A stretch of 64,000 nt of DNA, taken from the NCBI GenBank assembly GCA_011109175.1, contig RDEW01000051.1, positions 118,685 through 182,684 of the forward strand. The letters run 5' to 3'. Positions 1 to 64,000 of the stretch are shown here, in pieces (within the stretch, counting starts at the first letter, position 1; every line of letters starts with the position of its first letter). A program made the translations under genes and the position numbers. This DNA is from Dicyema japonicum (lineage: Eukaryota > Animalia > Dicyemida). The notes under the pieces were generated by a model. That model worked only from the letters and a program-made list of their open reading frames with translations. It was not told the DNA's origin and did no database searches.

Positions 1-3
1 TCT

Positions 4-246
4 GTGTCTGATGTTAGTCACGTGGTTGATGGTGATATGTTTTGCTACATTGGGTGTGCCAAGGAGTACATGAGGAAGGGTGATGTCATGAGTGCTGTGA
101 GGTTGATGGGAAACCTGAAAGGAGAGGCTGGAGTAGTGTCATCCACGTGGGTGACTGAAGCGTTGAGGTTTTTGGAGATGAGACAGGCCATTAACGTGAT
201 CAATGCGTATGCCCGTTATAACGTGAAGATTGCCAGTAATTGTTGA
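4..246 (+). CDS. IMMT: MIC60/mitofilin C-terminal exon (gene starts upstream of window)
   Basis: GDVMSAVRLMGNLKGEAGVVSSTWVTEALRFLEMRQAINVINAYA matches the mitofilin C-terminus pattern (GDL..A..VNQLKGE..RVA.DW..EAR..LET.Q....L.AYA). Confidence 0.8.
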   Translation: MSDVSHVVDGDMFCYIGCAKEYMRKGDVMSAVRLMGNLKGEAGVVSSTWVTEALRFLEMRQAINVINAYARYNVKIASNC

Positions 247-1443
247 CAAACTAATATTATTGTTTGCACTTACTTGGGGACAAGTAATTAAGTTCCTGAC
301 GTCGTTTGGTTTTTAGATTTTTTGTGACGTCATAGACCCACCTGAGATGCCTAGTGTTTGGCTGGATGCGGTTTCAGTTTTTAGTCGTTTTTTTCACATC
401 TCAAGATTTTTAGAAAGGTTGCACGTGGTTAGCCATGAAATACCAAATGATCTTTTATGCCGTAATGAGTGGAGTAACAGGATATGTCGAATTGACACCA
501 TAGATCTTCATTGGTATCCGAACTGACGAGTTGACTTGCAGTTTATTAGGTTGACGATGAAAAATCATACTTTTATACATACTAGGTCAACAATTTAATT
601 GAATTTTAAGGTCATTTTTAATTTTAACGGAAATATTTCGGTTTTTCTGGTGATTACATTTCTCATCTGTTCACTTCTCGAACGAGCTAACCTATAAGAA
701 CCATTTTATAGAAACGTAAGATGCTATATAAGAAGTTCTTCGAGAGTCGACTTATCTACGTGGCATTTTTCTATATTTCACATGAGAGTAGTTACGTGTC
801 ATAGCTGAGTGATGTTACAAACCAAAATACCTACACCCACTATTGGATGCTTTCATGGACGGACTAGTAATAGATACAAATCATCCCTCTTACATCACAA
901 TGGTCAGGAATGTTCGCGATTCATAAGAGATTTTTGAATGCAATCTACAAATAGAACACCAATATGTGTATCACGACTTAAACAGGACACTATAACACCA
1001 GGAGAAAATAATAAATGTATATGCTCTTTAAAGTGAAAGACTATATTATCTATTTTCTGTTTTAGCAGTTTATTGATGGAAGACAGTGTTTCCCCGCTAT
1101 ACCTACAGCTGTCTCAACAACAATACCATGGAGAGATCCGGTCCAAGGCCCCTTCGCACTTCTATTTGACATTCTCAATGGCGTATAACATGTTCACCCA
1201 CTCGACGATGTTTGTAGAAGAAATGGGTCCAATGCACGTGATCTTCCATATCAAAGACCTCCCCTCTCCAAACGAAAAGATCGTAATTCAGTCCGACCGC
1301 TTTCCCTTTAAGAGATGAAGACACTCTGCGCAATACAAACACTTGACCATCTCAACCCCCAACCACGTGGCTAACACCATGAGCACAAAAGTCAAAGAAT
1401 ATTTATTAGCAAACGAGAAAGTCCAGTGTTAGTGATAAATAAT

Positions 1444-2779
1444 CTAAATATAAAGGGCAGAAAAGCAATCCGTCATAAACTAAGCCAATCACACTCAAAA
1501 TAACCCTCTCATAGTTGACGAGCCTTTTGGAATCACCCGCGTTGCCCCATTCATTGAAGATTCGGAAGGAGTCCATCACCAACTTCTTAATAATTGTAAA
1601 TTGATCCAATTTTAAGCAGTCTTTGGAGATTCTCATGCAAAAATTCACAAATTCATTCATTCTTGATCAAACAGGCCATTTACCTGTAAAATCCCAGGGT
1701 TTTGAAGAACTCGCAAAGCTGGGGGCCGGAGATACTGTACCTATTCGTTGAAAATCTAAATTCCACAGAGACACGGACAACCTGTTGAAGTCATGGGCAC
1801 ATTCAGTCACGTATTGCTTGAGCATAATGAAATCATCCATATTCAGTCTTTCCGGACTAAAACGGTAATTTTGAATTTTACTGATTACGGGAAAATTTAC
1901 GAACAAGTAGCTGGCAAATATGGTCACTGAAAGGCTGATTGTCCATGTTCATGAGTCCGGGCTGCAGTTCCCTCCACGTGATATAGCCTGACCTGTCGGT
2001 ATCTATAATCTAGGGTCCTCAGTATGAAAAACCTCACCAGAAACCATTCCTTGTAGGTATTCATATTCTCCATTGGAGGACCATGAGGTAAGGGAGTCGA
2101 ATAGGGTTGATTACCCCCTGGCATTCCGTAGCCTGGGACTCCGTATGGTGGTGGGCCTCCTGGTGCCGAATTTGGGGAATTCCCTAAATAAGGGTTGCCT
2201 GGGGGTCTCTGGTTTCCCGGATATTCTTGAGGAGGGGCACAAGGAAAGCTGGGGTAAATTGATTTGTATTGATTTGAGTACCCCGGTTGCTGAGTTGGCA
2301 GTCTTACTGTATTAGTGGGATGATAAGGTACCGTTTCTAGGGTCATCATAGGCTGCTGAGGCGAATGAAGGAGTAGTTCCGGGTGGGTTGTAACCCCCAG
2401 AGTGTTGCCCTTGTGGAAAATTCTGACTTGGACCAGTCATTGAAGGAGCACCATAGGGCTGGTTGAAACTCCCAGGGACATTTCCTTGTGATCCGTAGGG
2501 CTGGTTGTAACTTACGGGGACATTTCCTTGTGATCCGTAGGGCTCGTTGTAACTCCCGGGGTTGTAGCCTTCTGGAAAATATGAGGGATTACTGTATTGA
2601 CCACCCATTGGGGGTACATTTCTTTGTGAGCCATGAGACTGATAGTTGTCTTGATATGGATTCTTTCCACTCATTGGAGGGGCACTTCCTTGTGCGCCAT
2701 AGGGCTGATAATTACCCACGTTGTACGGTTGATTAGGGTAAGAGGGATTATACGGATTTTGGTTATGCCCACTCATCAA
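1444..2779 (-). CDS. PEF1: Penta-EF-hand protein (peflin/ALG-2/sorcin family) with long G/P/Y/Q/N-rich N-terminus, multi-exon
   Basis: Manual splicing of 25-28 nt introns gives YKEWFL-IIDTDRSGYITWRELQPGLMNMDNQPFSDHICQLLVRKFSRNHPERLNMDDFIMLKQY...DSFRIF...VNYERFMTDCFSALYI*, collinear with peflin/ALG-2. Confidence 0.85.
2454..2566 (-). repeat. 42-nt coding tandem repeat (about 2.5 copies of YNQPYGSQGNVP.S)
   Basis: tagggct recurs at 2454, 2496 and 2538 with near-identical spacers. Confidence 0.9.
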
Positions 2780-3089
2780 AAATGAATATTATTAATTATA
2801 ATTTTATTATTTTTGAATTTATTTTTATTAAATTTGATTAAATAAAAAGTTTCAGAAATTTTTAAATAAATCAGTCAATTTAAGATCCTTTCCGCATAAT
2901 TTTTTATTACGTCGATTTTCCCAAAATTCAAGTCGTGGTTAGCTAATTTCATTAACGGTCGAATAGGCCAAGTTACGGCAAACAAACAAAAATCAAAACC
3001 GCGATACATTCCAAATGGATTGTCACTAAGATCACTGTTGTCACCAACGCTATTCAATAATTGCTTTAGTGACCTACTTTTCTCAACTA

Positions 3090-3756
3090 CAAAAAAATTA
3101 ATTCTTATCGTACGCGGACGATCTCGTGATTGCAGCTAAACTTGGTGGGTTCTTGAAAAACCGTCTAAAAATATAACCAGGAAAGTCACGTGTAACGACA
3201 TTTACATCGTCACGAAGAAATACGGGCAACACCAGCAGTAAAATATGATTTCCTTGACCCCCATTAAGAAGACCCTTTCAATCCTTGGATCCTCTCCTTT
3301 CACATATCAAGCGGACTTGTTTACCTAAGGATCCAAAAGATTATCAAGGCTTTTCACGCACTCCTCAGTATCTTCCCTCCCATCTTTGGAGCTAGTTCTA
3401 CCGAGTATCGAGTACCACTGTGCTGCATGGGTTGCTCCGTTATCACTTCGGCACAGAGCAAGCTGGAAGTGTAACAAAACAGATGTCCAGAATATTGTTG
3501 AGATCGTCGAAAGGACGCCCACTTTGTTACTAAGAAAACTCTAAAGGTCCCACAAATCATGGAATACCTTACATTACGCCGCCAAGACTTCCTCCATGTA
3601 GTAAAATCTCCTGAATATCCCCTTAGGTCAGACATCAAGCTATATCTGGATGCCTGCCCGAGATTCGAGAAGAAATCTTTCCCTTTGTGGAGATTAATCA
3701 AGAACTCCAAAACTAACCGCAGGAGAAGGCCTGGTATGGACTCGGGGATCACTTAA
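3090..3756 (+). mobile_element. Ingi-like non-LTR retrotransposon relic (RT C-terminal part to ORF end)
   Basis: SYADDLVIAAK at about 3108; degenerate thumb region (KLEV.QN, LKVPQIMEYL); ends in GGGATCACTTAA like the other Ingi-like ORF ends in the window. Confidence 0.7.
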
Positions 3757-4056
3757 CTTAGACAATTACTCTTGTCTTTTTGTGATAATAAAATTAAACA
3801 AGCCGGCGTTGGTTAGCTGTTGTCTCCATTTTATCTTCTGAGACTTCACGATGCAATTTCCAGTTAGCACCTTTGTAATTGCTCCGCGTGCACATAATCT
3901 AGCTCCAGCGGAGGGCTTGTCGCGAGCTTCAATTATTTGACAACCGACGTAGTCTCTTTCGAGACCTCCACAGCCCGGACTTGTGTACTTATTAAAGCTC
4001 AATGTTGTGTATATGTGACACGTCAATTCAGATGCCTAGTTTTGATTTTAATTGCC

Positions 4057-4312
4057 TTTATTTATTAGCCCCGGATACATTGAGAAAGAAGTTAAAGTAA
4101 ACAGCTAATTAAGTGTATCCAGTTTCCACTTCTACGAAAACAGAGTCCATCCGGAATCAACATAAAGGGTAGACTTCCATACTTGCAGTTGTGGAAGCCC
4201 CTCAAGTGGAGTGGGGGAGAGAAAATGATCCTTCTTCGTTCCGGCCTGGCAGAGGAGGAACAGACGAACAATCAGAAACTTCAACCAATTAGTCACGAAG
4301 CACCACGTGGCC
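4057..4312 (-). mobile_element. Family A (Ingi-derived RIME-like element), internally deleted copy
   Basis: Reverse complement matches the 6594-6928 copy in head (GGCCACGTGGTG..CTAATTGGTTG), body and 3' end; the first half of the pseudoknot is deleted. Confidence 0.85.
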
Positions 4313-4469
4313 ATATTGCTTAGGTGACTTGAATTGATGTATTTTATAATGATGCTATTTTATTTATTAATGTTTTCTGTTTTACCGGTTTTATCCACCA
4401 CGACTTTTACCTAAAATAAAACATAATTAATGTATCTCACATTCTCTTTAAATTTTCCCCTGCTCAGAG

Positions 4470-4760
4470 CAAGGTGTCCATGTTGAAACAGGTCTTACAA
4501 AAACACCAATACCTTGTTCATCGTCTGTCCTTGGGCTTTGTGTATAGTCATAGCGAAACATATCTTCACTGGAAATTTAGTTCTTTCTACCGGTATGTTT
4601 TCTTCCTCTTCCAAACAGATTTTAATTTTTGGAATCATTACTACTTGGCCTTTAAATTTTATCCGCGAGTTCTGGTGCCACAAACATACAACATTGAGCT
4701 TTTATTAGTGGATACAGATTTGACGTAGATAATTATTGATTTGTGCCTTTGTTGTCGCGA
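4470..4760 (-). mobile_element. Helitron/PIF1-type helicase C-terminal relic
   Basis: RTKFPVKICFAMTIHKAQGQTMNKV matches PIF1/Helitron helicase motifs (R.QFP..LAFAMTI.KSQGQT). Confidence 0.75.
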
Positions 4761-4789
4761 TTGGTGGTTCAATTCCCACATCATTACAT

Positions 4790-4930
4790 ACGTCATGTGA
4801 TTCACCTGTCCAAGGAGACACCCACTGCCACAATACATAAAGGATCTTGATCTGCCCTACTCTACTTGAATGGTTTTCACAATTGGGAATATGGATGTAC
4901 GTGGTCCTTGGAAAGGATGCGTTTCATTTT
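4790..4930 (+). mobile_element. Family A degenerate 5' portion
   Basis: cgtcatgtgattcacctgtccaagg...ggatc aligns to the family A pseudoknot region. Confidence 0.65.
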
Positions 4931-4989
4931 TCCTAGAGTGGTTCTCCAGATCTTTTATGAAGGTTGATACCTCAAAGAGGACATGATTT

Positions 4990-5410
4990 TATTATTATCA
5001 ACCACGTGTTAGATATAATTCTACAAGTGACACTGAGGATCTGTAAGAAAATTCCCTCAATAAGTCTGATGTTTCCATGGCGACTGGTTCAAAAATGAAC
5101 TGTCCACCAATATATTCGTATTTCTTATTTTTTCGGGTCTCAGCCTTTTCCGATCTTAGATGAGTTCTTGTCATTGAAAGGTTGGAGGTAGAGGCCATCC
5201 AAATATGTGGGGTCCCAGGTGAGGTATCTACCACTTTCCCGTTGTAAGAGTGTCGTCCCGTCAGGCCTATTGTTGGCTGGGGCCAGTCCGAGAGGCTCCA
5301 CTGAACAAGTAATCCAGTCGCTTGCAGTCCTCATGCAATAACTTAGTTGATGGCTTTGTATCTCGTACTCCTCTAACAGGAAAGAGCGTGAGACCTTAAT
5401 CATCCAGGAT
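4990..5410 (-). mobile_element. CRE-like non-LTR relic (restriction-like endonuclease domain)
   Basis: VEPLGLAPANNRPDGTTL...GRYLTWD and AEKAETRKNKKYEYIGGQFIFEPVAMET match the CRE-clade RLE (EP.GL...DG.RPDG.T....G..L.WD...K..KY....F.P.A.ET). Confidence 0.8.
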
Positions 5411-5546
5411 TTTGTCCGGAAAAAACATCTAAGGAGCTCAATTTACTGAGGATTCTTCGGTCCATTTTAAGTAATGAAAAATATTTCAAAATTAAATTAT
5501 TAATTAAAATTTGCTAATTAAAAATTAAATTTTTAAATTAATAGTG

Positions 5547-6512
5547 ATGGTTTCTAATGTTGTGATTTTTTTAGCTCAAGGCAAAATTCTGTTTGGATAT
5601 TTGCCAGAAATACAAATATTTGACATATTTTAAATCCAACATCCACACGTGACCATCATAAATTATAAACTAGAAACAACTCCCTCCTCTCCGGTCACAG
5701 TCACTGGCAGAATATTCAGGCCACAAAATCCAGTAAAGACCAGGAAAAGTCGAAGATCGGTTCTCGCCACATAAATAACATAAAGAATATAATCGGTAGT
5801 CTTCTCGGTCCACGTTAGACAGGGAGAAGTCATCAGATCCTAAAGTAAATCACCTCCTAGCCCGAGCCATAGAAGACGCCCGGCGGGACAACGTCTCTGT
5901 TTCCGTGATTGACCGAATCTTGCGGAAAACGGTCATGTTTGATCTCATTTTTAGAAAGGTGGCGTCGTCAGCACGTTTTGTGTACGGGCGAACGGTCCAG
6001 AGGGAATCAAGATCTGCGTTTCCGCGGAAAGCTCGTCACGGAAATTGTTTGAGTCCAACCTGAGAGGCTGTTTTAGGCGGAACGGGTCTCCTCGGTGAGT
6101 AATTCCAGATTTGTTTACTGTGATGACAAATCCGAGGACTTTGAAGCCACTGGGGTTATGCACGTGGACAAGGGCGGGAAAAGTTTGGACGAGATGATTG
6201 AGGTCGGCATAGAAATCGGGGCTGATGAAGTTCTTGAGCACGTGGATTCTTTGGGAAATAAATTTTTTGTGGTTTTGCTAGTTTGAGCTAATTTTGCAGT
6301 TTCTGACTGATTCTGATTCGTTTACACACGTGGAGCAGTCCCTGAACAAGAGGGGGTTTGTTTGCGCTTACTCTGCGGTTGAGTATTCCCCCTATGAGTT
6401 GATATCCTTGGATGAAGGACCTGCCAAGAAGGCGTTTGACAAGCTTATTTCCGTTTTGGAGGGATTTGAGGAGATTAACAAAGTATATGATAATGTTAAA
6501 GTTAATATTTAA
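5547..6512 (+). CDS. TACO1: YebC/PmpR-family translational activator of COX1 (start approximate, multi-exon)
   Basis: LSGHSHWQNIQATKSSKDQEKSK (YebC GHSKW.NI motif), RNGFVYCDDKSEDFEATGVMHV, and C-terminal FDKLISVLEGFEEINKVYDNV; 23-nt intron gtctcctcggtgagtaattccag. Confidence 0.85.
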
Positions 6513-6593
6513 TAAAATAATATTACTTTTTTTTGCAAACATAAATAAAACATTACAAATATGCCTTTATACGTTCAACCGACAATTAGCTAA

Positions 6594-6928
6594 TTTAGGA
6601 CTTTTGCCGCGTGGCGCCATATGGTGTTGCGTGGTTAATTGGTTTAATTTTTTTGCTTGCTTGTCTATTCCTCTTCTCTCTTCCTAATAGAGTGGCGTCA
6701 TGTGATCCACCTGTCTAGGTGACGCCCAGTGCCAGGCCGGCATGAAAAAAGATCATTTGCTCTTCCCCACTCCACTGGAGGGGTTTCCACAACTGCATGT
6801 AATGGACGTCTTACCCTTTATGCTGATTCCGGATGGACTCTGTTTCTGTAGAAGTGGAAACTGGATAATTAGTTGTTTACTTTAACTTCTTTCTCGGTGT
6901 ATCCGAGGTTAATAAATACGTAAATAAA
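6594..6928 (+). mobile_element. Family A full-length copy (335 bp) with 26-bp target-site duplication
   Basis: TATACGTTCAACCGACAATTAGCTAA at both 6568-6593 and 6929-6954; 5' part homologous to Ingi-like LINE 5' ends, 3' part to their 3' UTR. Confidence 0.92.
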
Positions 6929-7014
6929 TATACGTTCAACCGACAATTAGCTAAGGTTGGGCGTGTGGGGACTATACGAACTTTAAGATAATTAATATCT
7001 TTCAAACGACTGTC

Positions 7015-7210
7015 ACGGGGACCCTACAAAGGTTCTCCTCACTGTTAATGCCAACTCCGTTCGAGGAACTTTTGAGGGGAATGGAAACCCGATTACCATC
7101 GTCAAATCCAGGATGTGTCCCGTATATACAGGAAGTGCGTCGGGTCTCGGGACGAACACCATGAAAGGATGAGGCGGATGCTAAAAGAGGCTGGGATCAC
7201 CTGAAGACCT
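7015..7210 (+). mobile_element. Ingi-like ORF 3' end fragment
   Basis: Aligns with 55575-55750 (+) and 57380-57560 (-); ends GGGATCACCTGA. Confidence 0.7.
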
Positions 7211-7399
7211 CGTATCTTTTTTTAAATAAATAATATGTCACGACGCGATCGAGCATTAGACGCTCTCTTCCAAGGGATGTCTGGGTAAACCTGGCTCGTC
7301 TTCCGTGTGAACACCAGTCTCTTCCAACGTACTCAAATTGGATGACGTTAAAGATGTCTGCTCATCTTGCAACCTCTTCGAGTTGATGGAGGACGGGGG

Positions 7400-7560
7400 C
7401 TATAGTTGGGAAACGTCTCGATTCCGTGAGGGACCTAAATAGTACTCTACCGATGTTCTGGATGGGGACTTGTAAAAGATAGGGAAAAGTCTCAGAGAGG
7501 ACTTAGATTGACTACGGGAGTTGTTTGTGGTAGAACGTTGCTGTTAGGTTCTTTGGCATG
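7400..7560 (+). mobile_element. RTE-like LINE C-terminal relic
   Basis: Nucleotide similarity to 15330-15480 (gattgactacgggagttg vs gataaactacgggagctcg) and an STLPM motif. Confidence 0.45.
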
Positions 7561-7699
7561 ATTATTGCATAACAGAGTGCACTAATAAATAGTTCGATAG
7601 CTAGGATTATGTCCCACTACCAATTCTCCGTGGGTTTGATTCCCCCACTAACTACATGGTTGGAGATTTTCTTTATTCTTTTGTTTTTTCGGTTGTTCT

Positions 7700-7830
7700 A
7701 CTAGAGTGGTGTCATGTGATCCATTTGTCTTGGGTGGCTCCAAGTGTTGAGGTAACACGAAAGGATCATTTACTCTTCCTACTCTAATGAAGGGGTTTGT
7801 ATAACTATGGGGATTGGACGTCTTACTCCC
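7700..7830 (+). mobile_element. Family A partial copy
   Basis: ctagagtggtgtcatgtgatcc...gtgttgaggtaacacgaaaggatcatttac. Confidence 0.8.
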
Positions 7831-8289
7831 TTTCTGATGATTCTTGATAGACTTTGTGATATTGGAAGGCATTGTTCAGGGATCGTGGGAACTGGATACA
7901 TCAACTTACCGATTCACCCTGTGTCTTCAAAGAATGGAGTCTGAATCTTAATGGGAGAACTTAGTGGATACAGCGAAGCGGTGGGAACTTTTGATAGTAT
8001 AGGAGGTTGATGTCACGTGCGTATAGTCAATGTCATAGCTAATTTTTGATGTTTCGGGATCTTCCACGGTCTCTCCTCTAAAAATGATTTTATCAAACTT
8101 CGTCGGGAGATGTACGTGAATCTTGTCACCTGCTCACGCTATATCAGGTTTCCTACGTTATTCCTTTTCATTAGGTTCTCAAGGGTGTCGGTGTCATGTT
8201 ATTTTTTCCGTATACCACTTTTCTGTGAAAAAAATGAAAAATTAAATCAACAACATGTTACGAAATAGGTACTATAAGTCTGCCTTTTA

Positions 8290-11220
8290 GGACTAGACTC
8301 TTCATCCCGGTACCCTTTTTTCTAAGTAATCCATCCTATGTCTATTTAATTCAGCGTCCTGATTCGAATATCCTCCGTGATCGGCCTGACAAGTTTGTTC
8401 TCTTCCTCTGTCAGGCCTTCATACAATTTCTTCCCGAGGGCTAGTTTTATTGCCGCCCGTCGTGTTTTCTCCAGTCGGGCGGAATCCTTTCTCTCGAGGG
8501 GGTGTAGAACTATCCCTCGCTTCCCTAGATAAGTCTGGGAAGAATCACATTCCGAAAGACAAAGAGCATGGAATCAACGTCCAGCTTCAGTCTTCTAGTA
8601 CAGAACAGTGCCTGCAAAGCCTTCTTCCTCGCCCTTCGACGTCCTTCATGTATGATCCTCTCCCATCGACTGAAATCCCCAGGTATTTCAATGATGAAAC
8701 TCTCGGTATTCAGAGAGTGTAGGGCTCTTCCTGATGTCTACCCGGCCTGCTTATCCTCAAGTAACTGGATTTTTCCGTCGAGAGTTTCATGCCTCTCAGA
8801 TCGCACCAACCCTGGACCTCGTCGATAAACGCTCCTAGTCGCCGCTCTGAGATGTATGCTTTCAGAGATGAATCCAGGATTAAAATGTCGTCCACGTAAA
8901 TCATTAGCTTGGTTCTGACGTTCTGCGAGACGGAAAATCTTCCATAAATATGTTAAATAGCAGGGCAAAGAATAGATCCCTGTGGCACTCCTCTTTTAAA
9001 TGATATTCCATCCGAATAACTTCCACCAACTACCACGTGGATATCCTCCCGTTAAATAGTCTTCAGCCATAAGAACATTTCTTTAGATATTTTATAACGA
9101 ACTAGCTGACAAAATAAAGCCTTGTGCCATACACTGTCGAATGCCTTTGATATGTCGAGACAAATAAGGCTCAACTGGCTTTTCTTCTCAAATGTATAAT
9201 TTCGTAGTTTAGTGAGTAAATACAATTTCCACATGATCTTCCCGGACGGAAACCAAATTGATAAGGTCGTAGAAAGTTACTCTCCTCTATATACCGATTC
9301 AATCTCCTGAATACAATACGTTCCATAATTTTTGATGTAGAACATATAAGGCTTATTGGCCTATAACTGAGGGATCCTTCCTTGCTTTTCCTGGTTTGAA
9401 GATCATCTTCACAATAGATCGTTTCCATAAAGGAGGAACGTGTCCGAGCCTGAAACTCGAGTCATAAATCTCTCGTAGAACAGACAATAGTTCATCAGAA
9501 CCTTCTTTGAACATAATCATGGAGATGCCATCAAATCCTGGAGCCTTGTTCTTGCATTCACGAATTGCTGTTCTAACTTCTGCCATTAAGACTTCTGTCA
9601 AACTACCCAGATTTTCCATAGAGTAATCCATGAAATTAGGCAACTCCTCAGAAAATTTCTGAATACTGAAGGAACTTTTTCCAATGGGATTGTCCTTCTA
9701 TTTTGATCGGCCAGCTCAATGTTTTTCGCTTTTAAACTCCCATTTGTTAGCCTCCTGTACATTCTCCAGAAACAAGGGTTTTTCCAATTAACTTTAGAGG
9801 CTGCATTTTCGGCGTTTACTCTCCAAGCTTCTTGTAACATTTTTTGGATCACATCAATTCTGTATTTCAAGATTTTCCTCAATACATCGTTTGTGCTTCG
9901 CCTTCAGAGTATTCCTCTCGCGAATAAGATCCCGTATTATAGGTGGGCAAGAATCTTTGTTCTTCAGAAAGCTCTTCGAGTAAACCTTCCTTCCATATAA
10001 TTGTAGATACATAGTGTTTGATAGTTCCAAGTTGAAAACGTCCAACTCATTAAGTGTAGAAAAAGAATTAGTCTTCAATAATAAGGTCTCAGACAAAAAA
10101 TGACGATAATGTACCCAGTCTATCGACGAGGTATCGTAGTATAGGAAAATATTTTCTGCAATGTTTAATTCTAGGTTTAGTTATTTCCTGAGATCACTTC
10201 CTATGTCCCAAAGCAACCTTGGTTTGTCCACATGATCCAGGAGCTGAGGAGACACTAGAGCCAATCCCAACATGTCAGCTCCGTTGTATGAGAAATGGTT
10301 AGGTTCTTGAGACGTCAAGACTTCAACTCCAATTTTGCTAGTCAGATCTGCAAGGAGTCGCCCGTCATTATTTTTGCAGCATCCGTAGCTCGTATTCTTA
10401 GCGTTCAAGTCTCCTACCAAAATCGACAACGGGTTTGTTTCGAAAAATTGGACAATTTTCGCAGTAGATCGGGCCAAGTCTTTAGAATATAGCCCTCCCA
10501 CGCTTATCCATCTTCCTCCACATTGAATGTCGACGGACACAAATTCCGACTCGTCGGCCATTACAATGTAATCATTCCGTGTTTGCAAACCGTTTCGAAA
10601 AAAGATTGAAGTTCCAGTTCCAGCCACTGCTCCATCTTTCCATGGAATGCCCACCGAGTTATATCCTTCCATATTATATTTTTTTCCTTGTTTGATTTTC
10701 GTTTCGTTGACTACCAAGACATCCACCTTGGCAATCCTCACAAGTAGCGCTAGTTCATCATGCCTTTTCACCAGGGAGCGGGCATTCACCAGCACTAATT
10801 TCAATTTACTTTTCATCGTTTTGGTTGGTGGCCTGCGCTCTCCACAGCCAGGTCCACCAGACTCCAAAAATCCACTTTCAGCATTTTGCATAAATTGTTC
10901 AGACGAGAGACAATTTCATTCAGCTCCCGAGATACCGACTCGGGGACTCCTGCCTTCCTCTGTTCATGTTTACGTTTGGCGCTCCGATCCACCATGAATG
11001 TGCGAACTATCGGTTCTCATAATCTCTTCTGTCTGTTTGACCATCTCGCAAACTTCTGACTGCCTATGCAAATTTTTCCTTTTAGCGCTCCTCTCCAAAG
11101 GCCAATCAAGAGTATGTGAAATATTGGTCCACTTCATTTCTTGAATTGGCTTGATTCCTTTTTTTCTAGACACTGTTTGTCTGGAGATTATTTTCTTCAA
11201 CTCAAGACTGCTGGTCAACT
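8290..11220 (-). mobile_element. APE-RT non-LTR retrotransposon (I/Jockey-group-like; clade not resolved) with ORF1-like remnant
   Basis: APE (LVNARSL, NETK, GDLNAK, GSD) at 10181-10891; RT motifs YRPISLICSTSKIMERI, QFGFRPGRS, LDISKAFDSVWH, GVPQGS, YVDD at 8700-9640; broken by single-base frameshifts. Confidence 0.88.
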
Positions 11221-11224
11221 TTTC

Positions 11225-11580
11225 TCAAAGATCTACTTCTTGATTTTCAACAGAAAAGGGTTATGGTCGCTTCTAGTGTCCTAGATGACGGGCCAATTTA
11301 TTCTTGTAGAAAGAAGAGGGGAACCGAGCGTGATATCTAGCCAAGTCGGCTGATCTGAGATCCTGCCTAGTGTTCTCGTGTTTTTGGATGGGCAATTTAT
11401 GACTGTCAGAGGGGTTGACGGACTGGCCTGTCAGTCAGAGGGTATGCTTGGCGTTAAGATCCCCACAGATCGTAATGTCATTTAAAATCCTCAGAACTTA
11501 CAGGTCCATTGAGTATTTTTGGGGATGACCCAGTAGGAGGTACATAAATACTAAGAACAACTTTCCTCTTGTAGGAGTTT
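11225..11580 (-). mobile_element. Ingi-like APE domain relic
   Basis: Manual translation: LSIYVPP...ITICGDLNAKH...WLDITL...DTRSDHNP. Confidence 0.65.
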
Positions 11581-11594
11581 ATTTCAATCATGAA

Positions 11595-11865
11595 GTACCT
11601 GTTCGAATCCCACTGCTGTCCATTCGGTTCAAGGTTCCACGCATCTATGTTGCTTTGGTTTGACGAGTGACGCCGTCATCAGTGAACATCTCACTGCGGA
11701 ACCGGATCGTCTAAAAAAGGACTCATACCCAACAAAAATAAAAGACAAGTGAAGAGCATTCCTTGATTCTCCTTCGTCGATTAGTTATGATAACTGTTTT
11801 TTGCTTAAATAAAGTGTGTGTTCTGGCTGAGGGAGAGATAGCTAATGTGGCTCCTCGTAAAGTGC
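11595..11865 (+). mobile_element. Family B tRNA-derived SINE copy
   Basis: B-box GTTCGAATCCC, then AGGTTCCACGCATCTA and the TTGACGAGTGACGCCGTCATCAGTG body shared with 22372, 23120 and 25773. Confidence 0.8.
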
Positions 11866-12301
11866 ATTATTGTTAAATGGATGTGATGATTTGTAACTTC
11901 AGAATCGAGATCCCGAAAGGGTGAACCCACTCGATTTGTGCTGATTAATGTGTCTGATCCATCATAAGAAATTATTTCAAAGGAATCTATGTCTGATGAT
12001 CCACTTAGGACATCATGTTGAGCATCTCATGGTGTTATTGGCCGGTTAACCACGTGGTTGATTGGTCGGAAGGCTGTGGAGTTAATGTATTTTATTTTAC
12101 TAAATGTCTACCTGGAGAAGGGGCGGGGAAAGTCTAATCAATTACAAGTACCACTTCTACCTGTGGTAGGCTTTCGCTTTCCTGAGGCATTCTCTGACCC
12201 AATTCCGAGCATTTTCCATTTTAAATATTTTTTACCAATATTTTTAAATTAAAATAAAAGACTATTAATAATCTATGTTAATTTTGAACACCTCACAAAA
12301 A

Positions 12302-12395
12302 TTTCTCATTTTGATTGCCAATATTCTCATTTTGATTGGCACTGTCCCACTTTTAATAACACCATTCTCATTTTGATTGGCGCTATTCTCATATT
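12302..12395. promoter_or_regulatory. Three to four direct repeats of TTCTCATTTTGATTG(G/C) (CCAAT-box-like on minus strand) in an AT-rich intergenic island
   Basis: Repeats at about 12304, 12325 and 12366 and a partial one at 12386; the reverse complement is (G)CCAATCAAAATGAGAA. Confidence 0.45.
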
Positions 12396-13274
12396 AATGG
12401 GAAATGGTATATATCATTATCCCCGGAGAGCCTTGACTCGGTGTCTTTACTTGAGTCCACATAAGCCTGTGATCTATGGAGAACTGCTCGGTCGTAATGT
12501 AACAGGTATCCTGCATTTTTAGACAAATTCGTGTTTCTAGAACGTACTTTCACTGTTTTATTACTCTGTACGCCCTATTTTAGATAGCCACGATCTTCTC
12601 GTCGTCTGTCAGGAAATGGGACCCGCGAGGCGCCATAACAGCACACTAACATTTTCTCTTTCAATCAGGAAATGGGGGAAAAGTGGGACAACTATCAGAT
12701 CAAATCACAAGTATTCTCTCAGTTGCAAAGAACCCGTAGTTATGCCGAACAGTAATCTATTTGTGTTTTCCTCGCCTCTTCTCTAGTCCTCAATGTGTAT
12801 TGTCCTCTTTTTCGTCTCTGTCAGTCCTCGAATTCTGCGTCTCACCAGAATAAACTTGACGGATCTCTGACGTGGGAATTTGAACTAATTACTTCCTTGG
12901 ATTCGAATCAATAAATTGATTACTCACACGCGAGAAAGCAAGTACATTTAGGAATCCACCGACAACGATCCCTCAACGCAGACATGGTCACTATTCGCCT
13001 TATTTACACGTGGTTCAAAACAAAAAATCCCCTCTACTACCTAGTGCTCAACCACGTGCACAACAAGTCATAAGTCCCAAAAGTCAGCATAAACTCGTGT
13101 GAAAACCAAGGATATCTTCACTGCCAAGTAACAAGCCCAGGTGGATTCACAACTTTGTACAGCACGTGGGTAACTATGAGAGTCCAAACACATCATTGAC
13201 AAGCCAACCTCAACCAACTAGCACGATTAAGGAAAACAGGTAAAGACTAGTAGTAACCCAAATATCAATGTTAA

Positions 13275-13781
13275 CTAAGACTTTGAGACCAAGTCGATGG
13301 ACCTGACCTTTTCGTTTTCGGACCTTTCGCACAAATATGGAGTAATCAGGTTGCAGAGTGCGGCAAAAAAGAGGATGGACAACCACCAGATCAGAGACCT
13401 CGATATTGATCGAATATTATAGAGACAAATGAGAATGTGGATAGCAAAGTGGGTGACGATGTAATCCATACAGACGGTGGATTTCCCTATTATGATAAAA
13501 ACCATCACGGAGAGGAAAACGGAGGAGGTGCTTAACGAAAATATCACGGAAACGGGAGAGTAATCAAACAGTTCCACAGTCTAGGAATAGCAGGAAAATA
13601 TACGTTCGGGTTGAAGATGAGACTGAGAGTGAGCGGAAAATGAAATATTTTGGAGAAGATCAGGAGGTTGAACAGCGAAGATATAAAAGCTTGTTAATAG
13701 AATAATAATCTCCGAAATAATGAGCATAGGATTGCTATTTTGAGTCTTTAAGAATTTGAATCCACAAAACAAACGAAACAT
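13275..13781 (-). CDS. SYS1: SYS1 Golgi trafficking protein, paralogue 1 (2 exons)
   Basis: NPMLIISEIIILLTSFY...CMDYIVTHFAIHILICLY...WWLSILFFAALCNLITPYLCERSE matches SYS1 (DP.LI.SQI...CLDF..T.HF.H....WW...GEYLCMRTE); micro-intron gtatattttcctgctattcctag. Confidence 0.8.
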
Positions 13782-14074
13782 AACAAAATAGAAACGTCAA
13801 TTTATATGATTTTTTAATTTAATTTTTTATTTAATTTAAATTAATTTTTATTTTACAAAAAGAACAAAATGTCAATAGGTGATTAATAAACGTTATAAAC
13901 ACTTGAGTTACCTCTTGTGATTGTGTCTCCTGAATCTACAATTTATTTCAACCTAAGAGAAGATGACAGGGTCACTTCTGATACGAGGCGAAGAAATGTT
14001 TTTGTAAAAAACTATGTCAACTTTATGCGAAACAAAAATTTTACAAAAAAGTAAAACAAGTTAAAAGGCCGTCT

Positions 14075-14190
14075 GGTGCCATGTGGCTATTTGATTGAGA
14101 TTTATCCTCTTCGTTCTAGTGGTGTCATCGGACCCACCTAACACAAGAGACGTCCAATGTCTGGTTTCTATTCAAAAAAATCCATCTCTT
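14075..14190 (+). mobile_element. Family A degenerate head and pseudoknot
   Basis: gccatgtggctatttgattgag...ctagtggtgtcatcggacccacc. Confidence 0.55.
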
Positions 14191-14276
14191 CATTCAACGA
14201 GAGACTAATTTGCTCTCTCAGATTTTCGGACAAGTCCCCTGGGTCACTGCGCCCAGATGAGGACTCTATTTGAATT

Positions 14277-14590
14277 CGCCATGTGGTCTTTCGTGGCTAA
14301 TTGGTTGAATTTCTGTTGATTTTGTCTGTTCCTCCTCTTTCCCTTCTTACTAGAGTGCCGTCATGTGATTCACCTCTCAGGTGGCGGCCAGTGCCAGATT
14401 TGCAAAGAAAAAATATCATTTGCTCTCCCCCACTCCATTGGAGAAGTTTCCACACAGCAAGGAATGGACCTCATTTACCTTTTATGCTGGTTCTGTAGGG
14501 ACGTGACGTTGAAGGACTGTTTCTGTAACAGTGGAAACTGATACACTTAGCGGTAACTGTTAACTCTTTCTCGGTGTTTCCGGGGTAATA
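14277..14590 (+). mobile_element. Family A near full-length copy
   Basis: Head, pyrimidine tract, pseudoknot with compensatory P1 (GCCGTC/GGCGGC), body and 3' end ctttctcggtgtttccggggtaataaa. Confidence 0.88.
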
Positions 14591-14769
14591 AACTAATTAA
14601 TTTGACTTAAATAAAGTCTAATGTCACTTGGATCACAAAATTTCAATTTGTTTTCCTCACTTGTCAGTAAATACGTTTCTTTGTCTAAAAATGTTACTAT
14701 TGATTTTTCCAATTATAAATTCCATTCCCCAAAATTAGAATTCTACCGCCTGGGTTTAGAAACACTGCC

Positions 14770-15000
14770 CTTGAAGATTACCCTTTCTCTTCCGCAACCT
14801 GGATTCCAACACGGTTAGTTTCTACGCGACACCTGACGGACGACTTCAAATACTCCCTCAATGCAGATTAACCTATCGTCCAATCAGAAACTGTGTACAA
14901 CTGGCTGACAACCAACCTCCGAGGCTCAACTGAAGTTCGGATGTGTATACGACTGGTCGACTGCCATCCTTTCAACATTGGCAATAAAATCAACGTGCAG
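14770..15000 (+). mobile_element. Degenerate RT fragment
   Basis: Eroded DLP...FYA.DDF...VYNWLT.N pattern. Confidence 0.45.
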
Positions 15001-15259
15001 CGAGAACCGGAAAGCATCTGAATTGTGCTCATTCTCTTAGGAAACGGCTGTTATGCCTAGGAAATTTCTAACTGTAAGAGAATCATTCGTACGGGATGGA
15101 AACCATATATCAAGGATGATACTCAATAAGTTGGCACGTGGAGTGGATTTGAATATAGCATATCACCAGGGAGGAGCAATACATATCTGAGATGTATTAA
15201 GTCGATATACCCCCAACGACCGTGTAGCTTAGTGGTTAGGTTGTCACACTAAAATAAGA

Positions 15260-15480
15260 CATTTTTTGAACTCACGGAAGCTCGATGGAGACGTTTTATT
15301 GAGAATGGACTGGAAACCCCAGCTAGTGTCTCCTCCAACGCTCAGATTCCATGGCGACCAAAGACCACCCTACCGATTGTCTTTGACAAGGACCTCCACA
15401 AGATTAGGAAGGGCTTCGGAGAGGGAGATGACTTTGATAAACTACGGGAGCTCGCTTGCGGCATGAACAAATGGAGGAGG
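15260..15480 (+). mobile_element. RTE-like LINE C-terminal relic
   Basis: RPKTTLPIVFDKDLHKIR...DDFDKLRELA...KW matches the RTE C-terminus. Confidence 0.6.
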
Positions 15481-16025
15481 ATGCTGTCGTTGGTTTCTCG
15501 GGTTTCACATGCTTTGCCGTGACAATGACACATCAAAGTGGATTAACAGTAAGGACTTACTTTTTGGAGAACCCTGTCTTAAATAGCGGGAAATGTGCCT
15601 TGGGTTGTCGAGGATGTGAAGAAGTTATTTGGGGCAAATCATATTTGGGTCAGGCGGGATTACAGTCCATCCGTTACTTCCATGTTCCCAAGTTTGCACA
15701 CCCGATGTCTCTCAAGCTCGAGGGGAATGAGAGATCACATCATAATGAGGAGGTAAAGACAGTTTCGCCATAGACCATCGGAGTCACATCACCACCTCTC
15801 TCTGGCCCTCAAATTGGGCCAGAGTACTTTTAAAACCAGCCATCCCACTGCTAGCACGTGTCATCCACATAAACAGCATATTTTTGAAAATCATTTTAAA
15901 AGACACGTGGTTACCCAAGATTGTTTAGAATCACCAAAACTACTGCCAAACTCTGGATTAGCGACTTATCCACTAAGTACACCATTAAGCACAAAAATTG
16001 ACCAAAATATCGAGTCAAATGTTAA

Positions 16026-16538
16026 CTAAGACTTTGTGATCAAGTCACTGCCCGTGATCTTTTCAGACCTTTCGCACAAATAGGGGGTGATCAGGTTGCA
16101 GATTGCGGCAAAAAGGAGGATGGACAACCACCAATTTGTGGAGATATTCGGGAACGTCCCATATTAATGAGACATGTGCCAATGTGGATGGAGAAATTGA
16201 CGATGATGTAATCCATGCAGATGGAAGACTTTCCGATTAGGGAGAAAACCATCACGGAAAGTAAAACGGAGGACATACTGAAGGAGAATATCACGGAAAC
16301 GGGGGAGTAATCGTACAATTCCATAATCTAGAAATAACAGAAATTGTACGTTAGGGTTGAAAGGGTGATCGAGGGTGATCTTGAAACCAAACATCTTGGA
16401 GAAGACCTTCAGGTTGAAGAGAGTGAAGATGTAAAAGCTTGATATCAGAATGAGAATCTCGGAAATAACCAGTAGTGGGTCAAAATTTAGCCTCTTTAAG
16501 TACTTGACTCCCCGAAACCAAAAAAAATGACGAAACAT
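16026..16538 (-). CDS. SYS1: SYS1 paralogue 2 (one apparent 1-nt deletion near 16157)
   Basis: NFDPLLVISEILILISSFY...CMDYII; adding one T gives MGRFPNISTNWWLSILLFAAICNLITPYLCERSE (cf. SYS1 SRFPSALTWW); micro-intron gtacaatttctgttatttctag. Confidence 0.78.
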
Positions 16539-16949
16539 AGAAATGGCAAACTATTTATTATTACAATTAATTTTTATTCAAAAATGTTTTTTATAACTAA
16601 TTTTTTTTATTAATAATAATTATTATAAATAAATAAAAAAGTTATAATAATAACAATAAATAAGCCGGCATTTGCTGTGTCCCACATAGTAGTCGGTCTT
16701 TTCTGTTAGTGAGGCTGGAGTAACTAACTATATAAGTAGTTCTTAAGACGGATTATTTTCGACATATTTCCGGATTTTGTGTCGGATCGATTATTTTTGC
16801 ATTTATTTATCCAAATTGACAACTCTTATCTCATAGCCTATCTATTCGTAAGAACTAATAGGGTCTTCTCTTCAGAATTAATGAGACGACCTCAAGATAA
16901 CCACGTGTCAAATCCATTGCTAGAAGCAGATATTCCTTAGACTTTCAAT

Positions 16950-19870
16950 TATTTTATTTATTTAACCCAAGAACACCAATAGTTAATTTAATTGTAGTAA
17001 ACTAATTAGTGATCCCGGCCGCCTCCATCAGGTCTTTCATCTTTTCCGGTGGACCTTCCGAGATCCAACACAGCTTCTCTGAGGACGGGAGGGTTTTGAA
17101 AGAAATGCAAGAGGGGTGATGTAAAGTCTTCTAGTAAGACCCAATCCATTAGAGCATTGTAGGAAGTTGGATTTTCGGCACAGAGCGGCAAATCCCTTCC
17201 CATTTTGTCCGATAAGGTCTTCCAGAGAGTGGGTGTGAGACTGACTGTTCTCACGAGCTTGCCGATAGTTGTAGCTGATAGGGACTGAATATCATTGGTT
17301 TTCTGTTTGTTCGTCCAGGATAGGTTGATTCCCTAAGACGCACAGGCGTAGCTGATAGATGGCTCAATGAATTGTTTATGTCGTAGTTTCAATGCTGGGA
17401 AAGGGGTTCTGATGCCACCAAAAATAGATTTGATCAAACCAAGCTTTCTTGAACAGGTTCCGGAGATATATTCGACATGAGGGGAGAAGGTCATGTGCGT
17501 GTCAAAGGCGACTCCTAAGATTTTCAATTTCTTCGTAAAAGGTATTTTAGTTTGGTTGATAAATAAATCAACGGTCATTCTTCCAAGACGTTTGTCTGAG
17601 GTAAATAGGGATGTGGAGGACTTCTCAGGAGATATATCAAGTCTGTTGGAGATTAACCAATTTTGAATCACGTGTAGTTGTTTTTGAACTCTTTCTGAGG
17701 CTTTTAGGAGATCCTGGTCACGGGATCCAATTAGAATGTCATCAGCATAGGAGAGGAGAAGATCGTCTTTATCAACTGATCGTGGCAAATCGGACATAAA
17801 AAGGTTGAATAAGGCGGGGGACAAAGGAGAGCCTTGCGGAACACCATTGGGAAGTAGTCTCGAAAGTGATTTGGTCCCATCCATACAAACCCGGGCCCTT
17901 CTCCCGCTGAGGAAATTCGAAAGCCAGAGTTTTAGATTGGGGTTAATGGAGAGTCCAAATAATTTCCTGGTTAAGATTTTCCTGGAGACAGAGTCAAAGG
18001 CTTTACGCAGATCCACAGAGCAGACGATGGTTTTGAGGTGACGAGGACTTGAGTTGAAGCCATCAAGGATAAATTGATTGAGAGAAGTAAGGTGGGTGGA
18101 CGTTGAATAGAACTTTCTGAAGCCACGTTGAGAGGAACTGAAGGGAAGGGACGGGAAATGAGACCAAGTACCAGTTTTTCCAATAATTTTGAAAATGAAC
18201 ATAATAGAGAAATTGATCGGTATGAAGGGGGATTGTTTTTGTCCTTGCTAGGTTTTGGTATTGGGGGTATGTGGGAAAGTTTCCAAATCGTAGGGATGGA
18301 ATCCATATTCAAAGAATAGTTGAAAATAAGGGAGATTACCCCAATAGTAACCAATCCAAGGTGTTTAAGAAGTATTGAAGGGATGCCATCTGGACCACAA
18401 GAGCGGGAGGGATTAATCATCTTCAAGCCTTCGAATACGTTTGAATGAGAAATAAAGGTGATCGGCGGGATTCTTTTAGGTCTCATCGAGAACAAAGAGG
18501 GTCCATCCATTTTCTTGAAGGTTTTGTGACTTATAGTTTATTTAAGCTGTGTTGGTCTGTCTTTTGTTTCGTGGTGGAGTTTTCTTTAGGGCCAAGTCTT
18601 TTTATTGCCTTCCAGACCATCTGGGTAGATTTCTGAAATGGGAGAGAGCAGATTTGCTTTTCCCACTTGTTTGCTTCAGCCCTTCTGATCCTTTTTGAAA
18701 TTTCATCATTGAGAGACTTTGTCTGGGATTTCTGTCCCGGGAGGGGAGGTACGTGTCTTTTCAAGCGGTTTCTTTCTCTGATTAGTGATTTGGTATTCTG
18801 ATCCAAAATTTCGTTGTAGTATTTGAACCTTCCACGAGGGATGAATCTACTACGAGCATCAAGAATTATTTTGTTCAAATGGTCGACGGCCTCATCAATA
18901 GAACGGAATATGTTCAAGTCAAAGCAAAGTAGAGCCTGGTTTTGAGTAGCCGTCCCAATTTGCTTTTTTGTAATTGAAGAAAGAAACAGTTGTTTTTGGA
19001 TGATAGAGAAATTTTTTGAATCGAATGATTATTGGATTATGATCGGAAGATAATCCGTAATGTACTGTCCATGAAATGTTGGGTCCAAGAGTTGATGAAC
19101 AGAAAGTGATGTCGGGGATGTAGATGAATCACCTTCCTTGAATGGAGTTCTCGTGTGCATAGTGGGGCTGTTGAGGATTGTCATGGAGGAGAGTTGTTTT
19201 ATTAAGGATAGTCCTCTTGAGTCAGTTGTTTGTGATTTCAACCAGGCAGGGTGCTTTGCATTAAAATCTCCACAAAGTATTAGGTTTTCTAGGTTGTTTA
19301 GTCTGGATAAGTCCAACAAGAATCCTTTCGAGCAAGATGACGGAGGAGGGACATATATGTTAGCAATTTTGAGAGTACTCGATCAGTTTGATATTGAAAT
19401 TCCGGAGATTTCCGTGGTCCCATCGTTAGTTAGCGACTTATGTTCAGCGGATATGTCAGAATAACGAAGGTTCTTTCTGATGATGGTAAGAAGGCCTCCA
19501 CCGAGGCGGTTCGGGCGATCTAGGCGGATGCAGTCGAAACCTGGAAAATGAGGAGTAGTCGCGACTGAGTCAACTTGCTTTCTTGGAGCAGGATCACGTC
19601 AATGTTTTGGTTGTTTGTGAAGGATCGTAATTCGAGAATTTTGCTCTTTATTCCATTGATGTTAATCTGCAGAATTGAAAGTTGGGGACCTGGGTTGAGC
19701 TCGATGTTGCCAAAGAGTAGTAGAAGGATCCCATTGAGAGTTGATGGGAGAAGAGTTGAAGGAAGCCGTCCGAAGGAACCAACTTCGGATGGGGGTGAGC
19801 AAATGGTCTTTTTCCTAGGTGCACCCTGAGCGGTTCCAGAAACGTTATGACTGGTAGACCACATGACGCC
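16950..19870 (-). mobile_element. Ingi-like LINE copy 1: 5' pseudoknot, 2A-like peptide, APE, RT, 3' UTR
   Basis: GILLLLFGNIELNPGP followed by ILQININGIKSK...LLQES, LCGDFNAKH; RT YRSISLL, VDLRKAFDSV, GVPQGSPLSP, SYADD; ends GGGATCACTAA...GGGTTAAATAAAT. Confidence 0.9.
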
Positions 19871-20126
19871 ACGTTTAATTTTAATTATGAATTGGAGTTT
19901 ATGATAATTAACCGAGAAATGAGGCCAAGATATCGAAGTGGGTTTAACTTTTTTTGGTTGCGTGTGAGTCCCTGTAGACAATCTGGTTCCGCAGCAGTAG
20001 CTAGATCCAAACCCGGAACCAATATGGAATTGTCATATCACTGAGCCATCCCGGCATTATTAAATTTTAAAGAATAAAATTATTAAAATTTCAATTAATT
20101 TATTATTAAATTAAAATTAAATTTAT

Positions 20127-20684
20127 TTAAGTTTTAGGTCTCGGTAGTGGGTGGAACTTTTTGACGAACTCAATATAGTCCAAATTACCATCAACGTCCG
20201 GTTCGGTTACTTTGATAAACGTTTTGATCTCATCGGCAGTGAATTCCTCCCCAGTAGTTGTTAGTACGTGCCTGAGAAGGTCCATTTGAATAAATCCATT
20301 CGCCTCCTTATCGATCACACGAAAGGCAGCCAGGATTTCACGCATTTTCTCGGGCCTTCTTTCCAACCTTTGAAGACACACGAGGAGATCGTTGAATTTT
20401 AAAATCCCGTTTTCTTTGTTACAGGAATTTATTACTTTTAAGGATGATTTCCTCGCAGAGATCCTTGATCTGTTTCTCCGTTGGGTTGAACCCACAAAGT
20501 CTCATGACTGAAGGAAGCTCTGCAGAGGTTATTGAATCATCCTCGGAGTTTGATGAATATATTTTGTAGTTCTGCCTGAACCCTGGACTTGTTTAAATAG
20601 CTTACACTGTATTTCCTCTTCCACAAAGTATTCGGGGTCAGGTGTTCCAATCTAAAAAAAACTATTTGGTGTTACTGATATCAT
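20127..20684 (-). CDS. Calmodulin-like EF-hand protein (4 exons), divergent
   Basis: Spliced: MISIGTPDPEYFVEEEIQWFRQNY..ITSAELPSVMRLCGFNPTEKQI...EILAAFRVIDKEANGFIQMDLLRHVLTTTGEEFTADEI...GNLDYIEFVK. Confidence 0.85.
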
Positions 20685-20709
20685 GTTGCTACGATATTAT
20701 TTTAATTTA

Positions 20710-20990
20710 AATTTATTAACCACGGATACACCGAGAAAGAAGGTAAAGTAAATAACTAATTAAGTGAATCCAGTTTCCACTTCTACAGAAACAGAGTCCA
20801 TCCGGAATCAACATAAAGGGTAAAAGACGTCCATACTTGCAGTTGTGGAAACCCATCCAGTGGAGTGGGGGAGAGCAAATGATCCTTTTACGTCTGGCAC
20901 TGGGTTCCACCTGGACAGTTGGATCACATGACGCCACTCTAATAGGAAGAGAGAGGAGGAACAGACGAACAAACAGAGCAATTACTCAAA
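20710..20990 (-). mobile_element. Family A copy
   Basis: High identity to 6660-6920 on the reverse strand. Confidence 0.9.
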
Positions 20991-21316
20991 TGGGAACTTT
21001 GAGGGCCTTTGTGGACACGAGAGAGTTGTTGGTCATGGAGACCTTATCCGCAAAGCATGGCAGTTTCTGCCGTGTCCGATACATGTCTGTCGTTTCATAA
21101 AACGCCTGTAGCATTTTATCAGTCACTTGAGCTGTACCAATAACCACAGCAGGTCTCCACGGTTAGCAGCCTCTGGTGAATAGATAAACGCTGACAAGGA
21201 AAGTCGGCAAAATAGATCTGTACCTTCGGTAGAAGATTGGCTTTACGGGTTGAGCCTATATTGCTCTATTTCTGTTGTGATAGTTTGCTATTGCTTGATA
21301 TAGGGGGGCTTATGAA

Positions 21317-21378
21317 CGGGTGAACGGCGTGAGTAACTATCACTCTCTTAAGGTAGCCAAATCCCTCGTAATTTAATT
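21317..21378 (+). pseudogene. Isolated 62-bp 28S rRNA fragment (helix 69-71 region, R2/I-PpoI target)
   Basis: CGGGTGAACGGCGTGAGTAACTATCACTCTCTTAAGGTAGCCAAATCCCTCGTAATTTAATT matches the conserved LSU sequence at about 56/62 positions; the flanks are not rRNA. Confidence 0.85.
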
Positions 21379-21451
21379 TAAATAAATTCACTTAATTTAA
21401 ATATTTGATAAATTTAAATTATAATTCAAATTAAACAATAGTGTCTTGAAA

Positions 21452-21580
21452 ATGAGAAGAGCTGTACAGGATTCTAGACCTCGCCGAACGCGTCCTCTCC
21501 CATGTCGGTCTGGGATCGCTTAGTTAGTTGAGAACTTTTACTTTTTTCTCTTTGACCCAGTGATCCTGGGGTAATAATAA
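21452..21580 (+). mobile_element. 3'-terminal fragment of the Ingi-like family at 36667-39503, with (TAA)n tail
   Basis: Near-identical to the reverse complement of 36667-36800, including the CCCAG-TGATC-CTGGG hairpin and taataataat. Confidence 0.85.
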
Positions 21581-21649
21581 TGAATGTCGATGTCAACGGA
21601 TCAACAGAATGGCTAACTGAGGGAACAATGAGTTCTGATATATTTTTTA

Positions 21650-22990
21650 AGAATATATTTATTTGTTATAATTAAAAACCAAAAATAAGAGAAACTTATT
21701 TAATCATCACCCTTTAATTTTGGTGAGAGCTACTTTGACATCTTTTTGGATACAATTTTTGATATGTCGGGCTCAGCTATTCCTATAGTTCCGACTTATT
21801 AAAGCGGATAAATTTTCATCTGTTAGTTTTGTTCTTTGAGCAGTTTTTGCAAATTTCATAAATGGAAGAAGCTTTACAGGAAGATATGAAAAGATGCAGG
21901 TATTCCAACCCCAAATACTTAGCTTTGAATATAGAATCTGATTGGGATTCCAATAGTCACTACTTTCATCTGCTTTTTATTTCGTCTGTGTTAAAAGTGA
22001 CAAATGATGACCAGGGATTTAAATTTTCTATTTCAGCTCGCAATTTGTCAGCAACACCAGCATGTCGTCCAACCATATTCGGAGCACAATCATAGGAGTT
22101 TTTTAAAATCAAACCCACAGTCAAAGAGAATTTAAGTAGTTTTACAAAGATTCCTTCTTGTGGTAGTATGGTGCCAGTTCGAGAAATTCTTTATAAATAT
22201 TAAAATCTGAACCACAGGCTCTAATTGTGCAATTCCAACAACGTCGACTGTTTCATTGATCGCAATTGAAAAATACTCAAATTTTAACAATCCAGACTTT
22301 AATTGGTGTTTCAGACATTCCATTGTTCGGTAACAGTGTTTCTGAAATATCTTTGCTACGATGCTAAAAAGGGTTTGACGAGTGACGCCATGATCATTCA
22401 CTGCGGAACTGGATAGTCTAAAAGGACATACACCCTAAAAAAAGAAAACAAAGAAGTGAAGAATATCCTTGATCCTTCCTCGATTAGCTATCATAACTGT
22501 TCTTTGCTTAAAATAAAGTGTGTGTTCTGCTGTGGGGAGCGATAACTGATATGGCTCCCCGGAAAGTGCGAACATTAAAGTGGCGTTGTCTGACAAATAA
22601 TTTTTGCTGTTTTTACAAGGAATTGCTTAATGAAATAACCATCGCAATATGATTTTCCATTCATTGCAAGCAGTCTCCTGATTTCATAGTTTGCAGTAAC
22701 CGACGCAGTACTTCGATTATGATTTTTGTGAAAAGAGTCTGTGACGCAGTTAATTTTTTCGCAATTCATTTAACTTTGGAGCACCCTTTGGACCTTCTTG
22801 GTTAATAAGGCAACTTAGTATCTTTGAAATAATTGTATGATCGATGACTAGATTGGTAATGCCTTTTAGGTTGTATTTTTTCGGTATAACAATGAAGTGG
22901 TTACATGTCAAAAATGTATTTTTCTAACAACCGTGCAAAGATAGAGTTCTCATTTATCTTGAAACACTCTCCGTTCACGTTCAAACACCG
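21650..22990 (-). mobile_element. hAT (SPIN/GTF2IRD2-like) transposase relic, interrupted by a SINE; ends approximate
   Basis: ANYEIRRLLAMNGKSYCDGYFIKQFL and YFSIAINETVDVVGIAQL match SPIN/Buster transposase motifs. Confidence 0.75.
22372..22565 (+). mobile_element. Family B SINE inserted in the hAT relic
   Basis: gggtttgacgagtgacgcc...aaataaagtgtgtgttctg...ggctccccggaaag. Confidence 0.85.
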
Positions 22991-23119
22991 ATTCTTAGTT
23001 CCAGAAAAAGCACGTGACATTGACAAAACACGATTTAAAAATATTATTAAAAAATTTAATTAAATTTAAAAAATAACAAAATGATTTTTTGTATTTTATA
23101 GTCATTAAATCGGGCCGCA

Positions 23120-23338
23120 GGCTTGACGAGTGACGCCGTCATCAGTGGACTCTCACTGCGGAACTGGATTGTCTAGAAAGGACCCACACACAAGAAAAAG
23201 AAAAAAAAAGAAGTGAAGATCATTCCTTGGTTCTACGATTAGTTAAAATTAACTGTTCTTTACTTAAATAAAGTGTGTGTCCTGCCTATGCGGAGCTAAT
23301 ACCACGGCTCCGTGAAAAAGGCTGTTATTATTATTATT
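23120..23338 (+). mobile_element. Family B SINE, 5'-truncated, (TTA)n tail, 11-bp TSD
   Basis: ATCGGGCCGCA at 23109-23119 and 23339-23349. Confidence 0.9.
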
Positions 23339-24039
23339 ATCGGGCCGCACCTATGCGTGTCGAGGGCAGCATGCTTGACACCCCTGCTCTACTGAGTCAA
23401 CTCAATATAACGATCTTCGAATGGTGGGCAGTACAAGTTTATGGATCGATCATCCACTCATGGGAGCTATACCCATGAATTCCTCCGTTTTCGTGAGGAA
23501 GAAGCTCAGTTTTCTTTTTTGTCCAAATGAAAGTCAAGGTTCTCTCTCTAATCGACTTTCTTTGCTTTCACGAGAGAGGTTCTTCAGGGAAACAGTGGTA
23601 CGACAGAAGACCACAGAAGATGCTAATTCCGTGAACTGGGATTACCCGTTTGAACTGGATATTTCTTTTATCTTTCTTGGTGACAAAACTTACGGTTCTG
23701 AATAATAAAACCTACTTCAAATCGGTAAGAATGTTAACTGAATATCGGGAGTTCCTCAGCAGTCCTCACTTAATTAGTTGGCTTAACATTCTTTTACGTT
23801 ACATTCTTGTGATTGATGGGACAAATGAAGCTATTTTGGTAAATGTGATGATGTCTCTTAGACATGTTTCCGGAGTACCTCACTCTCGTAAGCTTATCTT
23901 CCTTAGTGGATGATATTCAGTCCCGACTATGACTCCGAAAATAAGGTTTGACCCCCACTTTTTTGTATTCTGCGCTATTATGTGCTGATTAATTTCGTAG
24001 CAATGAGTTGATCCTCGCTATTTTTCACGCTAAGTTTCC

Positions 24040-25075
24040 GTTGGCTTACCTCAACCAGACATAGTCAGCCATAGTTTGGAAAAACTCAAGAACTCAATCA
24101 TCACGTCCATTCTGCAGCCAGGAAAACCGAAAGGAGATCCCACATCCCACCGGCTGTTTCACTAACTTGCATGCCCCCACCGGTCACTCCCTCGATCTAA
24201 CAACGTTGTCACGGCTTTAATGCGGTTCCATAGACACGTGGACAGTTTGCGAACTCTCAAGACGGCTTGGGAAAGTTTGTTACGATAACCTCAGATTGAG
24301 ATTACTACCAAACGGTGTGCTCCAGGGTTCTCCACTCTCCTCAGCCTCTTTAACCTGTTCCTGCACGACCTATCTACGGCCAATGATGAAGATTCCCTAT
24401 TGACCGTTCTGCATCCCCCAAGACCCAACTGAAGGGAGTACACGAGTACCTAACCGTCTTATAATATCAACCACCAGGTCAACATGCACCCTGTTCACCT
24501 CTGAGTGTAAAATAAGGAGGAACCCAAAATTTTAATTGATCTGTTCAAACACCCGTCACTCGCTCTACAATTCTGGGAGTCACATATGACAAACTGATGT
24601 GTTTTACCATAATCCAGAAATTAAACTCCATAAGTGCATTGGTTCCTAGGAATCTTATCCACGTGGACGAAATTTATCAACAAACTATCCCCCGACTGTG
24701 GAGTACGCCTCAGTCGAGTTGATTCTCGCTTTCCTAGGCAAAACTTAAAAAGTCTCTACTCTATATCAAAAGACCCTCAGTATGCTGAGCTCTCAAGCAG
24801 GAATAACCTCCGAACTCCTACTAACGGAAGGTCTTTGCTTCCCCTTACAATATTTTGTGCGAAAGAAGATCGATCGGCACAGAAATTACTTCTCCCGATT
24901 GATTTCCTTTGCGAACTCATAGGGAGACGTTTCCGATCAACGGCGGGCACGAAGGGGAACATAGCCACAGGATGGTAGGACTGATCGCGGTGACTGAGAT
25001 CACTTAATAGGTTGACTTTTTCCTTGCCTTTCTTCCTCGGTAGCCTTTGGATTCAATAAAAAACTATTTTTTGCA
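24040..25075 (+). mobile_element. Ingi-like RT-to-3'UTR relic
   Basis: Degenerate LLPNGVLQGSP...LFNLFLHDL; ends GAGATCACTTAA...cttcctcggtagcctttggattcaataaaaa, similar to the family A 3' end. Confidence 0.7.
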
Positions 25076-25772
25076 AAATTGTCACATCATACCCCACGTG
25101 AGTTGATAGAAAATGAGAGTATCATTCCTACACTGTCCATGCAGACGACTTAATAATTGTCCTATGTCATAGCGTGGGATGACAAGACCAGTTTATCACT
25201 AACAATCTCTGAGTTTTGCCTCAAGAGATCGGTCCCCTTTTCCTTTAAAAAACGAAAAATACGGATAATGGAATAGAGTTTTGTAACTGAAGTTTCAAGA
25301 TCATTATGTGATTGGGGATAAAGGAGATTAACGGAAGACCAAGAGAACTTCAATCGAAAGCTATAATCAAAAGCGCATTAGTTAACGAAAACTTTTCAAT
25401 CCATGTTGTGACCGAAGAGCATTTAGATTTTGTTGTTAAGGGAGTTTCCACAGATGAAAAAAAGTCTATTATCAAAAAATAAATTGTAATTAATTAACAC
25501 TGCAAGCTGAATTCTCCTCTTTGGGCATTGCCCTTTGTATCACTCTCACTGTTCCCCTTGTATACCACTTGAGAAAGCAAATCACTAGACAAGACAGCTC
25601 TTGGTTCCTCTTCGACGTCACCTCCGAGTTCAAAGCCTCTTGATCAACTTTCAGCCCATGTCTATGCTCTTTTAACATGCTCTCTAAAGTTTTTTTAATC
25701 GTCATGATTGGATGTACGCCCTTGTAGACATCCAAGTTGAGTCTTTCCATATAGGACTTGTAGTACTTTGTA

Positions 25773-26106
25773 CTAATAATAATATAATAATAACAGCTTT
25801 TTCACGGAACCGTGGTATTAGCTCCGCATAGGCAGGACACACACTTTATTTAAGTAAAGAACAGTTAATTTTAACTAATCGTAGAACCAAGGAATGATTC
25901 TTCACTTCTTTTTTTTCTTTTCTTGTGTGAGTGTCCTTTCTAGACAATCCAGTTCCGCAGTGAGTATTCACTGATGACGGCGTCACTCGTCAACCCTTTC
26001 CGCATCGTAGATGCGTGGAACCTCTCCACCAGGTGAACAGCAGCGAGATTCGGAACCCGTAGCCTAAGCCACTTAAGCCCGACACCTAACCACTAAGTCA
26101 CCCGAC
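25773..26106 (-). mobile_element. Family B SINE, full length with tRNA-like head
   Basis: Reverse strand: A-box TGACTTAGTGG, B-box-like GGTTCCGAATC, shared body, (TTA)n tail; about 95% identical to 23123-23340. Confidence 0.88.
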
Positions 26107-27249
26107 TTTGTTACTACTCCGTCCCATGTAAAAACAATCTGAATTATTGTCATCTTGGCCTTGTGAATTTGTGCTAGTTGTCCTGCCAGAAGATCGTATT
26201 TGTGGAGTTATTCCACTTCAACATGTTTTAGCTAAATAATGACTTTTTTGACTGAACACTGTTGACGTATTTTATACAAAAGCTCGAAAAATTATAAAAT
26301 AAAAATCAATAAAAATTTGAATTTATTGACCTTAAAAATTAAATTTTGACCAGTTTTGACAGTACAAAAAATTTTGACTTTTTGAAGGAACAAAAATAGG
26401 AGACATTAGCACTGATTCCCACATTTTGACGATAAAAACGAAATTTTTAATTTTGTGCAAAAACGTGTTTGATGCAAATTTATTCAACTGTAATGCCTAA
26501 TGGTCTCATTATGGTAGTCACTTGATTATTACTGATAGGTTTGACTTTGGAGTATTTTGTCGGGGGAAATCGAAGACTAAGATGGAAGAATATTGCCGTA
26601 ATATTTACAGTAACTCTCTCACGTGGTGATAGTGATTTAGTGTAACTTGTGATGAATATAATTCTAATAAATTGCTGACTTAAATGTGAATTGGCACTGT
26701 GTGATTTGCTCTCCTCACTCCATTGTAAGTGTTCCCACATCTGTAAGGACTAGAGGCTTTCTCCCCTTTCCACTTATGAGTAGATCTCGAAAGCAATTGA
26801 AACGAAATTGCCTTTTATTGCGGCTATTTTGGAAATATTAGTCGAAAACCTATTTCTTAGTTTCCATATTTGACCACGTGGTCTTGGATTCTCAGTTTAC
26901 GATGCTTCCCGTGATCTTTTGACTCAGATCACGTAAAGCGAAAGTATATGCTCTAAAAATGGGCATTGAAGACGCTGAAATTCAGGTTCCTTGTAACCCT
27001 ACTTATTTGAATCTTCTGAAGCCACCAACCCTAACAAGAGGTTGAGTTTCTTCCCTATCGACAATAAAACTTTAACGATCTGTCTCTCGTCTTTCTACCA
27101 GGAATGTAGGACACATTCTGAAATATTATAATTTCCCAAAAAATTAATTATTAAAATAATCAATTTCAAATAATTTTTAAAATTTAAATTTTATTAAATT
27201 GAAAACAAAAACTAATCAAGTTACCTGTTCCAACAAGATTTTTCATAAT

Positions 27250-27843
27250 AGCCATATTGTAGATTGGGTTGAGTCTAACCTAATCAAACACTGAAAACCG
27301 AATTTTGACCAACTGAACTCCAAAAACCCTCGTTATTCACCATAAACTGACCTAGTTGCTGATTTCCAATTTGACTGAGGTAGTCTAAGTTAAATGCCGA
27401 AGCATACCATAGTACGACTGCAGATAATTCTTCTGGTCTCCTTGACCTACTCTTCTCTGGCTTTGCGGAAATCCACGTGTGCCGTAACTATTGATTTAAA
27501 ATATGAATTTCGGATGACCCAAATGAAGTGATAGTTACCTTTTAGGGAGGTAATTCTGGTTATAGCCGTAATAGGGATTAAGGGACTGGAGGTAAGTTAG
27601 GTTCATGTTGATGTCAGTCGGCATTTTCCCTTTGGAAATTTTCCGATTGTGGAGATTAATCTTTTTATGAATTTTCCGCGGTTCCTCGAAAAGGGATGGG
27701 TTTAAATTCCGTGATCTCATCGGGACATGGTTCTTCAATTTTGTTTTACAGCTGCCCATGGAATAAAACCCGTTGCAGATGTTTTCGGGAGAATCATAAT
27801 TATAGCTTTCACTATTTTCGGAATTTCTTGATAAATCGCTCAT
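27250..27843 (-). CDS. Unassigned gene, first exon 27535-27843; end uncertain
   Basis: 102-codon ORF beginning at an ATG next to the AT island at 27900-27990 and ending at a GTAAC donor; no family recognised. Confidence 0.35.
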
Positions 27844-27994
27844 ATCAAATTCAATTTTTGTTCTGAATATTATTTAAAATGAGGACAGTGAATTGCCGAT
27901 TATTCTATATATTTTATTTTAAAATTAATTTTATATTTTTTTATTATTAAATAAAATTATAGATCATAATTTTATCCCCATATTAAAGTTATAT

Positions 27995-29430
27995 TAAGTG
28001 GCCTTCGACTCTGTCTCAAGAAAATTCCTAGCCAGGAAATTGTTTGCCCTCCCCGTCAACCCCAATATAAAACTTTGGCTTGCTAACTTCATCAATGGAA
28101 GAAGAGCCCGGGTATACATGGATGGGACCAAATCAGTTTCAAGATTACTACCAATGGTGTCCCACAAGGTTCCCCTTTATTTCCCGCCTTATTTAACTCA
28201 TTCATTTCCAATTTACCACAACCTGATAATAAAGACGATTTCCTCCTATCATATACTGATGACCTATTAATCGGATCCCGCAATCAAGATCTTTTAAAGG
28301 CATCAGAAAGACTACAAGAATACCTTCACAAGATTCAAATTTGGCTAAATTATAACCGGCTTGATATATCTACTGAAAAATCTTCGTCCTTATTTACCTC
28401 AGACAAACGACTTGGACAAATACCTTTCACGTAGAAACTGAAAATCTTGGGGATCACCTTCGACACACACATGTCCTTTTCATCTCATATTGACGACATC
28501 TCCGGAAGCTGCTCAAAAAAGCTAGGGATAATCAAATTTATTTTCAGTGTCATTAAGACCCTGTTTCCAACATTGAAATTTTTGTACAAACAATTCATTG
28601 AGCCATCTGTCAGCAATGCCTGTACGTCATGGGGAATCAATCTGTCCTGGACGAACAAACAAAGAATCCGCGACATTCAGGCCTTGACATCCACTACTAT
28701 TAGTAATCTTGGGAAACTAGAAAAACTCCCTCCCTCGTTTCTTGAAGACCTTATCCGACAAAATGGAAAGGGATTTGCTTCACTGTGCAAGCAGTTCGAG
28801 TCCCAACAGTACACAGCCAGGACGTGTCTTATGAGAATGGTATACATCACCCCTCTATTCCTCGAATCATTCCGCCCATAGAAAAGTTTCGTTGGATCCC
28901 AGAAGGAAAGGATTTTATTTATTTAGAACCCCGGGATCACCGAGAAAGAAAGACAGAAAAAATGTCAGACAGTTAGGCAATCTCAGTTCCCGCAATCAAA
29001 TGAGTCATCCAGCGTCTGTGGTCTCCCATTGTTCCCACTACTATAGGAAAGAGCCTTCTCTCATTCCTGCAGAAGAAACTGATTTGGGAAGGGAACTTCT
29101 TTACCAATCGACCTTCTTTTGCCTTGGAAAAGGATAGACCAAGCGTGTTTCCTTCCTCCAACAGACCTGAAAGAATCCGGTTCCACGACAACAGGTCATA
29201 GCTTCCGTGAGTAGGGGATCAACCATTGATCCAGAGTGAGGGCCCATCATACATATAGTTTTCCGGTATATCGAATTGATTCTGTGGAGCGTAGTCACTG
29301 ATAACGCGAATCTCCAGAAGCATCCAAATTCAAAGGAGTCCTCCAGACACGTAGAAAATGAGAAATCTGATTGAGGCCTTCACTTACTTAATTTAGTAAT
29401 TAAATTAGCTATTGGTGTTATTGGGTGGTT
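27995..29430 (+). mobile_element. Ingi-like RT-to-3'UTR relic, close relative of the 16950-19870 copy
   Basis: AFDSVSRKFLARKLF..NPNIKLWLANF.NGRRARVYMDGTKS; LGITFDTHMSF; 3' UTR aattaaattagctattggtgtt shared with copy 1. Confidence 0.85.
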
Positions 29431-29436
29431 GTTGTA

Positions 29437-29570
29437 GCCACGTGGCGCCATGCGGTGCTGTGTGGCCAGTTGGCCAAAAATTTATTTTCCTTCCCTCGAT
29501 GGCGTCATTGGATCCAGCTTACTGAGGAGATGTAACGCCTGACCGCCATTAAAAGGATCAAACTATTCTT
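29437..29570 (+). mobile_element. Family A divergent 5' portion
   Basis: gccacgtggcgccatgcggtgctg head, then ggcgtcattggatcc...aaaaggatca. Confidence 0.65.
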
Positions 29571-29685
29571 TCCCCGGGGACAATGTCGTTACCTGTAGAC
29601 AAGCTCTGGAACTCTGGAACGAGTCAGGATCAGTTTATAGTCACCCTTGTCATTTGAATAATTAATTTTTTAAGATGGCCTTTGT

Positions 29686-29860
29686 GGAAACCCTTCCGTA
29701 GAGTGGGGGGAGCAAATGATCATTTTTCGTGCCACTCTGGCACTGGGCTCCACCTGAGACAGGTTGATCACATGAAGCCACTCTATAGAATAGGAGAGAG
29801 AAGTAGCAGATGAAACATACAGAAATCTTCAATCAAGTAGCCACATTGAACCACGTGGCT
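29686..29860 (-). mobile_element. Family A 5' half with the best-pairing HDV-like fold (29717-29779)
   Basis: Reverse strand GGCTTC-ATG-TGATCA-ACC-TGTCTCA-GGT-GGAGCC-CA-GTGCCA-GAG-TGGCA-CGAAAAA-TGATCA. Confidence 0.85.
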
Positions 29861-29869
29861 TTATGATAA

Positions 29870-31424
29870 GTGGATGGTGGCACGACTATATGAACAAATT
29901 GGATTTGTCGCTGGCCCCTCATGACTTTGTTATGACCACAAGATCGCCCTCTCTCGTCCTGGTTCATTTTCAATTTTTCCTACACGCCAGATCGATCTGA
30001 CGATCTCTGGTACTTTCCCTTCCGGTTCCATTTGAAGTGACCTGGGGGTAAATAAGCAAAATAAAAGATAGTGACATTTAAATCTTGAAGAAGCCCGTCT
30101 TCATGTTCTCGTAAGCTAGAGAAAGTACTAAATAGATGGCGACCAAAAATGGCGTCAATTTTTTCGCTCTGGTGACGTTCCAAAAGGAGAGGACCGTTAC
30201 CAATAAGCCAAAGGTAACCAGAATAACCTTTTAGAAAGTGGGTCATGGGACTGGTAGCTCTGACCAGAACAATGGAGGGGAATGATCCCCCAGATGTGTA
30301 GGGGGTATATAAAATTTGTATGATATTACATCACATAATTCATATGTGAGGTAAGGGAGTCATTCGAACATGGAAGAGAGATTTGATGGTTCATAGTATT
30401 CTACCCAATTAGTCTTACTTCGAGTTTCCCTGATTCTCCCAGACTGGTAACGAATCGGAGAAGGGAATTGGTTCGACAGAATTACAATCTTTTCATTCGA
30501 AAGGGGAACCCCCTATTATGGGAGACCATATGTAATAACTCTTTATCTCCTAACGTCATCGAGAGGGTGGTAATGGACTACCCAGTAGGAGAAAGCTACA
30601 GAGGAATAGAAAGTCATCCTCATCCAAGAGATACTGCACATGTATGACTGGTTTGCAAACTCTACTGTATCTATGGACCTTGAAAAGGGAGTTATCGATT
30701 CATGGCCTAGAAACTCCGTGAACTCTGTTGATTGAAACTTTGCAGCACTCAGGCTTCCCTTCAAATCTGCTACCGCTTTGGCTGGGAATTCCTTCAATCC
30801 TGCTGAATGGGTGTCGTCTATCTTAAGTCTGTCAAAGACCATTTGGTCACTTTTTTTAATTGTAAATTCGAAAAAATCTGCTGAATCGAAAAACTTGCTG
30901 TTCCTAGCAAAGCTTTTTGAAATGAAGTTTTCGTCCTAAAATTCGAGTAGCCTCTCATCCAAATTGACCGGAGACCCCCATAAATTCTTCATAAGTATGT
31001 CAACCGCTAGAATATGGGATAATAAAATAGTGCTTCCAGGACACACTGTCTCGGCGTCTTCGACTCACCTGGATGATGTTTAGACTAATTATCTGAGATC
31101 ACGACTCTTTGGTAAAGAAACAAATACATGAGTCATAATGGAAGACAAGTATACTCTGCAGATAACTACTGCCTTGAATCAAACCAACGACGAGCCTTCT
31201 GAGTTCATTAAGCACATGAAGACTTGAGGAGGGCCAGTGCTTTCGATGTTGGTTCAGTAAGTGGAAAAAATAAAAAAGACCTAATAGGCGTTATACTTCG
31301 TGGAAATCCGCCATCCCCAGTTACTCTTGTTGGTGGACTCGCTGAGCGGTTGGAATGTTTCCCAACTGCCAACACGGGTAGAAGACACCAGTTCACTATG
31401 GTTCTCGACAAACAACTTTATTAG
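29870..31424 (-). CDS. Probable multi-exon host gene of unknown family
   Basis: Successive minus-strand open frames (30543-30842, 29980-30246) of coding-like composition with plausible micro-introns, starting beside the AT island at 31440-31620. Confidence 0.35.
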
Positions 31425-32524
31425 TGAAGAATAGGGCGATTTTTATTTTGACTTTATAAATCGGAAATTTTGACCTAAAAAATTGACTTTAAAATTTCAA
31501 AATTTTGACTTAATGATAAATTTATCTACAAAAAAAATTTTTTAATATAAAAAACTAATCAAAATTTTTATTAAAATGCCGAATAATGTAATTCAAAACG
31601 TTTTCGGGGTTAAAATTTCGGTCTTTAGATAGAAATTTTTCCAAAAAAACTTATCTCAACAAATAGTGATGTGGAAGGACACTTTTTTCAGATAGTTGTA
31701 TACATATGTAGAAATATGTTGTTTTTCCACTTTTGTGATAGAAAGCACTTGATTAACAAATAATCTTAATTCCAGTACTTCCCGATTCTACATAAATCGT
31801 CCCCAAAATGCAATTTCTGAATTTGTTCAACAGCGTCTGAGAGATCTATCGCAAAATCCCTTAGAATTATCTGACAGATAATCAAAGAATTAGCCGCAGA
31901 AGACAATGGGCGACAAGATATTAAAATTATTTTCTTGGGATCAGAAATTCTTCCAATAAGTGTATTGACATACTTCTGTCCTCAGATATTAGTTTCATCA
32001 ATCAAGAAATTTTTTTCAAATCTATAATAAATGCAAATAAAACCTAAAAAATAGCTTGTTTCTGTCAAGCTGCTTCTGGCATAAATTTTCTACACTTTTT
32101 CGGCAAGCGTAAGTAGAAGGAAGATTATGTCCAATACTCTCATACAAGTCTCGTAAGCCTTTACTGTTCAACATTGCAAGTGAATACCGGATTCGACAAA
32201 AGCCTTAGTGACTTCATCGACCCATATGTCGGCAGATGGGACGAGAAAATCAGTTAGTTTTATTGACACCTGTAAAATAGTAATAAAAATAATAAACCTG
32301 CTATTTTGATAAGCTTCTTAGACGATCCATGTGATTCAATAAAAAATTGTTTTTTTGCAGTTACAAATGTCCCACATAAACTAAGAAATTTACCTGTCAT
32401 TCTTGATTGAAGGCAGCATCACAGTGAATGATGATTGATTCCACGATAGTATTTATTTAAAACTCGAAAAAATAAAAAAATCAAAATTAATAAAAATTTT
32501 GACTTTATTGACTTAAAAAATTAG

Positions 32525-32775
32525 CTGCTTCGACCGTAGAAAACTCAAAAATCAAGAAATATTCTTGCCTCGGGGACCGGTACTGATTACTCATGTTGCG
32601 GTCGAGTCATCGGGAGCCGTTGGTCCAATGGCGGCTGAGTTCTTGCGCGAACTTGAAGGAATGCTTGCCAGAAAGAATAGGGTTCAACGAGGTGGGTTAT
32701 GGCTGAGACAAAAGATTGGAATGGCCATACTCCGAGGGAACTCGTTTGCGATCCACGCAGCCGGCTTCCAAAACT
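32525..32775 (+). mobile_element. CRE-like RLE 3' fragment
   Basis: VAVESSGAVGPMAAEFLREL...LWLRQKIGMAILRGNSFAIH; near-identical to 44445-44656 and 47600-47860. Confidence 0.85.
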
Positions 32776-33397
32776 TGAGGATTGAAACAAATCCAATGAA
32801 ATACTCCAAATTGCTAGAAAATCTCAGAATCCATTTCAGACCAGCTTGTGAAGTAGGACTGTCTTCTTCAAGTCGGAAAAGATTTTACTGGAATTCAAGG
32901 AAAACTTAAGGAAAAGAATGCTCACTTAAGGTTTTTAGCCGGGGGATTCAAGTTTTTTGTTCTTCATCCGGTCTACTATAGTTAGTGGACCCAAAGAAAG
33001 ATGATTCAAGCAAGAAAGTCCCATCTCAGTGTTGGAAGGGTAGCATGGCGCTTGATCCACAGCCACTGCCAAGCAAGCACTATGATATTTGCTTGGTAAA
33101 GAAGGTCTGTCCGCCACAGTTGTCTGCTTTAGGCAGTTGCGTCTCTTCTACTTTGAAGGGACGTGAGTAAATAAATCCGAAATATCTAACAAAAATAATC
33201 CAGTCAGCCTCAGGAAAAGCAGAAGTCCAAGAAGAGAAAAAATACGTGACCTTAGGAGGACAGTTCGTTTTCAATCCCATCCTAGTCGAGCCTATTCCAT
33301 GCAATCGTAAGGGAGGATGGTTCCCAACCACGAGACCAAATTACTAGCCAATAACACTCTATGAGATTAATAAATCATTTCAATAAAAAAGTTGAAA

Positions 33398-34000
33398 CTA
33401 CTTAAAATTTGAATATTGATTACAGTACGAGTTGGCTGCCTTGAGGGCTTCTTTGTCGATAACAAAATATCCCATTCTATGACGTAGCGGGAGTTCTATA
33501 AGGATACTGCATATTGGGCATTGAACGGTCCAAAAGGTAGTTGAGAGTTGTCTTAGAATGCAGGCAAGGCACATTGTGTGGTCACATCGTCTCAATTTAT
33601 TTGGGACTCTTTTCTTCTCATCGTAAATCTCAGAACATGCAGAACAGAATGGGGTACCCCTATTATATTTAAAATAACGATTACTCTCCGGCCATCAAGC
33701 TTTGATATGATGGAGGCAACATCGCTTTACCTCCATATTCCCGGAAAATACGATTTAAGCAATACGGCTAGCCGTAACTGCACGTGTGCAGATTAACAAT
33801 CCGAATGAGTCTATGCAAAATTGATGTGATGGATTCACGTGTCTCTTACAGGAATCTAATGGTGGTTAACAAGACACATCGAGACCAGAAAGAGGGGAGT
33901 TCACTTTTCTTGCTGAATCATCGAATGGTCTGAGCCTTGGAGATTTAAATGAGAGCTATTTAGAGCCTAATCTTCCCTCAATGCTCGCTCTCTGTTTGCT
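33398..34000 (-). CDS. RING-HC zinc-finger protein (start approximate)
   Basis: CSACSEIYDEKKRVPNKLRRCDHTMCLACILRQLSTTFWTVQCPIC gives a C3HC4 RING. Confidence 0.75.
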
Positions 34001-34959
34001 CACAATCCTGCACAGGTGGACTTAAACTAAGAAAATTCTAGTGGTCTTCAAATTAAAAAATAAAATAATTTAGTTAATTAAATTGATTTTTATATACTCA
34101 TTTAAAAAAATTATTACTCATTAAAAATTCTGACAAAAAAATGATTAAATTAGTCTTGTTCATACCTTGTGTGGTTAACAATTGTGTCCTACTGTAGGAT
34201 GTTGAGGATTGATAATGCAGCAATTTCAGGATGAACTCTGATGATATGATAGCTCATGACTCATTGCAGATAAGAATGATTAGATTGACTTTTTCCATTA
34301 TAATCGATATTTAAGTGCCAATTAAAAAAGTATTATAAATTAAGGAGTTCTGATGTGGAGCGCATTCACTTACGATTCGTGCAAAAATACCATGAAATGA
34401 GAGTATTCCAAAGACCAGGGGTAAACTAACTAAACCCATTCCTTTACTTCCACCAATACACACCATTGGCCTATTAAATCAATTAAGGAGAATTGTCATT
34501 AAAAGACGGTAATAATGTTACTGTAGGCCTCTATGATCTTTACGTTACACGATGTCCATGTCTCTTCTCTTCCAGTGATTTGTTTCTGAATCCTGGATTA
34601 ATCTCTATAAGGGAGAAGGCTTCTTTCCATATCTTGGAGGGATTCCAGTCGGACTCTCAATCTAAGGAATGCTACGGAGAGTTGGTTATTTAAAGGAAAT
34701 CTTGTTTGGGTTCCGTGAGGTTCCCTCAGTATTCTCATCTTCTTTCTGATCCTCGAAGCTACAAGTTCCACAAGCGGATAAAGGGTGACTCAGAGGATGG
34801 AGGGGGTCTTTTTGGTTTGATCATTAGGAAGCGATCTCAATAAGTCTAGATCATCTGCAGATTTCAACACCCTTTCCAATGTTTGAGGTCATTTCCTAGG
34901 AAAACCGGCAGAGTTACTATGGTCTTCTATTGAGGCCAATATATTAGTGAAGACGACTT

Positions 34960-36660
34960 ATTTTATTTAACCCAAGACCACCAGGAAAGATAGGTCAAAA
35001 CTAACTAATTGGGTGATCTCAGCTTCCAGCAACATCCGGACTCTTTTCAATTGGTCTTCTGATGATCCAACCCCACTCCGGAAGCGTCTTCTCTTGCTTC
35101 TGCAAAGGAATTCGATCGGCGTGCACTTTTTTGTTGCCGACCGAAATTCCTCTGCATGGGTTTCCCAGTTCCTTGCAGAAACGTAGGAAACCCTGGCCAA
35201 TTTTCAACGTTGCCTCATCAAAAACGAGGTCGCCAATGGGATGTCCGTGCGGTGCATAATTCTCCGCCTGAGGGAGTTCGAACGGTCCACTCTCGAAAGA
35301 GGAATCGCAAACCTCCAGGCGGAGCAGGCATATTCAATGGTCGGTATGATTACTTGTTGATAGACCTTGCTGATGCAGTCGGCCGGGGGGAAAGGGCTTT
35401 TTTATCATCGGATTCAGAATGTTCCATTTCCGAAAACCCTAAACGAGCACCTCCTCCACGTGACTCGAGAACGTCAACAGAGAGTCGAAAACTACACCAA
35501 GGATCTTCTGGGTCCGCGTAGAAGGGATGGGAGTGTTTCCGATGGATATCTCAAGCCCACTTTTAAACCTTCTGTCCGTAGTGAGTAATGTGAACTGAGA
35601 CTTGGATGTTATACACATAACGTATTTGCAGATAGCCAGTCACAAATTCGGTTTAGGTGTGTCTGAACAGTTGCTACAGCCATGGAAGGAGATTTATTTT
35701 TTGCAGCGAATATTAGGTCGTCCGCATAGGACAAAAACATAGTGTCCTGGTCATTGGTAGTAGGTAGGTCATGTAGAAATAGGTTGAAAAGGAGAGGAGA
35801 TAAAGGGAGCCTTGCGGGACTCCATTGGGAGTAGTCTTGATTTTGAAGTGGTTTTGTCAATATGGACCCTTCCGCGTCGTCCAGTTAAGAAATTTTCCAG
35901 CCATAGCTTGATGTTTGGGTGTAAGTTCGAGTTAAAAATCTTTTGCGTTAGGAGTTTCCTCGGAACAGAGTCAAAGGCCTTCTGTATGTCGATGGATACT
36001 AAGCCCGTCCTTAAGTGTGTATTCATGTTGAAGCCGTCAGTAATAAACTGGGAGATAGAACCCAAATGAGTCGTTGTAGAACGGTCTGCCCTAAAACCAT
36101 GTTGAATCTCTGGTAGATGTAGAACAGGAGAGATGCGCATTAACACAAGCTTTTCCAGTACTTTTGATAAAACACAAGTTATTGAGATGGAACGGTAAGA
36201 AGAGGGAACGTCTTTTGGTTTTCTGGGCTTTAGGATTGGCGTAATCAGGGAGTTTTTCCATATATTAGGTAGCGCATGGTAGTTGATAGAGTCGTTGTAC
36301 AGTCTTGATAGTATGGCCCGTGCCTGAGGTCCAAGATGTTTAAGGTGAATAGTGCAAATACCGTTGGGACTACAACACGAATGGGACGTAGAAATTTAAT
36401 AGCTCTTTCAACATCATCGGGGGTGAAGAAAGTGGACTATGGTCTTTTTGTGGCCGGCGCCGTTTAACAAGTGTAGAACGAGAAAAATTTTTATGGCTGA
36501 TCGATACGTAATACTTCATAATCTTGTTTGCGAGTTTGCGTGCGGGTTCCGAAGCGTTGCGGGTAACAGCCTCAGCTCCGCGGTCCTCCTCATTGATAAG
36601 GCTATTGATCCTTCTTAGTGATTTCCAAAATATGGCACAAGAGTCTTTGTGACATGCACA
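34960..36660 (-). mobile_element. Ingi-like RT relic, immediately 3' of LINE copy 2
   Basis: QHGFRADRSTTTHL, IDIQKAFDSVP, FLSYADD; 3' end GAGATCACCC...ggtcttgggttaaataaa at about 34965-35020. Confidence 0.85.
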
Positions 36661-36666
36661 CAAATT

Positions 36667-39503
36667 ATTATTATTATTACCCCCAGGATCACTGGGTCAA
36701 AGAGAAAGAAATAAAAGTTCTCATCTAACTAAGTGATCCCAGACCGACAAAGGTGAGGACGAGTCCGGCGGGTCGAGAATCCTGAACAGCTCTTCTCATA
36801 GGACATGGCATCGGCTCACAATTTCTGTATGATTGTAGATAATTCGATAGTATTTGGAATAGAGGGCAGCTCGGTAGAACAGCCTCCTTTAATAGTTTCG
36901 TTGTATTTCAATTAAAAATTTTCAATAGGTTGGATGTTGTGATCTGGTCCAATTAACCTCATTGCAGTCTCCTCGATTGCAGATAACTTCAATGTGGAAG
37001 ATCGTGACATTTGCATTGCCCATGAAGGACTTGCATACGTCATCGTTGGTCGGATGAATTGTTTGTATCGTGGCAAGGATCCCAGTTTGATCTCTAAATA
37101 TTTTTGAGAGCACTTTTAAAATTCTTAATTTTTTCAAAGCAGAAGTTACTCTTTTCAACATGTCGGATAAAGGTGAGTCCCTGATCAAAGGTTACTCCCA
37201 GAATCTTCGGTGTTTTGTTAATAGAGATAGCCTCGTTCTTCATAAAGATTTTTGGTTCGATACAGAGCTGTCTTTTGTAAGTGGTAAACAGCGTGACAGA
37301 GGACTTTGTTGCTGATGTGTCGAGTCTCCGCTTCGAGAGCCAAAGTTCCAGCTTGTCGAGCATTTGTTGAGCGGACTGAGTCGCTGATTGAATGCTTCTG
37401 TTCTTGGAAGCAAGAATGATATCGTCGGCATAGGAGAGGATTAGGCAGTTTTCATTACAGGTTTGTGGCATGTCGTTTATGTAGAGATTGAAGAGTTGGG
37501 TGATAGTGGGAGCCTTGAGGGACTCCATTTGGAAAATAACGAGATCTTGATTTGATGTTGTTGCAGAGTACTTGTGCTCGTCTTCCATTTAAGAAGTTTC
37601 CAAGCCAAAGTTTCAGGTTCGGATGGATGTTGGTTTCAAATATTTTCTTTGTTAGAGTTTCCTAGGGACTGAGTCGAACGCTTTTGTGATGTCCACGGAT
37701 ATAAGTACTGTCCTCTGATGGGGTTTGGGGGAGTTAAATCCTTCCGCAATGAATTGTGTGAGGGTTGTAAGGTGTGTTGTGGTCGAATGGTTGTCCCGGA
37801 ATCCGTGCTGGGTCGGAGGTATTGAGATTGAGTCTTGTATTTTTTCCAAAACAAGCCTTTCAAGGATCCTTGAGACCGGACTTAGAATAGATATTGGGCG
37901 ATAGGAAGATGGTTCATCTATTGGTTTGTTGGGTTTTCGGATAGGTCTGATTAGAGACTTCTTCCATATTTCAGGGATTGTATTTGTGTTAATGGATAGG
38001 TTGAATATATAGGCTAATAGTTCCAGGGCTCGATGGCCTAGGTGCTTCAGTTCACATGTGGTTATGTTGTCTGGTCCTTTGGCCTCTGAGTTGTTGGCCT
38101 TAGATATGGCTCTGCGAACATCCTGACTAGTAAATAGGATCCAGTCATCGGAGCGTTTCGGTTCAATCTTTTTCAGGAATACTTGGTGTTCTTTTGAAAA
38201 CTTCCTGTAGGATATAGATGTGTAATATTTTATCAGAGTGTCTGGTTTTATGTAGACTTCGACTTTTCTCTCTGGGGAGGTCTTTTGATGTTTTTGATCC
38301 ACTTCCACACTCTTGCATTGGGGGTTTTTGTAGAGAGCTTTCGATAGTCTCGTCCATCTATTTGCATTTTCTGTCTTTATGTTGTTGTCGATCTCTCTGT
38401 TCAATTCTCGTATTTTCCTGATGTTCTCTTCTGTTGGCGATTTTACCATCTTTATTTTCGTTCTCGATCAGATGTTTCGTCGTTGTGTTAAAACGTTTTG
38501 ATGACGTTGGTTGTCTCCCCATAGGAATGTACTTCTTTTTCGCATCGTTTATAATGGAGTTGAACCATTTCACTAATTGTTCGACGGAGGGAAAAGTGGG
38601 GAAATTTAATAGTCCAATACAATTATCGACGTATTCCTTGAATCCTTTCCAATTCGCAAGGCTGTAGTTAGTTATTGTTGGGCATTGTCCTTTTATCCGT
38701 GACCTTGTTTTGACCTCCAAAAATATTGGGTTGTGGTCACTACTGGTGTCATACTTCACTGACCAGTCAATAAGTGGGGCCAAGGACGGTGATGACAATG
38801 AGATGTCGATAGAAGAAGGTTTATCATTACGTCGAGTAGGTGTTCTTGTATGAGATGCAGGATCGTTGAGTATACATAGGCTGTGGAGGTCCTCAATTAT
38901 CATCTTCCCTCTTTTGTCGTAGGTTTGTCCTGTCAGCCACAGTGGGTGCTTCGCATTGAAGTCACCACAGATAATCACATCCTTTAGTGACGCGAGAGGA
39001 GTGAGTCTGGGGCACTGGACGAGCAGGAACTCAGTGGTGGGAGATATGCGTTGACAATTGTTATTGATAGTCTTGGGAATCGTATTTTGGTAACCAAAAG
39101 TTCGAGATTTCCATATCCTTTAAGCATAGTGTAAGCACTGTTGGTTATGTCCTCAAACGGAATGCCGTTGGATAACTGTGAGAAGACCCCCACCAAGTTT
39201 GCCAATTCTGTCACGGCGAATTACTGTGAATCCCGGAAATACTGGTGTTGAATTCTTTGGAGAAAGTTTAGATTCTTGAATTAGCAACAGATCAATGTGA
39301 TTTTCTTTCACAAATGTCCGAAGTTCGAGTATTTTGTTCTTGATTCCATTTATGTTCAGTTGGACTATTCTGGCTGGTCCAGGGTTTGCCTCAACGTCCG
39401 CAGCGGCGCAGGCCTTCCTTATTGGTCCACCCGTGAAGATAGGGGAAAGTGTGGTTCTTTTTTTTCAAATGCCACCACGTCGTCGGCGAGCCACATGACA
39501 TTT
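36667..39503 (-). mobile_element. Ingi-like LINE copy 2: 5' pseudoknot, 2A motif DVEANPGP, APE, RT, 3' hairpin and (TAA)n tail
   Basis: DVEANPGP (39375-39398), then IVQLNINGIKNKILELR...LIQESK, ICGDFNAKH, SDHNP, YRPISILS, QHGFR, VDITKAFDSVP, LSYADD; tail at 36667-36680. Confidence 0.92.
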
Positions 39504-39649
39504 CCAAACAACAACTCGTCAACAACAAATAGAAAGATTACTAAAGAATCTTACTCGACCACGCCGTAGTTATACATCGAGTTTATTCAATTTTTAAAAT
39601 TTGTGTATATTATAAATTAAATAAATATTTTAAAAAGTATCACTTGTGG

Positions 39650-39923
39650 ATGTTTGGATTATTTGGACTTTACGGCCTATTTAAAGCTGGGATCTTCTTT
39701 ATAAACGCTCTTTGTATTCTCGACGAAACCCGGTTCATATCAAAATGTATATCCTCGATAAAACTCGTAGTTCGTCCAGAGAATAAGCATTCTTTCAATA
39801 ACAGCCTCATTAATTACGTCGAATCAATTCGAGCGGTCGCCAGAGGTCCATAATTTGTATATTTTAGCGCCACTAATATTACTGAATATTTTTTGTATCG
39901 CAATAACTGTTTTATTTGGTTGA
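39650..39923 (+). CDS. IER3IP1: Yos1/IER3IP1 ER membrane protein (3 exons)
   Basis: GLYGLFKAGIFFINALCILDETRF...SLINYVESIRAVARAPLILLNIFCIAITVLFG*; introns of 24 and 22 nt. Confidence 0.88.
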
Positions 39924-41879
39924 TAAATTTTGGAATTTCTTTAAATGGCTTATCGTTGTTTTAAGAGAAAGACCTTATCTCAATAGAATCAGCGGCAATC
40001 CGCGTTTCTTCATATTTCCTGCGACTTCGGCTAGGTATTGCTCCCGCTCGTACGCGATTGGCTGTGGGTCCGATTTTAGCACCACTACCCACGTGGTCAA
40101 AAATTTCCCGCTACTCAAGTCCTTGTATTCCGCCTATCTAAGGAAACCCTCAGTGCCTGGACGGCATACTAAATGATCTCACTCTTCCTTACTTTACTGG
40201 GGGTTCCCACAATGGCGAGTATGGATGTGATACATGTGTGTCTCACTGTGGAACTAGGATCACTTGGTTGAGGACTCTTTTTCTTTTAACCTGGTGATCC
40301 TTAAAGAATAAATAGATCTAGAAGAGAACTCCAGAGCTATCCAATATATGGAGTAAGTCGTGATCCATTGAGTCAAAGGGTTTTTGCCATCAAGCAACGC
40401 TGAAGTAGGGCACATTGAATAAGCAAGGGTCATCTGTTGGATGTCAACCACCCCCATCTTCGCTTAGTACTCCTATCGGGATCTCATATACTTCCTGTAG
40501 GCTCAAGATCCATGACTCGTTTATGTAAGATGAACTGTGCACTTCTCGCAAGGGGTCAACCTTAGAGAACAAAAATTTGTTTGAGTTCCAACTACAGCAG
40601 ACTGGAGGTCCTTAATTCTCGTTAGCTGAATTTTCGCTGAATTTTTCCCCCCAAAAACGCAAATGTGGCTGACAGTTGGCTCAATAGGGAGCCTAATAAG
40701 AGTAGATGTGAGAAATGGCAAACTCAAGGCGCCCACTAACATAACCTTGTCATGTTATGCTATATATTTGAACTGATTTTTAAATATTCAGATTGTATTA
40801 TTATTATTTTACTAATGCGGATAATAAATCCAATAAATAAGGTTTAAATAATTACTTTTTGTAAAAATTAATAATTCCAGCAAAATTTAGTTCATTTGAC
40901 CATTTATTACACATGCGCTTCGTCCATTCATCTATGCCACCCAAGTTACCCAGAAAATGGCACTCAAGGATACAGACTTCTGGGTAGGACTCCTCACCAA
41001 TTCTTCTGGAATCTCTAATTTATAAGAACTGGGGTTGTGTCCTTGTACCTATGAGCATCCAATTGAGCCCCTTATATGTGTTGTGAGGGTTCGAAAGAGA
41101 AGTTGCATCGGGGTCACGTGATTAATTAGTAGTCTTTGAAATTTTCATTTCTTTATAATTGGGGTGGTGTCATCTCATAAACCGCTCAAGACCAGGACAT
41201 TTTCTCTCCCTAACTTCATTGGATCATTCCTGGGAGGGGAGCTCATAACCGCTCTGGATTACTATGTGGGTTTGGACTTCCAAAGAGCCCTTTCAGTAAT
41301 ACAGGGGTACGGATTTCGCATGGAGCCAACAGGGAAGGCCAAAATTGGGGTACGAATAGTAATGGTTTCAAAGTCAGCCAAATCTGTAACCTTGGATATC
41401 CTCATTTAAACAATCAGAGATCAGTTACCTTAGTAAATGAGATGGTGGAGCGTCTCTAATGTCCACATCACTGTATGAATGCGAATGTCCTCGTCTTCAT
41501 TACGAAACGACAAACTCTGAAAAATCATAAACTTAACTTATCAACTAAAAGCGTCGGATACACTAAGTCATGTTCAAATCGCATCCGGCCCAACTTATGA
41601 AAGAACTTAGCAGGATTATCCGTCAAACTCTCACTTATGGACAGTGTGAACCCCAATTCATGATCGTCTAATTGGAATTTTATTCCCCAAAAGACCGCAT
41701 TTTCCCAAAAATCACGTATTTCACAAGAAAAATACAAAACATAAAATTATATTAATTATACACACATGACCCACATTTAAAGATTTACCCCCAAGAGATT
41801 CTAATATCCCCCCCAAGAACAAAATTCAGCAAAAACTCAAATTGTTAATAATCGAATTATTTAAAAAATACAAGTCCAC

Positions 41880-42745
41880 TTAAATAATAGCGCATCCAGA
41901 TTTCCTTTACCAGTCTGCTTAAATTTTCTATTCAAGCTGGCCTTGATAGCTTCGTCGAAAACCCGTTTTACGTTTTCCATTTTAATGGATGAGCATTCAA
42001 CGTAGGCGGCAGCCTCTTTGAGTAATGTAACAAATCTAACTGTGTTTGGTGGCTTCATCCAATCCCACCTGATAGGATACGTAGGTTTGCCCAGACTGTG
42101 CTAACTTTCTTACAGTTTCATCGTCGTCTCTCAGATCTGTTTTGGTCCCAACAAGGATGAAGGGTTTACCAGAACAATGTTCAGTGATTTCAGGAAGCCA
42201 TTTTGCCGTGACATTATTCAAAGACTGAGGCTGCACGACAGAATAACACACAATAAACACATCCTGAAGTTAGTTTAGGCAAAAATACAGTTTGGGGGTA
42301 AGAAAGAGGTCGAAGTCTGTCATAATCCTCCTGTCCTGCAGTATCCCAGAGACCAAGTTCCACGTGTGTCTTAACATTTTTTGTTGTTGTCATTATTCTC
42401 ATTGTATAATTGTCAAATCTAGGGCTAAAAATCTTTGTTGTACACAGTGGGGACGTACTCTGACGGAAAGGTGTTAGTTGTATAACTCACAAGTAGACAG
42501 GTCTTCCCGACAGCTCTAAAAGTTATTTTTAATATTCATGAGCACAAAAAGTAAGCAAAAACGGGCTACGAATTTTATTTAGTCAAGTTATCTACCGATA
42601 AAGAAATTCCGCAGATAAAAGCTTATCTTAAAGGCTTTGCACTGTAATTGAAACTTAAATGCACTGATATCGTAGCCTGTCGGATGAAATATACGCGAAT
42701 AATGTCTAACCCATCTCCAACAATCACACACTTAATATGCTCCAT
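41880..42745 (-). CDS. RAC1: Rac-like Rho-family GTPase (5 exons)
   Basis: [40 protein letters not shown]...[24 protein letters not shown]...YVECS...VFDEAI; three 25-nt introns, two at conserved Rac positions; one added A restores the CAAX end GKSGCAII*. Confidence 0.92.
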
Positions 42746-43890
42746 TGCAAGATTAAATTTAAGTAAGTTTAAATATTTATTTAATTATGGTTAGCCACTC
42801 TAAAATAATAAGCAATTAGAGAAACGAATATCTAATAAATTAAATCATTTTTGAATTTAAATATAAAAGAATTTAAAAATTATTACATTAGTGGATTTAA
42901 AAATAAAAATATCAGCTTTTTAAATTTGACATGTATTAATTTTGCACCGAATTTAAAATTCCTAGAAATTAATGAATTATTTACTAAAATGAAAATCCAA
43001 CAAAAACATTTTTAATTGTTATTTAAAAATCATTAATTTAATCCGAAATTTATAATATTCTTTTAATCTCATTATATTTCAAAATTTAAGCGCCAATTAA
43101 AATCAATTTATGTAGTAACCAACTTTTACTTATCTATGACTAGCTGTTTCCCTATAAGTTTCATTCGGAAACGTGAAACCCCAAAATGTACCCCCCTAAT
43201 TCAGCGTTAGAGATCTTAGAAGCTCCAATATGTGCTGTAGGACATATTCTACTCAACTTGAATTACATAGCAAACCAGGAGATCGAAGAGAGTCAAAATT
43301 GATGAAGAAACCTAAGTACAGAATTAAGAAAATCGGATTAATAGTTTTCCCTAAGCAAACTTGCATGAAAACATATTTCAAGTCCACCTGGGAAGTTGCG
43401 TGAGCACAAACTATTAAGTAAGCGACCTGAAGGACCACTCGTATGTATTTCCTCATAGTTGGTTCGAGAGAAAATATCCATAATCCTCTAATTAACTTGG
43501 CAATATCTCTTCCTTATATAGATGTCGATATTTATCTCCAACTTTAACATAAAGCTTCCAGGATTTTTCCATACTGGAGAACAGGATTCCAATAAAGTGT
43601 GCATCTTCTATATCTGGTGTTGCTCATTGTTCTTGATCTTCAATAACTGTCGTTTAGACACCCATTAGTGATAACATAATCCTCAAAGGATCCAGGCCAG
43701 AATGATACTGCCCAATTCGATGTATTACCATTCTCACCATCAAGGCTGTGGAGTGGGAGTCAGTGATAAAGAGGTCGACTCCGACTCCTTCTTGATCGCA
43801 AATTTTGTTTATTACTATAAGAAAAAAATTCAAATATTAATTGTATTAGTAGCAAAATTAAATGTAATTATAAAATATTTAAAAATGGTA

Positions 43891-45735
43891 CAGTATAACC
43901 TCAATTTGGGGCATCCAAAAAATTGCCCCAAAAACAGAGGTTTCCCCAAAATGGAGGTCCGATATTTTCTTCATTTTTATAACGACTTTAATTGTTTTAA
44001 CATTTTCCATTAATTTTATTAATAACTAACGTATTTTTTTAAACAGAAAAAATAATTTTTATTCTATTACACAAAAATAATCTGTTATTTTGTTTCCTGT
44101 TGCAGATTTCTTCACATGTATGCTTAATATTTTTCTGAAATTGTGATAGTCTTGTGTCGCACCGGGAAACAAACAGTGAATATTCTCCTCAAGGTTATTC
44201 ATTGCTGTTATTGTGTCCAAGTGTGAACAGTTGCATTCAGTTTGGTCATATAATTACTCATCATCACTTTCTTCTTCATTTTCAGTAACCACATCTGCAA
44301 TTATGGTGTCCAATTTTTTTCTCATTATTTATTGAATTAGGAATCAGTTGCCGACAGTTATTAGTTGTTGTTTCAGGATTTAAATTTTGCCATGTTTTCC
44401 CAACAATTATTATGACATGACCAAGATTTTTTTAAATTAAGCATGGCCGAATCATCGGGAGCCGTTGGTCCAATGACGGCTGAGTTCTTGCGAGAACTCG
44501 GAGGAATGCTTGCCAAAAACAAAAGGGAAGGGTTATGGCTTAGACAAAAGATTGGATTGGCCATACTCCGAGGTAACTCGTTTGCAATCCACGCAGCAGG
44601 ATTCCTCAACTGACATTTGTTTAATAGTTAAAAAAATAAATTAATATTAGTAAAAAAAATTAAGCATTTGTAACTAACGTTTTCAAAAAAAATCCATTAA
44701 AGCGTTGAGATAATTAGACTTAAGGATTTAGCACCCATGTCTAACGGGTGAATTAATGAGGTTTCATTTTTTTGGAGAAAAAACAATTCAATGCGTGAAA
44801 GATGGATATTCCTGTGACAACCTGCGCTATCAAACAACAAAACAGTTTTTCACTTTTGTTTAATCATTTGTAATGGTGAGCCAAGTAATAAATATTTCTG
44901 ATGTCTTCCAAGAATTTTTGGATGATGAGTAGAAAACTCCACGTTCTTCAGGGTTAAAGTTTTTCATACAATTTGGAGATTTAAATTTCCCCACTAATAA
45001 TGGATTCAATTTTTCTCCACAAGCACTGATTGAGAAAAGAATCGTGACCTTTTCCTTGCTTCTTTTAAGCCCGAATAGTCTTCACTCGAGTTACAAATGA
45101 TTTTTACTTGTCTTCAATGACAGCTGATGTCTTTTCTTAAATTTTTCCAACCAGCCATTGGGCCTTTTGAACGGCGAACAATTCAACATCCTTGCTACTT
45201 TAGAGGCAATATTTTTTAAAAGAGGACCAGACATAGAAAAATTCCTCCCTTGTTTTTGTAAACAATTATATCCAATTTTTGAGATAAAGTATTGGGAGAG
45301 CATTGAATATTTCTAGGAAAATCTGTTTGAACAGCCCAAGTATTAAAAAATGAGATAATTTTTTATACGTGATACAGCGCCTAAAAACTTAAATTACTAA
45401 ACAACCTTTACTAATTTTGTATTTATTTACAATATCTCGTTCAGTAAGATGTTCATTTTCACTTATTTCCTTACCAATTTTAATCCTTAACTCAAGACTA
45501 AGCTTACGAGCCATAACCACAAGAAAGCAAAAATTACACGAAACTTCAAAATAAAATTTTATATAATTAATTTTAATATTAATAGCAAATATTTATATAA
45601 ATTAAAAATTCAGTGTCCCACTTAGAGGTTCCGATAATTTCCAAATTTGGAAATTACCGCATAAAAATTATGCCATTTTCAAACTACCCCAAAAACAGAG
45701 GTTTCCCCAATCTCAAATAAGGTTAAGTCGGCTGT
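43891..45735 (-). mobile_element. pogo/Tigger transposase relic
   Basis: MSGPLLKNIASKVARMLNCSPFKRPNGWLEKFKKRH is the Tigger CENP-B HTH; TA-CAGTATAACCTC left end; right end degenerate. Confidence 0.8.
44445..44656 (+). mobile_element. 5'-truncated CRE-like insertion with A-rich tail and 11-bp TSD
   Basis: AAATTAAGCAT at 44434-44444 and 44657-44667; ends cctcaactgacatttgtttaatagttaaaaaa. Confidence 0.85.
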
Positions 45736-46439
45736 TTATGAATAATTCACATTAACTCCTGATGGCCTATATTATGTTTGCCAATGTTTAAAACAAAATA
45801 AAAACATAGAGGATGTGGGACAAAAATAAGTTCATTTTGTGGAAATGATAAAAATGCGCCTACGAGGGCTTCAAATCTCAAGAAGCAGAGATTCCATCCA
45901 AATATTCTAAATACAGTATACCCTAATTAATCCGAACTAAAAAAATTCGGATGCCTTTCGGATTGTGAAGGTTTTCGGATTGTGATGGAAACAAATATAT
46001 TAATTTCATTGTAGTTAATATTTATGTTTTCACATATTCCTCGTCGACATTATAATCTTCACATAGAATGACCATTTCCTTCTCGTCAGCACTTCTGTTG
46101 GAGTTATCTTTTATTCATTAGCAAGTTCAGTTCTTTCGATACTCGTTCAAAAAAGTAAAAAGAACTTTTTTCTGTAACATCACTATGATGACTGATATAA
46201 ACATTAAACTGTTGTCATTCAAACCCTACATAGCACAGTAATTTTCAAAGTCAAAATCTTTTAAAAATCTTGGTATTTTATTATGGCCAATAAAAAAATT
46301 AATTTTTATTTTTCCAGTTGCATTAGCTCAAAGAGCTATAGTAATCCTCACTTTTGATTGTTTTATGCCATTTCATCTTTAGATGTAGTTGTTCTAGAAG
46401 GGTAAGATTGAAAAAAGTCTACTTTGGATTATTAACTTC

Positions 46440-47300
46440 CTAAGTGGACGAAGGGGACGTGTTTGCCTCGGAGGTCTGAAATCAATCTCACGGCTCCTCC
46501 CAAACGGAGTCCCTCAAGGATCGCCTTTATCCCCTGCTCTGTTTAATCTTTTTCTGGCTGATATCCCGAGTCTTGAATCTGATAATGATGTTCTACTATC
46601 CTATGCGGATGATATTGTGTTGGCTTCGCGAGATCAGGACATCCAGAGGGCCACAGAAAGAATACAAATTAATCTTGACAGGCTTAATGCCTGGATTATG
46701 GAAAACCGGCTCGTGGTGAATGCAGAGAAGTCGTCTACGTCACTATTTACCTCGGACAAAAGATTGGGAAGGAAGACAGTCACCTTGAAGTTAAACAAAG
46801 TCGGCATCCCTTTCCACAGATGTCAAAGGATCTTGGGTGTGACAATTGATATGCATCTCTGTTTAACACCTCACGTAGAAAACATCGTATTGAAATGCGA
46901 GAGAAACTGAACATATTGAGAAGTTTATCGGGAATATGGAAGAGTGGTATTTACCCGGTCTTGATGACCGTGTAAAAACAGCATCTCGAGACATGTTTCT
47001 CATATGCATGCGCCTCGTGGAGTCCGTACATATCTTGACAAATATGAGGAAAATTGAGGAGATGCAAAGGAGGGCTTACAGAGTAACGGAGCGTTGGATT
47101 TGTGAAGATCACAAAACCGGACCACGCCTCTGTGGGCTCTTATGAGACTAGACTCCAGATCACGGGAAATTGGCCCTGAAAATTCAGTCAGCCGTTCTGT
47201 ACCTTCATGCGCGGACACGAAGGAAGAACGACGGGCAAAGATGAGGTCTTTGTTAAAATGCATCGGATCACAGGATAATTAGTTTTGTTTTACCGTGATC
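46440..47300 (+). mobile_element. Ingi-like RT-to-3' relic
   Basis: PNGVPQGSPLSPALFNLF, LSYADD, NAEKSSTSLFTSDKRLG. Confidence 0.85.
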
Positions 47301-47935
47301 TTGAGCTTCCTCAACTGACATTTGTTTAATTGTTAAAAAAGTTTTTTTAAAAAAAAAAAAAAAGTGCAGAAGAAGCGCCGGAAGGGGACCACGTCATGCT
47401 GCTCTGAATGATGTGATCGTCAGAGCTCTGAAGGCTTCAGGCTTCCCAGCACAGCTTGAACCAGTGGGTCTTGATCGAGGAGATGGAAGAGACCTGACGG
47501 GATGACCCTTTTCCCCTTCACGTCTGGAAGATCTTTGGTCTGGGACGCAACTTGCATAGACACGTTCTCAAACACGAACATTTTTAAATCTGTTCAGACA
47601 CCTGGAGCAGCTTCGACTGCGGAAAACCTAAAAATCAAGAAATATTCTTGCCTCGGGGATTCGCTACCGATTATCCTGTTGCGACCGAATCATCGGGAGC
47701 CGTTGGTCCAATGACGGCTGAATTCTTGCAAGAACTCGGAGGATTGCTTGCCAGAAAGAAAAGGATCAACGAGAAGGTTATGGCTAAGACAAAAGATTGG
47801 AATAGCCATACTCCGAGGGAACTCGTTCGCAATCCACGCAGCAGGCTTCCTCAACTGACATTTGTTTAATTGTTAAAAAAATTTTTTAATTAAAAAAAGA
47901 AAAAAAATAAATAAATAAAATAAAAAATAAAAAAA
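47300..47935 (+). mobile_element. Tandem CRE-like 3' ends (short end plus longer RLE fragment)
   Basis: cttcctcaactgacatttgtttaattgttaaaaaa at about 47309 and 47847; [35 protein letters not shown]. Confidence 0.85.
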
Positions 47936-48089
47936 AATTAATCCGAAATTTTTAATAAATGTCTTTCGGATTGCGGATTATGAAGTTTCGGTTTATTGAA
48001 GCCTGTTTGTAAGGAAACTTTTTAAAATTTTGTTAACTAATCAAAAAAATTCGGATTATTGGAGTTCGGATTAATGAGGGTTTACTGTA

Positions 48090-49300
48090 TTGTTGATAAA
48101 AAGGATTCGAACAATGACATTCAATAGTATTAGCTTTCCTTTGATGTGGCCCTTAGAAAAAACTACATATCCAAGTCAGTCAGTATTAAATAAGTTTTTT
48201 TTCAATCTGATAAAATTACTATATCCATGGATGCTCAAAAATTTATGTGAATTGTGTATCTCACTTTTTTTTCGCAACCAGGATTTCTTGGACTTAATGG
48301 AGAAGTAGCCAAAAAGTTAGGCATTTCACTAGAGAGACAAAGTATACGCAATCTCGTTATTGACGAAGCCATAGAGAGAAAAAACTGAAGACTCTCCTCG
48401 TTGGAAAGTGTTTTTTTATATCAAAATGGATTCTACTACACGACACCGAGTAAATTATTTCGCAATTAATGAACGATTCTATTCTCCGAATGGCAAGTTG
48501 TTACGAGGACATTAGCATTAAAAGACACTGCAGCATTAAAAGACACTGCAGCTCACTATTCAGTAGTCATCTGAAAAAACGGTTGAAGAGGTTCTTGAAG
48601 ATTATGAAATTAAAAAGAAACAGATTTGGCATAGTTACCGACAATGCTGCGAACATGATAAAATTAAATGCCAAAATAAATGATACAACTCTGAGAGATG
48701 TTGAAGAAAATCTGATGATATATTAGATAACATCACTGAAGATGCTCAATGTTATGCCAAATACAGCTCATGCAATGTGCAATACACATACAACAATTGG
48801 CTATAAGAGATGGCCTAAAAGATCCTTATATTGCAGGAATAATCAATATATACGACAAATATCTGTATTAGCACGTACATCCAAGATTGATAATATTCTA
48901 CAACGAAGAGCGGGAAAGGTGCTATACTTGATCAGGCAACACGCTGGGGAAGCACATACCCGATGATTCGTCGATTAAAAGAATAAAGTCTTTTATTGAG
49001 GATATCACTAACTGAAAAGCAATGGGAAGAACTTAAGAATCGGAATATGTTTTATATCCTTTTTTCTAAACTACAAAACGGTTACAGAAGATTTAACAGG
49101 TGGATCATTTCTATGGGAATGGAAAAATTTAATATAATTCCAAAAAAGGAGGATTGATTTCAAAAGTAATTAAAATTTTTATGAAAAAAGAGAAGCTCAA
49201 TTGATGAACAATTCTGGGCTAAAATTTATCAAATCAGACCTTCGAGCTTCTATGAAGGAAGATTTGGTCGAAGCTATATTATTTCTAAAAAAATAATAGT
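48090..49300 (+). mobile_element. hAT transposase relic of the enclosing element
   Basis: GIVTDNAANMIKL catalytic-region motif; multiple stops. Confidence 0.7.
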
Positions 49301-49880
49301 TAAATTTTATTTTCTAAATGTTTTTTTCTTTTTTCTGTTATTTTTACAACGTCTGAATTTTTTTATATAATACCGGAGTCGGAAGTCGAAGAAATAATAT
49401 TTGAGGAGTCGGTCGTACTATATTTTACCGACTCCACAGCCCTGATCACAATCATGTCGATTAGCAACAATAAGAATCATGATTGTAATCTTACAGTTGT
49501 AGTCTTCAAGGCACGAAACTATCAACCAACCTAAGAATCGAACGCAAAACAATGGATTTTTACGGCACGTCAAAAAAAGAGGGAAAGATGAGCAATACGT
49601 CACAGACATTCCTAAAGTAGCCACAAATCAAGTACTTATCAGTTCCTCATCTAACCATATAAAAAATTTTTACGCGATGGACTTCTTGAAAGACCTCCTC
49701 TCCAATACTTTTGGAATCCCTAATCCGCAAAAACTAAGAAACGTACACATTCAACTGAAAACACCAGGTTATATGCTCGATGTGTGCTTGTATGTTCTCC
49801 AGGGAAGAGCATTTGGCCTGTGACCAGATAATCGAAAAACAGAGCGTTAAAAATAAAACAAATTTATTAAGGAAAAATGA

Positions 49881-52800
49881 TCATCTCATAGGTTGCCTAC
49901 ACATCGGACAATTAACAGAATTGTTGGCAGTAAACCACTTTGTCTACAAAATAACCAAAATACAAACAACACACGTCGTATGAAACTTATTCCGACAAAC
50001 CTGACATTTAAACGAAGGAAATTTCCCGCTAACTGGATCATTCGTTTGGTAACAGATCGAGCATTCCGTCACATTAGTGAAGATCCCCTCTACCGTAGTG
50101 TGCACTCGCTCCACCAAATCAGACATCGAAGGCATCTAAAGGTATAAAATCTCCCAACCTCATCTAAATTCTCCAAGGTCTTCACTCCCAAACACAACCT
50201 CGTCAACTTTGTCCCCGAAGATAGCGAAGAAGTCGTCCTTTCCCGCAAAACCACCCCTTCGAATGGAAACAGGTCGGGAAACTTCACTTCAAGACATATC
50301 AATTGATCCACAAACTCCAAGCTCACAACAGCTGTCCACACGAGAGGCTGAAGAACCACCTTAAAGTAACAAAAGTCGAGGACCGAAACACCGGGAATGG
50401 AAAAGTCCGCATTCCTAAAGTCCTCGAACACTTTTTTGCGAACCTGATGGCAAATCGAGGTAGAAAATAGTCTGAAATACAAAATTACAAATACTCCGAA
50501 ATTTCCCGCCTCTGAGCGCTTAAATCCTTAAACCAGCTTCGGCAGACTCCATAGAACCCCTTCAAGACGGCCTCGGCCACATTCATCATCAGTTTCGACA
50601 AAACCAGGGCCCCCTTTTCGCTGAATCCAGCAAAACATAGATGTGAAAACTCAGCCACCTCGAAATAATCAGATTTAATCAAATCCGCCAAGATCATCAG
50701 CAAATAATGGACCAGACTATTTTCCACCACCAGATCCCTCACACTTCCAGTCAGATTCTACAAATTAATCAACCAAAACCCCGCCAAGTGACATGAAAAG
50801 ATCCCAACACAGAAAATATGCCACAAAATAGCAGTGAAGACCAGACTCCAAGTTTTCATAAATATTCTCAAAGGAACCGTCAAAATCGTATAAAATTTCC
50901 AAAATTTCCGCGGAGAACACTTCAAGGAGGCAGAAAATCTTCTCTAAGAACAGGCGGCTAAAATGTAACAACAAATTACATAAAGTCCGGACCCTTGGGG
51001 GACAATTGACCAGCAAGCCTTAGCAAGTGAGTACAAAAACTACTTTATGGCAACTCTACAGACTGTAGTGCTTATGAAAGGATGAACCCCGCCAGTAATC
51101 ACTGGAGGGAGAAATCCAGCATATTTGAAGGAATCTCTGAGATGTTTCCAGCTTCGTAGGAACTGAGAATCCCTCCAAGGGCCGAAAATGCTGATGAGAC
51201 TCCAAAGTGACAAAAAACCGAGAATTCCAAGTCTTCCCGACAATCGAGGGACCAGCAACGAGAACGAATAAAGTCTAGCGTCACATAACAAAGAACCAAG
51301 CAGATTCGTAAAGACACTTGGCATTTTCCCGTAAAAACGTGGCTTGAAGAAACTATTCCACTCCTCCACGTGGCTTCCAGTCGAATTTTCCTGGTAAAAT
51401 TTAATCAGCTCTTCCACAAACTCACAAGCCTTGAAGGATAAGACAATCTCCTCTTCAGTAAACTCGGCACCAGAACGTCCCACAAGAAACTAGATGTAAT
51501 TTCAAATTTAACCGCCAAAACCGAGTCGACGTGGCACAACATAAAGTCATATAACTCTGTGCTGCCAATCACCGAATTAATCCTGTTGAGAAAACTGTAA
51601 AACCGAGGGAAATTAGGGCAATGTTCACCAAAATACAGTCACTTCCATATTTTGTCCTACAAATAACCACTAAGCATACATTTTGTCCTCCATAAACAAA
51701 GATGGCTGCTGTTTGGACAAAGAGACCAGTTTTTGAAGAAATTGGACAAATTCGACTCTCCGGGTACCTCTTCAGCGTATAATTTGGCAAAAGTAGCAAC
51801 TCGAGGATCCTATTAGGATTGCCCCAGATAAGTCTGAGTTAGTCAGTGGTGGTCAAAATAAGCGAGAATTTCCGACCGAAGTCTTTCCATCCTAGAATCC
51901 TTCAGAATCCTCCCCAAAAAAGGAACATTTTGAACACACAAAACTAAAATAAATACAAAAACAACTCAGAGTCCACCAAACAAGCCAAATCGCTAAAGAA
52001 CAATGAAATACCGGGAAAAGCAAGCCAATTATAAAGCGAAGTCACAAAAACGGGTGATCCAACGCTCTAAACTGATTGAACAACCAACCTTTCAGCCACC
52101 TCAGAAAAGAGAGGAGTGAGGGACTCACAAACTTTCTCAATCTGCACAATAACCGAGCTAAAGTCATAATTTGGGACAGAAGCGATGATATCTTTCGCCA
52201 CAAAGGAATGCAGGACCACCTCTGCTTTGAATTCCTCTGAGAATTCGGCGGGATTTATGAAATTAAGGTAAAGTTGAAGACAAAGGGAGTACAACGGAAG
52301 TAACTCATCCAGAATGCGGTGGGAGTACACGAATCTTCCGGAATAGAAGACAACAAAATCGTTGAAATAACCATTCTACATACAAAGAGAAAGTAAACCT
52401 TAGCCATGTCTTCTTGGATGAGTGAGTATAGGAAGGAAAGATGTCGTAGTGAAACAGAGGAAAGGTAGTCCACCAGAGACTTGCTTGGATGGTCCCGAAG
52501 ATCTTCACATCCCCGAAAAACCTCCACCACCTTTAGGAAACTACAAAATCAGAGAAAATCAGACGTTTTTAGATGAGGGGAAATCGACTTTTCATCCAAA
52601 ACAGTATAATCTGACACATTTCTGCGTATAAACTCCTCCCATCTCCCTTCTGTCCTCAAAAGTTTCCGAATCCCCTCAGCTAAGAGATCAGCTGTTGCGG
52701 ATTTGTCGTCCATATCAGCCAGAATTGTGAATAGCTGGTCGACAAACTGCTCAGAAAACTCCAATAAATCCTAAAATAGTCGAAACCAGATACCGGGTTC

Positions 52801-55143
52801 TCAGCCAGGCAGATTGCCTCGATTAGGCCAAGCGACTCGGAGATCCCACGCTTAAGAAAATTCTCTACTACACAAGAAAGGGAACTCAAATATTTCTGAC
52901 ATGGGGTCAAAGCTTTTAGAATTCAAAAAAGTTAAAACCTGTTAAAGAAGAACAAAGTATGTCAGCAACATCAATTAGTGCTCCACTTTGAAGTGCCGAT
53001 TCAAACCACTCAAGCGATTCATTTTCAACCCAATCAAGCATAGACTGTCCCATGATCGACTTTAGCACCAAGCTAAAGACGGGCAAATAAAAGTCAGCAG
53101 TCTTCTCCAAAACAACAAAATTTGACTAAAAATAACAAAAAAACAACTTTCTTGAAAAAACCGTCGAAAATGATTCTACATTGCATCAAAGCAGTCAACC
53201 CCAGAATAATACTCACAAATTTCTCAGCGGAACCCTTATGGAGTCTCACTTGGTCTCCAAGTCCAATAAAGGAACCACCACCAATATATCCCCAAATAGA
53301 AGAAACAAAGTCATCGCAATCAAATATCTCAGAAAGGGGGAGTCCACTCTTCACAACCAAATCTGCCAGGCTCAATCTGTGTTCCCACACATCTTCGCCC
53401 ACAAGAGTTTTTTTCAGCGCCAAGCAGAAAAAAGGCACAAATTCTTGGGGTAACTCCCGAATTCCTTCACCACGCAAATAATGAGGCCCACGTGTGGTGA
53501 TAGCGGAGACAAACTTTTCCTTAGAATCGATCAAATCATATTTTATAGCAGAAAAAAATTCACATAAAATCTCGGAAATTTTGGATTTTTCAATTTCTCC
53601 TTTTTCCCACTCAGCCAGTAGAAAATCAAGCAAAAGTTGAAGGAACTCAAAATTACGCAAAACCGAGAAATCCTTGGTCACGGAACTTTCAACAACTTCC
53701 TTGACAGCTGCTTTTGTGAGCTCCAATTCGACGGAGTCTGACTTTAGCATCATTTTTGACACAAAAATGAAAATCGACATCAAAAAACAAGCATTTTTAG
53801 GACTCTGACTAGATAGACGCAATCTGGACTAAAAGACTGCCAAACCCAACAAAACAGGAATCAAAAAGCTCCCGCTGAAAGTGCATCTCACAGGGATTTT
53901 CGAATGACTTCAAGATGAAGGGGATATTCGCGTAAAAGTGGTCAGCGAGGTATTCGGTTCTCAGAACCCTGAGGATCTTTGGTTTCACAGTCCTGTTGAA
54001 GTCCACGGAGTCCCAGCAACGACTGGAGACCTTCCAGAGGACAGAACAGGCTTTCCACGCCGCAGTCTGCACGGAAAGCGGGAAATTTCCGAGTTTTGAG
54101 TAGAAGAAGGGGCAGATTCTCCCAATCGAGTCGTCCGTGAGTGAACCCTCATAGGCGAGTAAAATCCCACTTAGCAGCCGCAAAATCGCCAGAATCTGCT
54201 ATTTTCAGTAAAACTACCAGCTCTTCGTCAGTCGTGGACAAATGTGACCAAAACTGGGCAGATTCAACCAATTCTGAGATAAACGGCCAACAAGTCTCCT
54301 TGACATGTGTTATCATAAAATCCACGACATACAGCGACTGAGTCAGCGGAATCAGACGGCCATCACAACTATCCTTTCTCCTAAAATAAATAAAATTAAT
54401 ATAAAATGGCAATTTAACTAAAAACGTACTTTACCGCCACATTCGAGACAAAAATGAAGGAAAAAAGCGACTGGAGGAAAAAAGGAAAAATACTTTAAAA
54501 ATATTTGGCGCCATTTTATTAAAAAAGATCTCCTGCTTTTCAGGCTTTATGAAGCTGTCGAAGGCCTCACGTGCTTTAATGGAAACGGAAAGGGAATGAT
54601 CGAAGAGTCCTCTCAGCCAGGAGGCGAGAAGGATGTTCCCGGTGTTATGGGTACTAACTTGGTCTTCCTTTACTCCAAGCCCGATCAGATGAGCCCCCCG
54701 TTTACCGAGTTGGTTGAAGATATGACCGTTCAGCTGATGGGCTTTCTTGCGGACCTCCAGTGAAGGGTCCTTGAAGTAAAAAACAGTATAAACAGAGGAA
54801 AGTCGTGGGAAAAGAGTTGCCCAAGCGAGAGAGACTGACTCTGTCCTTTCTTCGTCACTGCAAAGATCTATTAGTTCGTCTAATCCTTGATTTTGGTGAC
54901 GGGATCTTTCTTGAAAATCTTCCTTATTGTCAGAGAGGCTGCTTCCGCTGGAAACGTATCCAGACAGCTGTGTTTTAAGGCATCGAGGGTTGCTGTAGAT
55001 GGAAGAAGAGCAGTGGAGGTGCTTGGGTTCCTTTTCTGAAGATATTCAGCGGCCTTGTAACTAGTAGCCATCTAATTTTATATTATCGCTTATACCTGGG
55101 GTCGACCTTTGAGTTTATAGACTTCTTTGTTCTTCTTAGCCAT
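49881..55143 (-). CDS. LTN1: Listerin E3 ubiquitin ligase (ribosome quality control), many micro-introns
   Basis: N-terminal MAKKNK...MATSYKAAEYLQK...IRKIFKKDPVTKIK(G)LDEL...DPSLEVRKKAH; RWD-like LEVKFPDLFPF; C-terminal RING ECSICY...KCQVCRNKFHTTCV/TKWFTANNSVNCPMCR. Confidence 0.9.
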
Positions 55144-55284
55144 TGGCACACAAAGGTTTGAGTTTAATTTTGAATTAGGTATTTTTATCTTATTAATTTA
55201 TTTAATTTAATTTTAATTTACTAAACTTTGAGAAATTGGGAAAGAAAATTAATAAGTCTTAATGCTCTATGATCTTTACTTCCA

Positions 55285-55810
55285 ACAGAAGATTGACTTC
55301 CCCACTCGCTTGAAGGGGTTTCCACAACTTCATGTAATGGACGTCTTACCCTTTATGCTGATTCCGGATGGACTAATGACCTTCAGCAAACATAATCTCC
55401 TCTTCCCAGCGAAAACTAAACTTCATAAAAAAGCTACTTGGATACTACAAGAGATGGTTCACCCAACAGTAGATCATCTCTACTACCAATATATACTTCC
55501 ATCAATCAGTTACTGCTGCGCGGCATGGGGTACTAACACATCTCACACCAACCTAAAGAAACTAAACTAACACATCTCCTCGTCATTAAAGCCAACCCCG
55601 TTCGAGGAACTCGTGAGGAGAATGGGAGCTCAGCCAAAACCCTCAAACTTCCGAAAAGTTATTCGTCCATACAAGAATTGCGTCGGCACTCTGGAGGAAC
55701 ACCGAGGAAAAATGAGGCGGCTGCTCAAGGGGGCCGGGATCACCTGACGGTCCCTATTTTCCTTTGTTTTTGTCTGTGATTCTTGGTTTTTAAATTAAAA
55801 AATAAGTGAC
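55285..55810 (+). mobile_element. Internally deleted Ingi derivative (family A-type 5' body + RT thumb + 3' end)
   Basis: gaaggggtttccacaacttcatgtaatggacgtcttacc (family A), then YYQYILPSISYCCAAWG, then GGGATCACCTGA and 3' UTR. Confidence 0.75.
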
Positions 55811-56329
55811 TAATTCATGAATTTAAATCCCTCAAGGCCATATACGGCACAGAACTAAAAAAATATTCATATTTGTGTTTAGTTTTAAAATCATTTAAAA
55901 TCAAAATTGAACAGCTGACGTGGTTCATTGCTACAAATGCCTTTGTCGATTTATCGGGGTCTTTGATCTTCATTAATTGCTTGATCTAACCGACTCAGTT
56001 TCCTAAAATTCTTGACTGACTCTATGATCAGTCATAAATATCATCTTCAAAGAAATGGACCTTTATTCATAAATCGATCACGTGAGCATTCGTGATCTGT
56101 TTTAGTAATGCAAATATATGGCATAATTAACCCACAATTTCATTCATCTATTGAAAGGTGAGTCCTTAATTAGAAGAGCTTGAAGCATCTACCAAATAGT
56201 CGCTTGGTAGTGGCAATGGGATGAGCACCAAGCTAACTCTTTCAGATTTCTTTGATAAGATAACATAGCGACTTTACTATGCTGTGGTCACGAAATAGTA
56301 CGTGCAATTCGAGAAACTAACAACGTCAC

Positions 56330-56700
56330 TATTTTCCGTTTACTCCCTAGTCCGTCAAAGTCCTCCCCCTCTCTGAGACGTTTCCTAATCTTTAGAAGTT
56401 CCTGTTCAGCAACATCGGCAAAGTGGTACTTGATCGTCAACTGAATCGGAGAGAATCAGAGGAGACGTCTCCGGTGGCCACGTTAGGAGGGACTTCCTGC
56501 TTCATTCTCAATACATTCCCAAAGAGCCTCCATCGATCTTCCGTGATTTCGACCACCGCCGTGCATCATGTCTACCCATATGGGCCATTGTGGGTACCAT
56601 TCCAGTGGATTAGAAAAGGAGTAGATTTCTTCGGATGCAGGGATGGGCGGGTACCATTCCTATGACAGGCGGATCAATTAATTTAATGAAGGTATCGAGC
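56330..56700 (-). mobile_element. RTE-like LINE C-terminal relic
   Basis: RWRLFGNVLRM...STTLPMLL. Confidence 0.65.
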
Positions 56701-57049
56701 AGAACAAGAGAGTTTCCTCTTAGACTACAGTCTCTAACTCATCTTTGGCGGTATTGCTCTTCCCGTTGTTGATGTGAATCACTCAGCTGAAGACACTTTT
56801 CTCGTTAACAAAGTGAGAGAGACCATTTTCTGGATGCTGACCAGTCACTGAGAGTCATCTGAGACAGATGGTCCACGTGGAAGTTGTCGAATTATAATTG
56901 AGAATTAAAGTGTCAGTAAAAAGAGAATCCCCGTCCACCTTACTTACAAACACACACGTCATTCCCCCTCTTTAGATTGAACCGAGAGATTCTTAAACCA
57001 AAAAATGTCAAAGTCCCACTGTCGAATCCGGAGACTTAAATCACAGAAA

Positions 57050-57210
57050 GACAAATAGTTCCAAGCACACACGAGTCCATCCAAAGAAATAGTTGTTAAA
57101 ACCCCAAAAGAAATGATGCAATGTAAAAAAGGGAGAGCAAATGATCCTTTACAAAGCGATCTCGCCATTGATCGCCTCCTGAGAAAGGTGGTTCATGACG
57201 CCATGGTAGA
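57050..57210 (-). mobile_element. Family A divergent copy
   Basis: ggcgtcatgaaccacctttctcaggaggcg...aaaggatcatttgctc on the reverse strand. Confidence 0.65.
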
Positions 57211-57299
57211 TGATCAAGAAAGCAACAGAACATAGGGAAAAGAACCCCCTACTATGCAGATACCCGGAGAAAGGAACCCAGGACAATTTATTTACGTAT

Positions 57300-57680
57300 G
57301 ACATCCAAACTCAAAACAATCTTATTTTTTTATTTTAAAACCAAGAATCACCGACAGAATAAAAGGGAGTGGTGGCGTCAGCCTCATTAAGCACCACCTC
57401 ATCTTTTCTCATGTTCCTCCCAAGAGCCGACAAACTTCCTGTATGGATGATCCACTTTCCGCAAATTTGGGGGTTTCAAAAGGGTTCCCGTTCTCCTCAA
57501 AAGTTCCCCGAACAGAGTTAGCATTAGTGGCGAGGAGAACCTTTGTAGGGGCCACGTGACTACTTTTTGGAAGCAATTGATTCTCTTTAGGTTTGTGCCC
57601 CATGCCACACAGGAGTAGCTGATTGTTGGTTGTATGTATTGCGTATAAAGATGATTTAATGTTGCCCATGATCCAACCAA
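57300..57680 (-). mobile_element. Ingi-like 3' fragment
   Basis: LYTQYIQPTISYSCVAWGTNL; aligns with 55470-55810. Confidence 0.75.
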
Positions 57681-57798
57681 ATAGAAAAAGGTAGACTAAA
57701 TTAAATTTATTGAACCAGAAGGATCAATTTAAATTATTTAAATTTAAAATTAAATTTAACGAATAAATAATTTTAAATAATAAATTTTATTCCGTCTC

Positions 57799-59182
57799 AT
57801 GTACTCGAAGAAGTAATTAGCTAATTCACTTAAACAGGCACCGAAATCGTCTAAACGAGAACATTCTTCCCCAGTATATAATGGAGATGATGGAATGCAA
57901 AGATTCGTTCTACAAATTACTCGAATTGGAGAGGAAATTAGAAGGACTTATAAAACGGAAAAAACTCGAAATTGCGAAGCCGTAAAAGGACTAATAAGTA
58001 ATTTGTAATTTTATTTGGAAAAATTCCACTTTGCGAGTATTTTTGACCTCAATTTTCACGCCGGCGATGAATTCGAGAGAGTATGGGGAAGTTTCTGTAC
58101 CCAGCTGGGTTTTGAAGATTGAAGGTCAGCTAGTGGACGTTTTCTTTTACGAATTAAAGTTCTAGGTCAAAAATATAACCCAAGAGGTTCCAAATAAACT
58201 AAAAATGTCGACTTTTATAAAGAGTTTGGTCGTGGAGCTAGACCGAGAGCAATATGGTCCAGAAAACCACCTCTTTGAATGGAACAGAGTACAAAATTGT
58301 GAAGAAACTGAGGATTTCAGATTAGTCGGCCAGGAAACTGTGATGTAGCCTGTAAAATCTACATTTCTCTCAACAACGAGTTGCCACGTCAAACTAATTT
58401 TTTAGCCGCCTAAATTCAAACCTGAGAGAAGACTCGCCAACCTAATAGGAATTTTTTCTCCCAGCACACGCACAGTGATAATCGCAGCTTTGTGGCAGTA
58501 CATCAAAACTAACAAACTACAGATCATTCAGACCGGTACCACATCAACTGTGATGCTGGATTTCACAAAGTTTAGTCTTTTGACTCTGTAGGTCTTTGGG
58601 TCAAAAGAATGCCGTTCGACGAGCTCTCCAGTCGTGTTCAGAAATTGCTGACTCCAGCGGACCCATTTGTCCTCAACTTTGTAATAAAGTAGGATTTTGA
58701 TGGATTTTGTAGGACTGATCTACGAACTCCTGTGAATCGCTCGTATTTTGATATTCCCGTGGAAATTGTTCATGAGGTTGATCATTCTAGAACTGCGAGG
58801 ACGTTGAGAAAAGAAGACTTTCCTGATGACTGGGGACTTTCAGAGACGGTTGGAGGAATATGATGACACTGTATCACGTGGTCTGAATCATAGATCCACA
58901 ATCTGATAGAAGAGATCAGTCTTTCGAGGATCAGTTATGAGTTTTACAAATTTTCTGAGAATCCGGTCAAATTTATGTTCAAGTGGCTGTCCTCGCAGTC
59001 CAAGGATTTTGAGGTAGCGGATTGGAGTATTTTAGGTTGTTCTCCGGTTCGGAGGAATGTGGAGAATGAACGGCTCAGAGTTTTACTACCAGGATTGGAT
59101 TCCGGAGGCTGTGGGACGATATTTCTTCAATAAGGTTCAAAAGGAGATCTTGGATTTTGATAAAAATGTCGGAAATAAGTGA
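57799..59182 (+). CDS. SMARCD1: SWI/SNF subunit BAF60 (SMARCD family; SWIB domain)
   Basis: NILPQYI...[17 protein letters not shown]; [10 protein letters not shown]; [21 protein letters not shown]; FQISRPG; [13 protein letters not shown]; [12 protein letters not shown]. Paralogue identity (SMARCD1/2/3) not resolved. Confidence 0.9.
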
Positions 59183-59454
59183 TTTTGTTTTTTAATAATT
59201 TTTGCTTAATATTATTTTCTGAGTTTTTTTGGGAAGTAGTCGAGTTGACTTGCTAGCTGTGAGATCTCTCTGACGAGTAGCCCTGTGGGGGTACATATAT
59301 AATTGGTGATGTATAGGAATATAGTCGAAACTCAAATGTTCTTGCTTCTTCGAGGACTATCGGGAGGATTTCATCGGTCGTCCACAGAATCGGGGATCGT
59401 CAAGACAAAAAATCCTTTATACTCATAACGTGTCCGAAAAGTCTCCATCTAGCA

Positions 59455-60403
59455 CAGAGCTTTTCAAAAAATAATTCTCGCGGCACACTAATTGTAAAAA
59501 AAATAATCCACGGCACACATTAAAAAATAAAAAAATTAAATTTTTTAAGATGTGTAAAACTAAGTACAAAAATTGGTAATTTAATGCCCAAATTTTTATT
59601 AATAAAAAAATGAATTCTTAATTATTATTGTTTTTTGTATATATCATCAATATCAGGTCGAATGGTTGACAAAGGCACTCGCATTTCAGCACAAATCCGA
59701 CGAGAAACAGTATTATCTGACAAGGTATCTTCATTATTTTTTTGTTCATATTTATGAACAAACATAGTCCGAGCATAATACGACAAGCAGGGATTATCAA
59801 GTTTTCGCCAATATTGTGAGGTTTTAGTTGTTTTGCTATCACTTCTGAGATCAGGTTGAATTATTTCAATGATTCCTTTGTGTTTAAAAAAGTTTCACTG
59901 AACATCAGATCTACGATTCATAGTAAAAAACTAAATAATACTTAAGTTTTTTTTTCAAATGGATAAAATAATCCACAGATTTTTCGGAATAGTCCGGATG
60001 CTTGGAAGTAAAATGTCTCTTTTGTTTGCTAGGAACCATAGCATCACTTGCCAAAACTTCCATGCAAATTAGACATTGAGGTAGTTTATTTTTATCTTTG
60101 CATATAAATCCAAATGACAAATAAGAATCTTTATAAGAACGACGAACTGATTTACCCATAAGCACGTTGATGCGCACGTTATTAAAAATTAATAAATAAT
60201 GGTTAACCAATGTAAATGTCATTTAATGTATAATAAAAAATAATTATTTTAATTTTAGTAATTATTTTAATTCGTTTATCTTTTTAAATTAATTAGGTCA
60301 AAATGTATATAAATTTATTCAAATTTGTATTTGGCAGGCGGCACACTAGAAATTGTCTTGCGGCACACTTAGTGTGCCGCGGCACACCATTTGACAACCT
60401 CTG
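59455..60403 (-). mobile_element. Buster/Charlie-type hAT element, internally deleted, perfect 8-bp TSD
   Basis: TIR CAGAGCTTTTCAAA / CAGAGGTTGTCAAA; TSD ATCTAGCA on both sides; BED finger PQCLICMEVLASDAMVPSK.KRHFTSKH; AKQLKPHNIGENLI; CGGCACAC subterminal repeats. Confidence 0.92.
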
Positions 60404-60429
60404 ATCTAGCATCTATGATGTGATCGAGA

Positions 60430-61480
60430 TTGGGGAATGGTTCTATTTGATATTCAAAAGAGCTTCACAACAACATCGTTTGCCCATTTTTGTGAAGAGG
60501 GTGCAACTTTTTCGAGTCGGCCTCTGTACAGTGCATTAGTAGCACAGGTTTGACACCGCGTTGTACAAGCATAGTCTCGTTTTCGTCCTTTGTCTACAAG
60601 CCAGGTTTTCCTGAGTTTTTGCATTTCTGTGTTTTCTCTTTACAATGTCTTCTTGATGTCCTAGGAGGGTGCATAACTTCTTGACCCAACGTCAGATTTT
60701 GTTAGTCCTTGACTCTCCCTTTTGAGTTCAGTCACCTCCATAAGAAACCCTCCATCTCAGACTGGATTCCAACTGGTGGATCTGATTAAGCTGATTACTC
60801 CAATAGCACTAAGAGGATTCAGGAATTATTAAATAATCAATAACTCTCTTGTTCCTCTCGAAATGAGCTTGTACAAGTTAGGTCAGACATAATTGAACCT
60901 GGGCATCGGTTCATCTGATACTTCTTTGCTTCCAAAGGTTCGCACATCCTGTTCTGTGTCCAAGAAGGAAACGAGAAGTTACATCTACATTGAGGAGATG
61001 AGGACTCTAAAGATGTGTCATAGTGGACAAGAGATACGTCCCAGCTCAACTAACATCAGGCAGATAATCTTCAACCTTGAGTCCGTCACCTCTTCATAAC
61101 CACAAGAAGGAAAACAAAATCTTTCATCTACCATGAAGTGAAGTAGACATTTCGTCTAACAAAGGTACGTCACCCCTCAACCTTCCGATCGATGACTTTC
61201 AATATTGCACGTGGAATATTGAATCCCAATGGGGGGTCTTTGGACAAAAACTTAGATGAACTTGAATCCCCGATTAACGTGACTGTGTAAAACTTCTTCA
61301 CCTCTGACGCTTCTCAATTGGATGGACCTCCAAGTACCACTTTTTCGATCTTGTGAATCACCTTCAAAGGGTTGGGAAACACTTTAGATAAAGAGATGGT
61401 CTTTGATATGTGAACTAGCATTGGACGGGAAAAACGACCAAGGAACCCATGGTATTTCTTCTCCTTGACTTGGCCTTTAA
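60430..61480 (-). mobile_element. RTE-like RT relic
   Basis: Eroded KT..RLYNA..KPVL... thumb region and upstream RT-like fragments, with many stops. Confidence 0.5.
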
Positions 61481-61669
61481 TAATTCAACCGTAAATCCGA
61501 ATAATTGCGAAAATCCAGAATTTGGAAAATTAGCAAGTTTTCGTTGCTAAGTGATTAATTAAGATTGTTATGGACACAATTAGATCATGTCACTTAATGG
61601 TACAGATGTTATGTATTCTCGTGGGTTCGACCACTGACTCCCACTCGCTACTTGGTCTCATACTTTGTT

Positions 61670-61790
61670 CTGTTTTTTCTCTCCCCACACAATCGGTGCA
61701 GCGTCATGTGATTCACCTGTCCCAGAAGATTGGCAAGATAGGACCAAAATGATCACCTGCGTTCCTCCAATCATCTGTTACTCCTTGGAG
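61670..61790 (+). mobile_element. Family A degenerate 5' portion
   Basis: Pyrimidine tract, then gcgtcatgtgattcacctgtcc...aaaatgatca. Confidence 0.6.
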
Positions 61791-62479
61791 GAATAACCAT
61801 GGGTTTGGGCTTCTTCATTCACCTGTTAAATATGAAGGGAGGTGCCTTGCTTGGATTCAACGTTTACAGATACCTTCTTAACACGAATCTGCTCAAGTCA
61901 TTGGTGTACGCATATACTGCTGAAGATTCAAAAAGGAGGAGGAATCAGTTCACCTCCAACCGGTCTCCGTTTAGACGTCTGGCATGTTCGGTCCTAGCAC
62001 AACAAAGTTTATTGGGATGTTCGTGCAGCTTGCAGAACTGAGGAAGAGCCTAGAATGACACAATGACTCTTCCAGAACATCGCGATCATGAGGAGTGACT
62101 TGCGTGTTCAATGCCAGCAGGCCAGCATAAACTTGACCGCAAATCAATGATAGGCTTCACATAAGAACAAAAAGCCGAAATAGTGTTTCAGCCCTTCCAC
62201 CGAGGAGTAGTAACGTTTCCATTGCTCATCTCAGCTTAGGCAGAACTCTCACCAAGAAGAAAAGGACAGTTATGCTGATTAATCGACTGCTAAGCCGACT
62301 CTTAAAAATCAGAATACGGCGAACTGTGACCGTTCAAATATAAATGACGAAAATAACGGTTGTAAAGAATTTTGTAAATGCGATTTTATAAATTTCTAAT
62401 TAAAAAAAAATTTAGAAAATTAATTCCAATTATAATCCTCGTATTTTAATAATTAACGAATAGTCGATTTTCCTCATTT

Positions 62480-63338
62480 CCTCATTTCGAGCTAAGGTCA
62501 TCTACGATTATCAGGTAAAATACAAGTTTCTGTTTGTCGTGATTTCAGGTTAAAATGAACTTGTTATTGATAGAACCAAACACGTGCAGAAAAGGAATGC
62601 CATCAGGGAAACATGGGGGGACTTGGTGCTGTTGGGAAGGATGAATTCTAAAATTGTCTTCTTCATCGGACAAAGTAAGCAAAGGGACACGTCGTCGATG
62701 ATAGAAAACGAACAAAAATTGCACAAGGACATTGTCATTAATAAAAATTTTATCGAAGATTACCTAAATTTGACACTAAAGGTTGAACAAGCACTCACGT
62801 GGGCATTGAATGAGTTCAAAGATTTTGATTACTTCGTCAAAATTGACGACGACGTCCTTTTGAATGTCGAAAATTTTGTCTTTTTTCTGCACAAAAGCAT
62901 ACCTAAAAAAATTAACTGCCAGGGTCCGCTCATATTTTGCTCAATCAACGCTTATCTGAAGCCAATAAGAGATCCCGAAAACAAGTGGTACCCTTTGTCT
63001 TATTAAGGTTTATCACTGAGGAGGAATATCCCGACTCAAGTTTCCCTGATTATTGTTCCGGACACGTGTATTTGATATCCAAGCAGGCCATCTCTCAACT
63101 TCTGAATAACTGTAGAAACCAAATCAGACTTAATTTTGACGACGTTTATTTCACCGGTAAATTACTCGGTGATTTGACAGGATTATGCCGAGTCGAAAAT
63201 AATATCCCGCTACTTGCACACCCAAAATTCGAACTTTCGAAGAATTCCAATATCTGCAAGTTTACTGACTATGCCACAAAAGTAAATCACTCCGAGGATT
63301 CTCTGAATGATTTAGTGGAGAAATTAGAAAACTGCTAA
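62480..63338 (+). CDS. GT31 beta-1,3-galactosyltransferase-like (5' end not resolved)
   Basis: FLFVVISEPKHVQKRNAIRETWG, DYLNLTLK, FVKIDDDV, RDPENKW, YPDSSFPDYCSG..Y, DDVYFTG; introns of 25 and 20 nt. Confidence 0.9.
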
Positions 63339-63439
63339 TAATCTCGATTTTATAGTAAATGCTCTTCCATTTTTATGAGGATCGATTAGTGGAGCGTAGA
63401 TAAGCGACTTGTGGTTTGCTAATTTTGCGGAAAATCAAT

Positions 63440-64000
63440 TTCGTGGAGTTTAATCATTACATAACTCTTAAAAAATCTACCGTGTAAAAGCTCTCGTCGA
63501 ATGGTCCCCCCTTTTTCACGAGAGCCATAATAGCTCCGCATAGACAGGATACATTGGATGGCAAACGAGATTCGCTCAAATAACTAGCAGCGCCCACGGG
63601 GATCTCCTGTTCGTGTAGAACTCCGATTCCATAGACGACTCGAGAATTCAAGCGTCGCAGGCTAAGGGAAGCAGAACTTATGCTAACTAATCGTTGAGGG
63701 AGACAAGGATGATCCAGCAAATTGTGATGTTTTTGCAAGAGTCCCCATCCCACAATTCTATTAAATTCCTCCAAGGAATAGTTTTTGAATAATTTCTTCA
63801 GTCTTTTCTGGTATCACCTCCATCAATTAGATGAGGGCTTCCATGCCTTCCGAGATAAAGTCCGCATAAGGCACAGCGTCTATCCACCCCTAAAGCCTCA
63901 TTTCTTAGAGTCCCGATTCCAAATGTGCTATAAATAATATGGGAGATAGAGGATCTTATCGTTGTCATGAATGGTTTTGAAAATACTCTTCCACAGAGAT
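63440..64000 (-). mobile_element. Possible L1/Tx1-like C-terminal relic
   Basis: IWNRD..K.GF.VD.RCALCG zinc-knuckle-like pattern with stops; weak. Confidence 0.3.

Follow-up and report, generated by a model that had tools for sequence, protein, structure and literature searches.

A hepatitis-delta-ribozyme-type RNA fold predicted in SINE-like elements and at the 5' ends of 2A-peptide LINEs

The module and the elements that carry it

The window analyzed here is a stretch of DNA of 64 kb, and the motif under study occupies 63 nt of its minus strand. Read directly from 29779 to 29717, it runs GGCTTC ATG TGATCA ACC TGTCTCA GGT GGAGCC CA GTGCCA GAG TGGCAC GAAAAA TGATCA, and its segments pair in the order P1-P2-P3-P3'-P1'-P4-P4'-P2', which makes a nested double pseudoknot (pairs counted with pseudoknot notation). 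The preliminary description had given the same helix order for 29717-29779. This copy, referred to as copy I, has the following parts.

29692..29867, minus: repeated part of the SINE-like element with copy I, aligned with copies A, E, G, B and D
29717..29779, minus: 63-nt module copy I, the best covariance-model match (88.5 bits, E 1.2e-20), 21/21 pairs formed
29779-29774 with 29751-29746, minus: P1, GGCTTC/GGAGCC, 6 bp
29773-29771, minus: J1/2, AUG
29770-29765 with 29722-29717, minus: P2, TGATCA/TGATCA, 6 bp
29764-29762 with 29754-29752, minus: P3, ACC/GGT, 3 bp
29761-29755, minus: L3, UGUCUCA, 7 nt
29745-29744, minus: J1/4, CA
29743-29738 with 29734-29729, minus: P4, GTGCCA/TGGCAC, 6 bp
29729, minus: candidate catalytic C at the P4/J4-2 junction
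29728-29723, minus: J4/2, GAAAAA

A covariance model was built from 10 window copies, using the nested helices P2, P3 and P4 only and leaving P1 out. Searching with the filters off, we recovered 13 window copies and two more in the Octopus sinensis locus L001, with E values from 1e-20 to 3e-4; by BLAST and MAFFT these form a dispersed repeat family. SINE-type copies number 11 in the 64-kb window versus none in the 21 kb of L001. Copy I is the only one among the copies compared that combines 21/21 pairs with a C after P4. The other window copies are listed below.

4221..4275, minus: copy B, a remnant that has lost the core (P1 through P1') and keeps P4, J4/2 CGAAG and P2'
4785..4855, plus: copy C, decayed, directly behind a tRNA-like box-B head GGTGGTTCAATTCCCAC
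6595..6931, plus: SINE-like copy A, module at 6694-6756; J4/2 begins with U, not C
7708..7769, plus: copy D, one P1 mismatch, P4 GTGTT/AACAC, J4/2 CGAAAG, box-B-like head upstream
14117..14188, plus: decayed copy preceded by a SINE head and lying a short way before copy E
14357..14420, plus: copy E, P1 GCCGTC/GGCGGC, in which pair 2 is C-G in place of G-C; J4/2 without C
19799..19874, minus: 5'-end module of LINE F (a decayed element), P1 GGCGTC at 19870-19865
20877..20936, minus: copy G, two P1 mismatches, P4 deleted
39447..39506, minus: 5'-end module of LINE M (a decayed element), P1 AATGTC/GGCATT, without P4 and without C in J4/2
40113..40184, plus: copy J, decayed
56815..56888, minus: copy with P3 ATC/GAT and P2 GGACCA/TGGTCT, P1 broken
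57137..57206, minus: copy L, partly decayed
61696..61760, plus: copy with P3' and P1' lost

The helices that the preliminary description had quoted from these copies could all be traced: P1 GGCGTC/GACGCC at 6694, GCCGTC/GGCGGC at 14357 and AATGTC/GGCATT at 39502; P2 TGGTCT/AGACCA at 19870 and TGTGGCTC/GAACCACA at 39502, the latter with one C.A mismatch; P4 GTGTT/AACAC at copy 7708; and the J4/2 variants CGAAAG at copy 7708, CGAAG at 4230 and TGAA in the 6694 copy. Its estimate of about a dozen copies agrees with the 13 window matches at E<1e-3 plus one core-deleted remnant.

Around the module, approximately 85 nt upstream of P1 are common to copies A, B, E, G, I and D, and consist of a short head (GCCAYGTGG...GTGGCTAATTGGTTGA) followed by a pyrimidine-rich linker ending in TAGAGT. 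Box-B-like motifs were seen upstream of copies C and D only, and ARAGORN returned no tRNA. The element of copy I comprises this head (from about 29859), the linker, the module and the start of a downstream hairpin, its 3' part having diverged or been replaced. The SINE body matches the 5' end of LINE F from 2 nt before P1, and the SINE tail shares with the 3' end of LINE M a terminus of the form ...CTTTCTC...CCNGGGG..TAATAA. The SINE-like element is hence made up of a head, a LINE 5' module and a LINE 3' tail, the arrangement expected under the bipartite model. An exact direct repeat of 24 nt, TACGTTCAACCGACAATTAGCTAA, stands on either side of SINE A (6570-6593 and 6932-6955). The 3' flank of SINE A (6930-7223) belongs to a further repeat family with members at 55470-55765 and 57639-57379 (minus), so SINE A seems to have been inserted close to where that repeat begins.

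Contigs of four public runs were placed on the window at a likeness of at least 80%, and their summed depth over 29692..29867 was 3,800-103,000, versus about 235-280 in the unique flanks (29644-29691 and from 29868). Another very abundant repeat lies beside copy I, at 29564-29643 and 29500-29531, with a summed depth of up to about 455,000 versus about 260 in unique flank. The window further holds three copies of a short repeat with A/T-rich tails that is unrelated to the module (32523-32823, 44436-44659 and 47606-47904), and short tandem arrays at 2451-2576 and 12303-12406 (three repeats of a 42-nt unit, and four to five of a unit of about 21 nt).

LINEs F (about 16.6-19.87 kb) and M (about 36.7-39.5 kb), both on the minus strand and both decayed, encode APE and RT domains. 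In LINE F the AUG of J1/2 (19864-19862) opens an ORF, MWSTS...LLLLFGNIELNPGP, which is followed by the APE domain; the ORF opened by the J1/2 AUG runs through the 2A peptide GNIELNPGP into APE and RT. The features outside the modules are these.

19696-19685, minus: 2A peptide NPGP of LINE F, in frame with the J1/2 start codon and the APE domain
39398-39375, minus: 2A peptide DVEANPGP of LINE M
36640..36790, minus: 3' end of LINE M, homologous to the last approximately 70 nt of the SINE tails and ending in a (TAA)n run
29692-29716 (minus) and 6757-6790: post-module hairpin of the SINE, CCCCACTCC ACT GGAGGGG
19798-19760, minus: post-module hairpin of LINE F, TCCGAAG...CTTCGGA
L001 3087-3040, minus: post-module hairpin of the L001 LINE, CCAACCAAC...GGTTTGGTTGG

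The hairpin that directly follows the module seems to be conserved with differing sequences, and the 5' domain may thus include a fifth helix.

A library search identified protein P0001 (Octopus sinensis LOC115229065), with 44% identity to the N-terminus of LINE F (residues 1-100). Its locus, L001, holds two 2A-LINE 5' ends, each with a module, and the proposed link between the module and LINE 5' ends proved sound in all four 2A-LINE 5' ends available (two in the window and two in L001). Upstream of P1 the four aligned LINE flanks have scattered identity only, which fits a 5' terminus at P1; a TSD search of LINEs F and M gave only an unusable 8-nt AT-rich match. Taken together, the alignments suggest that the module forms the 5' terminus of 2A-peptide APE/RT LINEs. 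Searches for more related DNA returned short unrelated contigs only (protein search with the RT query) or six chance matches, all without the module (metagenome scan with a 19-base anchor from downstream of the module), and L002, a GC-rich metagenome 2A-LINE whose ORF starts with MW, presented no clear HDV-type fold by eye. Two further LINE sequences lie in the window: an APE-domain ORF at 10181-10891 (minus), without a 2A motif or an upstream module, which looks like a different LINE family, and an RT-region fragment at 28001-28788 (plus), an inverted copy of part of LINE F (17178-18001) with 75-88% similarity.

The catalytic core in LINE and SINE copies

One of the LINE 5' ends of L001 (3158..3088, minus) reads GATCGTC AUG TGGTTC ACC TTCTCGT GGA GACGATT GG A TGCTGAT TTCAC ATCAGCA ACAAACA GAACCA. 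Its P1 (3158-3152/3129-3123, GATCGTC/GACGATT) has 7 bp and opens with G.U; its L3, UUCUCGU, has a G at the G25 place and is, we presume, very close to the L3 of CPEB3; its J1/4 is GG, so that U.G and C-G pairs are possible in P1.1; and it has a 7-bp P4 (TGCTGAT/ATCAGCA) and a C within J4/2. Downstream there are 618 stop-free codons, the 2A peptide GDVEQNPGP and then a stretch that can be aligned to the APE region of the other LINEs. This related LINE carries a near-canonical HDV core; Rfam left the copy undetected. Just upstream of its P1 we observed a 13-nt direct repeat, TTCACCTTCTCGT (L001 3173-3161 and 3145-3133, minus), which is a second copy of the segment running from the end of P2 across P3 and L3 and may be a 5'-junction integration artefact.

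Both the G1.U37 wobble and the equivalent of G25 play an important part in catalysis by HDV. In the SINE version (copy I and consensus), (i) P1 has 6 bp and a first pair G-C, and there is no 7-bp P1 with a G.U wobble, (ii) L3, UGUCUCA, has no G in its 3' half and hence no G25.U20-type reverse wobble, and (iii) J1/4 is CA and the canonical CC/GG P1.1 is absent. An earlier caveat, that the canonical CC and the G25 equivalent are missing from L3, was therefore well placed. Pairing of the L3 UG with the J1/4 CA is possible in 6 of the 11 SINE-type copies, just two states being seen among the copies. Copies I, D, G and B have a C at the P4/J4/2 junction; copies A (where it is U), E, L, F and M do not. 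The SINE consensus retains both this C and an A-rich J4/2. The Rfam models gave no match to the module at the gathering threshold or at E<=10, a result that is uninformative since the same models also miss the near-canonical LINE copy.

The position of the module within the element bears on cleavage as well. The motif at 29717-29779 does not stand at the 5' end of an element: it sits inside a SINE-like element, 85-100 nt from the start, and the copies retain the head that cleavage would remove. In the window, P1 is not the starting point of any SINE-type copy. Contig pieces whose match ends shortly before P1 (place 29785) share a consensus (agreement 0.67-0.69), which in reverse complement, TTTGTCTGTTCCTCCTC..., is the SINE linker and not random flank. 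The 24-nt repeat on either side of SINE A likewise has the head of that element inside it. Genomic copies thus continue upstream of P1 into SINE sequence, which indicates that cleavage at P1 had not taken place in the RNAs that gave rise to them.

Altogether, these features suggest that the SINE module probably cuts poorly or not at all; self-cleavage of copy I appears unlikely, and we would not expect measurable self-cleavage from the SINE module in general. The reading that we favor, with a probability of roughly 0.58, is that copy I is an old dead copy of a SINE-like retroposon whose body is the 5' RNA module of its partner LINE, retained for its fold as a non-cleaving or weakly cleaving structural mimic. 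In the LINE, the module starts 6-7 nt before the start codon, holds the AUG in J1/2 and folds as an HDV-type nested double pseudoknot. Self-cleavage is most likely in the related LINE with the canonical core, where it would separate the RNA of the element from sequence co-transcribed upstream and give the AUG a very short leader, in the manner of L1Tc and R2. The module was copied from the 5' end of the 2A-LINE into SINEs, between a head and a LINE 3' tail, and its core was there altered in three ways, namely a 6-bp P1 with a G-C start, an L3 (UGUCUCA) without the G25 equivalent, and CA for GG in J1/4. The fold was probably retained since the LINE machinery may use it for RNA recognition or 5'-end handling in retrotransposition, whereas catalysis may have been lost or weakened because cleavage would behead the SINE.

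The strongest competitor to this reading is that the SINE module is itself an active ribozyme with a variant core, in which a 6-bp P1, a G-C pair at the cut site, a UG/CA P1.1 and C29729 as general acid would bring about cleavage 5' of P1. All helices of copy I are intact and P4 is followed by C-GAAAAA; a 2-bp P1.1 could be preserved, as UC/GG of the canonical LINE is replaced by UG/CA in the SINE; the U at the C position of copy A stands in a CpG context and may reflect later decay; and none of the best-supported contig differences listed falls at 29729. In addition, the core of L1TcRz is non-canonical, its first nucleotide being other than G and its P1.1 having 1 bp, and yet this ribozyme is active (PMC3185411). 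Some activity of the SINE module is thus still conceivable, given the C after P4, the A-rich J4/2, the possible 2-bp P1.1 and the L1TcRz precedent. On the other hand, this view has to accommodate the missing wobble and G25 equivalent, the short P1, the head that the copies keep upstream of a module placed 85-100 nt inside the element, and the inactivity in vitro of some well-folded SIDER modules (PMC4035085). On balance we regard it as unlikely. Its wider form, an active HDV-type ribozyme with a new core (6-bp P1, G-C at the cleavage site, UG/CA P1.1, no G25) that is present in very many copies and would cut SINE-containing host transcripts, as SIDER2 does in Leishmania, seems somewhat more doubtful still.

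Covariation and competing explanations of the fold

Topology alone is no evidence of a fold here, since a loose descriptor of it with G.U pairs allowed matched about 450 start positions on the plus strand alone; the evidence is comparative. In a MAFFT alignment of 10 copies, 78% of the cells were paired, versus 29-58% when the 3' partners were slid, and double-sided change was found in 11 pairs, a number reached by 0 of 500 shuffles. In the 15-copy covariance-model alignment, 76% of the cells were paired and double-sided change was found in 13 pairs (26 cells). Over both alignments the slid controls gave 25-59% paired cells and 0-1 of 500 shuffles reached the double-sided count, although such counts overstate the significance because there are only 15 sequences, many of them related.

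The helices contributed unequally. In the 15-copy alignment, P1, which the model left unconstrained, was 78% paired, and four of its six pairs changed on both sides; the same was true of four of the six pairs that P2 forms with the distal strand, where the copies alternate between TGATCC/GGATCA, TGATCA/TGATCA, TGGTTC/GAACCA, TGGTCT/AGACCA and GGACCA/TGGTCT, much of this covariation being a contrast of LINE versus SINE. P3 was the weakest helix, its changes being mostly one-sided apart from one ATC/GAT. The compensatory changes asserted in the preliminary description are therefore borne out for P1, P2 and P4. At pair 4 of P1 (29776, 29749) most genomic copies have G.C versus U.A in copy I, as judged from marginal frequencies and not from linked haplotypes. 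Coding constraint was considered as a cause of the conservation and rejected, given that the SINE copies read ATG TGA and the frame is closed at once. The maintenance of four helices by compensatory substitutions in the SINE lineage implies that the RNA fold itself has been under selection, and on these comparative grounds we conclude that the 63-base motif forms a genuine RNA double pseudoknot, which is of the hepatitis-delta-ribozyme type and has been maintained by selection.

Three other explanations concern the fold rather than its activity. A long imperfect hairpin, formed by P1 extended through A7-U28, U8.G27 and UGA/UCA, could stand beside the P4 hairpin without any pseudoknot, the distal GATCA being merely conserved. 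This is exactly the structure that nested-only MFE folding returns for copies I, A and E (-23.7, -21.4 and -18.0 kcal/mol, with z-scores of -2.8, -2.5 and -2.2), and its extra pairs are compatible with most copies. Yet those pairs hardly covary, whereas the distal pairing of P2 shows the double-sided changes described above, and the extension is impossible in the canonical LINE copy. We consider this account improbable; the extended hairpin may be an alternative conformer that competes with the fold under selection.

The segment could alternatively act as DNA, for instance as an internal promoter like Pr77 of L1Tc, the RNA pairings being a by-product. The same 77 nt of L1Tc serve as promoter and ribozyme (PMC3383444), and the most conserved stretch here, GTCATGTGATC, holds an E-box-like CATGTG. 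A DNA motif, however, does not predict compensatory double changes in three helices, and the proposal is slightly less probable than the hairpin, even though a DNA-level role may coexist with the RNA role. Finally, the pairing could be only a legacy of a LINE ribozyme that once functioned, left without selection in SINEs and with compensation arising by chance. This would suit a small sample of related and mostly visibly decayed copies, but it is the least probable of all, as the double-sided changes exceed those in the shuffles and slid controls and copy I departs from most genomic copies at both positions of one P1 pair.

Relation to known systems and meaning

Several components of this picture are established: HDV-like ribozymes at LINE 5' ends, the combination of ribozyme and 2A peptide in L1Tc, the sharing of a 5' signature by non-autonomous elements, and the use of Vingi and RTE 5' ends as SINE bodies. 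The closest parallel is L1TcRz/Pr77 of Trypanosoma cruzi L1Tc (PMC3185411, PMC3383444), where, as apparently here, an HDV-type fold lies in the first approximately 70 nt of an APE/RT LINE with an ORF starting with 2A. Short non-autonomous elements (NARTc, RIME and SIDER) share the L1Tc module (PMC3185411, PMC3383444, PMC4035085), as the SINEs described here share that of the LINE. Both systems also have a non-canonical core, and some copies of L1Tc derivatives fold adequately yet are inactive (PMC4035085). The trypanosomatid elements have the module at the very 5' end, with the exception of SIDER2 signature II, whereas in our SINE it follows a head of 85-100 nt; unlike for L1Tc, the host is an animal and the start codon lies in J1/2.

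HDV-like ribozymes have been described at the 5' ends of R2, RTE, R4 and LOA/Baggins LINEs and in CPEB3 (Ruminski et al. 2011 and Eickbush 2010, as cited in PMC5786205; PMC3774820). They have the same helix order, and those of LINEs lie at the 5' terminus, close to the translation start, as appears to be so in the LINEs studied here. In contrast to ribozymes of the R2/RTE/CPEB3 type, the SINE version is without the cleavage-site G.U, the CC/GG P1.1 and the G25 equivalent, and its P1 has 6 bp.

The 5' ends of Vingi and RTE form SINE bodies, and a ribozyme located there would truncate the SINE (Kojima 2018, PMC5786205). SINE2-1_ACar and SINE2-1_AMi from the same study likewise combine a head, a LINE 5' end and a LINE 3' tail, the architecture of the bipartite non-autonomous LINE model; that work was sequence-based, describes no RNA fold or covariation in the captured 5' part, and concerns a different host. 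Our literature search, of limited coverage, found no report of such a fold in cephalopod LINEs or SINEs.

Against this background, what would be new is that the SINE has captured the ribozyme fold itself as its body, and that compensatory changes have preserved this fold even as its catalytic signature was altered. This offers a testable reason for the conservation of some SINE bodies, namely that the partner LINE may use their RNA fold. The passage from the canonical LINE to the variant SINE would provide a natural series for asking which parts of the HDV core serve cleavage and which serve other roles, and the L1Tc-type design of ribozyme, start codon and 2A peptide would be extended from trypanosomes to an animal.
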